Virus record (IMG/VR): IMGVR_UViG_3300031994_000039
Coordinates: 1 to 64,000 of that record
From: a virus
Taxonomy: Duplodnaviria; Caudoviricetes
Length of the DNA: 64,000 nt
Strand: one strand, 5' to 3'
Below the pieces are notes generated by a model, which ran no database searches, had not been told where the DNA came from, and worked only from the letters and a program-made list of their open reading frames with translations. Position numbers and translations under genes: made by a program. Shown one piece after another: positions 1 through 64,000 of this stretch (positions are counted from its first letter, which is position 1; every line of letters starts with the position of its first letter).

Positions 1-1
1 T

Positions 2-217
2 ACAATATCAAATACACCTTGGACAGGTGGTGGATTTTGCGTTCATAACGAAGCAATTACAACAAGAGCCGCTATCAAATCAGGCGCTGGTGGTTTATTT
101 TATCAGTGCTTAACTCCGAACAATGAAGATACTATCATCATGTTCCGTCGCAAATACGATGGATCAAGAGGTTGGGATCCGTGGTATAAATTTGACGGAG
201 GAACGCAAGTTAATTAA
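2..217 (+). CDS. 3' end of a tail-fibre/receptor-binding protein (partial, pyocin-knob-like tip)
   Basis: Open frame from the window edge: TISNTPWTGGGF...IMFRRKYDGSRGWDPWYKFDGGTQVN*. The 'R..dg..W.pW.k' ending is typical of fibre knob domains. Confidence 0.55.
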   Translation, partial: TISNTPWTGGGFCVHNEAITTRAAIKSGAGGLFYQCLTPNNEDTIIMFRRKYDGSRGWDPWYKFDGGTQVN

Positions 218-539
218 ACACTGTTACCGTAACTTTGTATGGTGCTGTTCCTCCGGTAACTACAATTGTACCTTGATTATTCTTGTTAGTAAGCGAAATA
301 CTTTTTGCAGTGATTTGTATGCATTCACAAAATACATTGTAGCTGTAATACCAATAGAATAATAAATATTCGTCATCTGTAGTTGTAGAAACTGAGCATA
401 ATCCTGAGTGACTGGTTGCAGTAGTACCAAAACCCGCAGCAGCGACAGCAGAACCAAGTAAACCTGCAAATGTAGCAGTTTCAGAAGTTATAAAATAACC
501 GGATGCACGCTTACACACCAAATCGTAGTTTGACTGATG
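210..539 (-). other. Start-less tail-fibre C-terminal cassette A (reverse orientation)
   Basis: Open frame HQSNYDLVCKRASG...VTVTVFN with no ATG or RBS; beta-rich; converges on the + strand fibre tip. Confidence 0.45.
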
Positions 540-540
540 G

Positions 541-978
541 TTAATAAGTATAATTTAACGGTATTGTCACATAATTATATTTGTTCTCGTCTTCACTATG
601 TGTTGCTTTGACTATTGTATCACCAGTTCCGGCATAGTTTGATATAAAAGCATATCCTAAAACACCATAACTCCATTCGGAACTTGATAAATAAGCAGGC
701 GTTGGTAAGCTGTGTGCAGGATAATAAGCTGGTTTTATTGCTCCTGTACTTTCCGTGTTATTAATAGGAATATAACCACTTTTTCTATGCAAAACAATGT
801 TGCCGTATATGTGATTGCCTTGCTCATAAATTTTAGTCGTTGATGCTATTTCATAATTTTCGTTTGGCGTAAAAAAGTTAGTAGAAGTTATATTTTTTGC
901 TGTTGTAAAATCAATAAGTGCATCATAATTCATACGATACGGAACAAACTTCTGTGACACACCAAATGCGGCATTGAT
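541..978 (-). other. Start-less tail-fibre C-terminal cassette B (reverse orientation)
   Basis: Open frame INAAFGVSQKFVPYRMNYDAL...YVTIPLNYTY with no ATG or RBS; shares the NYD motif with cassette A. Confidence 0.5.
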
Positions 979-1075
979 TCAATGAATAACTGAAACCAAA
1001 CGGTATATGTGTAAATAATAGGAAACAAACAGACGTACCAAATTCAAGTTTGATGGGTTAAGAAAGAGTGAGAAG

Positions 1076-1261
1076 ATGAAAATATTTGAAGGAATTATTC
1101 TGTGTTTTGCGTATGCGGGACTTGCCTTTTATCTCGGTATGGGTTTAGATGCTTTTATCGACCATATTGTATCCTATATAAAAAGGAAAAAATACGAAAA
1201 GACAGAAGAATATAAACTCACCCATGAATACTTGAAACGCATCACGAAAGGAAAAGTATGA
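1076..1261 (+). CDS. Small membrane protein
   Basis: 61-aa ORF with an N-terminal hydrophobic helix; overlaps the next ORF (ATGA). Confidence 0.55.
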   Translation: MKIFEGIILCFAYAGLAFYLGMGLDAFIDHIVSYIKRKKYEKTEEYKLTHEYLKRITKGKV

Positions 1262-1542
1262 CAGACGATGAAATGTTAGAGCTTGCAAAACAAGACAGAC
1301 CAATTTCAAGACAGGAATTAGGAATAAAAACACCCGAACAGCTAAATGCGAAAGTAAAGGCTGATATATTACGCACTAATATAATAGGTTATGTTGGTGT
1401 ACCAGTAGTCTTTATAGATTTTGCTATTGGACTTATATCAACATTACTTGGTTTAGATACCATTAGTTCTATAATGTATTTGGTGTTTGTTACTCATATT
1501 CTTAGTTTGGCTGGAATGTTATATATCGCAAGTACCGAATAA
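1258..1542 (+). CDS. Small protein with 2 TM helices
   Basis: 94 aa with two C-terminal hydrophobic segments. Confidence 0.55.
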   Translation: MTDDEMLELAKQDRPISRQELGIKTPEQLNAKVKADILRTNIIGYVGVPVVFIDFAIGLISTLLGLDTISSIMYLVFVTHILSLAGMLYIASTE

Positions 1543-1595
1543 GATAAACTGTCAGAAAAAGAACCGAACCAAATTAATTTTGTGGAGGTGAGAAG

Positions 1596-1940
1596 ATGAA
1601 ACACGGTACATGGACAACTGATAAAGTCGCATTTATGAAAACTTGTTCGGAATGTGGCGAGTCTGTTGATTTCTCACATGATTACAATTATTGTCCGAAT
1701 TGTGGCGCAAAGATGGGGTTGGAGAAAATTAACGGCAAGCTTACGGTCAAAGAACTTTATGATTTTCTGCGAGATCATGGTATAGAGAATAATTGCATTG
1801 ATATTACTTATTGTGATCCTGAAACTGGTAACATGCGTTGGATAGGTTTTTTCAATTCTAAAGCCGAAGGACTTGAAAAACATGGAAACCATGAAGTTGA
1901 CGGAGTAGACATCTACGAGAAACCAGTGAACCAAATTTGA
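1596..1940 (+). CDS. Zinc-ribbon phage protein
   Basis: GGAGG RBS; CSECG...YCPNCGAKM motif. Confidence 0.7.
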   Translation: MKHGTWTTDKVAFMKTCSECGESVDFSHDYNYCPNCGAKMGLEKINGKLTVKELYDFLRDHGIENNCIDITYCDPETGNMRWIGFFNSKAEGLEKHGNHEVDGVDIYEKPVNQI

Positions 1941-2219
1941 TTTGGTCTGTTAAGAAAGGTTGTTATCACACACCGCCATTAAAAGGAAAGTGTTTGACTA
2001 CTATTCAATAGCAATAGTGACTCTTAGCCAACAGGACTAAGCCTTCCGACTTAGGTGATATCGGTATCCGTCTTGCGGAGAATAGTGAGGAGAGCTGATA
2101 AGCCAGCAAGTTAGGTGACCTCACAAGTGGGTGTGGAATCCCCCAGCACTGCGTAAAAAGCTCAATGTGCGACAGTGTATTTTATTAATTCAAGTTTTAT
2201 TTTTACAAGGAGAATAAAA

Positions 2220-2432
2220 ATGATAAACATAGCATTAGGTAATTGGAAAGATTGCTTTAATTCTAAGGGGAAAGAACGTGAGGAGTATTTAAGTGAAATC
2301 ACTCAAAGAAACCTTGCGAGCGGTCAAAAGAATTTACAGGAACAGTTATGTGAAGCCTCCTTAAACATGGAAAATCAGATGTATACTGCTGATAGAAATG
2401 TTAAAGCAGGGATTATTTATTCGGACTTATAA
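2220..2432 (+). CDS. Hypothetical protein
   Basis: AGGAG RBS before the ATG at 2220. Confidence 0.5.
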   Translation: MINIALGNWKDCFNSKGKEREEYLSEITQRNLASGQKNLQEQLCEASLNMENQMYTADRNVKAGIIYSDL

Positions 2433-2530
2433 TACTAACGGACAGTAGCCGTGTGCTGGTGTAGTTGCGATTATGCCAGCATTGTATTCTTATATTAATA
2501 ATTATTTTGTGCTAAGGAGGTGACTTTCTG

Positions 2531-3040
2531 ATGTTCAGTAGTATCAACGGTGGTAATCCGTGGCAGTTTCAGCTTCAGAGTCTACAGCAACAACTTACTC
2601 AGTTACAAAATCAAATGACTCAGCCGAGCTTGCCACAATCGCAGCCTATGATGCAAAATATGTTTCAGCAACCGCAACCACAAATACAAACTCCGGCTCA
2701 GCCGCAGATACAGCCTGTAAACAAAAGCTCAGTACCAATCGTACACGGTAACGATGGTGCAAGATCACTCGCTTCGACCATGCTCCCGGCAAGTAGCGTT
2801 GTAGCTATGGACGCAGATGATATTATCTTTTACTTTATTGCAACTGATGCAAATGGAGTCCCTACAATGGAAGCCTACAAAGGAAAGAAGATAGAAGATA
2901 AACCTGTAATCCCGGAAGAATATGTGTTAAAGAGCGATTATGATAAGCTTCAGAATCAGGTAAAAGATTTGAGTGAAGTGGTGAATAATATAAATAAAAA
3001 TAATACTGACAAAAGTCAGCAAAGGAGAGATAATAAATGA
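2531..3040 (+). CDS. Q/P-rich phage protein
   Basis: AAGGAGG RBS; low-complexity Q-rich N-terminus; first gene of a 4-gene module. Confidence 0.7.
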   Translation: MFSSINGGNPWQFQLQSLQQQLTQLQNQMTQPSLPQSQPMMQNMFQQPQPQIQTPAQPQIQPVNKSSVPIVHGNDGARSLASTMLPASSVVAMDADDIIFYFIATDANGVPTMEAYKGKKIEDKPVIPEEYVLKSDYDKLQNQVKDLSEVVNNINKNNTDKSQQRRDNK

Positions 3041-3294
3041 ATCCTTTAGTACAACTTGTAACTAACACAGCTATGAACAATATGCCAGCCCCACAGAACA
3101 ATGTACTTATGCAGGCGTTCAAAGCTATGATGAGTGGGCAGAGTCCACAGGAATTTCTTAAAACAATTCCACAGCTCAATGGTATGGATCTGAGTAATAT
3201 TCAGAGTACTGCACAGCAGTTATGTCAGAGCAGAGGAATTAACTACGAACAGGCAAAAAATATGATTTCAAACCAGATGGCTGGTATGAAATAA
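3037..3294 (+). CDS. Small N/Q/M-rich helical protein
   Basis: ATGA overlap with the upstream gene; MNP...QLCQSRGIN motif. Confidence 0.7.
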   Translation: MNPLVQLVTNTAMNNMPAPQNNVLMQAFKAMMSGQSPQEFLKTIPQLNGMDLSNIQSTAQQLCQSRGINYEQAKNMISNQMAGMK

Positions 3295-3388
3295 ATTAGG
3301 ATCGTTACATCCTAAATCGTTGCAACGTAAATAAAGTAACAAGAAGCAGAACAAAAGAATTATTTAATTATGAAAGGTGGTCTTAATT

Positions 3389-3952
3389 ATGAATGAAAAT
3401 GGTGGATTTTTTAGCGGAGATTGGCTCGGTGCGTTCCTGATAATCGCCGTAATGTTCGGCGGTTTTAATGGTGGTTTTGGTGTTAATAATGCTGCTGCCC
3501 TTACACAGGCTGATGTTCAGGCTATGATTAACGCTCAGACCAATCAGGCGACTTTAGAAAACATTATGCTTAGCTCTGCTAATAATAACCTTGAGAACAT
3601 GAAGTCTACAAGCGATCAGACAATGTTCCTCAGCAATCAAAACAATGCTAATTTAATTAATGCCATCCAGGGCTTCAACACTGTGACAAACCAGATGACA
3701 AATGGCTTTAATAGTGTTAATCAGGGAATCTGTAACGGCACAGCAGCAATTCAGCAGTCTATATCCGACCTCGGATATAAGATGGATCAGTGTTGCTGTA
3801 GCATAAAGACAATGATGCTTGAAAACAGACTCTCTGACACACAGACTGCACTTGCTAATGCTCAGGACAGAGCTAACAATAGCGAACAGTCACAGTATCT
3901 TCTTTCAATTCTTGGCAAGTTTGTTCCAAATGCCCCGGCAGCAACAGCTTAA
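3389..3952 (+). CDS. N/Q-rich protein with N-terminal Gly-rich TM segment and CCC motif
   Basis: GDWLGAFLIIAVMFGGFNGGFG followed by a coiled coil containing QCCC. Confidence 0.7.
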   Translation: MNENGGFFSGDWLGAFLIIAVMFGGFNGGFGVNNAAALTQADVQAMINAQTNQATLENIMLSSANNNLENMKSTSDQTMFLSNQNNANLINAIQGFNTVTNQMTNGFNSVNQGICNGTAAIQQSISDLGYKMDQCCCSIKTMMLENRLSDTQTALANAQDRANNSEQSQYLLSILGKFVPNAPAATA

Positions 3953-4035
3953 TCGAAATACAACTTGCTAAAAAATACCGCCATGACTTTCTTGTAAAGC
4001 CATGACGGTTAATTTTTATTCTGGAGGGCGATTAA

Positions 4036-4500
4036 ATGAATTGTGCAGAAATTGAAAGCTATAAGTCTGAGCTCGAAAAGGGCTTAATGAAATATATGAC
4101 GATGAAGGTTGATAATAGGTCTGCAGAAGCTGTTGATTCTATGGTCAAATGCTGGCAACATATTACTGAAATGCAAAACATGATAAAGAAAGATTTTGAG
4201 TTTACTCCTGAGAAAGCGGAGGAGTGGCTGCTTAATATGATTAACGAGGACGGAACAAAAGGCCCTCATTGGAATATTACTCAGACAAATAAACTCAAAC
4301 CGCAAGGCGTACCAGATTATGTGTGGGAGGCGGCTCTTAATATGGTTTACTCAGATTACTACGCAGTGGCCGTAGCTCACGGAGTGAACACTCCTGAATT
4401 TTATGTAGATCTTGCTAAAGCATTTCTGTTCGACAAAGACGCAGGCGGTCCGCAGAAAAAGATAGCTGCTTATTATAACTGCATCGTTGATACTAAATGA
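4036..4500 (+). CDS. Conserved phage hypothetical protein
   Basis: GGAGG RBS; MINEDGTKGPHW and NMVYSDY...AFLFDKDA motifs. Confidence 0.7.
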   Translation: MNCAEIESYKSELEKGLMKYMTMKVDNRSAEAVDSMVKCWQHITEMQNMIKKDFEFTPEKAEEWLLNMINEDGTKGPHWNITQTNKLKPQGVPDYVWEAALNMVYSDYYAVAVAHGVNTPEFYVDLAKAFLFDKDAGGPQKKIAAYYNCIVDTK

Positions 4501-5222
4501 ACGGAGGGTTAGTTATGAAAGCATCTGAAATAAGAAAAGCAATAGTAAACAGGGCTAATGCAATTGTTGGAATGAGCAGATATGATTTAGGTATGCCGGG
4601 CGATTATGCATGGTGTGCTCATTTCGTATCTGAAGTTCTTCGATATGTAGGTATCAACAATATGTATGACACATCATGTACAAGGCTCCAGGCTAAGATG
4701 GATGTATCTCCAGAATGGTCAGAACCTGATGATCACCCAATTCCGGGAGACTACTTATTTTTCGACTGGGATAAAATTATAGAGCCTCTCCCTCTCGACC
4801 ATGTCGGCATCGTAGTAGATTATGACGAAAGAACAGGAACTATTACTTATGTAAATGGCAACGGCAATAGCTCTTTGCTGGTCACAAAACAGACCATGAA
4901 TATCAATAGCAAGTACATTCAGTACTGGATGAGATATACAGGAGACCAGGATATAAAGCCTCTCCCTAAGCCTGACCCTGTTCCTACTCCGGCAAAGGTT
5001 ATGTGTAAGGTTGAGCTTGAACAGCTTTCTTTTGGCTGCAAATCTCCTTCTGTTGAAACCATGCAAAACCTGCTTGCCGATGTTGGATACGGCCTTGAAG
5101 TTGATGGTATCTTTGGTGACGAAACTAAAGAAGCTTTAGCTGATTTTCAGAAAAAGAATAAACTTAAGGTTGATTCTATATGCGGAAGCAAAACCTGGAA
5201 AGCTTTAATCGAAGCTGTGTGA
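4497..5222 (+). CDS. Endolysin (CHAP amidase + peptidoglycan-binding domain)
   Basis: AWCAHFVS (Cys), DHVGIV (His), GN; PKPDPVPTP linker; VDGIFG..T..A...FQ...L.VD..CG..TW PG-binding repeat. Confidence 0.9.
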   Translation: MNGGLVMKASEIRKAIVNRANAIVGMSRYDLGMPGDYAWCAHFVSEVLRYVGINNMYDTSCTRLQAKMDVSPEWSEPDDHPIPGDYLFFDWDKIIEPLPLDHVGIVVDYDERTGTITYVNGNGNSSLLVTKQTMNINSKYIQYWMRYTGDQDIKPLPKPDPVPTPAKVMCKVELEQLSFGCKSPSVETMQNLLADVGYGLEVDGIFGDETKEALADFQKKNKLKVDSICGSKTWKALIEAV

Positions 5223-5292
5223 CGGTTCTGACACATTAAAAATTGACCGAGTGCATGAGATGGCTACAGAGCATCGGTAAATAAATCTGTAA

Positions 5293-5334
5293 AAAAATAA
5301 GGTAGTACATTTAACAGTGTACTACCTTTTTTTT
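5293..5334 (+). terminator. Intrinsic terminator, probably bidirectional, after the endolysin
   Basis: AAGGTAGTACA...TGTACTACCTT hairpin flanked by A and T runs. Confidence 0.7.
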
Positions 5335-5339
5335 CGCGC

Positions 5340-5645
5340 AAAAAAATGACACCCATTTGAATTTTGGGTGTCATTTTGGTGTCAAACAATCTCTTTTAAA
5401 GCCACCAGCCTATTACTTACGACATTCATGAAGCATATAGGACAACACAAATGAACTGTCTCTATTGCTTTAGGCGTCATTCAAACTTACGTAATTGCGT
5501 ACTTTATAAGTTCCCTCAACCCACGTACCTACGTGGCTGAACCATCGTATTTTATCCTAATTTGTCCTAATTTGTATCAGGGCATCTCAGGGCTTAATTT
5601 TTATGGCGGGTGTCAATCGGGTGAACTTTTGGGTGACAGGGTTTC
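5340..5645. other. Putative attP region
   Basis: Non-coding gap just 3' of the integrase. GGGTGTCA/GGTGTCA/GGGTGACA arm-like repeats at both ends; tandem TCCTAATTTG repeat; imperfect palindrome at 5518-5539. Confidence 0.55.
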
Positions 5646-5652
5646 GATGGTT

Positions 5653-6792
5653 TTAAAACAGATCATTCAGCTTTTCTGATTCGCTTATCTGTACGTCCTC
5701 CGTCAAATGATGATAGATGTTTAGTGTAGTATGGACGTTCTTATGCCCCAATCGCTTCTGGACGTATTTGATATCCATCCCATTTGATAGAAGTTTTGTA
5801 CAGTGTGTATGCCTCAGGTCATGAGGTCTAAACACTTTGCAGCCTCTATTCTTGTAGCTATCCAATCTCTGGTGAATGTATTTGTTTGATGCAATTAACC
5901 CTCCGGGCCTTGCACACACAAACATAAACTCGTTACCGGGAATCACACTGTTATTAATACCGACCTTATAACGCTTAGCATTATCGTATTTCTCGGCTTC
6001 GGCTTTAAGGTTGAATAAATATTCAAGGATAGAATTGTCAAGAAAAACTGTACGGCTGCTGCCGTACTTAGGAGTTGAAAAATAATACACACTATCTTTC
6101 AGAACTAACTGCTTATTAACCGTAAGACTCTTGTTCTGGAAATTAATATCATCCCAGGTCAAAGCTATTATCTCTGATAACCTTAACCCGCAATGGTATC
6201 CTATCATCAGAACAACCTCAAGTATGTCGTTTTTGAATGTTTTAAGGAATTGGTTTATTTGTTCGTCAGTGTATGCGGTATTAGGATTGCCTAGATTAGC
6301 TAAATCTCCCGGAACCTTCATATCACTGAAAGGATTAAGGGTAATAATCTTCTGCTGAACAGCATACCTGAACATCTGGTTAATAACATTTATGTTCTTT
6401 CGTATAGTGCTATGGGAAAGCCCCTGCTCTTTCATAGAGTAAATAAGCTTTTCGGCTGCCACCATGTTTACATCCTTCATCTGGTAGATGCCATACTCTT
6501 TTATAAGGTGAGCGTTAAGCACTCCTCTGTATGAAGAATAGGTAGAGTACTTTAGATTCCGTTCACAATGAAGGATATAGTTATTGGCAAAATCGGTCAC
6601 GCTTATCTCAGACTCTATAGGTGTCTCGCCGCAATTATGGTATGTAGCAAGGGCGAGCGTACCTGCTTCAAGAGCTTCTTTCTTTGTTTTAAAACCCGAC
6701 TTATAAACTCGCTTTCTTTTATCACTTTCTCTGGCAATCTCAAAATAGTACTGCCATTTGGATCCTCTTTTTCTTACATTAACTTCAGCCAT
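5653..6792 (-). CDS. int: Phage tyrosine integrase
   Basis: N-terminal arm-binding domain (KSGFKTKKEA); GLRLSE (R), HDLRHT (HxxR), RLGH and TLNIYHH (Y) motifs. Confidence 0.95.
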   Translation of the reverse strand: MAEVNVRKRGSKWQYYFEIARESDKRKRVYKSGFKTKKEALEAGTLALATYHNCGETPIESEISVTDFANNYILHCERNLKYSTYSSYRGVLNAHLIKEYGIYQMKDVNMVAAEKLIYSMKEQGLSHSTIRKNINVINQMFRYAVQQKIITLNPFSDMKVPGDLANLGNPNTAYTDEQINQFLKTFKNDILEVVLMIGYHCGLRLSEIIALTWDDINFQNKSLTVNKQLVLKDSVYYFSTPKYGSSRTVFLDNSILEYLFNLKAEAEKYDNAKRYKVGINNSVIPGNEFMFVCARPGGLIASNKYIHQRLDSYKNRGCKVFRPHDLRHTHCTKLLSNGMDIKYVQKRLGHKNVHTTLNIYHHLTEDVQISESEKLNDLF

Positions 6793-6853
6793 TTTTATTC
6801 CTCCTAAAAAAAATAGACTGAAGCAACTTTAAAAGGATTTGTTTGCCTTCTAA

Positions 6854-6882
6854 AGTATACCACAGTCTATAATATATGTCAA
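6854..6882 (-). promoter_or_regulatory. Sigma-A promoter of int
   Basis: TTGACA-17 nt-TATACT on the minus strand, with a TG extension. Confidence 0.75.
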
Positions 6883-6886
6883 CTAA

Positions 6887-7090
6887 TTAATATTGTAAAA
6901 CTGGTTCTTCTCCTCTGAGGAGCTGTTCGTCTACCAGCTTATCAAGATATTTATCCAGGTCGCGTTCTCTTACTTTCATGGTGCCGATTCTCACGGCAGT
7001 AAGTCTACCTTTCTTTATCTCGTTATATACATAGTTACGGTTGGTTCTCAGGAGTTCCGCAACTTCAGGGATAGTATAAATATGTTCCAT
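6887..7090 (-). CDS. Excisionase-like HTH protein
   Basis: YTIPEVAELL....NYVYNEIKKGRL.AVRIG; adjacent to int. Confidence 0.85.
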   Translation of the reverse strand: MEHIYTIPEVAELLRTNRNYVYNEIKKGRLTAVRIGTMKVRERDLDKYLDKLVDEQLLRGEEPVLQY

Positions 7091-7100
7091 ATTCTCTTCC

Positions 7101-7823
7101 TTACTTCAACATTGCCTTAACCTTTTCGTTCTGCAGCCATCCAGGAAATTCATCGAGCAACTGCTTGTATGTAATATCCGACGCATTCTTCACCTCAAAG
7201 AAGTCTGCATTATCCACATATCTTTCTGTGAGATCATCAAGCTTTTCAAGGAAACTGAAGCGAGCATGGCCAACGCCAACGAACTGCCAGAAGATAGGTA
7301 GCTTCGCTGCTTCTACAATAACAGGTACCGTCTTTGCCTGGTCGCTATTATCTCCATCAGTAATGAATAATACATACGAAGGTAGTTTGCTCTTCTTATA
7401 CGCATTGATTACATCATTCATTACCGGAGCATAATAGGTGCCGCCCATATCATACTTGCCGAGTATCTCACGATTTACATAATCTCCGCAGTTAGCAAGA
7501 GTTATATCCGGAAGTCTGTGATAACCATTTTCGAAAATCCACACTTCCATAGTACCATTATCGTCGAACTCCATAGCAAGTGGCAGAGTGTTTTCGATTA
7601 CTGACTGAACAGTTCCGTTATAGTATAGGTTGTCCATCGAACCAGAATAATCAAGTACCAGTCCTATCTGTGCCTTTAATCCGTTAAGTGGCTGCTTGCT
7701 CAAACAGATAGTGTGTACTTCTTCCTTCTTCTTTGTGAGGTCTATTGTCGGAGCCGGCGGCTGCTGGATTGGATTGAATTCTGTTGTGGTTTTCTTTCCA
7801 AAGATATTGTTTAATAAGCCCAT
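7101..7823 (-). CDS. vWA-domain protein (TerF-like)
   Basis: MIDAS motif LVLDYSGSM; GGTYYAPVM; FITDG; PIFWQFVGVG; VDNADFF. Confidence 0.85.
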   Translation of the reverse strand: MGLLNNIFGKKTTTEFNPIQQPPAPTIDLTKKKEEVHTICLSKQPLNGLKAQIGLVLDYSGSMDNLYYNGTVQSVIENTLPLAMEFDDNGTMEVWIFENGYHRLPDITLANCGDYVNREILGKYDMGGTYYAPVMNDVINAYKKSKLPSYVLFITDGDNSDQAKTVPVIVEAAKLPIFWQFVGVGHARFSFLEKLDDLTERYVDNADFFEVKNASDITYKQLLDEFPGWLQNEKVKAMLK

Positions 7824-7905
7824 TTCTTTTTACCATCCTTCATTTAAAGTTAAGATATTGTCTTTTATACAGCAAAACAGGGGTTAATAGTTAATATATT
7901 ACCTG

Positions 7906-8415
7906 TTATGTATCTTCATCGAGCTCGAAATCCTCCATAAAATGTTCAAGCCTGAGAAGGAATTCTTCTTCGCTCCAGTAAAACAAAGTCGATAAATCAC
8001 CGTACTTCGTTATGAAGTTTGCAAGCAACTGAGTGAATCTCCACTGCGGTACATACTTCTTATGAACAAAGCAAAGTCGTTTATAAAACTTATAAAGCCT
8101 ATCTGGATCCTTATCTATTTGGTTCTCAGTGAGCTTCCTCTGAATTTCATTGTCGATATTTTTAGGGTGTAGTATATCAGCAACATTATCAACTCGTTCA
8201 ATCTGCTGCTGTGTAGAGATATAGATAAAGCCGGAGTTCATAACACCCTTTTTATTATACAAATATTTGTCATCAAAGAACTGTTTTGTTGTACACCAAC
8301 ACTGGCGGAATGTCCCGTTTCTCGGTTCTGTGTGTTTAAGAGCTACCCACTCACGATCTTCGAAGATAAATACATCACCCATCTTTATATCGCGCGGGTA
8401 AATCATCTCGCCCAT
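7906..8415 (-). CDS. Hypothetical protein
   Basis: GGAGG RBS before MGEMIYP; C-terminal DPDRL...PQWRFTQL motif. Confidence 0.6.
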   Translation of the reverse strand: MGEMIYPRDIKMGDVFIFEDREWVALKHTEPRNGTFRQCWCTTKQFFDDKYLYNKKGVMNSGFIYISTQQQIERVDNVADILHPKNIDNEIQRKLTENQIDKDPDRLYKFYKRLCFVHKKYVPQWRFTQLLANFITKYGDLSTLFYWSEEEFLLRLEHFMEDFELDEDT

Positions 8416-8416
8416 T

Positions 8417-8902
8417 TTAATCCCTCCTGCAAACAACTACTTCGATATTCATATCTTTGAAAAGACGTTTAACCATATCACTTACTTGTGACCAGTCAAG
8501 CCTGTCGAGGCCACAGCCTATTAAAGGCATTGCTATACGGAGTATAGGTTCTTCTCCAGGATTACAAACATCTGGACATCTCTGAATAAGTTGTCCCTTC
8601 AAACTTGTAAGCGCTTCCTTCAAAGTAGTATATGTCGGTTTGTCTGAATATTTCTTTTTGGTTACGAGATTAGCGACCGCCCACGGAGAACTTGGATGTG
8701 TGACGATATGGCAGTAACCATGTCCATACCATTCATCCTGGTCGTACTTATTGCAGAGAGCTGCCTTGATACGATATTTATCACGAAAGTCTTTTGCAAT
8801 CCCGGCACCCATCGCGAAGTCTGAACTAATGCAATGGACAAGAATATAATTACTTGGCATACCAAAAAGGTCTACTTTTATCTCACGATACACCATAATC
8901 AA
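8417..8902 (-). CDS. Macrodomain protein (ADP-ribose glycohydrolase, Poa1p/TARG1-like)
   Basis: LVHCISSDFAMGAGIA, NLVTK, IAMPLIGCGLDRLDW motifs. Confidence 0.9.
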   Translation of the reverse strand: MIMVYREIKVDLFGMPSNYILVHCISSDFAMGAGIAKDFRDKYRIKAALCNKYDQDEWYGHGYCHIVTHPSSPWAVANLVTKKKYSDKPTYTTLKEALTSLKGQLIQRCPDVCNPGEEPILRIAMPLIGCGLDRLDWSQVSDMVKRLFKDMNIEVVVCRRD

Positions 8903-9162
8903 ATCACCTGTGCGTTGTTTATAACAACTTTGTTCATCTTCTTATAATGGTCAATGTACCACTCATTCTTATCCCCGTTGTAGGTTAGCTCAAAGATACA
9001 TCCCTCAGTTACGGTTGAGATAAGAATGTACTTGTAATTCTGAATTGTCTTGCACTTCCAAACCATAAACACTTCTTCTGGAGAAATCTCATAGTTGTGT
9101 CCGAATTCATTCTTTCTGTTGTTAATATACTTCGTAAGAATTGCTTTTGCTCTGTAATCCAT
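8899..9162 (-). CDS. DUF6275-like phage protein
   Basis: VFMVWKCKTIQNYK...ELTYNGDKNEWYIDHYKK pattern. Confidence 0.65.
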   Translation of the reverse strand: MDYRAKAILTKYINNRKNEFGHNYEISPEEVFMVWKCKTIQNYKYILISTVTEGCIFELTYNGDKNEWYIDHYKKMNKVVINNAQVI

Positions 9163-9163
9163 T

Positions 9164-9352
9164 TTACTTACCTTCCTCTTTCTTGAAAAATGTTTCGATA
9201 ACTCGGCCATCATAGTAATCTTTTACCTGGTCTTCTGTAAGTTCTCTTAGGCCATTGACACCATAGTGGTCAAGCATCTTAACTATTTCATCACCATTTC
9301 TGTAATCCTCACCGAGAAGTTTGATCTCGTGAAGTAATTTTGAATTAACCAA
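9164..9352 (-). CDS. Hypothetical protein
   Basis: ORF track; sits in operon orientation. Confidence 0.45.
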   Translation of the reverse strand: MVNSKLLHEIKLLGEDYRNGDEIVKMLDHYGVNGLRELTEDQVKDYYDGRVIETFFKKEEGK

Positions 9353-9458
9353 AATAATCTCCCCCTATCATGATTCTCCTACTAAAAAAGATTCCCCTAA
9401 AAACGATACGAATTTAGGGGAAAGAAATAATAGGAAATAAAATTGTTATGTCAAGTAA

Positions 9459-9620
9459 TTAGTTGAGGTCTTCAGCTGCGTCTGCAAGCCAGTCCTGAGC
9501 CATCTTGATCTGTTCGATAGCGTTCTTAATGTTTGTATTTGTGTTCTGACTTTCGAGTTCGAGAATAACCGCTCCAAGCTTTGATGAAGCCGCTTCGATA
9601 ATAGCGATATTATTATTCAT
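9459..9620 (-). CDS. Small helical protein
   Basis: GAGGTGA RBS before MNNNIAII. Confidence 0.5.
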   Translation of the reverse strand: MNNNIAIIEAASSKLGAVILELESQNTNTNIKNAIEQIKMAQDWLADAAEDLN

Positions 9621-9630
9621 GCAACTCACC

Positions 9631-10125
9631 TCACTTTCCTGAAGAGCCGAGCATCCCGGTTCCTCTTTCTGTCGGGAGGTTAAGGATCTCAGAATAATCA
9701 ACTAAGACTGATGGGAATTCATCAACCTTGTGAAGAATCATCTGAGCAATAGCCTTTGAATAAGGATAAACGATATAATCCTTTTCAAGTGCCTCCGTAT
9801 CTGTTTCTTTTGTAATTAATATTGGCTTATCATTTGTGTTAGTGATAGCCACAAATGTTTCACCTGTGAAGTTTCCGTCAAGAACACCAGCCGATTTCTT
9901 AATACCTCTTGAACCTGTTGAGCCTCGTTCTTCAATCTGGAAGTAGTATCCTTTTGGAGGATGATACGCCATGTTGGTTGGAACGAGTCTTGTTGTAAAC
10001 GGTTCGATAATCATGCTATCCTGAACTAAGGATGCATAGATGTCGTATCCGGCTGACCCCTCTTCTTTATTAGGTACAACAAAATCTCTGTTCTTGTCTA
10101 CCTGTGCGAACATTATACAGTCCAT
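9631..10125 (-). CDS. dut: Trimeric dUTPase
   Basis: GSAGYDI, ERGSTG, GVLDGNFTGE, AIAQM, RGTGMLGSSG motifs. Confidence 0.92.
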   Translation of the reverse strand: MDCIMFAQVDKNRDFVVPNKEEGSAGYDIYASLVQDSMIIEPFTTRLVPTNMAYHPPKGYYFQIEERGSTGSRGIKKSAGVLDGNFTGETFVAITNTNDKPILITKETDTEALEKDYIVYPYSKAIAQMILHKVDEFPSVLVDYSEILNLPTERGTGMLGSSGK

Positions 10126-10691
10126 TTTTCTTTCCCCTTTCTTAAAAGCCTTCTGTAAATATACAGATATATCACGTTATCTATACAGTTACCTACTAAC
10201 GCAAGTATGAACATTATCTTTAGTGGTATTGGGAACGCGATCGAAACTCCAGCTCCGATTAATGTCGCTACTGAAACAACGACGTTATTATTGTTATCAA
10301 ATCTTTCACGTGACTTCTCTGAAGGATTAACCTTCGCTCTCATCTTGGTGCCCCCACAGGCAAGATTACGAGTAATCAAAGCGTAGATAATAATGTTCAT
10401 CAAAAAATATACGTTTAGATTTCCAGTGATTAATACCATCGCAAATAGTATTATATCGGCTACCATCTCGCCCCATAAAATTATTCTGTAAAACCTGAAT
10501 AATTTATCACTGTGTCTATTCCATATCGTGCAGAACACGGCGGTTCCTAAACAACAAAGTATCTGTTCAAGTCCTATATAAAACGAAGGAACTACCTTGA
10601 GTGTTTCTGCATAGATGTATGGATATGACATTGCGTAGAACAATGTACTGGTGAACGCCGCCAGCAGCATTAAATTTGAAAGTTTTCTCAT
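10113..10691 (-). CDS. Multi-pass membrane protein (half-MFS-like)
   Basis: About 6 hydrophobic segments. Confidence 0.55.
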   Translation of the reverse strand: MRKLSNLMLLAAFTSTLFYAMSYPYIYAETLKVVPSFYIGLEQILCCLGTAVFCTIWNRHSDKLFRFYRIILWGEMVADIILFAMVLITGNLNVYFLMNIIIYALITRNLACGGTKMRAKVNPSEKSRERFDNNNNVVVSVATLIGAGVSIAFPIPLKIMFILALVGNCIDNVIYLYIYRRLLRKGKEKWTV

Positions 10692-10696
10692 TTTGC

Positions 10697-10885
10697 TTAG
10701 TCCTTACAATACTTATACAAGTCCATTGGATCGTCTGACTCATATTTGGTTTTAACCGGTCCGTTCTTGCCAGACTTCCACAGGAAATACTTCTGCCTGT
10801 AATGGTTAGAAGTAATATAATAAACTTTGTCAGTGAGCGTACAGAATGTTACCCACAGTTTTTCATCATTAAACTTTGGATCCAT
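10697..10885 (-). CDS. Hypothetical protein
   Basis: AAGGAG RBS; ORF track. Confidence 0.55.
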   Translation of the reverse strand: MDPKFNDEKLWVTFCTLTDKVYYITSNHYRQKYFLWKSGKNGPVKTKYESDDPMDLYKYCKD

Positions 10886-10951
10886 TCTCGCTCTCCTTAT
10901 CGAATTCTTCTATCGGTATTGTCTTTACTTCACAGTTTATAATGTTATTCT

Positions 10952-11464
10952 TCATATATTTGCCTCTGAATATTCAAAATCGTAATCATAATGATTCGTT
11001 AATTTTTCGCCTTTTAAAATCATAGTTACGGTCTTTCTATTTATATTCAGTTCAGAGCACATACTTCTTATTGATTTAAATGTTTTAATAAGTCTGTGCG
11101 TTATCTTGTCATACACATTAATGGCATGACATCTTGTTTTGAACCTATAAAGACCATGATCATATCCATGCTGGGTGTTAGTCTTATTATCAACCCACTC
11201 AAGATTATCAAGATTGTTATTAAGCTTATCCCCGTCGATATGATTTACCTGCGGAAGATTATCCGGGTTAGGTATAAAAGCCAATGCTAAAAGTCTATGG
11301 ACTCTTTTGCTATGTCTATTCCCATCTTCTCCTTTTAAATAACACTGTTTATACCCCACTGCATCGGTCCACGTACAGACAGCAGCGTCCCTCTTTGTAT
11401 CATAAATTATTCCGTCATCCCTGATCTCATATCGCTCAAAACCTTTAATCGGTCTTGATTTCAT
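10952..11464 (-). CDS. Free-standing HNH homing endonuclease (NUMOD4-HNH type)
   Basis: IKGFERYEI, VHRLLALAFIPNPDNLPQVNHIDGDKLNNNLDNLEW; C-terminal HTH. Confidence 0.9.
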   Translation of the reverse strand: MKSRPIKGFERYEIRDDGIIYDTKRDAAVCTWTDAVGYKQCYLKGEDGNRHSKRVHRLLALAFIPNPDNLPQVNHIDGDKLNNNLDNLEWVDNKTNTQHGYDHGLYRFKTRCHAINVYDKITHRLIKTFKSIRSMCSELNINRKTVTMILKGEKLTNHYDYDFEYSEANI

Positions 11465-11966
11465 TTTTCTCCTTAGCCCACATTATATCTCCTGTGAACG
11501 GAGATATTGTTTTTCTCCATATATTCTGATTTGACGACCCTCTCCATTTTAAAGAGACATCTCTTTTTTCATATTCAAAACGCCCGTCTATAACAACATC
11601 AATGTCATCAAGTGGAGCTTTGATAGTCTGAAGTTCATCAAAGGTGTACCCAGTCCACACCCAAATGGTTTTATTGTTACCATATCTCCTTCGTATTCTG
11701 GATATTAAAGCTGATACCTCATTAATATTTCCTGGAGCAAAAGGATCGCCGCCGGTTATTGTTATACCGTCTATATAATCCTTATCAAGCCATTCATAAA
11801 TATATTTCTCTGTTTCCTCTGTGAATGCGTGACCAAAGTTGTAATCCCAGGATTCCTGGTTGTGGCATTTAGGACAATGATGTTCGCAACCGCTCACAAA
11901 CAGCACTGTTCTGAAACCAGTACCATTCAGTACATCACATTCAGCTATCCCACAATAATTCATCAC
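11445..11966 (-). CDS. nrdG: Anaerobic ribonucleotide reductase activase (radical SAM)
   Basis: NGTGFRTVLFVSGCEHHCPKCHN, TGGDP, WRGSSNQ. Confidence 0.95.
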   Translation of the reverse strand: MMNYCGIAECDVLNGTGFRTVLFVSGCEHHCPKCHNQESWDYNFGHAFTEETEKYIYEWLDKDYIDGITITGGDPFAPGNINEVSALISRIRRRYGNNKTIWVWTGYTFDELQTIKAPLDDIDVVIDGRFEYEKRDVSLKWRGSSNQNIWRKTISPFTGDIMWAKEKNEIKTD

Positions 11967-14387
11967 TCGATTACCCCTTTCAATGAGTCATGTCTATGCG
12001 CCATTTCTTTCATCTTACCATCAACAGATGGTCTTTCTGAAAGGCTTCCTAAATCGTCTGTTGCTTTGTGACCTATGTAATAGGCGGGTAGGTATTTCTG
12101 CCTACCTCTCGTGTTTATTTGGCTTATGCACGAGTCCGGACTGGATCTTCACCCTATTGGATAGGGGGCAGGCGGAGGTTTATATATTACTATATAAACC
12201 ATTACAGTCTCTACGGATTTTTATCAATAAGATAAATCTTTCCTCGGTCTTGATGATATAACCAATTCACCTTTAACCGATATAGCCTACTTCTTTCAAT
12301 ACGTTACCGTATTGTCGGGCAATTCTTTACCCGCATAAACGACGTATTACACTCATCTTAGAGTTATCTTCGTTACCACACTGAGGACATCTGAATTTAT
12401 TTGTTGTATCTTCAACCGTTTCCATCTCGCCAACATAGTTACAACAGAAGCACCTATCTGAGCTGACATTCACACCGAAGTAATGACATTTGTCATAAGC
12501 GTATGTAATTGTTTTCTCAAGAGCCTCAGGATTGTGAACCATACTTGGATACTCCACATACTGGATGGCTCCTCCGGTTGCAAGCTTGGACATATTGCTT
12601 TCAAGGTCAACCTTATCAAAAGCGATAATGCTTTCATCAGAAGGGTAGTGGAATGAGTTCTCGTAATAACCCTTATCATTTACTCCCTCAATAACACCGA
12701 ATTCAGCAACGTCTGAACGACAGAACTTAGTCGCGAGGACCTCGGCGGGGGTGCTGTAGAGAGAGAATCCGATGTTGGTTTCATCCTTCTTCTTCTGAGC
12801 ATAATCCTTCATAAACTGAACCATCTTAATACCCTTCTCTACCATATCTCTATTAGTATTAAAGGATTCACCATAAAGAGCTATAAGTGCATTATGCACG
12901 CCAACATAGCCAAGTGAGATAGTTGATCTGTCCTTGAAGAGCAGCTTCTCGATAGTCTCTTCTGGGTCGAGTCTTGCTACAGCTCCGTACATATAAAGAA
13001 TAGGGGCCTGTTTAGCTTTAACATTAACAAGAAGTTCTCTTCTCATAAGAAGGAACTCCGATGCCATATCAAGATATTCTTTAAGAAGTTCATAGAACTT
13101 CTCTTCGTTATGGTCTGCAAGGATAGCCAGTCTCGGAAGATTTACTGAACATACTCCAAGGTTAAATCCATACATATACTCCTTACCATTAACCTCAAGT
13201 CTCGGAAGGAATGATCTGCAAGACATAGGCGGCTTATAGCTACCAGTAACCTCAACAATCTTATCATGCATAAGATAGTCAGGGTAAAGTCTTAATGAAG
13301 AGCATTTAACTGCAAGCTTAAATACATCATAGTATTTATCCTCTGGAGAAAGGTTATTGCCTCTCTTAAGTTCAAATACTATCTTAGGAAATACAGGTGT
13401 AACTCCCCCAGTAAGTCCAGCAATTCTCTGATTTAACATTGCGGTTACAATCATATGCTGAATCTTCTGGTCTTCTTCGGACGCATCAAGGTCGATTGTG
13501 TCAAGCTCAATAGTAATAAACGGAACTTCTCCTCTTGCGTTAGTAAGAGTCTGAACCTCATACTCTAAGCTCTGCATACCGTTTTTGATTTCTTTCTCTA
13601 ACTGCTTCCACGCAAATTCCTCAAACCTTTCTGGAATAACATAGCCTTCGTCAAATGCCTTATACTTTTCAAGGCTCTTCTTTGCATATTTGCAAAGTCC
13701 CTTAACTAACTGCGGAAAGGTTATTCCTCCGTAGCAGTTTGATGAAACATGAGCTGCTATCTGACTAAGTAAAGCGATTGCAGTTTCAAAAGACTTAGGC
13801 TCTTCGATAGGCGCCTCGCCTATAACCATTCCATTTTCAAAACAGTCCTGCCAGTTCACAAGCATACAATTGAAGAACGGAAGTCCTAAGTAATTCATAT
13901 CATGAATATAGATTTCTTTTTCATGATGCTTAAGGATTCTTTCTGGAACAAAGAATCTTTTAGCCTGGTCAATGATAGTTACGTCAGAGATCATCGGTTT
14001 TAAGGTTTGAATCTTCTTACCGTCCTTATTAGCGTTATTGATAACCTCTTCGCTTGTGCCATCCTTGAGGCTGAAGATTTCATAATCAAGATTTGTCCTT
14101 GCATCTCTCACAAGTTCTCTCTTGTATCTGTATCTGATATAAGCCTTTGCAAGCTTTCTATCTCTGCCCATCAGTACATCTTCCACGATATCCTGGATCT
14201 GTTCAACTGAAATCTTTTCGGATTTTACTGTGTGGTTGATGTATGAAGTAATAAAGCTTGCGTAACAATTCGCAAGCTCCTTGTCGGCCTTATCGCCATA
14301 TATTTCAACCATAGCCTTATAAATAGCTATGGAAACTTTGTTTGTGTCATAAGGAACTTCTGTCCCATTTCTTTTGATTACAGTCAC
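11963..14387 (-). CDS. nrdD: Class III anaerobic ribonucleotide reductase, spliced (exon 1 14387-12329, exon 2 12054-11963)
   Basis: ATP cone, PPMSCRSFL, CxxC..CxxC; splicing restores the RRLCG-Y-LGS glycyl-radical motif. Confidence 0.93.
12055..12328 (-). mobile_element. Group I intron in nrdD (274 nt, no ORF)
   Basis: 5' exon ends in U (GCGGGT), pairing with GCCCG (P1). R-like CGTAGAGACTG and S-like GAAGATCCAGTCC form P7; ends in G; reading frame restored. Confidence 0.88.
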
Positions 14388-14399
14388 CTATATCACCCC

Positions 14400-15332
14400 T
14401 TAATAACTGAATGTGCTTGCCGGAACCACGATGCCCCCGTATAATGTAAATGTCTTTGTCTCAGGCTCGTCGATTGTCCAAACCTGCTGTGCTCCACCTG
14501 TCATTACTCTTACAGTATCGAGCGTCCACTTCAATGGCTGCTCTGGTGTAAGGTAATAATCGTATGTCTTAATTACATTATCCTTGGAGGTTATATTTGT
14601 TGTTTCACGAGAAGTCCATACATGATAGCCGTGAATCGCACTGATGCTTTCGATGAAGCTTCTGAATCTCTTGTTGTGTGTAGAGATGATAACTGCACCG
14701 TTTGAAACTTGTTTGCCGCAGGCTGCGATAAATCCCTCGAAAATATTACAGATATCGTCGTGAGACATATACTCCCAGAAGCTTACTTCGATAAGTCTAT
14801 CCTTTGCACACTTCTCTCTTTTCTTCATAAGTGTAACAAGTTCATCGTTATCTTCGCCATCAACAACCCAGCCATCGTCAAGGAAAATCTGCTTGTACTT
14901 CATTCTGGATTTTGTAAGGTTGATCTTAGTCGAACCGCTCGTTACTCTGACATATCCGGTCCCTTCGTCGAACGCTCTGATTTCAATACCGGCACCGAGA
15001 ATATAGCCGAATATCCACTGCCTTGGTATAAGAGGATAATCGTACTTCACCTTCTGGAAATCCATAATACAGTCATTCTCGATTATTGTTCTCGGAGTTC
15101 CTGACTGCAGAGGCCATCTCAAACCTTTGGTACAGCCAATCATTCTGATAGCTGAAAGGCTGCGGAAGCTGTAATGATAAAGCTTCTCCTTTGTTTCGCT
15201 CTTGCGTGCTATGCCGCGTCGCCATACGCCATCTGCGCAAAGAACATTAACACTCTGTCCCTCGCAAAGCTGCCGAAAAGACTTGACGCCTTCGTCAGTG
15301 ACGAGCATAGTATCGCTATGATATCCTTCCAT
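14400..15332 (-). CDS. Stand-alone degenerate intein (Hint + LAGLIDADG-like)
   Basis: Block A-like GYHSDTMLVTDEGVKSF; LAGLIDADG-like IFGYILGAG and IFEGFIAACG; block F/G-like VWTIDEPETKTFTLYGGIVV. Cys1 and the terminal Asn are absent. Confidence 0.7.
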   Translation of the reverse strand: MEGYHSDTMLVTDEGVKSFRQLCEGQSVNVLCADGVWRRGIARKSETKEKLYHYSFRSLSAIRMIGCTKGLRWPLQSGTPRTIIENDCIMDFQKVKYDYPLIPRQWIFGYILGAGIEIRAFDEGTGYVRVTSGSTKINLTKSRMKYKQIFLDDGWVVDGEDNDELVTLMKKREKCAKDRLIEVSFWEYMSHDDICNIFEGFIAACGKQVSNGAVIISTHNKRFRSFIESISAIHGYHVWTSRETTNITSKDNVIKTYDYYLTPEQPLKWTLDTVRVMTGGAQQVWTIDEPETKTFTLYGGIVVPASTFSY

Positions 15333-15667
15333 TATTCTTCACTCCCCTTCTTTGCTTTTCGGGCTACTTCTTTCTTGTAGCCTTCGATGATATAGACCCT
15401 TGCTATATCTGGACAATACTTCATCAGGGCGTTCTCGACCTGAATCTGTAAGTCCTTTGCGTTAATCAAATCTTTCTTGTGTTTTGACACCCAGGATCTG
15501 ACTTCCGCCTTGTATATCGTCCGGGCTAAATCAATAGCAATCGCCCGACCTGCTCTTGGACGGGCGACCCCATGCGCTTTGATTATGCCTTCAAATAATT
15601 TTGATTTATCGAAATCCTCGATACGACCATCACGCTTTTTAACTGAGCGTATTGGATCTACTGCCAT
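15332..15667 (-). CDS. Stand-alone ATP-cone protein
   Basis: VKKRDGRIEDFDKSK...IQVENALM...ARVYI. Confidence 0.8.
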   Translation of the reverse strand: MAVDPIRSVKKRDGRIEDFDKSKLFEGIIKAHGVARPRAGRAIAIDLARTIYKAEVRSWVSKHKKDLINAKDLQIQVENALMKYCPDIARVYIIEGYKKEVARKAKKGSEE

Positions 15668-15686
15668 GAGGCCATCCCCTTTCTTT

Positions 15687-17114
15687 TTATAACGTTATAG
15701 TTGTCCCTGAATTAACACAGATAACCCTCTGTGTTTTGTTGTTCTTATATATGTTATCCTGAAGTTCTTTACAGAACTTTTCTTTGTCTGCGAAGTTACC
15801 ATGTACCAAAGCTATCTTCTCGCAGTTTAATGATGTATAGTAATCAACCAGGTCATCATGTTGCATATGACTGGAGAACGAGGTGAGCTTAGTTACGAAC
15901 GCCTTGTTAGGAATTGACTTACCCTCGACTGTGATATACTTCTGCTCGCCCTTCTTGATTTTGTCTGCGAGCGAACCCTCCGGAGCATAACCGCAGAAAA
16001 GGAAATGGTTTTTACTTGAACCCAAAAGCCTCTGGGTCCACGCAACACTTCGCCCTGCGGCAAGCATACCAGAAGATGATAAAACAATACAAGGCTCCGA
16101 GGAATCCTGCAGAGCCTTACTGTCATTGTATTCACTTATAAAATGTACGTTCTTCCAGGTCATTACCTTTTCCCAGTAATGCATCTGTTCTTCACTCACA
16201 ATATGACACATCAGATTTGAAATCTTACAAGCCATCGGTGAGTCTACGTAAACAGGAACCTTCCAATCTGGATTGTCACCATACAGCTCATACAGAACTG
16301 TAAGAATTGTCTGGCACCTATGGTTTGCGAAGACCGGAATAAGAACTTTGCCGCCCTTCTCCATTGTCTGTTCAACTACACATCTTATCTTTTCGAGATC
16401 CTGTTCTCTGTCTTTGATCCTGGATTGTCTTGCCGGACTACAGTATGTACTCTCACCAATAACAAGGTTTGCACTTGATACTGGTTCGAACTCATTAACA
16501 TAGTACGACGGCATTGTTATATTACCGAGGTCTGAAGTGTAGTAAATCTTCTTGGTCGTACTGCCATCGTTGATCCACATCTCCATATGAGCTGAGTTGG
16601 TTATATGGCCTGAATGTGAAAACTTTATCTTAATAAAGTTTTCGATATTAAACTCTTCTCCAAATGGTATCTCTTCAATAAGACTTAGCGCAGCCTTAAC
16701 GTCGTCCATATTATAAATAGGTTCAACTTCTCTTCCTTGATGTTTTAATAACTCAGCATCTCTCTCAAGAATAAAAGCGCAGTCTTCAAGAAGAATCTTT
16801 GCCAACCCATAATTCATTTCTGGAATATAGACCTTACCAAAAAAGCCTCGCTTAACTAACAAAGGCAACATGCCAATATGGTCCAAATGTGAATGAGCTA
16901 TAAACACAGTCTTAATATCTTTCGCTTTAAAAGGAAACTTTCTATTATTTATTCTGTACGATTCAAGTGTTGACCTTGAAGACTGGTTAAACCCACATTC
17001 GATTAAAAGTTGATAATCTCCTACTGCAACATGAGTCATGCTACCAGTTACTTCGGTCGCATTAGTTCCGCAGAACGAAACCTTGATTCCTGATTTTGTT
17101 TTCTTCTTAGCCAT
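15687..17114 (-). CDS. Metallo-beta-lactamase/beta-CASP ribonuclease
   Basis: HSHLDHIG, GHI, SDLG, ESTY, SSSGML..GR and FSSH motifs. Confidence 0.92.
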   Translation of the reverse strand: MAKKKTKSGIKVSFCGTNATEVTGSMTHVAVGDYQLLIECGFNQSSRSTLESYRINNRKFPFKAKDIKTVFIAHSHLDHIGMLPLLVKRGFFGKVYIPEMNYGLAKILLEDCAFILERDAELLKHQGREVEPIYNMDDVKAALSLIEEIPFGEEFNIENFIKIKFSHSGHITNSAHMEMWINDGSTTKKIYYTSDLGNITMPSYYVNEFEPVSSANLVIGESTYCSPARQSRIKDREQDLEKIRCVVEQTMEKGGKVLIPVFANHRCQTILTVLYELYGDNPDWKVPVYVDSPMACKISNLMCHIVSEEQMHYWEKVMTWKNVHFISEYNDSKALQDSSEPCIVLSSSGMLAAGRSVAWTQRLLGSSKNHFLFCGYAPEGSLADKIKKGEQKYITVEGKSIPNKAFVTKLTSFSSHMQHDDLVDYYTSLNCEKIALVHGNFADKEKFCKELQDNIYKNNKTQRVICVNSGTTITL

Positions 17115-17129
17115 AAAGCGTCACCCGCC

Positions 17130-17903
17130 TTATGCTTTATTAAAGATGTTGTAGCAACCCTCTTCGTCGTGAGTAAACAGTTCAACAAAGGAAATATCTT
17201 CGCCGATAATAGCATCGATAAGACCAAGATCCTTTGCTTCGTCTGCGAACATATATGTTTCCTGACGCTTTGTGTCTGCGAGCTCTTTCATAGTAAGCTT
17301 GCTCTTAGACGCAATAAGCTTATCAAGTCTTTCATCCACTCTGTCGTAGAACTTAACAGTATCTCTGAACTTAGAAGAGCTGTCAACAATACCGGTCTGA
17401 CCATCATGATTAAGAAGGACAGCATTCTTCATAGCCACTCTGTAGTTGCATGATACAGCAATCACGAACGCCATTGAGCAAGCGTAGCCAATGACAATAC
17501 TGATAACCGGAGTCTCACTTGCCTGGATAATGTCAATTAATCCGAGGCCGTCAAGAACAGAGCCGCCATAGCTATTGATAATAAGCTTAATAGGCATTCT
17601 CTCTTCTACCGGAAGATCAGCATCATTTATATTAGCCTTGATAATGAACATTGCAATGCTTGTCAAATCATGCGGTTCGATTTCCTCATTGATATAGAAG
17701 ATTCTATTCTCGATGTCTGTCATAACAACGAGCTCTTCAAAACCATATGAGAACATTTCTCCGCCGCCCTCAGAACCTGTCGTCATTACTGGCTCAAGTT
17801 CGCATGGTTCACAAGCTTCACATGTGCATTCTTCGCAGCTGCATACTTCTTCTGGAATTGCTGTTACCTTTGGTGTCTCCTCTTCTTTATGTCTCTTGCC
17901 CAT
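17130..17903 (-). CDS. ClpP-like protease with acidic/Cys-rich N-terminus
   Basis: INSYGGSV, GYACSMA (Ser), LLNH (His), ADEAKDLGLID. Confidence 0.85.
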   Translation of the reverse strand: MGKRHKEEETPKVTAIPEEVCSCEECTCEACEPCELEPVMTTGSEGGGEMFSYGFEELVVMTDIENRIFYINEEIEPHDLTSIAMFIIKANINDADLPVEERMPIKLIINSYGGSVLDGLGLIDIIQASETPVISIVIGYACSMAFVIAVSCNYRVAMKNAVLLNHDGQTGIVDSSSKFRDTVKFYDRVDERLDKLIASKSKLTMKELADTKRQETYMFADEAKDLGLIDAIIGEDISFVELFTHDEEGCYNIFNKA

Positions 17904-17924
17904 ATTTAAAATCCTCCCTTTATC

Positions 17925-18365
17925 TTATTCTTTTGCATCTGGTATAATAATATAACTGTCTATATCTACTTCGATATACTCGGTATCTGCCCACATGCGA
18001 CTGGTAAACCAATTGCTCCATAAACTATTGAGCTGGTCTTTGCCATACTTAACTTTCTGGTTATACTCTATAGCTTCGTCAATGCCGTGATTGTGAGTAA
18101 CTGGATCATCTGAATTTATCTCTGCCATAATCTTATGACGTGAATTTAATAACTTAACAATATCCATATCTTCAGGACAGGACTGAATTAACATAGCAAC
18201 AAGACATAAGACTAACCAAACGACTGTTACTATGATGACTAAAATTTTTATTTCAATATCGTGCCAGTACCACCATTTTTCATGATACTTTCCCAAGTAC
18301 CAAGCTAAAAATATTAACAGCACAACTATCATACCAAACAGGCAGATTATCAACATAACAGTCAC
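17925..18365 (-). CDS. Membrane protein
   Basis: Two N-terminal TM segments. Confidence 0.6.
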   Translation of the reverse strand: MTVMLIICLFGMIVVLLIFLAWYLGKYHEKWWYWHDIEIKILVIIVTVVWLVLCLVAMLIQSCPEDMDIVKLLNSRHKIMAEINSDDPVTHNHGIDEAIEYNQKVKYGKDQLNSLWSNWFTSRMWADTEYIEVDIDSYIIIPDAKE

Positions 18366-18376
18366 CTGCCTTTAAA

Positions 18377-18913
18377 TCACTTGTCTACTCGAATTTCTTC
18401 GTCGAGCAGATGATAAACCTTATCATAAAGGTCATTTTTTGATCCGTTGTTTACAATTGTATAGTCAGCGTTGAGCACATAATTTTCTGATTCGTGTGCA
18501 AGCTGCTCTTCAGTTAAATCACTCTGAAAATCAGGGCGTTCAACCTTGATTAAAGTTACATCATATCCACTATCCTTCCACTCATTAACCTCGTTTGGAA
18601 ATCTGGTGTCAGGAATTACGACGTAATCCCAGCAATCCGGGAAGAACTCAACCATCTGAATAATAAAGTCAACCCAGTAGTTCGGATATTTTGCACGTAC
18701 CACATTAGTACCTACATTCTGAAGAAGTGATCTACCTTTCGGTCCCTTCGTTCCGTTCCATCCGAAGAACTCCTTACAAATATATTTAAGCAGGTCGGCA
18801 TAGTGTGTGAGTAATACGCTGTTGCCTTCCTTTGTAAGAATATCGGCGATATATTTTCCGACCGTATCCTTGCCGTGTCTTGCCTTACCGTTAATTAAAA
18901 TTACCTTAGTCAT
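18377..18913 (-). CDS. Deoxynucleoside monophosphate kinase
   Basis: GKARHGKDT P-loop, YADLLK, RSLLQNVGT, DTRFPNE, HESE. Confidence 0.88.
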   Translation of the reverse strand: MTKVILINGKARHGKDTVGKYIADILTKEGNSVLLTHYADLLKYICKEFFGWNGTKGPKGRSLLQNVGTNVVRAKYPNYWVDFIIQMVEFFPDCWDYVVIPDTRFPNEVNEWKDSGYDVTLIKVERPDFQSDLTEEQLAHESENYVLNADYTIVNNGSKNDLYDKVYHLLDEEIRVDK

Positions 18914-19121
18914 TTGAAACCTCTCCAATAAACTGCATGTATTCTGGTAAATTAAGTGCGTCTAACGACTCTTCTGTATATATGAACCAGCAATCAGCAA
19001 TTGGACACGGTTCTGCTTTGACGTATTTAATCCCCAGTCTATCCATATCAACTTGAGGATGCATGTTAATACTTGATTTGGTATATGCGCCCCATATATC
19101 GTATCTATATTTATACAGCAT
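18906..19121 (-). CDS. Hypothetical protein
   Basis: GAGG RBS; ORF track. Confidence 0.55.
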   Translation of the reverse strand: MLYKYRYDIWGAYTKSSINMHPQVDMDRLGIKYVKAEPCPIADCWFIYTEESLDALNLPEYMQFIGEVSND

Positions 19122-19131
19122 AGTAATTTCC

Positions 19132-19779
19132 TCAGTTAATTATAAACTCTTCTGCATACGGAAGCTTCTCCATCCATATGCAGAAAGCTCTCCATTCAGG
19201 GAGCCTGTGTGTTTTTCTTTGTTTGTATATATTTCTTAAGCATCTGTAGTTTGTGGTAACTCTTGCAGTTAATCTGAGCCCGGTTGGACAGGAGTAAAGC
19301 AAGTTAAGATACTTCTTCTTCTTCTTCTTTTCTGGATCCATCTCGGTGTTATAGTCCTCTATAAGCTGCTTCACTACTTCTATGCAACGTTCGTCAACAT
19401 GGCCGTCGAAGCAAGTATTTGTATCAAACCTCGCAATACGGTGCATACTCGACTGGCTCGATATGAAGTATAAGAACTTATATCTCTCCGCTTCAGTCCA
19501 CGCCTTAACTGTAAATGTAAGGTCGAATGAAACCAGGATGCCGGTTAAGAACTGCCCGTGCGCAGCGTTATCACTCTCTACTGCTTTAATAAGAGATTTA
19601 CACCTGTTAATATCGGGTGTTAAATCGTATCCTTCATGACCGTCCCAAAGCCACGGTGAGATATAGTCTATCTTCTCTGTTCGCATTGGATAGCCTGAAG
19701 CTCTGAGTGTTTCGTACAGGTCGTATACTCTTGCACCTGACACAACACTGTTTTCAGTCGTTACAATTATTTCACTCAT
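19132..19779 (-). CDS. Divergent ThyX-like (FAD-dependent thymidylate synthase-like) protein
   Basis: H-containing N-motif, SQSSMHR, TTNYRCLRNIYKQRKTHRLPEW; nucleotide-metabolism context. Confidence 0.55.
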   Translation of the reverse strand: MSEIIVTTENSVVSGARVYDLYETLRASGYPMRTEKIDYISPWLWDGHEGYDLTPDINRCKSLIKAVESDNAAHGQFLTGILVSFDLTFTVKAWTEAERYKFLYFISSQSSMHRIARFDTNTCFDGHVDERCIEVVKQLIEDYNTEMDPEKKKKKKYLNLLYSCPTGLRLTARVTTNYRCLRNIYKQRKTHRLPEWRAFCIWMEKLPYAEEFIIN

Positions 19780-19824
19780 AATTATTTCCTCATTTCAACT
19801 TGTGCGTTTTTTGCACAAGTTCAA

Positions 19825-21787
19825 TTATAAAACATATGTATCAAAAGCCTGGTTTATGTTCTCTCCGAATTCATTGAACTCGTCAGTACCAACTACCACT
19901 TTTGCATATATTACTTCTCTCTGCAACAAGATAAAATCAGCTATGAGTTCAACTAATGATTCATAATAACCATATGATTTATCTACATTATGTGACTCGT
20001 TTGCACGCGAGTATCCGTTACATTCAGCATAACTGAACTTTCTTCATTGCTTCTCAGTGTTCGCTTTTGCCGAAGCTACTTGCGTTTGTATAACACTCCA
20101 CAATATTCGAGGATGTAACGATTTCCCCATAGACTGTAATTCGTTTCAGTGAACTACATATCTTTCTAAGTTTAAAGCTGCATTAAAGTCACGACCAATA
20201 ACTAAACCACATTCAGAACAAATATAAGTACGGTCTTTAAGTTTTAGGCCTTTCTTAATATGACCGCAGCAACTACAAGTCTTACTTGACGGATAGAATC
20301 TATCAGCAAACTGAATCTTAATTCCTTTTGTTTCGCACTTATATTCCATCTGTCTGCGGAACTCATAGAAGTTCTGTTCTGCTATAGCTCTTGCAAGATG
20401 TCTGTTCTTCATCATACCGTTCACATTTAAATCTTCCATTGTTATTACTTCAGGACATAATTCTGTAAGTTTGTGTGTTGTTTGATGAATATAGTTTAAT
20501 CTTATATTCGCAAGATGATAGTTAATTTCTTTTATCTGTGCTTCAGTTCCGAGTATGGCTTTTGTTTTTTCATAATTGCCGTTCGTTCTGTATTTTCTTG
20601 AAACTTTTCTTTGAAGGTGTTTCAATTTATGTTTTAAAGTACGAACCCGTTTGCTCTTATTTATATTATGAAAATTCATTTGCTCACCATCAACTGAGAC
20701 GACAGCTAATTCTTTAATGCCCAGATCAATTCCTATTTTCCCTTTATATTCTGTATGAACTGTTTGGTTCTCGCATTCCATACCGAAAGAAAGGATCCAT
20801 TTCCCATTCTCAAAAGATATTCTTGGGTTAGTAAATTTAGCTACTCCCCTTCCTAAAGGAATAGGTTTTGATGATTTATATTTAACATGACCGAGTTTTT
20901 GTATCTGTATATAGTCTTCTGTAAAATAAAAGCGATCTGAACAAATAGGATATGATGCCTTACTCTTTCTTTTACTTTTGAATATAGGAAACTTTGCAAT
21001 CTTCTTAAAGAAATTCTGATATGCCTGGTTTAAATCAGAGCAAATGATTTGAAGAGTGGTATTTGAAATTTCGTTAAGAAATTTATATTCTTCCTGTTTC
21101 TTTAACGGAGTGAGTAACTTTATCATATCAAATCTTGATAGATATTTCTCACCGTTTTCTCTTCTCTTAATCTGTTCTGCAAGCATATAGTTCCATATAA
21201 ACCTTGCACAACCTATATGTTTCCTTGCAAGTATTTCCTGCTCGTCTGTTAAATACAATCTTACCTTTAAACTTCTTATCATTACATTCACCTCCGTTCA
21301 GTGAATTAGGGACGCTACTCCCTTGCCGGTTCTTTCAGAACTCCTCTATCTTTCAATAGAGCGTAGACTATATCTTTACCCTGATTCCGTTTCAGGGGCA
21401 CACCACTTCGAGCGCCAATCGCTTGCACTCTACTCCTATAAAAGGATAGTCGTTGAAAGTTCCTCTGTTCGAGGCTTCTTTGCTGATTGCCAATTAAAAG
21501 TAACGTTTAGGATTTAACCTTGCGTCATCAATACATTTCTTTCTACTTTCGTCACCGTCACGCTTAGACTTGTTTCATTCTTACGTTGTGGTATGTATTG
21601 CTTTATGGGTTTCCAGCTATTCAATGTGTTATTTATCGAACACCTTTAGTAACTTTTAAAATCTTACTTAATTCAATTGTATCAACTTACAATTAAAAGT
21701 CAAGTATGATATTAAAATTATTTTCAGTGAACGGAGACTATAATATTATCTATCTACTGATAGCAGATAGTGTATTTCTAATCTCAT
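19825..21787 (-). CDS. 43-aa gene interrupted by the IStron (exons 21787-21752 and 19920-19825)
   Basis: Joining the exons gives MRLEIHYLLSVD-REVIYAKVVVGTDEFNEFGENINQAFDTYVL*; AAGGA RBS upstream. Confidence 0.55.
19921..20145 (-). ncRNA. Putative TnpB omega-RNA scaffold (element right end)
   Basis: Hairpin-rich non-coding segment between the tnpB stop and the element end; its position matches known omega-RNAs. Confidence 0.6.
20146..21291 (-). CDS. tnpB: TnpB RNA-guided endonuclease
   Basis: HTH N-terminus; RuvC GIDLG, MEDL and DFNAALN motifs; zinc finger SSKTCSCCG...CSECG. Confidence 0.95.
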   Translation of the reverse strand: MNVMIRSLKVRLYLTDEQEILARKHIGCARFIWNYMLAEQIKRRENGEKYLSRFDMIKLLTPLKKQEEYKFLNEISNTTLQIICSDLNQAYQNFFKKIAKFPIFKSKRKSKASYPICSDRFYFTEDYIQIQKLGHVKYKSSKPIPLGRGVAKFTNPRISFENGKWILSFGMECENQTVHTEYKGKIGIDLGIKELAVVSVDGEQMNFHNINKSKRVRTLKHKLKHLQRKVSRKYRTNGNYEKTKAILGTEAQIKEINYHLANIRLNYIHQTTHKLTELCPEVITMEDLNVNGMMKNRHLARAIAEQNFYEFRRQMEYKCETKGIKIQFADRFYPSSKTCSCCGHIKKGLKLKDRTYICSECGLVIGRDFNAALNLERYVVH

Positions 21788-21798
21788 ATACCATTCCT

Positions 21799-22257
21799 TC
21801 AACCCCTATCTATAGCTTCAACTCTGGTCTTAACTGCCTTCAAGACCATATCATAAAATTCGTTAACAGAAATCTCTGTATATTTATCGCTCACAAAAGC
21901 TGTATACACATCTGCCGAATTACATGCAGTTGAGAAGACTGTATCGTTCTCCACATAAACCTCTGTGTTGTTATGATTCTCGGCGCACGAAGCTATAACC
22001 GCCGGGATCTGATATGGATTGAAGCTGCACTCTCCGGTCATCATATAACTTGGCTCTGGAACGCCGCTTATTATAAAACATTTCTCTTGAACCTTGTTGT
22101 TGTATTTAAAAGCCTTACCAACCAAGCAGGATAGTTTATCCTGTTGGTACTTTATAGCTTCTCTGCGAAGATCTTTCATCTGAGTTTTCTTTCGCTCGAT
22201 TTCTTTACCGAGCTCATGAATCTTATCAGAAATCTTAGAGTATTCTTCTTCAGTCAT
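21799..22257 (-). CDS. Hypothetical protein
   Basis: AGGAGG RBS; 152 aa. Confidence 0.65.
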   Translation of the reverse strand: MTEEEYSKISDKIHELGKEIERKKTQMKDLRREAIKYQQDKLSCLVGKAFKYNNKVQEKCFIISGVPEPSYMMTGECSFNPYQIPAVIASCAENHNNTEVYVENDTVFSTACNSADVYTAFVSDKYTEISVNEFYDMVLKAVKTRVEAIDRG

Positions 22258-22864
22258 CCATATCCCTCCTTCGCATAACTGGCCGCCAGAAATATCCTAT
22301 AACTATAGGCGGCATCTCGCCCTCAACATACTTAAGAGAGTCCACGACAATATGATCTATCGCATCGTCAATATTATCTGTATCCTCAAGTTCATCTATT
22401 GGATAAGCAATCGGCATACACCCTCCACCTATTACTGACGCTAAAAGTATCTTGTTGCCTGCATAGTTTAATTTTGAGACAGTCCACCAATCTTCAATGT
22501 CAGACCGGATACAGAATACCGCAAAGTTATTATCCGGCATTTCCTTTATAAAGTTGATGAAGTTATCAAGTGTACTCTCGGCACAAGGCATTGGCGGAAC
22601 TATTGAGCAAATAAACGTGCTTAGTTTGATTCCGAGCTCTTCAGCGATCTCGTCGGTTGTCTTTTCATAGGTAATGTTTACCCATTCAGGAACCGTCATA
22701 AAAATTCCCGAATGAATCCACGGACTACAGCCACCGCCATACCTTGATATACCATACTTGCAAGCACGATTTAAAATCATATCGCCATTATCGAGTCCGA
22801 TGTCTACTATACATTTTGTAGACTGGTGATAGACTACTTCGTATTTCTCATTTCTGTCATTCAT
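22250..22864 (-). CDS. Hypothetical protein
   Basis: AAGGAG RBS before MNDRNEK. Confidence 0.6.
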   Translation of the reverse strand: MNDRNEKYEVVYHQSTKCIVDIGLDNGDMILNRACKYGISRYGGGCSPWIHSGIFMTVPEWVNITYEKTTDEIAEELGIKLSTFICSIVPPMPCAESTLDNFINFIKEMPDNNFAVFCIRSDIEDWWTVSKLNYAGNKILLASVIGGGCMPIAYPIDELEDTDNIDDAIDHIVVDSLKYVEGEMPPIVIGYFWRPVMRRRDMDD

Positions 22865-23120
22865 GGTCAATCTCCTTAAAAAATCTGTATGAAATCGCAC
22901 TTTTATATGCAAATTAGTGTCCTATTTCATACTAAAACGTCCTAAAACGTCCTAAAAATTTTAAGAATATGAGACTCAAAGTGTAAGAGAATAATAACTA
23001 AATTTGCCTCATATTCTTACACTGAAAGTTGTATTTTAAATAGCCCCTAACTCACGTATCTATGCGGGTTAGAGGCTATTCTTTTTTCAAACAGTAAAAC
23101 CGTGTATTTTTTTGTTACTT

Positions 23121-25035
23121 TTAGTACCAAGAATCAGGCATATTATGAGCGACCGGATTACATTTCTTATACCAAGGACATTTTTTACACCCAGGGGCTG
23201 TGGTTCTTTTCTTACATCCCCGATAAATCATACGGAAAGGATTTTCTCTCCAATGTTTTAACTCCCGCATAAGGTCGAGCATATCTGCTTTACACTGATT
23301 ACACTCATAATCCTCTGATACTTCACTAAGCCGCTTAATTGCATTATCAAGTTTGTCTGCCTTGCGCATTGTACTCCTAATCCCAGCCATTCACTCACGC
23401 TCCTTAATTCATTCCTTTACTATCTCACATTCAAGCGGATTTAACCCTTTTGCCATACATAAGAGCCATTTCTCAGCTTCACTCCATGGCATACCTTTAC
23501 CGCCTGAAGTAAAGAACCCTTCGTTATACTTCTTATTATTTCTGATTGCGAAAGCTCCAGCCAACATAGCAAGTTTCAGCGTTTCATCTTTAAGCATTTC
23601 ATCATAATTCATATGGATCTTCACCTCAGTCTTTTACTGTAACAAAAAAATCATCGTACTCGCTCCATACCTGTACCTTACCACTATGGTAAACAAGTTC
23701 GATTGCCTCGCTTGATGGGATAGGTCTGAAGAAGGAGATTTTGCCCATCAGGTTTTCATGTTCATCAATAAAAGCAAAGCAGGTTAGAACGAATTTCATC
23801 AGGGCTTTTCTCGCCTTCCTCATATTATCATCCCCTACCGTATAGCTTACTATATCTTTCAAGTATCTGCTTTAATGCTTCGTGTACTTCTGCTTGATTA
23901 TGCATACGAGTGTTTCTTATGTACTCCTTGATAGTTCTTACATCCGCCGACTCCTCCAGGTATTGATCGCAGGTTTGCACCCACATATCACCGTAATGAA
24001 TAAAATGGTCATCAAGTTTGCATCGGCTTTCATTTCTAAACATACAGCTTATGCAAGCTATTTCCGGATGATCGCCTTCGACGTATTCAATCTTCATAAT
24101 AATCACTCGCCTCAAAATATGTGTCAAGCATTTTCTGCGCTGCCTGAAGCTGTGACCATATCTCTCCGATTTCCGCAGAAGAAATCTGTTCAAACAATCT
24201 CGCCCCACATGAATGAAGCTCATATCCTTCGTCGTCAAGGCGGAACCAGGCAATTACAAAATGACTTTGTTTTGTTTCGTCGGAGTATTTGATCAGCTCG
24301 ATAGGGCAGTCTTTTCTTATTGGAGAATTCTTATTGTTATAATCACGATGAACTGTCTTTACTGCGTATAGTCCGAACTCCCAATTGAAGTTAAGGTGTG
24401 TATTCATTATTATTCACCTTCTTAGCTTTTATCCTCTTGCGAACATGACGCTTGTAGCAATGCAAACACACATGTATTTTTTCAGTTGCTCGTCTCTGAC
24501 CATCAGGCGATGTTAGTATAAACCACATACGGGCCCATTCGTTCGGCAAACCTGGGATTGCTTTGCGAATTTTCGGACCTTTAATTTCCTCATGTTTGCC
24601 GCATATATCGCATTCGTAAACTAAAACACTTCTAATCATTTACTTACCTCACCTTCATCCGAATAACGCTGTTTGAGATATCGTGTAATGGAAAGGCACA
24701 GTATCGAACCTTTCCATCCACAGTTAATACACTCTTCATTACATTCACATTTTCTGCGAAGAAGCAATGCAAGAGTAGCATCGAGTTCCTCTTCAGTCAT
24801 GTTTTTTATTAAATCCTGTGTCAGAGTCATTTTGAACATCCTTCTTTACTCTGGAAACTACGGCATGGCATATGAACTGCGAGAATATAGCAACGCCGTA
24901 ACTCATTCCGTCTAGGAGCGTTCTAATATTTTCATTATCTTGAAAGAAAATAAGATTAATCGCAGTAATAAATGTTATACATATTATGGTTAATATGAAT
25001 GCATAGGTTCCTGGATTATTTTTGTTAATCTTCAT
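23121..25035 (-). other. Run of about 8 small hypothetical CDSs (23121-23390, 23409-23624, 23626-23862, ~23828-24097, 24087-24407, 24391-24639, 24636-24839, 24793-25035)
   Basis: Tightly packed, overlapping minus-strand ORFs with RBSs; several are Cys-rich. Confidence 0.55.
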
Positions 25036-25047
25036 TGTATCATTCCT

Positions 25048-25962
25048 TTATACCACATAAATTCTCAAGCCATAAAGCCTTCCAGTATACTGGAATGGGC
25101 AGTTATATCCAGACTCATAATAGAAGTCGATAGTATAAGTTACCCACGATGCTGTCGAGTCATCGAGGTAGTAATAGCCTGTAAGCGCCGGGCAACTATC
25201 GCATTCAATATAAACTGTTGTTCTTCCGTTTCTGTAATAGCCATAGAGATTATACAGAGTTGAACTTGCGATAGATCCCTTCACTTCTGAACCATAGCTA
25301 CAGTCAATTAATGATCTGCCACTTCCACCACACGCACCAATCCATGCCGTATAATAAGTTGCCTGAAACTCTCCTACATAGGTTAGTCCGTCCGAACTTG
25401 GAGCTTCTTCGGCCGGAGCAACATATTCTGCAAAACCTTCACATTCCGGGTTACATTCTGTACAAAGCCTTGCCTCAAGACCTTCAACGGAATCTACACG
25501 ATATGCATCTCCCTTGTTCCATCTGCATGTATTACGGTGAATGTAATATGTGCTTGGCTTATAGACGAGGAACTCCTCTACAGGTTCTACCTTGACTGGC
25601 TCCGGCTCCGGCTCTGGCTGAGGCTCTTCCTGTTTAGGAGCTTCTGTTTCAGGAGCATTTGTTTCTGGTTTCTGTTCTTCCTGAGGTGCTTCAGTTACTA
25701 TAGTTTCCGTTATTGTTTCTGTAGTCGTATCGACTGTTGTAGTAACTGATGTTGTAGATACAGCGGTCGTGCCGCTGGTTGTAATATTCGTTGTTGTGTT
25801 TGTTGTCGTTATTGTTGTTGTTAAAGTTGTTGTTGTCTGTGGTTCTTCGATAAAATCATCCTCGCCTGCTTTAGGTGGGTGATTTAAGAATACAATTGCT
25901 GCTGTGATAAGAATAAATATAAGGGCACAAAGCCCGACATCTGTCTTGTGTTCAAAATTCAT
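25048..25962 (-). CDS. Membrane-anchored secreted protein with Thr/Glu-Pro stalk and C-terminal 3D/DPBB-like domain
   Basis: N-terminal TM, Thr-rich tract, EP repeats, H..C...C..C motif, then VGEFQATYY...LDD...IDFY. Confidence 0.6.
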   Translation of the reverse strand: MNFEHKTDVGLCALIFILITAAIVFLNHPPKAGEDDFIEEPQTTTTLTTTITTTNTTTNITTSGTTAVSTTSVTTTVDTTTETITETIVTEAPQEEQKPETNAPETEAPKQEEPQPEPEPEPVKVEPVEEFLVYKPSTYYIHRNTCRWNKGDAYRVDSVEGLEARLCTECNPECEGFAEYVAPAEEAPSSDGLTYVGEFQATYYTAWIGACGGSGRSLIDCSYGSEVKGSIASSTLYNLYGYYRNGRTTVYIECDSCPALTGYYYLDDSTASWVTYTIDFYYESGYNCPFQYTGRLYGLRIYVV

Positions 25963-26036
25963 TTTAATCGTCTTCCTTTCTTTTGTTCGTTGTCACATTT
26001 TTCTCTGTTTTTTAGGGGTGTTTTGTCACGTTTTTC

Positions 26037-29000
26037 TTAATATATATGTCTGTATGATGTTAGCGTGAAGTAAGGTCCTTCTCTACTGAACCCAGTGCAA
26101 AGGATAATATCATTCTCCTTAATCGGATCCTGGTTATATACCTTGTTGAACACAGTAAACCTCGCTTCTTTGCCGCTTCCGATAGACTTGGTTATGATAC
26201 TGTAACCAAAATGAGCGTTGTCCTTCTTGCGATGGAGTGGGTAAATCGCCTGAACTAACAGCTTCGGTCTATCTTCTTCTTTTCCAGAGATGTAGCCCGC
26301 ATACCCCATGTACTCTTTGAAATTCTGTACCTTCAGAATATCGCTGAGGTCTTCCATTCCGGCTCCCTTGATAGCTTTTTCATAAGCTTCAAGTAAACCA
26401 TCCATGTCAAGTATGGTATAGCTCTTTGCAGGAGTTCCTGCTTTGGTTGTGTCACTGGAATACTGTTTGATTATTGCTTCAGCTGCAGAACCTCCGACCT
26501 TGGCTTTGCTGATTTTGCTTGCCTCACCTCTATTAAAGAGGTTGTAGTAAGCATCTTCGATTCTCAATAGCTCACGCTGATTGCCGAACTCAGAAAAGAA
26601 ATCTATCTTGATTAAGATTTCTATCTGCCTTGTGTCGATTGGTGTGTTCTTTAGATCCTGAAGCACGGACATAAATGATTTATGCTCCTTTTCATGGGCT
26701 AGTTTATATAGCATGTCACAGGTTTTACCGTTCATATATTTTACAGAGCCTAACCCCTTGCTTATCGTGTTGCGTTCGGAGTCATAGAAATACTCTGAAC
26801 GAGCCACTCCCCACTTCGGAGAAGTAACTTCTATGCCTACTTGTTTGGCGTACTTTGTACCATTCTTAATATCATCTTCGTTCGCTGCATTATTCAGATA
26901 AGATGTCATGAATTCGAGCGGATGATAATACCGGTAATATGCACAAAGATACCCTAATAAACAGTATGCAATGGAATGGTTATCATTCCTCCTGTTATTT
27001 CTAACAGCACAGACTATATCTTCAATGCAGATCCTGTTACCAGACCTACAAAGCTATGCGCTTCGGGATTCCTCCCTACTCTACTCGCTTCTTCACCTAA
27101 CTATTTCTGTTAGGCTATGCTTTCGATAGTCGTTACACCTTCGGTGCTTGGCACGGTATTGCCATATCCATTTCTGGACGTAGGTTCTCTTACCACCTTA
27201 GCCTTTCGACTTAGTTGACCGTTTTCACATAGTTTTACTTGGGCAAACCATTCACCCAAATTGATATGAGGCAGAATCTTCAAGGATCTGAACAAATTCC
27301 TTAACTTCTTGCTCCGCTATTTCTCTCGGTTGATTTGACTTAGAACAATAACCTTCAATTATATCTGGCATTGCTTTATCAAGACGATCCCTGTCTTTAC
27401 GACCCACAGCCCTGCGGATATTATCCGAATCACTTCCAGATAATCCGCATATTTGTTGGAGAAAAGCTATCGTCTGTTCCTGGTACAAAAGGTAGCCATA
27501 TTCATTTTCAAATAGTTTATCTATCATTGGCGAGCAATTCTTGTGTATCTTCCTATCAAGTAATTCATCTCTATAAGATGCTCCAGATGGTCTGATACAA
27601 GCCGTGACAAGACTCATGTCAAAAATATTTTTACATTTGAACTTCTGAAGACACTGAAAAGCATAAGCCGATTCCATTTGGAAAATTCCTATTGGACTTG
27701 TCGTCATACTTTCCCAAACTTTTTCGTCTTCCCAGTCTATCTCATATGTTTTCGGATACGGATTTCCTATGTAATTACAGGTATCTCTAATAACCTGTAC
27801 AGTTTTTAACACAAGAAAATCATACTTAGCAAGCCCAGTATAATCATGAATGTTTTCCATATCTAACAGCAAACATTCGTCCCCGTCCTTGTCAAATGTA
27901 CCGAAATGATCATATAAAGTAATAGGACTGATTACCATTCCCGCCGGATGAACCGACTGAGATACCTTAACCGAAGCCAAACCATCATAATAATAGAACA
28001 ATTCCTTGTATTTCTTCCTTGCCTTCTCTTCGTCAGCCTCAAACTCGCTCTTGATTACCTTTACTCTTGGTATTGAATAAGGATTATCTTCCTTTTCCGC
28101 ACCAGGGTGCTCTCTTTCCCACTGTTTTGCAAAGTATCTACCAATACCATCAATAACTGCTTTTGACTGCATAGTTCCGAACGAAGCAACCCTCGCCGTT
28201 TTCTCTTTTCCGAACCTGTCAATAATATATTTGAATATCGCAGGTCGGTCTGATTCAATGCAGTCTATATCGATGTCACCAATTTCAAGCCTGTCTTCGT
28301 TACAAAAGCGTGAGAACACCGTCTTCCACGTTTCTGGATTCAAATCTATAATATCTGTAACGTAAGCAATCCTTGACCCACCAACAGAACCTCTCGCAGT
28401 TCCTATGGCAATGTTATGTTCCTTACACCAGCAGATAATTTCACTCATAGAGAGCATGAACCCAGTCATTTTGAGCTTACGGAATACTCGCATTTCCTCT
28501 TCGATAGCATCCCGGAAACCCTGCTCCTGTTCCGGCGGAATGATCCCCGCCTTTAACTTCTCTTCGAACATCCTGTCAACTCTCTCCGAGAAAATCCGGT
28601 CGTCTTCCTCTCTCGTGCCATACATAATCGGATACTTTATGGTGACATCGAGGTCGAAATCCTCAACCATATCATACAGCAAGTTCGTGTTTTCTATTGC
28701 CTGCATATATTCTTCTTCTGGAAGAGCGTTCTGCTCCTTAAAAGCCTCGACCAATTCATCATAGGTCTTAAACGACAGGTCGAATTCATCCTCGTTATCG
28801 AATGTAATACCTTTCATACCCATCAGAACCGCTCTGCACTCCTGCTTGTACTTACTGGAAGAGTGAGTGTCGGTTCCAGCGATCAAGGGCTTGTTAATTT
28901 CCTTAGATAGGGCTAACAAATCCTTGTTAAACTTAATCTGCTCGTCACAATTATGATACTGAACCTCAAGAAAATCATATTTTTGTGCCAGTTTCATATA

Positions 29001-29456
29001 CCACGGATTATCCTTGGAGATTTTCGCAAGCGGAGAAGCGAGACAAGCGCTCGTCGTGATAATATTGTCCGAAAGATTTACAAATTCCTCGAAGCTAATC
29101 CTGTTTTTGTAGTAGAAATGCTGCTCGTCACAGGACAGCTTAATGAGTTTGTTGATTTCCTTAACGCCTTCATAATTTTTGGCCATCAAAACCGTATGAT
29201 AGTTATCTCTGACCTTCTCTTCGAGCGTTTCAGTAAGATAAATCTCGACCGAATGGATATACCTGAGCCCGGCTTCTTTACAAGCGGCCCATTTTTCCGT
29301 CCAGTTTAATGGTTTCCCATGCTCAGAAATGGAAAGAGCTCGCATTCCGTTCTGTTTAGCGAGCTCAATATATTCCTGATACTTTGTACAGCTGTCATTC
29401 AGCGAATAATCTGAATGACAGTGATACATTATATAATTTTTCTCCAAAATCCTCAC
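26037..29456 (-). CDS. dnaE: DNA polymerase III alpha subunit, spliced (exon 1 29456-27254, exon 2 26983-26037)
   Basis: PHP domain (HCHSDYS..D), ARGSVGGS, DIDID; splicing restores SYQFG-Y-NHSIAY. Confidence 0.93.
26984..27253 (-). mobile_element. Group I intron in dnaE (270 nt, no homing endonuclease)
   Basis: Exon TTGGGT pairs with GCCCAA (P1, U.G at the splice site); TGTAACGACTA (R) and GAAGATATAGTCT (S); terminal G; frame restored. Confidence 0.9.
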
Positions 29457-29734
29457 CCCTCAAGATGTAACAGGTATCTAAGGTCTTCAGTAGCAATTTC
29501 CATCGCCTTCTTACTAACCTCGCCTGTTATTTTGAGATTACGGGCACTCTTATAGAGCACCCATAACTCAGTTTTATCTAAATCATCCCTGGTATTCAGG
29601 ATTTTCACCATATGGTTTGCGATTGTATCGCTGGTTGGATCACGGTATGTAACCAATTCAAGGAGCTTGGCGGTATTCACTGCTAAAGCGCAGAAAAAAT
29701 CCTTGTTCTCGGTTTTACTTGACATACTACTCAC
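29453..29734 (-). CDS. Hypothetical protein
   Basis: Overlaps both neighbours in operon fashion. Confidence 0.55.
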   Translation of the reverse strand: MSSMSSKTENKDFFCALAVNTAKLLELVTYRDPTSDTIANHMVKILNTRDDLDKTELWVLYKSARNLKITGEVSKKAMEIATEDLRYLLHLEG

Positions 29735-29934
29735 CGCCTTTTTCTCTTGATGGTCTGATTTCTGACACCAACCACATATTCTTTATGATATTCGTAGGCT
29801 TCCGGATTAACAGCATAGTATACTGTACTAAAAGCACAACCAAAATCAATAGCCGCGCTATGATAGCTCTTGTTTTTCTTATAAAGCTCTACCATAATAC
29901 GCTTTTCCTCAGGTGTATATCGTCTGAACTTCAT
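29731..29934 (-). CDS. Small HTH protein
   Basis: YTPEEKRIMVELY...AAIDFGCAFSTVYY. Confidence 0.65.
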   Translation of the reverse strand: MKFRRYTPEEKRIMVELYKKNKSYHSAAIDFGCAFSTVYYAVNPEAYEYHKEYVVGVRNQTIKRKRR

Positions 29935-29951
29935 GGTTATTCCCCCTAACC

Positions 29952-30950
29952 TTACCTTACCTTTATTTTATTGTGATACAACCTTTCAAACACAGCTTGC
30001 CCTTTGTCTACTGGAGAATCCTTCTTGTCAAGCAAATTATCTTTATCCCAGAAACTTTCCACGTTTACATACCGCTTGAGCGACTGGATATTCCTATCCT
30101 GGAACACATCCACCTCTTTATCAAGCGCAAATACAATCCTCAGACTATACTTAACACTTAATCCTGCCAGCAATTTCATTTGCCCCGGATTTAAATGAGA
30201 TGTGAGTATCGCTCCACAGTTTTTGAACCCGTAACCACGAGCAATCAGAACTGACTTCATTCCCTCGAAGAGAATAATTTCCCTCTTGGCAATAATATCA
30301 TCCATGTTTTCATACAAGCCATAGACAATATTCATTTGCCCGCCCCACTTATTAAAGTAAGTGTACTTACGGATCCCCTTAGCCTTAAAGTTTGGTTCAA
30401 GAGTTCTGCCGCCAATGTTTACGATCTGTCCGCGTTCATTCTTTACTGGATAGACAATGCAGTTTGAAAAGCTATCGTACTTTACACCGAAATATTTCAG
30501 TGCTTCATCAGAAATTCCCTCGTCTCGCCATACCTGATACTTATCCGGTCTATCTTCATAGTGTTCCATATAAGTTTCAGAGAATGAATTTCCTGTGGCT
30601 GGCTTTTTAGTTTCAGCCACAGGCTTAAATCTCTTGCACACTCTGGATGCATCAATTCTGGCGCATTTAAAAGCAGCAACGTCATTAACTCCGAGGATTT
30701 CCTTGAGTTTTAATACAGCTTCGTAAGAACTGATATGAAAATAGTACTTAAGAAATGTGATAGCGTTGCCGCCAACCCCAGAAGAAAAGTCAAAGAACTT
30801 GCCGGTTTCCCTTCTTACTGAAAACGAGGGTGTTTTCTCGTCCTGGAAAGGAGAAAGTCCCCAATACTCTCCTGATTTTTCGGTAAGGTCAACATAGTTA
30901 GATATTAAATCCACTATGTCCACCATCTCAAGTATATCTTCTATTTCCAT
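29952..30950 (-). CDS. dnaG: DNA primase
   Basis: Degenerate zinc-binding domain (SPFQDEKTPSF), GGR, TOPRIM FEG and ALD, KDSPVD. Confidence 0.88.
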   Translation of the reverse strand: MEIEDILEMVDIVDLISNYVDLTEKSGEYWGLSPFQDEKTPSFSVRRETGKFFDFSSGVGGNAITFLKYYFHISSYEAVLKLKEILGVNDVAAFKCARIDASRVCKRFKPVAETKKPATGNSFSETYMEHYEDRPDKYQVWRDEGISDEALKYFGVKYDSFSNCIVYPVKNERGQIVNIGGRTLEPNFKAKGIRKYTYFNKWGGQMNIVYGLYENMDDIIAKREIILFEGMKSVLIARGYGFKNCGAILTSHLNPGQMKLLAGLSVKYSLRIVFALDKEVDVFQDRNIQSLKRYVNVESFWDKDNLLDKKDSPVDKGQAVFERLYHNKIKVR

Positions 30951-30962
30951 AGTTTAAATACC

Positions 30963-31241
30963 TTACTCCAGTTCTTCTTTAATTAAGTTGAATAACAGGT
31001 CGAGAGCCTCAACCGGACCAGCGATCTCAAGTCTTTCATCCATGAGCTCATTTGATCTCTTAACGATCTCGTGGATTCTCTCAACGTGTCTCTGATGCTC
31101 AAGACGGAGCATTTTTAACTCCTCGTCGATTTCCGCACATCTCTTCTTGATATCAGCCTGGTCCTTGGTCTTGAGTTCTTCCTCGAACTTCTGTGCTTCT
31201 TCAAGGTTGTCGAATTCTTTTCCATTAACTACAAATTTCAT
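30963..31241 (-). CDS. Coiled-coil hypothetical protein
   Basis: AAAGGA RBS; 92 aa. Confidence 0.6.
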   Translation of the reverse strand: MKFVVNGKEFDNLEEAQKFEEELKTKDQADIKKRCAEIDEELKMLRLEHQRHVERIHEIVKRSNELMDERLEIAGPVEALDLLFNLIKEELE

Positions 31242-31299
31242 GATTCTAATTCCTTTCTTACTATACTAATGTTCCCGACATTTCTGCCGGGAACATAAA

Positions 31300-32640
31300 T
31301 TAATATGGTGATGTTTGTACATGAGCTTCAGCTTCTTCCAGAGAGATTGTATTACCATTGAACTGAATATCAATGTATTCTCCCGAAGTATGCTGTGCTC
31401 CGTTTCTGTTAAACTGGACAATAAGTTTCTTATTTCCGCAGTTCACGCCATCCGCCGCAAGTTCATCGTTAGTTTTATCTAACAGAAGAATTACAGTTGA
31501 TGCGTTTCTTGCGATCTTTGCACTGTCAGCAAGTTTCCCGCCGTCAGTGAGCTGAGCCGCAGCTAATGCCGCAATATCCATCGCCCCTGCAATGTTATTC
31601 TTGATAAGGTCAGTCAGTTTTCCGAGTTCTGCATATGTTGCAAATGCATCTGTATCACCAGTTGCCTTGAGATAGTCAACAATAAGAACGTCAAGTCTGC
31701 CGAACTTATGAGAAACCTTCTTAACAGCTCTGTAGATTGCATTGGTTTCAAAAATAGGCATATAAAGATGTACAAGCTTCTTGGACTTGATCCACAGAAT
31801 AGCTTCCTTGATCTTTTCTCTTTCCTCTTCTGTGTATCTGCCGGTACGAACTCTCACAAATTCGATTCCGGTCAAATGTGAAACCATTCTACACATAAAC
31901 AGTCTGTCAGAAAGTTCGCTGTCAATATACATTACAGTCTTGTCTTTCCTCATAAGGTCAACTGCCTCATTTAGCATGAACATAGACTTGGCTCCTTTCT
32001 TTGGAGCACCGAGAACCACAAGTTCCTGCTTCTCAAGAGTAACATAAGCGTTGAGCGAATCAAATTTGAACGGAATTCCCGACTCATTACCATCCTGATG
32101 ACTCTCGATTTCCGCCCAGATATCATCAGCTACATCGCTGAACTCCGGGATCTCGTCTGACGATGTAAAACTAATCATTACATCGTCAAGTCGTGTATAA
32201 ATTTCCTGAGCAAGGTCTTCCTTGGTTCTGTCGCAGCAATCCGCCTGACATTCTCCCAGAGCAACAAATACGTTTCTTCTGAAAGCTGCATCGACTATGT
32301 TCGACGCAAGCATTTCATATTCTTTCTCGCTGGATCTGCAAAGAATATCACTGAGCGCGATAAACTCCTGCAGACCTTCGACCGTAAGTTCGTCAGCATA
32401 CCGCTTCGTAGTTTCCTTTGAGCTAAGACCCTCAAGAATATTAAAGGCATCTATCTGTTTGATACCCTTATCGACAAGATTCTGGATACCGAGATAGATG
32501 CAGCGGTTCTGTTTGTTTGTAAAATGATTTGGTAGTAAATTTTCAGCCTGGTAAACCCAGTCCGGATGGTGTATCAGTGTTGCAATAACACCTGATTCAG
32601 CTTCAAGACTGTTAATATCATCCGCTCTCATACTCCTCAC
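31300..32640 (-). CDS. dnaB: Replicative helicase
   Basis: AESGVIA N-domain; Walker A-like GAPKKGAKS; LIVDYL; AQL; ADSAKI; NRNG. Confidence 0.9.
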   Translation of the reverse strand: MRSMRADDINSLEAESGVIATLIHHPDWVYQAENLLPNHFTNKQNRCIYLGIQNLVDKGIKQIDAFNILEGLSSKETTKRYADELTVEGLQEFIALSDILCRSSEKEYEMLASNIVDAAFRRNVFVALGECQADCCDRTKEDLAQEIYTRLDDVMISFTSSDEIPEFSDVADDIWAEIESHQDGNESGIPFKFDSLNAYVTLEKQELVVLGAPKKGAKSMFMLNEAVDLMRKDKTVMYIDSELSDRLFMCRMVSHLTGIEFVRVRTGRYTEEEREKIKEAILWIKSKKLVHLYMPIFETNAIYRAVKKVSHKFGRLDVLIVDYLKATGDTDAFATYAELGKLTDLIKNNIAGAMDIAALAAAQLTDGGKLADSAKIARNASTVILLLDKTNDELAADGVNCGNKKLIVQFNRNGAQHTSGEYIDIQFNGNTISLEEAEAHVQTSPY

Positions 32641-33410
32641 CCCTTAATGTTATAATAACAACATTCGTCATGTACTCCGCAAAGATATCTGCACTTAAAA
32701 TAATCAATTGCCGGATAAAAATCTTCTGCATCCCTGATCTTTCCGATAGTATCTATCACCCATCTTAATGCTTTATTATAAGCATCTTCGTTGAATTCCT
32801 CCTGAATAAAAACTCCGTTCTTAAAACAGTTGAAACAAAGATACTTCGGAAATTTCCCGTATTCATCATAAACCGCAGCCGAATAAACATAGAGCTGCTT
32901 CAACATATCATCGAGTTCCTTGTCCTTGACGAGATTATTTTTCTTACTACGAGGTTTTAGCTCTCTGGACTTATTATCCAGAACATAAATCTCCCCGTCC
33001 TTCTCGTACAGCAAATCAATAAACCCGATCATATCATACCCGCCGATATTGAACTCAACTTTCTTTTCAACTCCGAGAATTTTCCCGTCAACCGGCTCGA
33101 AGTTGTTAAAGTAATTGATTCCCTTCTCGACGTAGTTCGCTGCGATCTTATCTGATGGATACGGCTGAGCGACCGCACTGAATTCCCTAAGAAATGTTGC
33201 TGTAAGTTCGTCCCTCTGGAGTTTCCCTGTATAAAAACGTTCGAGGATAGAGTGAACTAACTTGCCATAGCTGGCATAAAATAATTCCTTATCCTCGCTC
33301 TCGTCTATATACTTGAGAAACCACTGATATCTGCAGTCGTTAAAACATGAAATCCTTGAATATGAGAATCTCATGTTATTAACTATTGCTTTATAGATTT
33401 GTTGTTCCAT
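32637..33410 (-). CDS. PD-(D/E)XK exonuclease (RecB/Cas4-like)
   Basis: FSYSRI..F..C, GFIDLL, DNKS, QLYVY; C-terminal C..LC.....C. Confidence 0.85.
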   Translation of the reverse strand: MEQQIYKAIVNNMRFSYSRISCFNDCRYQWFLKYIDESEDKELFYASYGKLVHSILERFYTGKLQRDELTATFLREFSAVAQPYPSDKIAANYVEKGINYFNNFEPVDGKILGVEKKVEFNIGGYDMIGFIDLLYEKDGEIYVLDNKSRELKPRSKKNNLVKDKELDDMLKQLYVYSAAVYDEYGKFPKYLCFNCFKNGVFIQEEFNEDAYNKALRWVIDTIGKIRDAEDFYPAIDYFKCRYLCGVHDECCYYNIKG

Positions 33411-33525
33411 TTCTGACCCTCTCTTTCAATTGCTACTATCATTATATAAGCAACTACCTCACATATAAAATATGTGATAGCTGTTCCAGATATAACAATA
33501 GCTGCAACCAATAATCCCGTGGTCA

Positions 33526-33918
33526 TCAGAATGGAACAGCGCCGCCGCTGAGAATTCCTTCCGGATCATCCTGCTCTGCGGCCTTTTCAACCGCAGATTC
33601 TACTGCCGCTTCTGCTGAATTTCCTGAACCAGCCATTTCAAAGCCGAAGCAAGCATAGTTTGTATAAGTAATCTTCTTGTCCTTGTCGTACTTTGTAGTA
33701 ACGTCGATATCGCCGAGCTTAACTCTGTCCTTTGCGTTGAGGTGAGCTGCGAGTTCTGCGTTCTTTGCTCCTACGAAAGCGACAAATCCGCTGAAGTCTG
33801 TTTCCCAGTTTCCTGTCTGCTTATCCTTTCTGGATGTTGAAATTCTGACCTTAGTCATTGTCTGTGATGTTGGGTTTACTTCCCAAATTGTTGCGTAAGC
33901 ACCATTTCTGAATCCCAT
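33526..33918 (-). CDS. ssb: Single-stranded DNA-binding protein
   Basis: OB-fold-like body; acidic tail ending VPF; replication context. Confidence 0.75.
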   Translation of the reverse strand: MGFRNGAYATIWEVNPTSQTMTKVRISTSRKDKQTGNWETDFSGFVAFVGAKNAELAAHLNAKDRVKLGDIDVTTKYDKDKKITYTNYACFGFEMAGSGNSAEAAVESAVEKAAEQDDPEGILSGGAVPF

Positions 33919-33940
33919 AAATAAATCCTCCTGTTAATAA

Positions 33941-34645
33941 TTACTTAGTCTTTGCTGTATATTTTTTCTTAAGGTCTTCGAGAAGCTGAGTAGCTGTTTC
34001 GAGATCCTTAATTGCATTATAATTAGCATTCTTGACATACTTAGAAATGAACTCAATCATTTCTTCTCTCTTGTCAGCGTGCTCAGCGAGATATCCCTTA
34101 ACAAACTTGTCGATTTCTCCGATAACGCCGACAACAACTGCCTTGTTTACAGATTCCTCAGCTTCCTTCTGCTTGCTTCTGTAAGCGTCAACGTCATTAT
34201 CTGACTGAGCGATCTGGAAAAATGATGTGAGGAATGTTCTCATGTTGTAAGTCATCGCAGCTCCCATTGCCTGTGAAGGATCTGACATAGAACCTGTTGT
34301 AAACCACGGAACCTCGATAAAATCTGTAGCGTCGTCGTCATTTACCCAACGGTAAATCATTTCTGCCGAGAAAATCATTTCAGTTGTCTTGCTGTCAAAA
34401 GCCTCACCGGTCTTAGAAACCTTAGTGTTGCTAATAACATTCTGACTGATGCTTGCAGTTCCCGGAACAATACTTGGAATAAGTGAAACGCCGTACTTCT
34501 TCATTCCGGCTGTGACATTCGCAAGAATAACTGTAACATCAGCGTAGGTATAGTTATAACCCTTCTTGTTTTTCTTAACAACATCGCTGATGTCTCTGAT
34601 CTTTGCGAGCTTCTGAACGAGGTTCATTTTCTTTTCTTCTGCCAT
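33941..34645 (-). CDS. ERF-family single-strand annealing protein
   Basis: KKGYNYTYA and QAMGAAMTYNMR motifs. Confidence 0.8.
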   Translation of the reverse strand: MAEEKKMNLVQKLAKIRDISDVVKKNKKGYNYTYADVTVILANVTAGMKKYGVSLIPSIVPGTASISQNVISNTKVSKTGEAFDSKTTEMIFSAEMIYRWVNDDDATDFIEVPWFTTGSMSDPSQAMGAAMTYNMRTFLTSFFQIAQSDNDVDAYRSKQKEAEESVNKAVVVGVIGEIDKFVKGYLAEHADKREEMIEFISKYVKNANYNAIKDLETATQLLEDLKKKYTAKTK

Positions 34646-34744
34646 AATAAATTACCTTACCTTTCTTGTTTAGGGATAAATCCCCAGTTAGTTAATATAT
34701 AAAAAGAGCCTTAATCAAAAAGACTAAGACTCTCTTTTTCTTAT

Positions 34745-35692
34745 TTAGTTGTAAAATACTTCAACCCAGCGGTCGTATTCTGCTTTATATTTTCTGGAGC
34801 GATCTATAATCTGTCTCTCCATTGTTCTGTAGGTTGTTGAATATTCTTTGCCTTCCATATCCTTTCGGGCAACATTAATAAAATCAACATCAATTCCTCT
34901 TAAACTATCCTGGTATGCACGGTAAAACAAACCAGACTCAATCACTGTTTCAATTTTTATTCTGGGAATAGATATTCCTAATCTATCCTGCATTGTCAGC
35001 CTTCGATTTATCATCGTCGATAATGTCTTTGGAGTAAGTATTCCTGTAGAACATCGTAGTAGTGTATCCTCTTGAATAAATCTTTTATCTTTCCCGTTGT
35101 AAAATGAATGCATCATAGCGAATTCCTCAAGCCCAATGCATAATTCCATTGCGTCTAATGACTGATCGTAAAGAGTATATGTATCTTCTCCTACAGTAAC
35201 CGTCTTATTTTTTAAATCAATTCCCGAAACTTTAACATTCTCAAAATCATTTCTGCTAAGCCCGGCGTAACATAGCCATAGTGCTGAGCGATATACAACA
35301 TCTACCGTTTTTGCAAGAACTGGCCTGAATAAGGCATTGAGAACCGCCTCAAGGTGCTCCGGACTCTTTACCATTCTCTCACGAATCTTAGCTGTTGGAT
35401 CACCTTTTGTTTCGAGTATATTTAAATTAACACCTTTAACCCCGGATTCAGCACGCCACTTAACATAGTTCTGTAACGCCTGAATTCTTGGTCCTTTATT
35501 TGTAGTTCCTCCACCCATGACCGACATGTCTGCAAGTATTGCTTTAATTTCCGTATCATCAAAGAAGCAAACATCCTTGTTAAGCTCTTCCTCGAAAGGT
35601 TCGGTAGTTTTGAATACGCTAGTAGCCATTTTAACGGCACTCACCTTACTCAAAGATCCCAAATATCGTTGCTTAACTTCTTCGTTATACAT
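34745..35692 (-). CDS. MrpR/YopR-like repressor (degenerate tyrosine-recombinase fold)
   Basis: MYNEEVKQRYL...FEEELNKDV start; SAM-like domain; LCYAGL...VKVSGIDL; IESG in place of HxxR. Confidence 0.6.
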   Translation of the reverse strand: MYNEEVKQRYLGSLSKVSAVKMATSVFKTTEPFEEELNKDVCFFDDTEIKAILADMSVMGGGTTNKGPRIQALQNYVKWRAESGVKGVNLNILETKGDPTAKIRERMVKSPEHLEAVLNALFRPVLAKTVDVVYRSALWLCYAGLSRNDFENVKVSGIDLKNKTVTVGEDTYTLYDQSLDAMELCIGLEEFAMMHSFYNGKDKRFIQEDTLLRCSTGILTPKTLSTMINRRLTMQDRLGISIPRIKIETVIESGLFYRAYQDSLRGIDVDFINVARKDMEGKEYSTTYRTMERQIIDRSRKYKAEYDRWVEVFYN

Positions 35693-35745
35693 TAAAAACA
35701 CCTCATATTCACTTACTAAAACATCACGATCTGTTCTGCGTTTTT

Positions 35746-35775
35746 ATTATAACATTAAAAACATACTACTGTCAA
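35746..35775 (-). promoter_or_regulatory. Sigma-A promoter
   Basis: TTGACA-18 nt-TATAAT with a TG extension, upstream of the MrpR-like gene. Confidence 0.7.
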
Positions 35776-37878
35776 CTTTCAGCCTTTGTCTGACCGGAGC
35801 AGTATAGATGTATGTCTAAGGAGTACCACTGTGACGAACCTTTAAATCCACAGATTACTGTGAACTTCCTGCTACCATCATTCGTCGTGCCGCAATCTAC
35901 TATCTTACTTATGCCTTCAAGACATAAAAAATCTACCGCATTAGTCCTAAGCGTTATGCTTCCCAATGTGGTAGAAACCATAATAGTTTTAAATTGTAAC
36001 ATAAACCGCGCGGTACTTCCCATCAGATCGGATGGCCCTCGTGACATTACCGAAATTCCTGTTATTCTTTCTTCGTTCTCTTTAATAAAAGAACCTATTC
36101 TTTCTATACCCTTTTTAACCTCCGAAGATTTAAACATTTTCATCTTACCCCTTCTTATTTATTTTTTCTTACCTGTTTCAAAGGTTTACCTCCTGGCGAT
36201 ATACAAATACGGCCTCTTTGACGGATGCCAATAATACAAGCCTCCAATCGTTTTCATATTATCGTCCTGTACCCTAACACCGGTTATTGTCCCGTCGCGA
36301 AACTCGCCTATATCAGCATGTGCGCCGTCAATAAATCTCATTGGTTCTGAGATTCCATGATCGCGCAATTCCTTGTCAAGCCATATCATTATATCACGAT
36401 GAACTAACCACTTATTAACCTCTGCTCTATTCCAGACACCAGGACTTTTTATTCCGAATATAGCATCGTCGTGAGGTAATTTTCCCTGCTTACCGAGCTG
36501 AATCCTTTTTACCATTCCTGGATAAACTCTATTCAGGAAATTTATTATATCATCTTCACGGAAGTGGTATTCCTTGAGAACCTGACGTAGTTCATTCTGA
36601 TGTGGAATAGATTTGATAACATCTTCTACTTCGGTGTATGAAGTCTGCTTCGCTATCTCGTCTTCGTCAAACTGATCTGTTACGGTTCTCATCCATTCAG
36701 ACATACTGATCGTATCCCTGAGATATTCCTCTTGAAATTTCTTCTCTCTTGCTGCCGACACAGCATTCCGATATGAAGAAACTGCTATAATAATAATTAA
36801 TCCGATTGTGCCTATAATAAAGTTCATTAAGCTGTCGCCTCCGATATAGATTCCATCGCAGAATCAATATAGTCTATGGCATCTTCAAGGTTGCTGATTG
36901 CTTCCTCCATTTTTTCACCTCGCTCACCTTCCTGGAACTGTTCCGGAAGATTATCGAAGCTATACTGTTCGTCATCTACTACGTCCTGTAAGGACATTTT
37001 AAGTTCGTCAAGTTTTGATCTTACTGTGTCGAGTTTCTTACGTCTGCTATCATTCATGGCTACTTACCTCCTACAATTAAAATGCAATTCCATGCAAATC
37101 ATATTCTTTTTCTCGCCATCATCAGATGTTATCTCGCCTGAATAGATAGAAAAACTATCGCCGCATTCAATTAAATCCAGAAGATGCCTACCTTCATCTT
37201 GCATATCAGCCACGCATATATACATGCCAAGTCTGATCGTAAAATATACGTCATCTTCAGAAGTTTCAAAACTAAACTCAAATTTTTCAACATCATAAAG
37301 TCCAGAATCCATCAAGCCTTTATTAGCCACATCAAGCATAACATTAGTGGCATTATTGACTTTCTCTGCCAGTCCCTCTGTGTCTGGAATATTATAACCA
37401 CAAGACCCCTGTTTAATATATTCATTCATTTTATCTTTAATATCCTGAAACATCATAATAACTTACCTCCGACCTTAATTATTACATCGAATGAAAAACT
37501 AATTTTAAGATAGCCATTGTCAGTTATTACTATCTCAAAAAACTTACACCCATCACAAACTTTTCTCAACTTTCTTACATCATCAAGATCCATTTGTAAT
37601 AAAACAACTTCAACTACAGCATCTCTACTGTCATTGATGTTAATATCAAACTTAAATTCCGTAGTACATTCTTTTATAAGAGACTTTATCTGTCCGGCTT
37701 TATCAAGAAACCATTTAAGTTTAGACGGGTCGATAGCTCTCTCTTTAGGACCATTAAGCTTTTCCATAAATTCTTTCTTTTCTTCTTCGGAAAGTGAACT
37801 ATACTGTTCGCATAAAGTTCCTAAGTAACTATCTTTATCCGGATCAAAACAACTATTATCTTTTCTATCAAATGTCAT
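35772..37878 (-). other. Five hypothetical CDSs (35772-36143, 36186-36827, 36827-37057, 37064-37456, 37453-37878)
   Basis: Packed minus-strand ORFs with RBSs. Confidence 0.6.
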
Positions 37879-38131
37879 ATAACATCCTCCTACTTACCTA
37901 ACAAACTTAAAATATTCTTACGATTTAATTATAACATATATTTAATATTTTTATCAACCTCATCTACTAGTAACCTTTACCTCCATTCAATGCTATAACC
38001 CAGATAAACCAACAAAACGCAACAAGCGCTATGAATGAAATCACCGTTTCAATTATATCGAGCAGCAAACTCTGTGGTTCATCCTTCTTATCTTCCTCAA
38101 GCAATTTCATTATCAACCATAACCTCATTAT

Positions 38132-38338
38132 TCATTCCTCCCGTAGAAATTCCTCGAAGTTTTGACACAAAGGATTCTTCTCGCCAACCTTACATCCACA
38201 ATCCGGACAAGCATCAGGCATTTCGATGTCTTCGAACTTACGAAATCCTCCGCCAAATACAAATATTTGTGTGCCACATTCAGAACAGATAACATACCTG
38301 TCTTTCTCTGAAGTAACACCGCCATTAATCCATTCCAT
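38132..38338 (-). CDS. Zinc-ribbon protein
   Basis: CSECG...CPDCG; ends NFEEFLREE. Confidence 0.65.
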   Translation of the reverse strand: MEWINGGVTSEKDRYVICSECGTQIFVFGGGFRKFEDIEMPDACPDCGCKVGEKNPLCQNFEEFLREE

Positions 38339-38339
38339 C

Positions 38340-38849
38340 TTACTTACCTCCTAGAAAACTTACAAATTCCTCATGAACTACTGGTGTATTTTCTGCTATA
38401 TTTTCTACCGCACATCTTACTTTCGATATACCACTAGGGCTATATAAATGTTCGCACACTGAGATCATCTCATTCCACTCTTTAATAGCAGCATCCCTGT
38501 TTGGGTTTGGAGCGCAATGCTTTGCAAATCCGCAATTTAAATTACTGCACATGAAAAAGTGTCCATGCAACTTACTCGGGTTGATTGTCGCTGTTGGTTC
38601 GGCTCCGCACACTGGACATGGTACTAATTTATTAGCTGTTTCACACATCGCATTCCATTCGGCTACCGCATCAGCCGGATCAACAGCAAAAGAATGTAAT
38701 TTAGAAGAGCATGACGGATTGCCACACATCACTAAACAACCATCTTTTGCAGGTTTCCTAAGCCAGTCCCATATAAGGTTGTCTCTCTTAGGTCTCATTA
38801 ATACTGACTCTTCTCCGCAAACCGGACATGGTTTCATTTCTTCTGCCAT
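38340..38849 (-). CDS. Lar-family zinc-ribbon protein (2 repeats)
   Basis: KPCPVCG...C...C...AVAEWN twice; ends HEEFVSFLGGK. Confidence 0.75.
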   Translation of the reverse strand: MAEEMKPCPVCGEESVLMRPKRDNLIWDWLRKPAKDGCLVMCGNPSCSSKLHSFAVDPADAVAEWNAMCETANKLVPCPVCGAEPTATINPSKLHGHFFMCSNLNCGFAKHCAPNPNRDAAIKEWNEMISVCEHLYSPSGISKVRCAVENIAENTPVVHEEFVSFLGGK

Positions 38850-38850
38850 A

Positions 38851-39126
38851 TTACTCACCTCCGCCGTCATCATAATCCTCCACAAGAGCACAGTTGACTG
38901 GGATCACATCAAGGTCATCACTGATTTCCCAGAGCCCACCAGTGTCCATTCTTATAGCGTTAGCAATAACTTCTTTTCCGGTAGTGTTTCGGAGATAACA
39001 TTCCGAAATAGCCATGAAAATTATTTGCGAACCATACTTAGCCACCTTAAAAAGTTCACCGCTATAAAGGTCTGACCTTCTGCGTTTTAAAACCGTATCT
39101 TTGGTCATTACTTTTAACTTACCCAT
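38851..39126 (-). CDS. Hypothetical protein (paralogue of 50794-51033)
   Basis: Shared GE.FKV and G.LW.....V.PV.-A-VE motifs. Confidence 0.55.
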   Translation of the reverse strand: MGKLKVMTKDTVLKRRRSDLYSGELFKVAKYGSQIIFMAISECYLRNTTGKEVIANAIRMDTGGLWEISDDLDVIPVNCALVEDYDDGGGE

Positions 39127-39127
39127 A

Positions 39128-39475
39128 TTAATTACTCCTTAAAAATTCCATGAAACTGTCGTGTAAATTTTCTTCTTGTTGATTCGCTAATTCTATTTCA
39201 GACTTAACAAACGAGTTAAAATTGATCATCGACTTATAATAGTCTTCCGCAAGATTATTCCACATCCTAATGCAATCTGAAAATTCACTAGAAAAAGGTG
39301 TTGTTAACGGAAGACAATCACCAGAATTCCCTGCGTGACAACAACCTACTGAATAAAGATCATGGCTGAGAAAATTCTCCCCGCAACTTATACCAGGACT
39401 CATACCACATATCGGACATGGTAGCAACTCATTACCGATCAATCTCTTAACTGCGTCACTCCAGCTATTATCCAT
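39128..39475 (-). CDS. Lar-family zinc-ribbon protein
   Basis: LPCPICG...CIRMWN; ends HDSFMEFL. Confidence 0.75.
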   Translation of the reverse strand: MDNSWSDAVKRLIGNELLPCPICGMSPGISCGENFLSHDLYSVGCCHAGNSGDCLPLTTPFSSEFSDCIRMWNNLAEDYYKSMINFNSFVKSEIELANQQEENLHDSFMEFLRSN

Positions 39476-39872
39476 TATTACCCTCCTCTAGGAAGTTTAA
39501 AAAATCTTTATGACTTACATCTTCAAAGGACTGAACGTCTTTATTGTGGCTAGATTTTATTTTCCCTTGCTCACTCATTACTATCTCCACTCTTCTGTTC
39601 CAGCCCAGTACAGCAGTATGGAGCCAGTCATGCGGTGCTGTACGCAATTCCGGCTTACATTTATCCTGGTGTTGGACGCATAGTAATCTAAACGCTATTT
39701 TATTCGCTTTATTTTCATAACATATTGCCAAAGGAGTTTTTTCACAAAATGGGCACGGCTTTATATTGAAGCTCATTAATTGTTGTTCGTCTAATATTTC
39801 TATATATGCATTTCCCTCTATAGGCATATCATTAAGTCCATCATATATCGAATGCCATCCCATCTTACTCAC
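39468..39872 (-). CDS. Lar-family zinc-ribbon protein
   Basis: KPCPFC...AVLGWNRR; ends HKDFLNFL. Confidence 0.75.
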   Translation of the reverse strand: MSKMGWHSIYDGLNDMPIEGNAYIEILDEQQLMSFNIKPCPFCEKTPLAICYENKANKIAFRLLCVQHQDKCKPELRTAPHDWLHTAVLGWNRRVEIVMSEQGKIKSSHNKDVQSFEDVSHKDFLNFLEEGNNG

Positions 39873-40215
39873 CTCCTAAGAAACTTACGAAATCATCGTA
39901 CTTAACATCATCAAACTGAATAAGCCCCTTGCGTTTTGCTATACGATTTTTAACGAAATCCACTCTATTATTCCAGAAAATGATAGCACCATCTAAAGTT
40001 ATTTTGGGTGGAGTGCATAACGTGGGACTAAACCCAGATTGACATGTTGGACATTTTAATATGTAGTAGGGATCGTCACTATCGTAATATGTTCCCACCG
40101 GGAGATGATTACATCCCGGACATAGTTTCACATCCGGACATAGCTTCGCATCCAAATACTTTGTCAAATCCACAGATATCATAGCTTCAACATCCTGATC
40201 CATCTTACTCACCAC
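39865..40215 (-). CDS. Lar-family zinc-ribbon protein
   Basis: KLCPGC...CPTC...AIIFWNNR; ends YDDFVSFL. Confidence 0.75.
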   Translation of the reverse strand: MVSKMDQDVEAMISVDLTKYLDAKLCPDVKLCPGCNHLPVGTYYDSDDPYYILKCPTCQSGFSPTLCTPPKITLDGAIIFWNNRVDFVKNRIAKRKGLIQFDDVKYDDFVSFLGGE

Positions 40216-40513
40216 CTAGGAACTCAACAAACTTTTCATGAGAAACCATTTGCTCTGTACGAGTGGGGCGTTTTTGATTGGAGAAGATATCATACTCGCC
40301 ATCATTCCACGCCTTCTGGCATTTCCAAACCCTATCGAATGTTTTAGTTATACAAGATCGTATATTTGAGCGCGAACTGTGAGTACATACAAATCTGTAG
40401 CATGTTTTAGAATTAGGGTTAGAAAGAATCCCGGCGTTGTATGAAATTAACTTTGGTCTTCGTCCGCATACCGGACAAGGGTTTAATACAAGGTCTACCT
40501 CTGTTATCGGCAT
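40205..40513 (-). CDS. Lar-family zinc-ribbon protein
   Basis: NPCPVCG...KAWN; ends HEKFVEFL. Confidence 0.75.
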   Translation of the reverse strand: MPITEVDLVLNPCPVCGRRPKLISYNAGILSNPNSKTCYRFVCTHSSRSNIRSCITKTFDRVWKCQKAWNDGEYDIFSNQKRPTRTEQMVSHEKFVEFLGGE

Positions 40514-40515
40514 CG

Positions 40516-40845
40516 CTAACCGCCTCCCAGGAATTCTACAAACTTATCATGGTTATGAAAAGTCATTTTCATACGCATTTTTGACCTTATATATTCATCG
40601 AACGTGTCGAGTATATCATCATAATCCATACCTCTAAGCACACGTGATTTTAAATTCCACGCAAGCATCGCCTCGGTAAGATCAGTGCAAGGGTCGGTTA
40701 TTACTGTCTCATATGGTATATCTTTAAACAGGTGCGAACAATGCAATCTATATCTTTTTTCTACACCATTTTTAGTACCATATTTGTAACTGTGCCTCTT
40801 AGGTTGATCGCCACAGTATGGACAAGGTTCAAGTGTTAAATTCAT
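40516..40845 (-). CDS. Lar-family zinc-ribbon protein
   Basis: EPCPYCG...AMLAWN; ends HDKFVEFL. Confidence 0.75.
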   Translation of the reverse strand: MNLTLEPCPYCGDQPKRHSYKYGTKNGVEKRYRLHCSHLFKDIPYETVITDPCTDLTEAMLAWNLKSRVLRGMDYDDILDTFDEYIRSKMRMKMTFHNHDKFVEFLGGG

Positions 40846-40846
40846 C

Positions 40847-41146
40847 TTACATTCCTTTCTCGAATTCCTCGATGCAGTTATTGATAAACCCTGCTAGATC
40901 CTCGGCGTCTTTTTCCGATAACCGATCAGCTATCTTGGATAACATACCGAGCATATGCCGCATCTTTCGATTACAGTCAGCTACTTCGTTTCTTAACCCC
41001 TGCCCTAGTAATTCTATATCTGAAGCCGATTCTGCTCGTAATACTGCAGCGTTAGCATTAGAACAGCTTAAGCTAGACCAATCCACACGGTGTGACACAT
41101 CAGCCCAATCCATATGAATTGCTGTTGTTTCTTCCGGGCCCATCAA
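40847..41146 (-). CDS. Hypothetical protein
   Basis: AAGGAG RBS; lies within the array. Confidence 0.55.
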   Translation of the reverse strand: MMGPEETTAIHMDWADVSHRVDWSSLSCSNANAAVLRAESASDIELLGQGLRNEVADCNRKMRHMLGMLSKIADRLSEKDAEDLAGFINNCIEEFEKGM

Positions 41147-41147
41147 A

Positions 41148-41702
41148 TCACTCCTTTAAAAAATCTGTAAGCTCATTATGAACTTTCTCTTCTTCTTTGT
41201 TGCATACTGAAATCCATTCATTAAATGCCTCATAAGGGTCTTCGTGCCACTCAGTTCTGAACAGTTCGTTGTTGGCTTGTTGATGCTTGTTACAATGCAG
41301 CGCAAAACGGTGTTCGCCAGCCACCGTCTTTCCCGTTCTGAATATTGGTTTGTTTCCGCAGATCGGACAAGTTCTAGCCCTATCCGGATCATCAATAATT
41401 GAAGCGCCTGTGATATGGACCACCTCATTCTCGCCTTCTGCGGACATGCTTTCTTCGTGAGATTTAATGCCTAGACGATTCATAACTATTCCATCCCATT
41501 CTATTTCAGCCTTTTCAAGACTTGAATACCAAAGGGTACGAATGTCTTGATGTTGTCCACAATATAACCTATAACTATTATGTTCGTCCTGCACCAAATA
41601 AGGTGCTTTACCGCAGAGCGGACAACCACTAATCTCTCTTTCATTAGTCGTCGCAACAAAATCTCCGCTCTCATTAAGGAACCCTGCTGTCATAATACTC
41701 AC
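41148..41702 (-). CDS. Lar-family zinc-ribbon protein (2 repeats)
   Basis: CPLCG...AEIEW and CPICG...AFNEW; ends HNELTDFL. Confidence 0.75.
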   Translation of the reverse strand: MSIMTAGFLNESGDFVATTNEREISGCPLCGKAPYLVQDEHNSYRLYCGQHQDIRTLWYSSLEKAEIEWDGIVMNRLGIKSHEESMSAEGENEVVHITGASIIDDPDRARTCPICGNKPIFRTGKTVAGEHRFALHCNKHQQANNELFRTEWHEDPYEAFNEWISVCNKEEEKVHNELTDFLKE

Positions 41703-41710
41703 TCCTTACC

Positions 41711-42883
41711 TTACCTTTCTGGATTCAACATCAGAACCCCTTCAACAATCTTATCAAGTGCGTAGTTAATCTTTTCTTCTGTCAAAAACCAGTCGAACGA
41801 TATTCTTACTGTGCAGAACGCCTCTTCGTCAGTCATCCCGATTGCTTTGAGCACATAACTTGGTACTGTTTCGTGTGAAGTACAAGCTGACCCCGCTGAT
41901 ATATACACTTCATTAGTGTCCAGATACATCAGTAATGTCTCACTGTCAACTCCGAAGAATGTAATGCTCAACGTCTTACCGTTGTTAAATTCCTGGCAGT
42001 TGATTCTGTATCTGCTCGGAGATAATCTCTTAGAAAGCTCATCACAGAAATACTCAGACAAATCCTTAGTATAATCAAGGAATCCTACATTTTCTGATAA
42101 TGTCAGAGCTGCTTCACCGAACCCTACAATACCCGGGACATTTTCTGTTCCCGCTCTCATTCCAAATTCCTGAGCAGAACCGCCATCAATCAGATGAGTT
42201 TCCACCTTCGGAAGACTTGGAAGCGAGAACCCTAAAGACTTAGGATCCCTTATATAAAGACATCCAACTCCCTTAGGTCCGTGTATCTTATGTGCTGAGA
42301 ATGAAGCGTAATCACAGCCGAGTTTCTTAACATCAACCTGAAGGCAAGATAATGCCTGGACACAATCAACATGAAGTTTCATTCCGAATTTCTTGCAATA
42401 TTCTGAGATCATTTCGATATCATTCACCGCACCTGTTTCGTTGTTGACATACATTGTAGAAACTAATGTCTTATGTGGTACTGCCACGCTACTGAGCTTT
42501 GTCTTAACTTCCTCTTCGGACAGAACACACTGTTCATTTACCTTTAACACTGGAGAACCAAGCACTTCATGGTATATTGAACTGTACTTTAAAACAGATT
42601 TATGTTCGACATTAGAACATATAATATTTGAGCATCCCTTGGCATTCTTGATTGCAAGATTGTTTGCTTCAGAACCGCCAGATGTAAAGATTATCTGTTC
42701 CGGTTCCGCATTGATTAACGCAGCAACCTGTTCTCTCGCCTTATCAATTGCAGCCTTAGCTTCTCTTCCAAGATTATACTTACTTCCTGGATTGCCATAG
42801 CACTCCTGTAAATAAGGGAGCATCGCGTTCACTACGTTACCAAGTGGCTTTGTTGTGGCTGCGCTATCTAAATAAACCTGCAT
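41711..42883 (-). CDS. iscS: Cysteine desulfurase (IscS/NifS family)
   Basis: YLDSAATT, FTSGGSE, NNETG, SAHKIHGPKG (PLP Lys), SAGSAC (catalytic Cys). Confidence 0.93.
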   Translation of the reverse strand: MQVYLDSAATTKPLGNVVNAMLPYLQECYGNPGSKYNLGREAKAAIDKAREQVAALINAEPEQIIFTSGGSEANNLAIKNAKGCSNIICSNVEHKSVLKYSSIYHEVLGSPVLKVNEQCVLSEEEVKTKLSSVAVPHKTLVSTMYVNNETGAVNDIEMISEYCKKFGMKLHVDCVQALSCLQVDVKKLGCDYASFSAHKIHGPKGVGCLYIRDPKSLGFSLPSLPKVETHLIDGGSAQEFGMRAGTENVPGIVGFGEAALTLSENVGFLDYTKDLSEYFCDELSKRLSPSRYRINCQEFNNGKTLSITFFGVDSETLLMYLDTNEVYISAGSACTSHETVPSYVLKAIGMTDEEAFCTVRISFDWFLTEEKINYALDKIVEGVLMLNPER

Positions 42884-43686
42884 TAACTTACTTCCTCCTT
42901 AACTTCCACAATATCACAACCGGATAAGTAGTTGTGATCTACGGAGCCGAGATTTAAATTCCTATACGCTTCGTCAATTTCCTCCGCCGTGATTCCTATG
43001 TAAGCAAGTGTTTGTGCTGGGGAAGAATGATTCAACATCTTCTGAAGCAACATTAACTTACGTGGATCGTTATGGCTCATTAACATCTGATGATAACAGA
43101 ATGTCTTTCTCAACGAGTGAGTGGACATCTTCATATCCAGTGATAAATCATCTGCGATCCTGTACAGAATTCCATTGATTGACCTAACATCAAGCGGACT
43201 GTTCACGTTCTTTCCTCTATTGGACAAGCTACGAAACATGAAATCGCTGAGCGAAACGCCGTCTGTATGTTCAAGATATAATGTAACCGCCTCAATTACT
43301 GCATCGTTGACGGTTATATATCTGTTGACTTTCTTTTTCCTGGTGTTCCTTGTCTTCTTCTCGAAGACCGGAAATCTGTCTTTAAAAACAAAATTCGGAT
43401 TGATAATGTTAGCAAACCTCAGAAGCCTGAGGTCGCTAACTCTCAACCCGAAGTTAATTCCTACAACAAACAGCATGTAATCACGCCATCTGCCGTTCTT
43501 TTTTAAATAATCACAAACCCTTTCAATATCTTTCATACTCTTGATCGGGTCTGATGTTCTGTCTTCACAGACATCTTCTGGACAACTCTGTGTTGCCGGA
43601 GCAATAAGCCCCGCACTGAGCTGCTTGTTGTTTCTCTTGAGCTCTGATACATCAATTGTCTTATACATTCCTGCATCAACTGTCAT
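42883..43686 (-). CDS. Tyrosine recombinase (catalytic-domain type)
   Basis: GLRVSD, EKKT, THSLRKTF, LNHSS, TLAYIG. Confidence 0.9.
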   Translation of the reverse strand: MTVDAGMYKTIDVSELKRNNKQLSAGLIAPATQSCPEDVCEDRTSDPIKSMKDIERVCDYLKKNGRWRDYMLFVVGINFGLRVSDLRLLRFANIINPNFVFKDRFPVFEKKTRNTRKKKVNRYITVNDAVIEAVTLYLEHTDGVSLSDFMFRSLSNRGKNVNSPLDVRSINGILYRIADDLSLDMKMSTHSLRKTFCYHQMLMSHNDPRKLMLLQKMLNHSSPAQTLAYIGITAEEIDEAYRNLNLGSVDHNYLSGCDIVEVKEEVS

Positions 43687-43691
43687 GAGAA

Positions 43692-44090
43692 TCACCACCA
43701 TTCATAATAAAAGACTTCATATGTGTTAAAATTGACCGTTCGTAAGATCTCGGTAAGTTCCCTCGCTGTTCGTTCAACCTCATCATAATACCACCGGTCA
43801 TATTCAGTTCCTCCGAAGAAGTAGCCATCACTCGACGGAAGTAATTTCCTTGATGTACGATGATTTTTATTCTTCTTATAAGCTTCAACAACCTTCAGAC
43901 AGTCATCACGAAGCTGAGTAAGCTGCTCCTTTGTTACCGGATGTTCCTCACAATTTGACTCTGTGTTGTATCCTGTATTGTCTACAAACCACTGGCGAAT
44001 CTGATTCGCTTTTCTCCAGTACATAATCTCTCTTGGTTCTGGTGGTTCCTTAACCTTAACCCTCTTGTATAAAAACATATCAAGTCCCAT
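43692..44090 (-). CDS. Conserved phage hypothetical protein
   Basis: MGLDMFL...YWRKANQI...GYFFG motifs. Confidence 0.7.
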   Translation of the reverse strand: MGLDMFLYKRVKVKEPPEPREIMYWRKANQIRQWFVDNTGYNTESNCEEHPVTKEQLTQLRDDCLKVVEAYKKNKNHRTSRKLLPSSDGYFFGGTEYDRWYYDEVERTARELTEILRTVNFNTYEVFYYEWW

Positions 44091-44119
44091 ACTATACTTA
44101 CCTATCCTTTCTACTTACC

Positions 44120-44740
44120 TTAATGTTGATCAAATACTACCTGTTCGCCGTTCTTCAGCGACCAGCAATTAGCAAACGCTAATGCACAATCTGTACAATT
44201 TCCCGGACACGGCTTTGCATCTGGTCTGTGTGTCCAGTGATGCGCCTTGTTCTTAACATGTGCTTCCGGAAGATTGTGCGGATTACTATATTCTTGAGCA
44301 ATCCATATACTGAAGATAACCCTGAGGTTCTCAGGAATCTCAGGGGTTGTTTCATCTTCAATATATTCATTCACAATTTCATACTGCTTTGTAAAGCAGA
44401 GGATTCTGCATTCCGGATTATTGATTGCTGCCTGAACCATGTTCTTGAAGTATTCCATATTAGGAATATCTCCTGACACATGGAATCGGAAGAACTTATT
44501 AAGTGCAAGCACCGCATTAATTTCCTTCCAGAAAACCTCAGGCTGATTGTTAAGCACCTCCCAGTTATGCATATAAGCTGCTCTTACTGGAGGTCTTAAA
44601 TTTTCAAGCTTTCTTGCATAGCAGTTCTTGATGCACTTGGCACCCGGTCTGCATGAAAGTACTGATGGAAGAGATACACTTGCGATCTTTCCCATCTTTG
44701 AGTTGCCCTCTGAAATTTTAAGTGTCATAATCTTACCCAA
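44120..44740 (-). CDS. GP88-like Fe-S/radical-SAM-related protein
   Basis: GNSKMG, C....C...CYA, FRFHVSGD, TK, CPG.C..C...CW, C-terminal H. Confidence 0.65.
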   Translation of the reverse strand: MGKIMTLKISEGNSKMGKIASVSLPSVLSCRPGAKCIKNCYARKLENLRPPVRAAYMHNWEVLNNQPEVFWKEINAVLALNKFFRFHVSGDIPNMEYFKNMVQAAINNPECRILCFTKQYEIVNEYIEDETTPEIPENLRVIFSIWIAQEYSNPHNLPEAHVKNKAHHWTHRPDAKPCPGNCTDCALAFANCWSLKNGEQVVFDQH

Positions 44741-44751
44741 CCTTTCTTTAC

Positions 44752-44952
44752 TTACGCTAAACTTTGCTTTATAACACGCTTTTTCCAGTTGTGCATTTCC
44801 TGTCTTGATGCAAACTCAGGAATCTTCTCGTTAACGCCAAAGTCATAGAGAAGACTCTTGAGATGCTTGAGTTCCCTTGGAGTAGGAACTTTGTTAAAGT
44901 CGTAGTACACATTGGGACCGATATTACTCGGCACCCATCTTGGTCCGCCCAT
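44752..44952 (-). CDS. Hypothetical protein
   Basis: AAAGGGG RBS. Confidence 0.5.
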   Translation of the reverse strand: MGGPRWVPSNIGPNVYYDFNKVPTPRELKHLKSLLYDFGVNEKIPEFASRQEMHNWKKRVIKQSLA

Positions 44953-44974
44953 TGGTTAATCCCCTTTCTGTGAA

Positions 44975-47227
44975 TCATTCTTCGTAGTCGCAGAGGATTT
45001 TTCCCTTGTATTCTTTACCTTCATCTGATTCAAGGAATGCATTTCTGAGCCCAATAATATCGTATGAACGAATTTCCTGCCCCTCTTCCTTGATTCTTCT
45101 GAGGAATCCGTAGAACATATTCATGATTGGTGTTGTAAGTTTGCTTGTTTCGTGCATATAACCCTGTCTGCCAACGACCTGAGCTACCATTCTCATGAAC
45201 TTCCAGAAGTTATAGTAGTTAAGTTTCATCTTAGTCATGTAACCGTTAGCATCTTCAAGAACGAATCCCTCGATTTCCTTGCCGTCATACAGGTAGTCAT
45301 TCTTATGGCATTCATTGTAGAACTTATTGAACTCTGTCCAGTCATTAAACACCGCTGCCTTTTCCTTGCACTCTACACCAATTGTATTCGCAATCACCTG
45401 AGTTTCCTCGTAGCTGTATGCCTCGAAGAATGTGTAGTTGTGAACGACATTTAGGAGTACAAGTTTCTGCTTTGGATATTCTATGATGTGTGGATCATTT
45501 ACTGGGTCAATCACCTCGAAGACGAATGTAACATTATTCTCCTTAGTGTATCCTTTTATTGCCTCAATTGCTTCCTTGGAAACAGTCTTCTCAAGAATTT
45601 CTCTGATGTATCCTGCATGACTGCCTGTTGTACTTGACTTGGACGCAATGAACAGGTCGTCCTTGTATGGATCATATGATACAAGTCCGAGGAAACCATT
45701 TTCTTTTCTGTATGCCGTTACAGGGAATACGAATTTCCTCTTCAGCCATTCAAGCTTTGTTTCTTCACGTTCACCGATGTTGAAGAACTTATCATAAGCA
45801 CGAGCAATTATTCTCTCATTCGGCACATCGACGAATAATCCTCTTGCTCTTGTGGTCATGCCATTCCATTCTTTGTTCTGGAAAGCTTCTCTTGTGAAGT
45901 TGAAGGACGAAATCTCACCCTCTTTAGTTTCCTTGATGAGCTTGCTTGCTCTCATTGCAAGAACCATATCACCAACGGTACCATCGTGTGGATGATGCTG
46001 TGCATAATCATCTGTCTCAGGTTCAAATTCCTTGAATACATCATTCTTCATTTCATGTGTTTCGATCTTTCCATCCGGATAAATCGTTACACCTCTGAGA
46101 CATCCGCCGAACTCAACCTTGCCTTCAAGATTGTAGCAGCAATCATTGACCTCGATCGGAACATCATCAACATTTCTATGACCGTGAATCTGAATACAGT
46201 CAACTGTGTTCTGCATAAATGCATTATCCACTTCAACTGAATCCTTATAATTGCCGACACCCTTAATCATTGTCTTTGTTGGGACAAGTGTAAGATTGTC
46301 AGGCATACAGCTAAGTCCACCGTGAGTTATAAGGAATTCCTTACCGGCAAAATTAAAGTGAGCCATCTGCCATAATTTACGGTAGAACTGCTTTGCATCC
46401 GATCTTGAGATACCGCCTTCTTCAAGCTGCGGTCTTGTATGGAACTCAAATTCCTTGGATACTGATACACAGTCATGACCCCAGTCATTAAGATGGTGTT
46501 CGTGATTTCCTTCGAGGAACACTATATTCTTAAGCTGAGATAATTCGTAGAGGTATGCGAATGTTTCTGCATTCTCGATTCCTCGATCCAGGTAATCACC
46601 AAGGAATATAAAAAGCTCGTCTTCATTAAAAGCCGAGCCATGAAATTCTTCTATGTATTTTTTCAGTGCTGTATAACATCCATGAATATCTCCGATAACA
46701 TGAATCTTCTTATACACACCATTGTAATCTGCAGGTGCGCCCCATACTGTATCCAGTTCATCAGGCTTGATAACCTTGATTCTTCCCGGAATCTTCTGTG
46801 TCTTGAATCTTGCATAAATCTTGTCGATTGCAAATTCCGGAACAACCTTGTAGCCGATTCGCTGTCTATTGCGACGCTTTACTTCCTCTGGATCAATATC
46901 GGTCATATCAATACAGTAGCAGCGATAGCGATAACGTTCACAGAGATCCTTGTATCTGTTCATTTCTGTTGTCTTTGAATTAACTGCGTCGATGACCGTA
47001 AACTCTCCGTTAGCCATACGACGTTCCAGGATTTCAAAGAGGAGATTCCATGCATCATTGCTTAAGCTCTGATCAATTTCCTCATTACCTTCCTTGTTAA
47101 GGATAGGTGAGCCGTATAACATTCTCAGCGAGTCTGCTGAAAGTGTGTACGGCTCTAAGTAGTTGTTTTTAATGAATGTGGACTTCCCGCAACCGGGAGC
47201 ACCACGGAACAGAAGTAATACTCTCAT
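44975..47227 (-). CDS. RNA repair enzyme: polynucleotide kinase + metallophosphoesterase + Rnl1-type RNA ligase
   Basis: GAPGCGKS P-loop; GDIHG, GDYLDRG, GNHE, HGG, HGH; ARGLF, KFFN, KENG, FE, EGFV, K.K. Confidence 0.9.
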   Translation of the reverse strand: MRVLLLFRGAPGCGKSTFIKNNYLEPYTLSADSLRMLYGSPILNKEGNEEIDQSLSNDAWNLLFEILERRMANGEFTVIDAVNSKTTEMNRYKDLCERYRYRCYCIDMTDIDPEEVKRRNRQRIGYKVVPEFAIDKIYARFKTQKIPGRIKVIKPDELDTVWGAPADYNGVYKKIHVIGDIHGCYTALKKYIEEFHGSAFNEDELFIFLGDYLDRGIENAETFAYLYELSQLKNIVFLEGNHEHHLNDWGHDCVSVSKEFEFHTRPQLEEGGISRSDAKQFYRKLWQMAHFNFAGKEFLITHGGLSCMPDNLTLVPTKTMIKGVGNYKDSVEVDNAFMQNTVDCIQIHGHRNVDDVPIEVNDCCYNLEGKVEFGGCLRGVTIYPDGKIETHEMKNDVFKEFEPETDDYAQHHPHDGTVGDMVLAMRASKLIKETKEGEISSFNFTREAFQNKEWNGMTTRARGLFVDVPNERIIARAYDKFFNIGEREETKLEWLKRKFVFPVTAYRKENGFLGLVSYDPYKDDLFIASKSSTTGSHAGYIREILEKTVSKEAIEAIKGYTKENNVTFVFEVIDPVNDPHIIEYPKQKLVLLNVVHNYTFFEAYSYEETQVIANTIGVECKEKAAVFNDWTEFNKFYNECHKNDYLYDGKEIEGFVLEDANGYMTKMKLNYYNFWKFMRMVAQVVGRQGYMHETSKLTTPIMNMFYGFLRRIKEEGQEIRSYDIIGLRNAFLESDEGKEYKGKILCDYEE

Positions 47228-47697
47228 TGTAAATTCCTCCATTTATGTTGTTTTCTTCTGAGATAAGAATCGCCCCTGGATTTCAGGAGCGAATTAGATT
47301 GTTTGTAATCTAAAGACTGAGATCATGATCGTCATTTCTTTCGGGCCGCCAGGCCAGGAAGAAATTTCGATCCTGATCTTTAGGGTTTGCTATTTTGCAA
47401 ACTAACTTTGCTTTACTTTCGCTGACAGCAAAAGCCGCCTTTATTATTCTTAGCCTACTTCCATCGTAGGGAGGAAGAGCGGATTCCCACCGCATTGCCA
47501 ACTTATCAGGTTGGAGGTAAATAAAAGCATGATGTCATTACAAATCTCTAAACCAGTAATTATTCTTGTTAATAATTAACAAGACCCCTCTTTATCTGGC
47601 TACCTTCTGTCTTCCTTGGAGTCAGACAGCTTGGTGACGCATCGCAATAGGCTGTGCGTACTTCAAAGGGTAAATGCGGAGTCTACCTTCCGCCAGG

Positions 47698-47768
47698 TAA
47701 GGTACTAGGGAGTTGCACCCTAATCTCTGCCTTCCAAGGGCAGGGCTTTACTATTAAGCTAGTACCTC
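47698..47768 (-). tRNA. tRNA-Pro(TGG)
   Basis: Cloverleaf; CTGCC-CTTGGAA-GGCAG anticodon arm; atypical T-loop TGCAACT. Confidence 0.75.
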
Positions 47769-48294
47769 ATATAAATATAAGGGAGTTAGATTTCTCCGAC
47801 TCCCTCAAGTATACATCCGAAAACGTATACCCCAATTACTAATCATTGCCTTCACACTAATAGCTAACAGAACTTCCCGCCATAGCTGGGCGGTTATGTG
47901 AAAAGCAAACTCCCGACTACTCAACCGGTATGTTCGTTGGGAGATTTAATTGAAGTTCTCTTTTACACACGCATGTGGCTAATTTCAAACCGGTTATTAT
48001 CCGAAGATTTACCGGAGCAACTAAACCCCTCACGCCACCAGGCGGGCTGCTTAGAAACACGGCTCATTAAAGAGCTCTTCAGTATGTCCTGATTATTTGG
48101 TTGAGGGAAGTAGGTTTCTATTATAATCTCCGCAAGCCTACAAATCCGGGTCCGAAAATATCGCAAAACATTTCTGCTCCGCAACGCAAACGGCGATAAC
48201 CGTTTTCCAATAATGTTCCACCTTTAAGGCAGTGGGACACCTAAAAACTTGCCTCGGTCCGCAGTACATTTCTGTCTTATGCGTGGCAAGCAAG

Positions 48295-48376
48295 TGGGAG
48301 AAGATGGACTCGAACCATCGAAGGACATAGCCAGCGGATTTACAATCCGCCCTCATTGCCGCTAGAGAATTCTCCC
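48295..48376 (-). tRNA. tRNA-Tyr(GTA)
   Basis: GCGGA-TTGTAAA-TCCGC; long variable arm; GGTTCGAGTCC. Confidence 0.9.
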
Positions 48377-48384
48377 GTATTATA

Positions 48385-48549
48385 TCAAGGCACATAATTG
48401 TACATTTCTTGACTTCCTAATTTACGATAATTATTATTCGTAAGTTCTTCTTTTGAATGTCTTACTCTGCGATTCCAAAGTTTCTTGTAGTGCTTCTTAG
48501 ATTCCTTGATACCATCTTTTAACCATCTGTCTTTCTTAGAACCTTTCAT
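48385..48549 (-). CDS. Small basic protein
   Basis: AAAGGG RBS before MKGSKKDRW. Confidence 0.5.
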   Translation of the reverse strand: MKGSKKDRWLKDGIKESKKHYKKLWNRRVRHSKEELTNNNYRKLGSQEMYNYVP

Positions 48550-48569
48550 ATTAAATACCCTTTCGTAGA

Positions 48570-48641
48570 TTGGAGCACCGGGATTTGAACCCGGGAATGA
48601 CGGAGTCAAAGTCCGTTGCCTTACCGCTTGGCTATGCCCCA
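48570..48641 (-). tRNA. tRNA-Gln(TTG)
   Basis: TGGGGCA.. acceptor; ACGGA-CTTTGAC-TCCGT; GGTTCAAATCC. Confidence 0.92.
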
Positions 48642-48742
48642 GGGCAGCTGCAGGAGTTGAACCCGCACCCTCGTCGATTACTTACTGACTGTTTTATCAT
48701 GAATTAACAGTCTGCTTTCACCAACGAGAACCGTTCACTGCC
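48642..48742 (-). ncRNA. tRNA-like RNA with T-arm and acceptor, no D stem and an extended arm
   Basis: GGCAGT/GCTGCC acceptor; GCGGG-TTCAACT-CCTGC T-arm; CTCGTTGGT/ATCGACGAG and GACTGTT/AACAGTC stems. Confidence 0.45.
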
Positions 48743-48895
48743 GTTTGTTCCAACTTTGTTTTCCGTGAGAAGACTTTTCATCCTCTCTTTGAACTCTACT
48801 AAATTAAGGATTTCCTTCCTGTCTGATTCATCAATCTTGCTAAGTCTTTCAGAATCAAAATACCCACCAGAAGTTTTCATAATATCACCTCGAAA

Positions 48896-48970
48896 GTACC
48901 TCTACCGGAATCGAACCGGCGCCTCTTTCCATTACTGGAAAGCGTGTTACCATTCTATCACTAAGCGGCA
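48896..48970 (-). tRNA. Atypical tRNA or pseudo-tRNA (anticodon undetermined)
   Basis: Canonical D and T arms; CTTTC-CAGTAATG-GAAAG gives an 8-nt anticodon loop; acceptor mismatch. Confidence 0.6.
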
Positions 48971-48976
48971 CAATAA

Positions 48977-49048
48977 CAAGAGCCCCAGGAATCGAACCCA
49001 GTCTATCTGTCTTGACAACAGATGTGCTATCCTTTACACTATGCTCTT
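48977..49048 (-). tRNA. Atypical tRNA; anticodon TCA (opal-reading) or a shifted GTC (Asp)
   Basis: TCTGT-TGTCAAG-ACAGA; G at position 33; discriminator G. Confidence 0.65.
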
Positions 49049-49230
49049 GAAGCATATACTATGTGTGGTCAACAACATGGTAGTGAAAACCCGGCATTAA
49101 AGGGGATGCCGGGGAAACTTTAAATGGAGGTTTGAAAGTATGCACAACACCGAAATTTAATATGCTTTTGAAAAGGAGAGTAACTTATGAATAAAAATAC
49201 CACCACACATAGCCTTATATTAGATAATGA

Positions 49231-49302
49231 TTGCGGGAGCCGGACTCGAACCGACGACTTCCAGAATATGGGTCTGGCGATCTACCTCTGCTCTATCCCG
49301 CC
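49231..49302 (-). tRNA. tRNA with CAT anticodon (Met/fMet-like)
   Basis: CCAGA-CCCATAT-TCTGG; G1.A72 mismatch as in initiators; C33. Confidence 0.8.
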
Positions 49303-49372
49303 ATACATAAGCCGCCGACCACTTCCAAAACCGGCGACTTAGAAACCCTTTGTACACATGGCACACGGGCGA

Positions 49373-49430
49373 TTCCGGACCGGGGCCTCGAACCCCGATG
49401 ACCTCCCGGCTTACCATTGCCTGCCCGGAA
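49373..49430 (-). ncRNA. Anticodon-less tRNA-like RNA
   Basis: TTCCGGGC/GTCCGGAA acceptor; GGC-AATGGTAA-GCC D arm; 10-nt linker; CGGGG-TTCGAGG-CCCCG T arm. Confidence 0.55.
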
Positions 49431-49511
49431 CTCAGTCACGTTTTATTTTTATGTCGAGTCAGAACTGAGACACTCGACAATTACGAATCGTTTATTGGCA
49501 CACTGTATATT

Positions 49512-49540
49512 TAGATATACATTAATAGAAATACTGTCAA
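49512..49540 (-). promoter_or_regulatory. Possible sigma-A promoter for the tRNA cluster
   Basis: TTGACA-17 nt-TATCTA (weak -10). Confidence 0.4.
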
Positions 49541-49757
49541 GTTGTTTATAATTCCCACAGTTATGTGGATCAAACAGTATAATTTTTTCAAACACTGACT
49601 GAAGAACTTTTAAATATTTTTGTTTTGCGATCAAACAGAAATTTTAAAACAAAATTCGGTGATCAAGTTTTCGCGTTACTTTCGCTGACAGCAAAAGCAT
49701 GTTATAGTCAACATCATTTCTTCTATCAATCAGTCCCGCGTCTACTGCTGAACGATA

Positions 49758-52255
49758 TTACAGACCATTCTTGTCATATAACGGATGGGCTTCCACTAAG
49801 AAACTGTCGCTCTGCCCATTCGCTGCTTCCCTTACTGCATTATCACTCATAGGAAGCCCTGTGATTTCTGCTATCATCTTCTGTACTGCCTGTTTTGAAC
49901 TACAGAAGTACGACTGTCCGTTTCCTGTGTCTATTAGCTGGAAAATTTCTTTATTCATGCTTACCTTACTCCTTTGAATTATTGTTTTAACCAGACTTTT
50001 AAAGTTTCCCTAACCTTCAGAAACTTTAAAACATTATTAACAAATACCTCTGCTTATCTTCCGGTAACACCAAAAGAATATCCTGCCGGATATGTCTTAA
50101 TGCTGCGGCAAAACATATCTTACATGATATCATCTCTCTGGTCGCTTACGTTATTTACAAGGGCTAACGATAAACCCTATAAATGCATCCTGTTCTGCGT
50201 CAACTACACGCAGAACATTTCCGCCTTTCTTCATTCTCGACGCAGCCTTAACTGCATCAAGAAATGAAAGATAGATCTCGGTTGTCTTACTTATCCTGTC
50301 TACATCCTGACTGGATAAGAGTTTTGTATCACATGCCAGAAACATTACCTTAACAGCTTCCCTTTCTTATACATTGCGTTTAGTGCTGACCGCCACTTAT
50401 CATTTATTTCCGGATCAATTATGATTCTTGGAATATGATAGATGTCACACACAGCCATCTCAACACGACAGCCTTTTGCGTCATCATAATCCTCGCTAAA
50501 CAGCGCCTCGTCGCACGTAGACAGCAGTTTAATCGCCTCGCCTAAGCAGTACACCCTTCCTTTGAAACATGCCCTCACGCCCGCTGTAGGGGCTGTATTA
50601 GGCTTCGTTTCAACAGTGATCCTGCCGTCAACGAACTCAACTTCATCTTCTTTTATCTTCCGGAATCTTGGTTCGCCATCCTGAGGAACTTCCATGATAT
50701 ATCTGTTGCTACAAAACCAGGATTTCATACGCTCAATTTCACGCTCTATACGCTCGTCAGAGCGTCCATCGAACGGGAGTGATAAGAATACCCTCATTCC
50801 TCTGCACCCTCTACAAACGCGCCCTGAACGGGATATACGAGCTCATCCTTCTCGAATGTCCAGAGATAACCTACATCAAGAGCAGCGCAGTTGCATCTAT
50901 ACCCTGCCTCCTGAAGCTTCTCATCTCTTTCTCCGAGGTAGATATACATCGTTTTGTCCTCAAGATTTACCTTAAAAACCTCACCCTGTTCAAGCTTTCC
51001 CAAAGGTACTGGCTTTTTATGAATTATCTTCATTTAAATCCTCCTTAAGTCTGTTGCAATCATTGCAGGCGTATTTTCGAGTATATTTTTCGCTAATATA
51101 TTCAAGGCCCTCTCTAAGTCCTAAATTGCTTTTGTCTGTGCTTTCTGCATTTCCTCCGCACTTACGCAACTCATTAAAACCATCCTCTCCGTATATGATG
51201 AAACCTGATTTCTTAATTGTGTTGTTGAACTGTGCTCTCAGCTGATGCATATCATTGTTGCACATCATCTTTCTGAGAGCTCTTAGAAAGCCTTGTGCCT
51301 GGAATCTGTACTTCTGCTCGATCTTTTCAGCAACTTCCTTGCCCTCTCCAGCATCAATACTTGTCTTAACTTCTTTTAACCATGTGTATAAAAGTTTGTT
51401 ATATTCTCTGAGCACGAGGTTAATATCAACCAGTTTTCCAGTCTTCTTAAGATCACCCATGATAATTTCTCTCCTTCCTGAATGCAGCGTAGTCATTTTC
51501 CCATTGCTGCCGGATCATTTTCTTTCGCTTCGCTGTATCTCTTTCCATCTTTTCTCTCTGTTCTTTTCTGTTGTCAAGTATTACCCACACGCAAACAATT
51601 ACGAACATGGATATATAAATTGTTTTAAAAATAATAGAGCAAACTATATTTAAACTAGGTGTGGTTGCATCTGTTATCATAAACGCTGTTGATAAGATAA
51701 TTCCAAATATCCCAGAATAACCTTTCATTTTCACATTACCTCTTGTTTTGTTTTTACTTCATAATTTTTGCATTTTCTCTTTAACTTAAATGGTTCTTCA
51801 TCACGTCTAAGAACAAAGCGTCTGTCGCTAAATCGTTTTGCGCGTTCCTGCCCTTTAAGGAATATACACTCGTGATGCATACCAATCTCTGTCCTATCAG
51901 TCTTATAATATTTACAGGTGAGACATTTGTATTGCTTGCAGAGTTCCTTATATTCAGCGTCGCACTCATCTTTAAAGCTACGCTCTACCATTTCCTTAGT
52001 CCATTCCGGAAGTATAAGCCATCTCCAGACTGGTAAGCCGTTGTAGATATCCTGAGTAAACCGTTCATAAACATCCTCTTTCGTCAGACACTCAAAGTAG
52101 TCAGTCGCAAACCTAAATGATTCAAGATATGCCGAAATTTCCTCGTAGTTAATTTCATACTGACCGCCGATCTCTGTGTCTGCAAAAATCCTAAGGATAT
52201 CAACAATAGCAGAGCAAGCCATTGCCTGTTTTGGGTTCATCATATTCCTCCTCAA
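49758..52255 (-). other. Run of small hypothetical CDSs (49758-49958, 50151-50345, 50794-51033, 51017-51460, 51453-51734, 51731-52243)
   Basis: Packed minus-strand ORFs directly downstream of the RT. Confidence 0.55.
50345..50797 (-). CDS. DUF4406/nucleoside deoxyribosyltransferase-like protein
   Basis: MRVFLSLPFDG...LLSTCD......DYDDAKGCRVE pattern. Confidence 0.65.
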   Translation of the reverse strand: MRVFLSLPFDGRSDERIEREIERMKSWFCSNRYIMEVPQDGEPRFRKIKEDEVEFVDGRITVETKPNTAPTAGVRACFKGRVYCLGEAIKLLSTCDEALFSEDYDDAKGCRVEMAVCDIYHIPRIIIDPEINDKWRSALNAMYKKGKLLR

Positions 52256-52273
52256 GCCATGAATGGTATCACC

Positions 52274-53440
52274 TTATAAAGTTTTCAAGTCATTCTTAAT
52301 TGACTCAGCTATATTCAAGCCGACCTTCTGACTCATCTTGTCAACTATTTTCTGAATGGCTTCCTTTTCGACCATCGAGAAGTAATTACGATACCCTTCG
52401 AGCACTTGAATGTCATTCAACGACCAGTCCTTTCCGTTCTTTTTGTCCATGCCGTATGAATACAACATTGCGGTGAACTTTTTCTTGTTCTTATATCCGA
52501 CTGTAATCTGATTGTCCTTATTAAGCATTACGCCAAGATTCCAGTTTGAACCTGCAGAAGAACCATACCTTGTCTTCTTTCTATTAAGCTCGAACGGAGC
52601 TCCGAATTCCTGAAGAACCTTTACTATTTCGTCCTCAATCATCTTGTAACTGAAGTCTATCTTACATGATATGATGAAGTCATCCGCATATCTTGTATAC
52701 ACAAACTTCCTGTTATCATAATCCCTGAACATATTAAACAGCTTGTAGTCAATTGGGATCATCATGATGTTTGTTATTAGTGGGCTGATCGGAGTTCCTT
52801 GAGGAAGCCCGCCGTTTAAGAACGCAAGGCTGATTGCCTGCTCGAAATATTTCTTTCCTTCCGGAACCGCAAGAACTCTGGAAAACGGAAAAATCATACT
52901 GAACATCTTTGTCACGAATTCCGGAGTTGTGCTTCCAAAGAAGTTATGAAGGTCGAACTTTGCAAACCACTTACTTTCATTACCCTGATGTCTCTTTACT
53001 GCATCCAGTGTGCTTCTGCCTTTTATATATGCAAATGCTGATGTATGATACATCGCACCAAATCCATCCTCGAAGATGAACTTAAGTTCCCGAAGCGCCT
53101 CCATAAGTCTCGGCTTAGGTGCATCGATTCTACGAAGGCCGCCGGATCTCTTCGGAATGTGGAATGATCTATAAAGTTCCGCTCTATCCACTTCAAAGAG
53201 ATCCTTGTACTTCTCGTTAAAGCACCACAATTCATTAATGAGTGACTGAATATTCAAACTGCCGAATATCTTTTCAGCATTTCTGGATAAGTATGTTCGT
53301 GTGTTTGTATTCCTGCCGTCCTTGCGTGTATAGTTTTTATATCTTTCGTTCCATTCATTATCTGGTAACGAAAAGAAATCGTCCAGAGATAGCTGAACTG
53401 TTTTCTTATTAAGAACAACTACTACATACTCATTGTACAT
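52274..53440 (-). CDS. Retron-type reverse transcriptase (388 aa)
   Basis: AAAGGAGG RBS before MYNEY; IPKRSGGLRRIDAP; AFAY; region-X-like DAVKRH; DLHNFF.S; LPQG.P.SP; YTRYADD; region-Y-like WNLGVMLN; no maturase or nuclease tail. Confidence 0.9.
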   Translation of the reverse strand: MYNEYVVVVLNKKTVQLSLDDFFSLPDNEWNERYKNYTRKDGRNTNTRTYLSRNAEKIFGSLNIQSLINELWCFNEKYKDLFEVDRAELYRSFHIPKRSGGLRRIDAPKPRLMEALRELKFIFEDGFGAMYHTSAFAYIKGRSTLDAVKRHQGNESKWFAKFDLHNFFGSTTPEFVTKMFSMIFPFSRVLAVPEGKKYFEQAISLAFLNGGLPQGTPISPLITNIMMIPIDYKLFNMFRDYDNRKFVYTRYADDFIISCKIDFSYKMIEDEIVKVLQEFGAPFELNRKKTRYGSSAGSNWNLGVMLNKDNQITVGYKNKKKFTAMLYSYGMDKKNGKDWSLNDIQVLEGYRNYFSMVEKEAIQKIVDKMSQKVGLNIAESIKNDLKTL

Positions 53441-53459
53441 AGAGTTTCCTCCTTTCAAA

Positions 53460-53651
53460 TTAATTGTCAACCTCCACGACAATCTTATTATTGTCCAGAG
53501 AGAAGAAGACCACGGCGTGATCGAGGAAATCCTCAACCCGCTGTGGACTTTCGTTCTTTGTGCTTTCAATTATAACTTCCTGACTGCCTGCAGAAACCAG
53601 TGTGAAGTCTATGCTCAGTGCAGCCTTACTGTAAAAATCCCCAAATTTCAT
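53460..53651 (-). CDS. Small hypothetical protein upstream of the RT
   Basis: AGAGGA/AGGA RBS-like sequence; 63 aa. Confidence 0.5.
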   Translation of the reverse strand: MKFGDFYSKAALSIDFTLVSAGSQEVIIESTKNESPQRVEDFLDHAVVFFSLDNNKIVVEVDN

Positions 53652-53672
53652 TTTTCCTAGTCCTCTTTATTT

Positions 53673-54584
53673 TTAGCAATTAACCGTCGTAAATTCTTTC
53701 GTGTCTTTATTGAAGAAGAATATCTCTCCAGAAAGAGTATCCGCTGGTCCGAATATTCTATTTGTTTCCGTTACATTACGCTTAATGCTCGTCGGATCGA
53801 TGCTTCCAACCTTGTGAACCATAGCCTCGTGTATACTTGTGAACGCTACGTAGAAGCTATCGCCGTACATTTCTGCAAGCTTTTCCTTAACTCCCGGACA
53901 GAACATTGCGATCGCTCCGTTTGTTTTCCTGCTGGTTGTGACGAGCGTGACTCTGTTGTTACTAAGTCTTTCCTTGCTTTCGAGAACTTTCTTTCCGCTT
54001 CCGTCAGTTATGTTAAACATGTCTGTGTAGAACATTGGAACCTGATTCTTTACTGTGTTCTCCATTGCAGCCGCGAAGATATCCAAATCCTTCATACCTG
54101 TCTGCTTCTTATATCCTTCGACACATCTCATCGGAACCTTTATTGTGTTCAAGATTCCGTCGCAGTCACTCATAATAAGGTAAAGAACCAGCGCAATATC
54201 ACCCTTCTTGCAGTACATGCAAGGTTCTTTTGCATTCTTCTGGATAAATTCCGCACTATAATTCACAGGTCTGATGATTAATTCGTCCTTAATCTTAGTG
54301 TAGTCTTCTATTCTGTCGATCTTATTCATGAATCCACCAGCCCTTTTTCTGATGCTTGTCAAAGCCTCGCCAGTTGCCCTAAGGACAATGTCCCATCCTC
54401 TTTCGTTTACTGACTTCTGTGTATCTGCCAGTCTTACTGCCATTGATACCTCATCGCCGTTCAGTTTTATTCTTGCAACCTCTACATCATTTACACATTC
54501 AACGAGGAATTCCTCATTTGCCTGGATAAGATTGTATTCTTCCATTTTTTCTTTTAATACCTTTGCAAATTCTTTGTTAGTCAT
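53673..54584 (-). CDS. DUF5688-like protein
   Basis: GDIALV, AMENT, NGAIAMF, YVAFTSIHEAM, LSGEIF motifs. Confidence 0.7.
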   Translation of the reverse strand: MTNKEFAKVLKEKMEEYNLIQANEEFLVECVNDVEVARIKLNGDEVSMAVRLADTQKSVNERGWDIVLRATGEALTSIRKRAGGFMNKIDRIEDYTKIKDELIIRPVNYSAEFIQKNAKEPCMYCKKGDIALVLYLIMSDCDGILNTIKVPMRCVEGYKKQTGMKDLDIFAAAMENTVKNQVPMFYTDMFNITDGSGKKVLESKERLSNNRVTLVTTSRKTNGAIAMFCPGVKEKLAEMYGDSFYVAFTSIHEAMVHKVGSIDPTSIKRNVTETNRIFGPADTLSGEIFFFNKDTKEFTTVNC

Positions 54585-54625
54585 AATCAAAACCTCCAAG
54601 TTTAATTATCTTACTACCATTGTTC

Positions 54626-54904
54626 GTGTAACCTGATTACCTTTCAGGATCTCAGGGCAGCGGGCGCTGGTGCCACCGGCGCGCGTCAAAGCGATCTTTT
54701 ATTTGTTCCTTTGCGGAACAAAAGAACGAAGGTCCACGTATTTGCGTGCTTCCTGAGATCTGTTTCTCTAATCAGGGCGGCTCCAGATCCGGAGATGGCG
54801 ACTTGAGTTGTCGCCTCTCCTCCTCCTTCGCCTTATCATGTCGAGCCTTTTAATTACATCAAAAGGTTATTTCATATTGGATATAAAATAATATGCGTTA
54901 CACA
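54626..54904 (-). ncRNA. Retron-like ncRNA 1 (msr-msd)
   Basis: GTGTAAC (54626-32)/GTTACAC (54897-903) inverted ends; two short stem-loops after GTGTAAC-G on the minus strand; large multibranch stem at 54632-54776. Confidence 0.8.
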
Positions 54905-55057
54905 TTTTCATGTATTAATAAAAGATAGCGTGATACATAAATTACATAAACAATACCGCCGCAAAAATCCCGCAAACCACGTAGCTATCAGGTTTGCGGG
55001 GGATAGTTTTTTCCAACTTTCTTGCGGAGTTATGTTTTATTACGTTTTGTCGCTCGC

Positions 55058-55720
55058 TTAAAAAGCGTCGATTTCAAAGCTCTTCAGATCAACTAAAACC
55101 ATCTTCTTAATTCCTTCGCCCTTTACGAAGTGTATGAAGTTGGTTACTGCGATTGACGATACCACTCTAACAACAGGGCACACGCCCAGTGTAATGCCGC
55201 AAGCTGATGTGGGAGTTTCTGCCTTCGCTTCTTCATGGCTGAACTGCATTGTAGCCAGAAGATTTTCCCTCATGCTTTTATCTGACCAGTCAGCAGCGTA
55301 ATGCTGTGCGTGCTCTAACAAAGTTCTTATGTCGAACACTGCTTTAACCATCGGATTAAGCATATGTTTTTCACAGATTTCTCTGCGGATCTCGATACTG
55401 TCTACGCAAAGGAAGACATATCCTGCAAGAGTTTCACCGTTCCAACCCTTCTTTGTTTTGATCTCGATGTCCGGATTGATGTTCTGGAGAATACCCTTGA
55501 GAGCTTCTGTCTTTTCCTTGCCGACATCTTCTTTCGTGAACATCTGGTTCACGATATTATGTTCCTCTACCTTATCAAAATCCCAGAGAACCATTGACTT
55601 TACGCCACAGCGGGCGAGGTTTTCTGCGATTGTTGAACCGACAGATCCACATCCGATGATGTGGATGTTGCCGTTTACATTGCTTGGGTTGAAGTATTCG
55701 AGTGATTTTGATAAATTCAT
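55058..55720 (-). CDS. ThiF/E1-like adenylyltransferase
   Basis: IIGCGSVGS, WDFDKVEEHNIVNQ, K, CVDS...R; candidate catalytic Cys in PTSACG; no Zn CxxC pairs. Confidence 0.9.
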   Translation of the reverse strand: MNLSKSLEYFNPSNVNGNIHIIGCGSVGSTIAENLARCGVKSMVLWDFDKVEEHNIVNQMFTKEDVGKEKTEALKGILQNINPDIEIKTKKGWNGETLAGYVFLCVDSIEIRREICEKHMLNPMVKAVFDIRTLLEHAQHYAADWSDKSMRENLLATMQFSHEEAKAETPTSACGITLGVCPVVRVVSSIAVTNFIHFVKGEGIKKMVLVDLKSFEIDAF

Positions 55721-55721
55721 A

Positions 55722-56333
55722 TTAACACGCCTCCACAAATAATTCTTCAAGGTTCACCTTTTCTTCTTCAGGTTCTTCTTTGATCTGGACTTCCGTTGTA
55801 CAGTACTCTTCAAATGCCTTCATGAGTTCTTCGGCAAATTCACTTTCCTGTTCTTCTGTAAGAGCTGGTGTCTCAGGTTCAGGTTCCTCTTCCGGAATCT
55901 CATAATTGTCAACAATTTCATGGATGATGTCCATTATATCTGTTGCTGCTTCCCCTTCTGCGGCAGGTTCTTCTTCCTCCTCAGGGTCATCCTCTTCTTC
56001 GGGTTCATCTTCCCATTCCTGGTTGTTGTCCATATATGATTTGAGATCGTCTTTATAATCATTGAACTGCCCGTCGTTGTCGTCTGTTCCTCTCCACGTT
56101 CCGTCGTAGTCGTCGTGTATATATCTGTCATACCTGTCACTTGGTATATCATCAACCAAGCTTCTTAAATCTGACAGAGAGTCGCAGTACTTTGCGTCAT
56201 CGAGAATTCTGCTTTCAAATTCGCCGTGCGTATATAAACCGCCTGTGAAAACATCATTAAAATAATCATAATCCCTTGCGCATTGTTCCAGTTCATCATA
56301 GGTGGTGATATCTTCAAACTCTGTTCGTGTCAT
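55722..56333 (-). CDS. Highly acidic protein
   Basis: AAGGAGG RBS; very D/E-rich; located between JAB and E1. Confidence 0.7.
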   Translation of the reverse strand: MTRTEFEDITTYDELEQCARDYDYFNDVFTGGLYTHGEFESRILDDAKYCDSLSDLRSLVDDIPSDRYDRYIHDDYDGTWRGTDDNDGQFNDYKDDLKSYMDNNQEWEDEPEEEDDPEEEEEPAAEGEAATDIMDIIHEIVDNYEIPEEEPEPETPALTEEQESEFAEELMKAFEEYCTTEVQIKEEPEEEKVNLEELFVEAC

Positions 56334-56352
56334 ATTTCAGACCCTCCTTACC

Positions 56353-57162
56353 TTACCATCCGCAACCAAATCTTTCGCTCAGCCACGCTTCGTATTCCTC
56401 ATCTGTCATGCCAGCGTAGTAGTCACTATATTTTGATTTCTTACCGCCTTTGCCTTTGCCGATAGTCTTTGTGTCGGCTAAGGTACCCTTCAGATTGTAA
56501 ATCTGTGTACCTGTGTATCTTGGGAAGTATTCATCAACCACGAGTTCCTTCGCTTTTTCTGCGAACTCCAGGATTTCCTCTTCGACATCGACGAATACCG
56601 TAACATCATTGTCTTCATAGACTGTGTTACTCTGTTTATCGTAAATGTTTACGTATACGTCTCCTTTTTTATTTGTAACCAAGAAGATATAGAAGTCGTC
56701 GTCTCTGAGCTGATCAACGATTCCTCCGTAATAGGTTTCGTCTACGCTTGAAGGAGTTACGCCCATGTTTACATGGCTGTGCCCCTGCATTCTTAAGTTC
56801 TGAAAAACCTCGTCTGGCTGTTCGTAGAGCCACATCTGATACTTTTCCTGATCCGTAGTGACAGTTGAACCTGTTACCTTCTGCGGGTAAACTACTATGT
56901 CGTCGATGACATAATCGCCGTCCTTTACCTTTCTGGCGATGCCGTGCCATGCAACCTCTTTATCAAACTTATCAACCAGTGCTCTCATTTTCTTATCGGC
57001 AAGCTGACTGATTTCCAGTGAAGCTTTTTTGCCGGTATTCAGTGTGAGTTTCTTGCTGTAGTTGACTGTGTTATTCTTGAAGACTCCGGCTGCGAGAAAT
57101 TTTAAAAATTCCTCACGGATCTTTTCAATTTCTGTCTGATCTATATTAAATGCACGACTCAT
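56353..57162 (-). CDS. JAB/MPN metalloprotease (prokaryotic deubiquitinase-like)
   Basis: Upstream catalytic E (KEVAW) and JAMM motif GHSHVNMGVTPSSVD. Confidence 0.85.
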   Translation of the reverse strand: MSRAFNIDQTEIEKIREEFLKFLAAGVFKNNTVNYSKKLTLNTGKKASLEISQLADKKMRALVDKFDKEVAWHGIARKVKDGDYVIDDIVVYPQKVTGSTVTTDQEKYQMWLYEQPDEVFQNLRMQGHSHVNMGVTPSSVDETYYGGIVDQLRDDDFYIFLVTNKKGDVYVNIYDKQSNTVYEDNDVTVFVDVEEEILEFAEKAKELVVDEYFPRYTGTQIYNLKGTLADTKTIGKGKGGKKSKYSDYYAGMTDEEYEAWLSERFGCGW

Positions 57163-57166
57163 ATGA

Positions 57167-58570
57167 TTAACCTTCCTTTCTAAGTTCCTCAAGAACTTCA
57201 TTGAGTGTGTAGCTGTTTCCGTTTAATTCAAAAGCTCTCTTGTTTGTTCTTGTTATGCGAGTTGTAAACTCTTCCATAACGGTGCTGTCTGCGAAGTTCA
57301 ATGAACGAACTGACATTCCGCAGAGACTGAGACACTGGATTGTATCGCCCGCCTTGAGCGCATCGACCATCATCATTTCATAGTCACCTAAACAGTGGTA
57401 ACGGTCGATATGTGTATTCGGGAAGTAATCCTGAACTTCTGGAATGTAGCTTGCGTCTGCTATTCCAGTCACTCTGAACTCGCTTATCTTTATTCTGTAA
57501 GCTGCAACACTCTTGAGCTTCACACTATGTTCTACGAAGATCGCATTGAAGAGTTTTTCTGTGTCCTCTCTGCTGATGTTTGAATAATCGTAAATAATAC
57601 TATCGTAATTATCTACAAATTCCTCAGCTGTATCCGAATCAAATACATCAAGATATCCAGTAGCAAAAAACTCGATTGAGTCGCCGCTGCATGAATTGAA
57701 TACGAGATTTTTATTTGCCTTGAAGAAGTCGAGAATTTCGTTACTTTCATTCTTCACAACATTTCTTAATCCATCAATAATGATGTTCTTATCTCTTATC
57801 TTTATGAGCAGATTCGAAATTTCCTCACGCTTCATAGCTATCGTCTGTTCCAGTGATGAGATTTCGTTCTTGTGATATTCTAACTTATTCTTTGCAAAGC
57901 GAGTCTCAATTCCTGAAAGTGCTGCTTCCATTTTCCTTTCCCGGATGCCCTTGATAGCTGCGATGTTTGCGATTGCCTTTAAGAAAGGTTCTACGTTAGT
58001 CTTGCTGAGAGTTTCAAGGAACTCTGTTTCCTCTTTGGTGATAGGCTTTTCCTTGAAGAACCACGGCAGATATACCGGAGTTCCCATTAATACATAACGT
58101 TCTGTTTCAAGAGACATATTTTCTATCGGCTTATAGATTACGATTGTCCGCTTGCCGCATGTGAAACATGTTACCTCAGTTCTGCTAAAGAACTTTCTAA
58201 CCTTCGCAGTTTCAACCCATTCCGGGCTCTTTTCCTTAACTCCCTCGCTGAGTTCGTCAAACCACTTTGTATCCGATCTCTTTACAGATATCAGCCATAA
58301 ATCCTCATCACACTTTTCTGTGTCGAATGTGAGTAATCTGTTGTGTAATTCATCGTATGATGAATCATACATGCCAGCGTTTCTGGTTATTTCGTTATAC
58401 CTGATTTTGAATGGCGCGTCGTCTTCGACCCTGTCGATTAATAACGCTCTTACAACCATATTGAATACTACGTCTGTACTATAATTCCATTCGATCTTAT
58501 AGATCTTCTTATCATCTTCGTCTTCGTTGTAACTGAAGGCAGTTGATGCTGGGATTCTTCCGTTGAACAT
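57167..58570 (-). CDS. Large protein with central coiled coil and C-terminal E2-like motif
   Basis: FPNTHIDRYHCLGDY resembles the UBC HPN(H)I...CL active-site segment; operon context. Confidence 0.55.
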   Translation of the reverse strand: MFNGRIPASTAFSYNEDEDDKKIYKIEWNYSTDVVFNMVVRALLIDRVEDDAPFKIRYNEITRNAGMYDSSYDELHNRLLTFDTEKCDEDLWLISVKRSDTKWFDELSEGVKEKSPEWVETAKVRKFFSRTEVTCFTCGKRTIVIYKPIENMSLETERYVLMGTPVYLPWFFKEKPITKEETEFLETLSKTNVEPFLKAIANIAAIKGIRERKMEAALSGIETRFAKNKLEYHKNEISSLEQTIAMKREEISNLLIKIRDKNIIIDGLRNVVKNESNEILDFFKANKNLVFNSCSGDSIEFFATGYLDVFDSDTAEEFVDNYDSIIYDYSNISREDTEKLFNAIFVEHSVKLKSVAAYRIKISEFRVTGIADASYIPEVQDYFPNTHIDRYHCLGDYEMMMVDALKAGDTIQCLSLCGMSVRSLNFADSTVMEEFTTRITRTNKRAFELNGNSYTLNEVLEELRKEG

Positions 58571-58630
58571 TTAAAAATTCCTCCTTAGAAAGATTGGCGG
58601 GGTGTTGTGTTCCCCGCCTTTTGGTTTTGG

Positions 58631-58943
58631 TTTGTGTAACCTAATTAGAAGTTGATCCTGATGAAGGATGAGTTCTGGGCTACTCAACCAGGTGAACTTC
58701 TATTACGATGACCTTTTTCCTGATCTGCGGGCTGCGCAATCTTGGGGCTTCCTGAACATATTTCTGCTTGGATGTTGATTGAGCTTTTAATTTTTTTTTT
58801 TAGTATGTTTTAATCAGATAAAACAGTACCCAGCTCGTGTCCAGATACCTCCTTCCGGCGGAGGTGCCTCCTTTCCCTTAACAATGCGATCCATTCACTG
58901 ACAGTAAATGGTTGTTTTAAAAAAACAAAATGCGTTACACAAA
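58631..58943 (-). ncRNA. Retron-like ncRNA 2 (msr-msd)
   Basis: TTTGTGTAAC/GTTACACAAA 10-bp inverted ends; same msr-like scaffold as ncRNA 1 with compensatory changes; different msd hairpins. Confidence 0.8.
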
Positions 58944-58972
58944 AATCAAATACTAGTTTTATTCAGCAGAAA

Positions 58973-59200
58973 TTAAGCGTTGTCTGCTTTAACCACCTGT
59001 AAGAGGTAGCATTTATCAGTAACGCCGTAGTCTGCAAAGGTCTTATTGAAATCCGCACTGCCTACGACGCTGCCGTTGAGTGTGATTCCGCCTGCGGCAA
59101 CATTGAGATTTGCCTGTTCTGCGGCTTCGAGAATTGTAGTGCTTGGGTCAAGAACTAATTCTGTTTTATTGAGTGATGTTCCGCTTATTACCTTAATCAT
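58973..59200 (-). CDS. Ubiquitin-like beta-grasp protein, copy 2
   Basis: 75 aa, MIKVISG...TLNG...KTFADYGV...LLQVVKADNA; AAGGAGG RBS. Confidence 0.75.
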   Translation of the reverse strand: MIKVISGTSLNKTELVLDPSTTILEAAEQANLNVAAGGITLNGSVVGSADFNKTFADYGVTDKCYLLQVVKADNA

Positions 59201-59284
59201 GGTTAAATTCCTCCTTAATTTACAGGGGCGAGGCAAATGCCCAGCCCCGACTTACCTGTTATTTATGAATTGTGAAGAATGTTA

Positions 59285-59665
59285 TCACATAATTGTGATG
59301 CTATCCATTGCTGTGCTGAGTGCGTTCTTGGCAGCTTCGATCTTTTCCGGAGCAGTTGCCTCGAATGCGTTCATTTTAGCAAGAGCCTTGCCATACTTTT
59401 CAGCAATGAACCCCTTGATCTTATCCGGTTCAAGATCGCCGACAGAAACTGAAGTGCTTGCGTAGCCGCTTGCATCAGTCTTATCGAAGGTGATTCCGTA
59501 TGTTCCGATTGAGCCTGTGGTTCCTGTTGCAACCTTAAAATCAATTTCCTTTTCCTCGTTCTTAACGACGAGTGCTTCAGGTGTTACTGTTGCAAGTGTT
59601 TCGAGATCTGCTGTGAGAATTGTGCTTGTGAAAACTGCGATGCCTGAGATTACTGTTACCTTCAT
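59285..59665 (-). CDS. 126-aa hypothetical protein, copy 2
   Basis: Paralogue of 59751-60131 (shared GTYGITFDKTDASG). Confidence 0.75.
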   Translation of the reverse strand: MKVTVISGIAVFTSTILTADLETLATVTPEALVVKNEEKEIDFKVATGTTGSIGTYGITFDKTDASGYASTSVSVGDLEPDKIKGFIAEKYGKALAKMNAFEATAPEKIEAAKNALSTAMDSITIM

Positions 59666-59750
59666 TTAGATTTCCTCCTTAAAATTACAGGGGCGAGATT
59701 AAGAAACCCCGCCCCACTTACGTGAATGAATGTTTGTTTCCGCTGAGCGA

Positions 59751-60131
59751 TTACATAATTGTGATGTTGTTCATTGCTGTTTCAAGAGCTGACTTAGCAA
59801 GTGCGATACGCTCTGGTGCAACCTCTTCAAAAGAGTTCATCTTTGCGATTGCCTTGCCATATTTAGTGGCAATGAATTCCTTCACCTTGTCTGCCGGAAT
59901 GTTACCGATTTCAACAGATGTTGAAGCGAAGCCGCTTGCGTCTGTCTTGTCGAAGGTGATTCCGTAGGTACCAACTGAGCCCTTTGAGCCTGTGTCAACC
60001 ACAAACTCAATTTCTTTTTCTTCGTTCTTGGCGATGAGCACTTCCGGAGTTACCTTCTTGAGTGTTTCCAGATCAGACATGAGAACTGCACTTGTGAAAA
60101 CCGCGATTCCGCTGATTACAGTAATTTTCAT
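59751..60131 (-). CDS. 126-aa hypothetical protein, copy 1
   Basis: Paralogue of 59285-59665; AGGAGG RBS. Confidence 0.75.
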   Translation of the reverse strand: MKITVISGIAVFTSAVLMSDLETLKKVTPEVLIAKNEEKEIEFVVDTGSKGSVGTYGITFDKTDASGFASTSVEIGNIPADKVKEFIATKYGKAIAKMNSFEEVAPERIALAKSALETAMNNITIM

Positions 60132-60193
60132 TTTAAATTCCTCCTAGAATTTTCTTACTTGTGTTTTGAGAGATGTGAAATTGTGTGTCTATT

Positions 60194-60274
60194 ATGTTAA
60201 ACTCCTAAACGGTTGGGTTGAATTCCGCAAGCCCGAAATTGGGGGCGATAACCGTTCCGCTTAGGAGGTAACAT
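60194..60274 (-). ncRNA. Candidate structured RNA (long interrupted hairpin)
   Basis: ATGTTA/TAACAT, CTCCTAA/TTAGGAG and ACGGTT/AACCGT nested stems. Confidence 0.45.
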
Positions 60275-60294
60275 CAGATTGTTTTTCCAGTAGC

Positions 60295-60522
60295 TTAAGC
60301 GTTGTCTGCCTTAACTACCTGGAGTAAGTAACATTTATCTGTTACTCCGTAGTCGTTGAAAGTCTTGTTGAAATCCCCACCGGAAACCATTGAGCCGTTG
60401 AGTGTGATTCCGCCCGCAGGAACGTTGAGTCCTGCCTGCTCTGCAGCTTCCATGAGTGTTGTTGATGGGTCGATAACGAGTTCTGTCTTGTTGAGTGATG
60501 TTCCTGAGATTACCTTGATCAT
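60295..60522 (-). CDS. Ubiquitin-like beta-grasp protein, copy 1
   Basis: 75 aa; near-identical to copy 2; ends KADNA. Confidence 0.75.
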   Translation of the reverse strand: MIKVISGTSLNKTELVIDPSTTLMEAAEQAGLNVPAGGITLNGSMVSGGDFNKTFNDYGVTDKCYLLQVVKADNA

Positions 60523-60592
60523 TTGAAATTCCTCCTAAGTTTTTCGTTTAAATTCTTACTAATTCTTACTGGAACTTTTAATTCCTTACTTA

Positions 60593-60621
60593 ACTATATC
60601 ACAGCGTTGTCTGTTTGTCAA
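60593..60621 (-). promoter_or_regulatory. Strong sigma-A promoter at the head of the Ubl/retron operon
   Basis: TTGACA-17 nt-TATAGT with an extended -10 TG. Confidence 0.8.
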
Positions 60622-60883
60622 GTATATTTTTAAAAGCTCTTTTCTTACCCTGACCAAAATCCGTCCTTTCTTGTTTATGGTTTGTTACTTTCCTACAGTG
60701 GTTCATTGGTTGGTTATCCACTCACGCCGCGTGGAGGCTGAACCTTGTGAGCTGTAGCTCCTACGAGAGGAGCAAGTATCAAATTAAATTCCGAGCCCTG
60801 CGATGAGGACAGCAATTGCCGTTCCCCACATGAGCAAGCTATAGCAGCTTTTAGAATTCCTCATGTGATTATCACCACCTTTC

Positions 60884-63880
60884 TTATACGCTTCCTATTT
60901 TCAGAGTATCGTAAGCCTCGAACTTCTTGAAGAGCTGCTTGTAGTATGCCCTTACATCGTTGAGTTTTCTTACGAATACCGTCTTCTCGTAGATAGTTTT
61001 CCAGCCGTACTTAGTCTTTAATGCCGGATTGTTTTTCTCGTATCCCTCCTTAACTGTGACGAACCTTCTGTTTAATTCCCTGTACCTTCTGATTGAGAAA
61101 TCCTCGGTTCCTGTATAGTGGATTTTCCCTTCATCATCAAGATCCATGTATTCTATTTCATACATAGCAACCTTGTTTCCTTTTATGTCTGCGTCTTTGC
61201 TTACCCAGCCGATTCCCTCGACGTATTTGTTTACGATTCCCGTGTATACTCTATGAAGTTCATACATGATTAAACACCTCTCAGACCTTCTGTAATGCCC
61301 CACAAGGGCGTTGCTGATTTTAATTGACAACTTTACCCCTACCAGTTGAGGAGTGCCTTCTTGGCTTCCCTAGAAAGTTCCTGAGGGTTTATTCCCAGTG
61401 CATTGAGGAGGCTTCTGATTCCGTCCTCATATCCATACTGGTACTCGCAGTTCCTGCGGTATTCCTCGAAGTCTGTGTTTGCGAGTTCCGTGTCCTTAGG
61501 GTAAACCCTTTTCACAGATTCCCAGTTTGTTTTCATTACAGTCAGAACTGGATTTGTTAAGATTCCCATGTGTTTATTTCCTCCCATTTTCTTTCGTAAT
61601 TCTTTACAGCTTTCCTGTATTCCTCGAAAAGCGCGTCCTCAAGAGGTTTGTATTCCTCGTAGGTCGCAAATGCATATGTAAGACCTGAGCAATATCCTTT
61701 TATGTGGAAGTACTCGTCGTTTGAGAAATCCAAATCTGACATTCCATCGGTAATCATATTCCTCGCCCTTTTACGTATTGCGGAAACATAGCTGTCATAG
61801 ATTCTTCTTCCCTGCACGCTGAGCTTTTTAACATACGGTTTCATTTAAAATTCCCCCGTTTCTGCTGCTTCCATTTTGGTAAGTTCCCAAGTTTCCAAAT
61901 CCATGTATGAGTAAATTGAATCATCTTCAATTTCCTCTGTCCAGTGAGTGTTAAGTCTGAGTTTGTAGGTTTCATATTCCTGCAGGTCTTCCTTTACGCA
62001 GTAAATTTCCCCTGCGTAAATTCCTGTAAGGCAGAAGAACTGCCCGCCTCCGAGTGCTACTGCCTCGGTGGAATAGAGAACTTCTTCTATTGGACAGAAA
62101 TCTACAATTTCCTCGGAGAAATCGTTGTTTCCTAACCAAACTTGTGTTTCATATTCCTCGCCTTTTACTACTTCTACGTTTGCGCCAAGGTCAAACACAT
62201 TTCCGGATTCATCAACCATGCAGTGTTCTGAGATTCCGTACATTACACGATGTTCAAATTCCTGAGCTTCTTCAGCTTCCTCGGCGTTTATATACTGTCC
62301 AGTAATGCCGTAAAAACAAAGCCCTGCGATAAGTGGCAGGGCATGGAATGTTCTGTTTACGTCTTTGTATGCCATTTTAAAATTCCTCCTCGTCAAGTTC
62401 CTCGTCGAGTTCTTCTGTGAACCCTTCGATTTCCTCGTCGTTTTCATCATCTACAACTTCGGTAGCTGTGAAGAGCTTCGAGTAATACGGATCCTTTTCA
62501 TTTTCCTTGACTTTTGCCTTGTATTCCTCTGTGGTTTTGCATGACTTCTTGAATTCCTCGCAGTCTGCAAGAAAATCCTTGCAAAGCTGACGGAACTCCT
62601 TATGAGTGATTTTGATTGTGATTTTCATTTGAAATTCCTCCTGTTTATGGTTTAGGTTTGTTTTGAAATTCCGCCTGTTTAGGCGTGATTCCCCGCCCTG
62701 CCATTGCAGGCAGGCAAGCCGGCTTTTCCGGACGGAGATAAACCATAAACCTTTATATCAATTTTCTTTGGAGGTATCGATTCCAAGGAGATTCAGCACA
62801 GCTGTAATTCCCACAAAGCTGAAATTCCCCATTTTTTCCGGAATAGCTTCCCAAACACCTGGGTAAAGTTCTTTTACTCCGGACAGAAGCATATTTCCCC
62901 AGTCACCACCGCACGCAGTGCAGTATTTCCCAAGGAATTCCTTGATTCCGTATGCGAATGGCGCTGCTTTTTCGCATTCCTCGATTACACGGAGTCCGTC
63001 GCCGTCCCAAAGGCGGTACACGATTCCTGCAAAGTCGTTTATGTCGAGAAGCTCGTTAATTTCCTGAGCTGTGATTTTTGCATCTAAAATTCCTGTTCCT
63101 GTCATTTGAAATTCCCCCTTATATACAAATCGGTTCGTCTTCTACGTTCCACTCATCTGAGCTTGACTCAGATTCTTTAGCTTCCTGTGTTTCTATTGCA
63201 CGAGCACGAGCCCGTGCTGCCATAATTTCAAAGTTTAAAGCGTCTTTTGCAATTTTAAACATATTGATTCCTCCTAAAGGTTTGGTTTTGGTTTATGGGT
63301 TTGCGATAACCCCGTTCCGGCATTGCACCGGAAAGCCGCTTTTACGGCGGGGTTTAGGGGATTTATTGGGGTAAGATGATTACTTCTTTGCCTTGTACTC
63401 GACTGTGTACATTGAGCCCTCAGATTTCGACTCTTTTACCTTGATGATATTGCAGAGAATATCCATGATTATCATGCGGAACGCCTTGTGTGTGGCTGCT
63501 GTTACGCTAAGGGCAGCTTTACCCTTCTTTGTCTGAGTTGCAAGCAGGTATGAAACGTCGTGTGATGAGCCCTTGAAATCTTTTCCGACCATTTGTGCGA
63601 CAAGCACATTGAGTGATTTGAGGAGCTGCGTCTTAGAAGTCGGGTCGGCAGTTTTGTTAATGTCTTCAAGGTTACCCGCATTTCTGAGGTCTTCACAAAG
63701 TTTTGAGAACGAATAGCTGTCATTGATGCTTTTCAGCTGATTTTCGGTCAACCCTAAATTTTTGCCTACCGCAAGAGTAAGGCGGAAATTGAGTCGTTCA
63801 CACGTCCACACCCAGTTCTTGTCTTCACCGATAGTTTTTCCGGCGTATTTCTGAAGCTCTAACGGGTCAATCTGTGTCAT
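60884..63880 (-). other. Early-region hypothetical CDSs (60884-61267, 61339-61569, 61557-61844, 61845-62375, 62377-62628, 62758-63105, and 63380 to beyond 63880)
   Basis: Minus-strand ORFs, many preceded by a shared GGAGGAATTT(C/T)AAATG initiation region. Confidence 0.6.
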
Positions 63881-64000
63881 GCGGGTGGATATTTCTTTGG
63901 AGATATGCCCAAATTCATCCTTTACGTCCTTGACGCTTAAAGCGTCGAAGTGGTGGAGCGATGCCGCATTTACGATAATGTTACCGTCCTTTTCAAGGAT

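What the first reader, a model, noticed from the sequence alone, without database searches (positions are those of the whole stretch)
52274..60621. Candidate new system: a phage operon coupling a ubiquitin-like conjugation pathway with a retron RT and two ncRNAs
Seen: a strong promoter (60593-60621) heads a co-oriented run of Ubl-1, hairpin RNA, X1, X2, Ubl-2, ncRNA-2, E2-like protein, JAB, acidic protein, E1(ThiF), ncRNA-1, DUF5688-like, small ORF and retron-type RT. The two ncRNAs bracket the E2-JAB-E1 block. Established: retrons are typically RT + one msr-msd + one effector, and bacterial Ubl/E1/E2/JAB systems (CBASS Cap2/Cap3, Bil, Bub) conjugate proteins in phage conflict. I do not know of a described retron class with this layout. 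Inference: the msDNA(s) may gate or target Ubl conjugation, or the phage may use both parts against host defence or superinfecting phages.
Basis: partly seen in the sequence, partly recalled or inferred. Interest (0 to 1): 0.92.

Follow-up and report, generated by a model that had tools for sequence, protein, structure and literature searches.

The report
Phage retron joined to ubiquitin-like tagging kit
A 112-kb uncultured gut phage carries a gene block that joins a retron (a reverse transcriptase with two template RNAs) to a ubiquitin-like protein-tagging kit; every related phage I could check keeps the two together, and no paper I searched describes the pairing.

Summary
On the minus strand at 60621-52274 lie:
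- the best promoter match in the region;
- two Ubl genes and two copies of an unknown protein X;
- a 467-aa E2-like candidate;
- a JAB protease with a complete JAMM motif;
- an acidic protein;
- a ThiF-type E1;
- DUF5688 and a small ORF;
- a retron-type RT with YADD.

Both large gaps hold retron-style RNAs: a1/a2 repeats, a G after a1, two covarying msr hairpins and a long msd stem.

The link is conserved. All loci long enough to show it, over 100 seeded by RT, E1 or E2-like, keep E2-like, JAB, E1 and RT in order. RT identity falls to 37%.

In 57 loci with full 10-kb flanks, only X, Ubl, E2-like, JAB, E1 and RT are universal. 207 of 1596 locus pairs share no other gene.

Corrections:
- The 'bracketing' of E2-JAB-E1 by two ncRNAs is lineage-specific. 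Most relatives place their 2-4 ncRNAs around the RT.
- DUF5688 is accessory.
- A terminator-like hairpin follows E1.
- The E2 call is only weakly supported.
- The Ubl ends in Ala, not Gly, and is fused to X in some relatives.

Functional coupling is inferred, not shown. This scan has already reported the same cassette in at least 20 other genomes.

The parts
60593..60621 (-). Sigma-70-type promoter, TTGACA-17 nt-TATAGT with a TG extension
   Evidence: Matches 11 of 12 positions and is the best match in 51-61.5 kb. Sequence read.
60295..60522 (-). Ubl-1, 75 aa, ends VVKADNA
   Evidence: ORF. A homologue (L096 fusion) was modelled at pLDDT 94. Its residues 1-75 form a ubiquitin/SUMO beta-grasp: Foldseek TMt about 0.6 and VIA Z 8-8.9, including bacterial BilA 8tyz_B at Z 8.4.
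60185..60292 (-). Long hairpin between Ubl-1 and X1; role unknown
   Evidence: Free energy -33.6 kcal/mol, z -4.1. No Rfam match.
59751..60131 (-). X1, 126 aa, universal partner protein of unknown fold
   Evidence: The X cluster is present in 57 of 57 loci. X is fused to the Ubl C-terminus in L010, L085, L091, L093, L094 and L096. Pfam, PDB and Atlas gave no usable match.
59690..59715 (-). Terminator-like GC hairpin between X1 and X2
   Evidence: z -4.9.
59285..59665 (-). X2, paralogue of X1
58973..59200 (-). Ubl-2, 75 aa from the ATG (the ORF extends to a TTG at 59236), ends VVKADNA
58625..58950 (-). Retron-type ncRNA-2: a1 TGTGTAAC, then G, two msr hairpins, a long msd, and a2 GTTACACA
   Evidence: z -3.0. 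nhmmer E 1e-14. Against L112 the msr is conserved and the msd has diverged.
58596..58618 (-). GC hairpin directly after ncRNA-2 and before the E2-like RBS
   Evidence: z -4.6.
57167..58570 (-). E2-like candidate, 467 aa, with an invariant PNxH(x5)CxG motif (C393)
   Evidence: Invariant columns in A3. Model pLDDT 85. Residues 277-424 give the only non-coiled-coil matches, at Z 6.1-7.7; calling those targets RWD/UBC-fold domains is my own knowledge, not the entry titles. No Pfam, PADLOC or PDB sequence hit.
56353..57201 (-). JAB/JAMM metallopeptidase with a low-complexity C-terminal tail. The true start is possibly M13 at 57165.
   Evidence: PADLOC JAB 7e-5. Invariant E81, H140, H142, S150 and D153.
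55722..56333 (-). Acidic protein, 203 aa, rich in D and E
   Evidence: A homologous ORF lies between JAB and E1 in at least 38 of 57 loci.
55058..55750 (-). E1, a single-domain ThiF-type adenylating enzyme. The likely start is M11 at 55720. It has a GxGxxG motif and an invariant Cys in TPxSAC.
   Evidence: Pfam ThiF 2e-25. PADLOC E1-E2 7e-20. PDB Uba1, Uba5, MoeB and Cap2. Alignment A4.
54965..54996 (-). Terminator-like hairpin after E1, followed by ATTTTTG
   Evidence: Conserved in L112.
54615..54915 (-). Retron-type ncRNA-1: a1 TGTGTAAC, then G, two msr hairpins, a long msd stem, and a2 GTTACACG
   Evidence: z -5.8. nhmmer E 3e-12. Against L112 the msr is conserved and the msd has diverged.
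53673..54599 (-). DUF5688 protein; accessory, not part of the conserved core
   Evidence: Pfam 8e-25. Found by tblastn in 1 of 80 E1-seeded loci. Present in L112 and, elsewhere in the locus, in L011.
53460..53651 (-). Small ORF, 63 aa; accessory
   Evidence: Found only in the near relative L112.
52274..53440 (-). Retron-type reverse transcriptase, 388 aa from the ATG, with YADD and an N-terminal extension of about 85 aa
   Evidence: RVT_1 9e-18. PADLOC RT_II-A 2e-46. NCBIfam St85 171 bits, below the cut-off of 235. Best PDB hits are retron RTs at 2e-24. Invariants in A9.

Best explanation
This is one conserved phage cassette: a retron whose constant partner genes are a ubiquitin-like conjugation set.

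Shown here:
- The RT is retron-type.
- It is served by two ncRNAs here, and by 1-4 detected in relatives. They share an msr scaffold but have fast-diverging msd templates.
- X, Ubl, E2-like, JAB and E1 always accompany it.

Inferred mechanism:
1. The RT primes on the conserved G after a1 and copies each msd into msDNA.
2. JAB trims the Ubl, or Ubl-X fusions, to expose the C-terminal ...DNA.
3. The single-domain E1 adenylates that Ala and passes the Ubl, through Cys174 of E1 (TPxSAC), to Cys393 of the E2-like protein.
4. The Ubl is then put on a target. X is the prime candidate for a partner or substrate.
5. By analogy with other retrons, the RT-msDNA complex would hold this effector set in check or sense an attack. 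The system would then act in conflicts between phages, or between the phage and host defence.
For: Anatomy.

Retron RNA features:
- a1/a2 plus a following G at both gaps.
- Among 83 unique msr copies, 63% have an exact a1/a2 complement of 9 nt or more, against 10% in controls. A G follows a1 in nearly all.
- The two msr hairpins are 87.7% paired, against 39-51% when the partners are slid. 11 of 13 pairs show compensatory change, and 0 of 500 shuffles reach the observed value.

Ubl set:
- Ubl fold.
- JAMM motif invariant.
- E1.
- E2-like invariant PNxH..C and Z 6.1-7.7 matches to residues 277-424 that I read as RWD domains.
- Ubl-X fusions.

Linkage:
- 5 of 5 RT-seeded IMG/VR loci.
- 79 of 80 E1-seeded loci; the one miss ends 330 nt after E1.
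- 9 of 9 sufficiently long GTDB contigs seeded by E2-like.
- Contexts L010-L017.
- RT at 37-41% identity still sits next to ThiF.
- Only six gene clusters are universal in 57 full loci. 207 of 1596 locus pairs share nothing else.
Against: - All loci are uncultured phage or MAG contigs that may form one broad phage lineage, so co-inheritance cannot be excluded.
- The distance from E1 to RT varies from overlapping to about 5 kb, with unrelated genes inserted.
- A terminator-like hairpin follows E1.
- ncRNA positions vary.
- The Ubl-E2 gap also holds a tRNA in L001.
- Bil-type systems work without an RT.
- The E2 fold evidence is weak (Z below 8).
- No msDNA or conjugate has been observed.
Confidence: 0.55

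Rival explanations
1. These are two independent neighbouring modules. A Bil-like Ubl system and a stand-alone multi-ncRNA retron sit side by side in a conserved accessory or anti-defence region of one phage lineage. They are co-inherited without working together.
For: - A terminator-like hairpin lies between E1 and ncRNA-1, conserved in L112.
- Variable unrelated inserts lie between E1 and RT: DUF5688 here, DUF6273 in 27 of 57 loci, and seven genes including a MazE-type gene in L010.
- In most relatives the ncRNAs flank the RT only.
- Neighbouring genes look like other independent counter-defence items: NAD salvage, Macro, RtcB and Pnkp-Rnl.
Against: - Neither module was found alone in over 100 loci down to 37% RT identity.
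- Flanking genes turn over freely while the six core genes stay.
- The retron would then have no conserved effector of its own.
Confidence: 0.3
2. The cassette is a counter-defence tool rather than a defence system. The phage would make high-copy msDNAs as decoys, and use the Ubl set to tag or untag host immune proteins during lytic growth.
For: - A strong constitutive-looking promoter.
- The cassette sits among tRNA-repair and, in relatives, NAD-reconstitution genes.
- msd sequences diverge fast while msr is kept.
Against: - The msd segments have no match in the phage's own genome above chance.
- No target is known.
- The phage carries tyrosine recombinases, so it may be temperate, and a lysogen-protecting role fits as well.
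Confidence: 0.1
3. The E1 and Ubl form a ThiF/ThiS-like sulfur-carrier pair that feeds a thio-modification. There would be no protein conjugation.
For: - The best NCBIfam rows for E1 are ThiF models, though below their cut-offs.
- MoaD is among the fold matches of the Ubl, at Z 8.4.
- A cysteine desulfurase gene lies at 41711-42883.
Against: - The Ubl ends in DNA(A), not GG.
- A JAB protease, an E2-like protein with an invariant Cys, and Ubl-X fusions are all universal.
- The desulfurase lies 10 kb away.
Confidence: 0.05

Closest known systems
Retrons (RT + msr-msd ncRNA + effector; types I-XIII of Mestre et al. 2020, PMC7736814)
   Same: - The RT has YADD, and its best matches are retron RTs: PADLOC II-A, I-A and XIII, and PDB Ec78, Ec83 and St85-family.
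- The ncRNA has a1/a2 repeats, a G after a1, msr hairpins and a long msd stem, and it lies just upstream of the RT in most relatives.
   Different: - The RT is below the curated cut-off of the nearest NCBIfam model (171 against 235 bits).
- The retron VTG motif reads NLG and NAxxH reads DAxxH.
- There are 2-4 ncRNAs per RT in 70 of the 77 loci where any was detected, instead of one.
- The constant partners are Ubl, E2-like, JAB, E1 and X. None of the terms ubiquitin, ThiF or JAB occurs in the classification paper or in a 2026 survey.
- It is carried by large phages.
BilABCD (type I/II bacterial ubiquitination-like anti-phage operons; 10.1101/2023.09.26.559546)
   Same: - The set is Ubl + E2 + JAB + E1.
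- The Ubl model matches BilA (8tyz_B) at Z 8.4 with 21% identity.
- In Bil, the protease pre-processes the Ubl.
   Different: - The E1 here is a 223-aa single adenylation domain. It is not the IAD+AAD+CYS enzyme described for BilD.
- The Ubl ends in Ala rather than the universally conserved Gly.
- The E2-like protein is 467 aa with extra N-terminal and coiled-coil parts, and has no sequence match.
- There are two extra universal parts: X and a retron.
Bub operons (PMC11601596)
   Same: A Ubl is made as a fusion pre-protein and cut free by a JAB peptidase. This is analogous to the Ubl-X fusions here.
   Different: - In Bub the fused partner is the E2, and catalysis uses Ser/Tyr oxyesters.
- X here has no Cys or His in this phage, and its fold is unidentified.
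- In Bub, the JAB and E1 are fused.
Type II CBASS Cap2/Cap3
   Same: - E1 (and E2) plus JAB act as regulators attached to another immune enzyme.
- PADLOC E1-E2 models match the E1.
   Different: - There is no CD-NTase.
- E1 and E2 are separate genes.
- A free Ubl exists.

Membership tests
Retron | Reverse transcriptase of the retron clade with an intact YxDD active site | tested here: met
   YADD is invariant. The top PADLOC, NCBIfam and PDB matches are all retron RTs.
Retron | RT reaches the curated score of a described retron RT family or type | tested here: not met
   NCBIfam retron_St85_RT scores 171 bits against a cut-off of 235. PADLOC scores are similar for types II-A, I-A, XIII and III-A.
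Retron | Retron-specific RT motifs NAxxH and VTG (recalled from the literature) | tested here: inconclusive
   The family has R142..A147..H151 (DAxxH in the window) and an invariant L302-G303 (NLG in place of VTG).
Retron | Adjacent ncRNA closed by a1/a2 inverted repeats, with a conserved priming G after a1 | tested here: met
   63% against 10% control for a complement of 9 nt or more, with a G after a1 in nearly all.
Retron | Conserved msr stem-loops supported by covariation | tested here: met
   87.7% paired against 39-51% when slid. 11 of 13 pairs are compensatory.
Retron | Production of branched msDNA | not testable with these tools
   Needs an experiment.
Retron | Partner genes of one of the 13 described types | tested here: not met
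   The universal partners are X, Ubl, E2-like, JAB and E1. The terms ubiquitin, ThiF and JAB are absent from PMC7736814 and PMC13712802.
BilABCD-type Ubl conjugation | Beta-grasp Ubl | tested here: met
   Model of the homologous L096 Ubl-X fusion, pLDDT 94. It matches ubiquitin, SUMO and BilA.
BilABCD-type Ubl conjugation | Conserved C-terminal Gly exposed for adenylation | tested here: not met
   The C-terminus is ...KADNA or ...KADNAA in 44 of 48 distinct Ubl sequences.
BilABCD-type Ubl conjugation | E1 adenylation domain | tested here: met
   Pfam ThiF 2e-25. PDB E1 enzymes.
BilABCD-type Ubl conjugation | E1 with an inactive plus an active adenylation domain and a CYS insertion | tested here: not met
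   The protein is 223 aa with one adenylation domain.
BilABCD-type Ubl conjugation | E2 of UBC fold with a catalytic Cys | tested here: inconclusive
   PNxH(x5)C is invariant. Matches that I read as RWD/UBC-like reach only Z 6.1-7.7 over residues 277-424. There is no Pfam, PADLOC or PDB sequence hit.
BilABCD-type Ubl conjugation | JAB/JAMM peptidase | tested here: met
   E...HxHx7Sx2D is invariant. PADLOC JAB 7e-5.
Type II CBASS | CD-NTase and a nucleotide-activated effector in the operon | tested here: not met
   No operon protein matches such PADLOC or Pfam models.
ThiS/MoaD sulfur carriers | C-terminal Gly-Gly | tested here: not met
   The Ubl ends in DNA(A).

The most novel reading that the evidence does not exclude
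The retron and the Ubl machinery act on each other directly. Either the RT-msDNA complex is itself the scaffold or substrate of Ubl conjugation, or the several fast-changing msDNAs set what the E2-like enzyme tags. That would link a reverse-transcribed DNA to protein tagging.
Probability: 0.12. Interest if true: 0.95.

Novelty: new variant of a known kind. Interest (0 to 1): 0.8.

Why it matters
Retron types are defined by their partner genes, and no ubiquitin-like conjugation set appears among the 13 types of Mestre et al. 2020. Bacterial ubiquitin-like systems (Bil, Bub, CBASS Cap2/3) have no known nucleic-acid sensor.

A cassette that always joins the two, in a very large family of gut Clostridia phages (437 RT clusters at 50% identity with E of 1e-30 or better), offers three things:
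- a candidate input for Ubl conjugation;
- a new effector class for retrons;
- a natural case of one RT serving several template RNAs, which is also of interest for retron-based editing tools.

It further shows a Ubl that ends in Ala and is made, in some phages, as a ubiquitin-style fusion or tandem array.

Tried and rejected
- megablast of the 8.7-kb block against GenBank phages gave no match. tblastn with the RT found one unannotated faecal contig of the family; every other hit was below 32% identity.
- Rfam gave nothing in 52-61 kb, at gathering scores or at E up to 1.
- RNAalifold on a plain MAFFT alignment of 10 msr copies found almost no structure. A hand-set structure on a 27-row alignment was needed.
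- E2-like protein:
  - Foldseek against PDB gave nothing at E of 0.001 or better.
  - A PDB profile search hit only coiled coils.
  - Pfam on 16 members gave nothing relevant.
  - The ESM Atlas gave only a 0.82 lead to Prok-E2_D, carried by 11% of one cluster.
  - pdb_via gave weak MoaB/MogA-like matches to residues 30-186, Z 5-6.4, which I treat as a generic fold.
- X protein: no Pfam, PDB or Atlas match. The fold lists of the fusion model were filled by the Ubl domain, so X's fold is untested, not absent. BFVD only returned uncharacterised homologues in 'Siphoviridae sp.' records.
- The msd segments have no match to the phage's own genome above shuffled controls.
- RNase H lies beside the RT in some relatives but is absent from this genome.
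- DUF6273 as a hidden universal partner: present in only 37 of 57 loci.

Full report
**What is there**

The window is the first 64 kb of a 112.5-kb IMG/VR phage record, rated 95% complete. Genes run on the minus strand.

The best promoter match in 51-61.5 kb is TTGACA-17-TATAGT with a TG extension at 60621-60593. Downstream of it, in order, lie:
- Ubl-1 (75 aa);
- a 108-nt hairpin (z -4.1);
- X1 and X2 (126 aa paralogues);
- Ubl-2;
- a 400-nt gap;
- a 467-aa protein with no family match;
- a 282-aa JAB protein;
- a 203-aa acidic protein;
- a ThiF-type E1;
- a 458-nt gap;
- a DUF5688 protein;
- a 63-aa ORF;
- an RT of 388 aa counted from its ATG.

**The retron half**

The RT has YADD. Its best matches everywhere are retron RTs:
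- PADLOC RT_II-A at 2e-46, with I-A, XIII and III-A close behind;
- NCBIfam retron St85 at 171 bits, below its cut-off of 235;
- PDB retron Ec78, Ec83 and St85-family RTs at 2e-24 to 5e-22.

It therefore belongs to no described type at curated thresholds. Across 20 diverse family members the catalytic motifs are invariant. The retron NAxxH region is kept as A..H, and the retron VTG position reads NLG.

Both gaps have retron ncRNA anatomy: a1 TGTGTAAC, an invariant G, two small hairpins, a long imperfect stem, and a2 GTTACAC(A/G). The folds are more stable than shuffles, at z -5.8 and -3.0.

An msr profile finds 1-4 such elements, always on the RT strand, in 77 of the 91 sequences searched (90 related loci plus this genome).

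Among 83 unique copies, 63% have an exact a1/a2 complement of 9 nt or more within 100-560 nt, against 10% in controls. The base after a1 is G in nearly all, and the median span is 297 nt.

On a 27-row alignment the two msr hairpins are 87.7% paired, against 39-51% with slid partners. 11 of 13 pairs show compensatory change, and 0 of 500 shuffles reach the observed values.

Between this phage and L112 (RT 79% identical), the msr parts and a1/a2 are almost unchanged while the msd parts have diverged almost beyond alignment. No Rfam family matches.

Whether msDNA is actually made cannot be tested here.

**The ubiquitin-like half**

*E1.* It is a 223-aa single adenylation domain with GxGxxG and an invariant Cys in TPxSAC.

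*JAB.* The full JAMM motif (E81, H140, H142, S150, D153) is invariant. The C-terminal tail is low-complexity, rich in Tyr, Gly and Lys.

*Ubl.* I modelled a homologous natural Ubl-X fusion from L096 at pLDDT 94.
- Residues 1-75 form a ubiquitin/SUMO beta-grasp. Foldseek gives TMt about 0.6 at probability 1. VIA gives Z 8-8.9.
- The matches include the bacterial BilA Ubl of entry 8tyz at Z 8.4, among the highest identities in that list at 21%.
- The C-terminus is ...KADNA or ...KADNAA in 44 of 48 distinct relatives, not Gly.
- In L010, L085, L091, L093, L094 and L096 the Ubl continues directly into X. L085 has two such fusions plus a free Ubl in tandem. This recalls ubiquitin fusion genes and the JAB-processed BubAB pre-protein.

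*E2-like protein.* The evidence is weaker.
- PNxH(x5)CxG is invariant, with C393 in this phage.
- In an all-against-all fold scan, the only non-coiled-coil matches cover residues 277-424. The three entries are a SEA-complex chain (Z 7.7), Knl1 (Z 6.4) and a chain of the 60S-UFM1-ligase-RQC map 9gy4 that I take to be LTN1 (Z 6.1). To my knowledge the matched regions are RWD domains of the UBC fold.
- Z values below 8 are not decisive.
- No sequence-based method sees an E2.

*X.* Its fold is still unidentified.

**Is the pairing more than chance neighbourhood?**

| Seed | Loci checked | Result |
|---|---|---|
| RT, IMG/VR | 5 (RT 53-59% identity) | all keep Ubl, E2-like, JAB, E1, RT in order |
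| E1, IMG/VR | best 80 of 289 (E1 53-67%) | RT downstream in 79; the one miss ends 330 nt after E1. E2-like and JAB in 78; the two misses are cut short upstream |
| E2-like, GTDB genomes | 10 MAG contigs, mostly Clostridia | all 9 long enough have the full set |
| RT or E2-like protein look-ups | L010-L017 | same order |
| Low end of the top 150 RT representatives (37-41% identity) | L108, L109, L111 | ThiF lies directly upstream of the RT |
| A divergent E1 | L114, L115 | same result |

An exhaustive RT search found 437 representatives (50% clusters) at E of 1e-30 or better. I found no RT of this clade without the Ubl genes, and none of the Ubl set without the RT.

As a control for general synteny, I clustered all plus-strand ORFs in 57 loci with full 10-kb flanks.
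- Only X, E2-like, JAB, E1 and RT (57 of 57) and Ubl (55 of 57) are universal.
- The next cluster is in 47 loci.
- 207 of 1596 locus pairs share no other cluster.
- This window shares a median of one non-core cluster with the others.
- The E1 count is 100% by construction, because the scan was seeded with E1. The other counts are not.

**What had to be corrected**

- The bracketing of E2-JAB-E1 by two ncRNAs holds here, in L112 and in L002/L004/L005, but not generally. The commonest layout is one ncRNA 350-450 nt upstream of the RT and one or two just downstream. L003 has its second copy 2.3 kb past the RT.
- In L001 the Ubl-E2 gap holds a tRNA-Leu. That gap therefore looks like a permissive site for small RNA genes rather than a functional address.
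- DUF5688 and the small ORF are accessory. So are DUF6273 (37 of 57 loci), HU and RNase H.
- A terminator-like hairpin with a T-run follows E1 and is conserved in L112. The block may therefore be two or more transcripts.
- The msd segments have no match elsewhere in the genome above chance.

**Reading**

The most economical reading is a retron whose conserved accessory set is a Ubl conjugation pathway. Partner genes are how retron types are defined. The steps are inferred from the families:
1. RT primes on the G after a1 and makes msDNA.
2. JAB matures the Ubl or Ubl-X.
3. E1 adenylates the C-terminal Ala.
4. A thioester passes to the Cys of the E2-like protein.
5. The Ubl is transferred to a target, perhaps X.
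6. RT-msDNA gates or senses.

I put 0.55 on real functional coupling. I put 0.30 on two co-inherited but independent modules, and the rest on a counter-defence role or a sulfur-carrier role.

The neighbourhood holds other conflict genes: Pnkp-RNA ligase and tRNAs here, and NAD salvage, Macro, RtcB and Thg1 in relatives. Two tyrosine recombinases suggest a possibly temperate phage. Neither observation settles whether the role is defence or counter-defence.

**Literature and earlier notes**

Full-text searches found no paper that joins retrons with Ubl, E1 or JAB genes.
- The retron classification (PMC7736814) and a 2026 metagenome survey (PMC13712802) contain none of the terms ubiquitin, ThiF or JAB.
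- The Bil and Bub papers do not mention retrons or RTs.

This scan has already reported the same cassette in at least 20 other genomes, with the same verdict. My tests agree with those notes.

This report adds:
- the six-gene core control;
- the a1/a2 statistics;
- the Ubl C-terminus and the Ubl-X fusions;
- the finding that the ncRNA interleaving is not conserved.

Noticed in passing
window 20044-20104 (-): RAGATH-18 RNA, matched above Rfam's gathering score (59 bits against 44.9).
   Followed up: no
window 47698-49302 (-): A cluster of five tRNA genes just downstream of the cassette.
   Followed up: no
window 44975-47242 (-): A 755-aa fusion of a polynucleotide kinase (AAA_33), a phosphatase (Metallophos) and a T4-type RNA ligase 1, that is, a tRNA-repair enzyme. 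Relatives carry RtcB and Thg1 nearby (L037, L112).
   Followed up: partly
window 41711-42883 (-): Class-V aminotransferase (cysteine desulfurase-like, 5.5e-70), next to a tyrosine recombinase at 42883-43701. A second recombinase-like gene lies at 34745-35701.
   Followed up: no
window 12327-14387, 27252-29456, 29952-30950, 31300-32640 (-): Replication and nucleotide genes: anaerobic ribonucleotide reductase NrdD, DNA polymerase III alpha, DnaG primase and DnaB helicase.
   Followed up: no
L012 11494-12129; L014 11514-12155: In some relatives an RNase H gene (Cauli_VI + RNase_H) lies directly after the RT, with an extra msr-like element in the gap between them. This genome has no RNase H.
   Followed up: partly
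L014 12967-16523; L016 19371-21143: NAD salvage genes (isochorismatase, Prs-like, NAMPT-like, NAD synthase) and a Macro domain gene lie a few kb downstream of the cassette in relatives.
   Followed up: no
L085 4702-6391: A tandem array of Ubl-X, Ubl-X and a free Ubl, resembling a polyubiquitin-style locus.
   Followed up: partly
L001 3733-3818: A tRNA-Leu(taa) sits in the Ubl-E2-like gap, the same place where this phage has ncRNA-2.
   Followed up: yes
window 56353-56650 (-) and 55722-56333 (-): The JAB protein ends in a variable low-complexity tail rich in Tyr, Gly and Lys. The next gene encodes a very acidic protein. The two may form an electrostatic pair.
   Followed up: no
L115 8001-9756: In this distant relative the RT match (from query residue 30) begins only about 60 nt after the E1 match ends. 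There is no room for an ncRNA between them.
   Followed up: no
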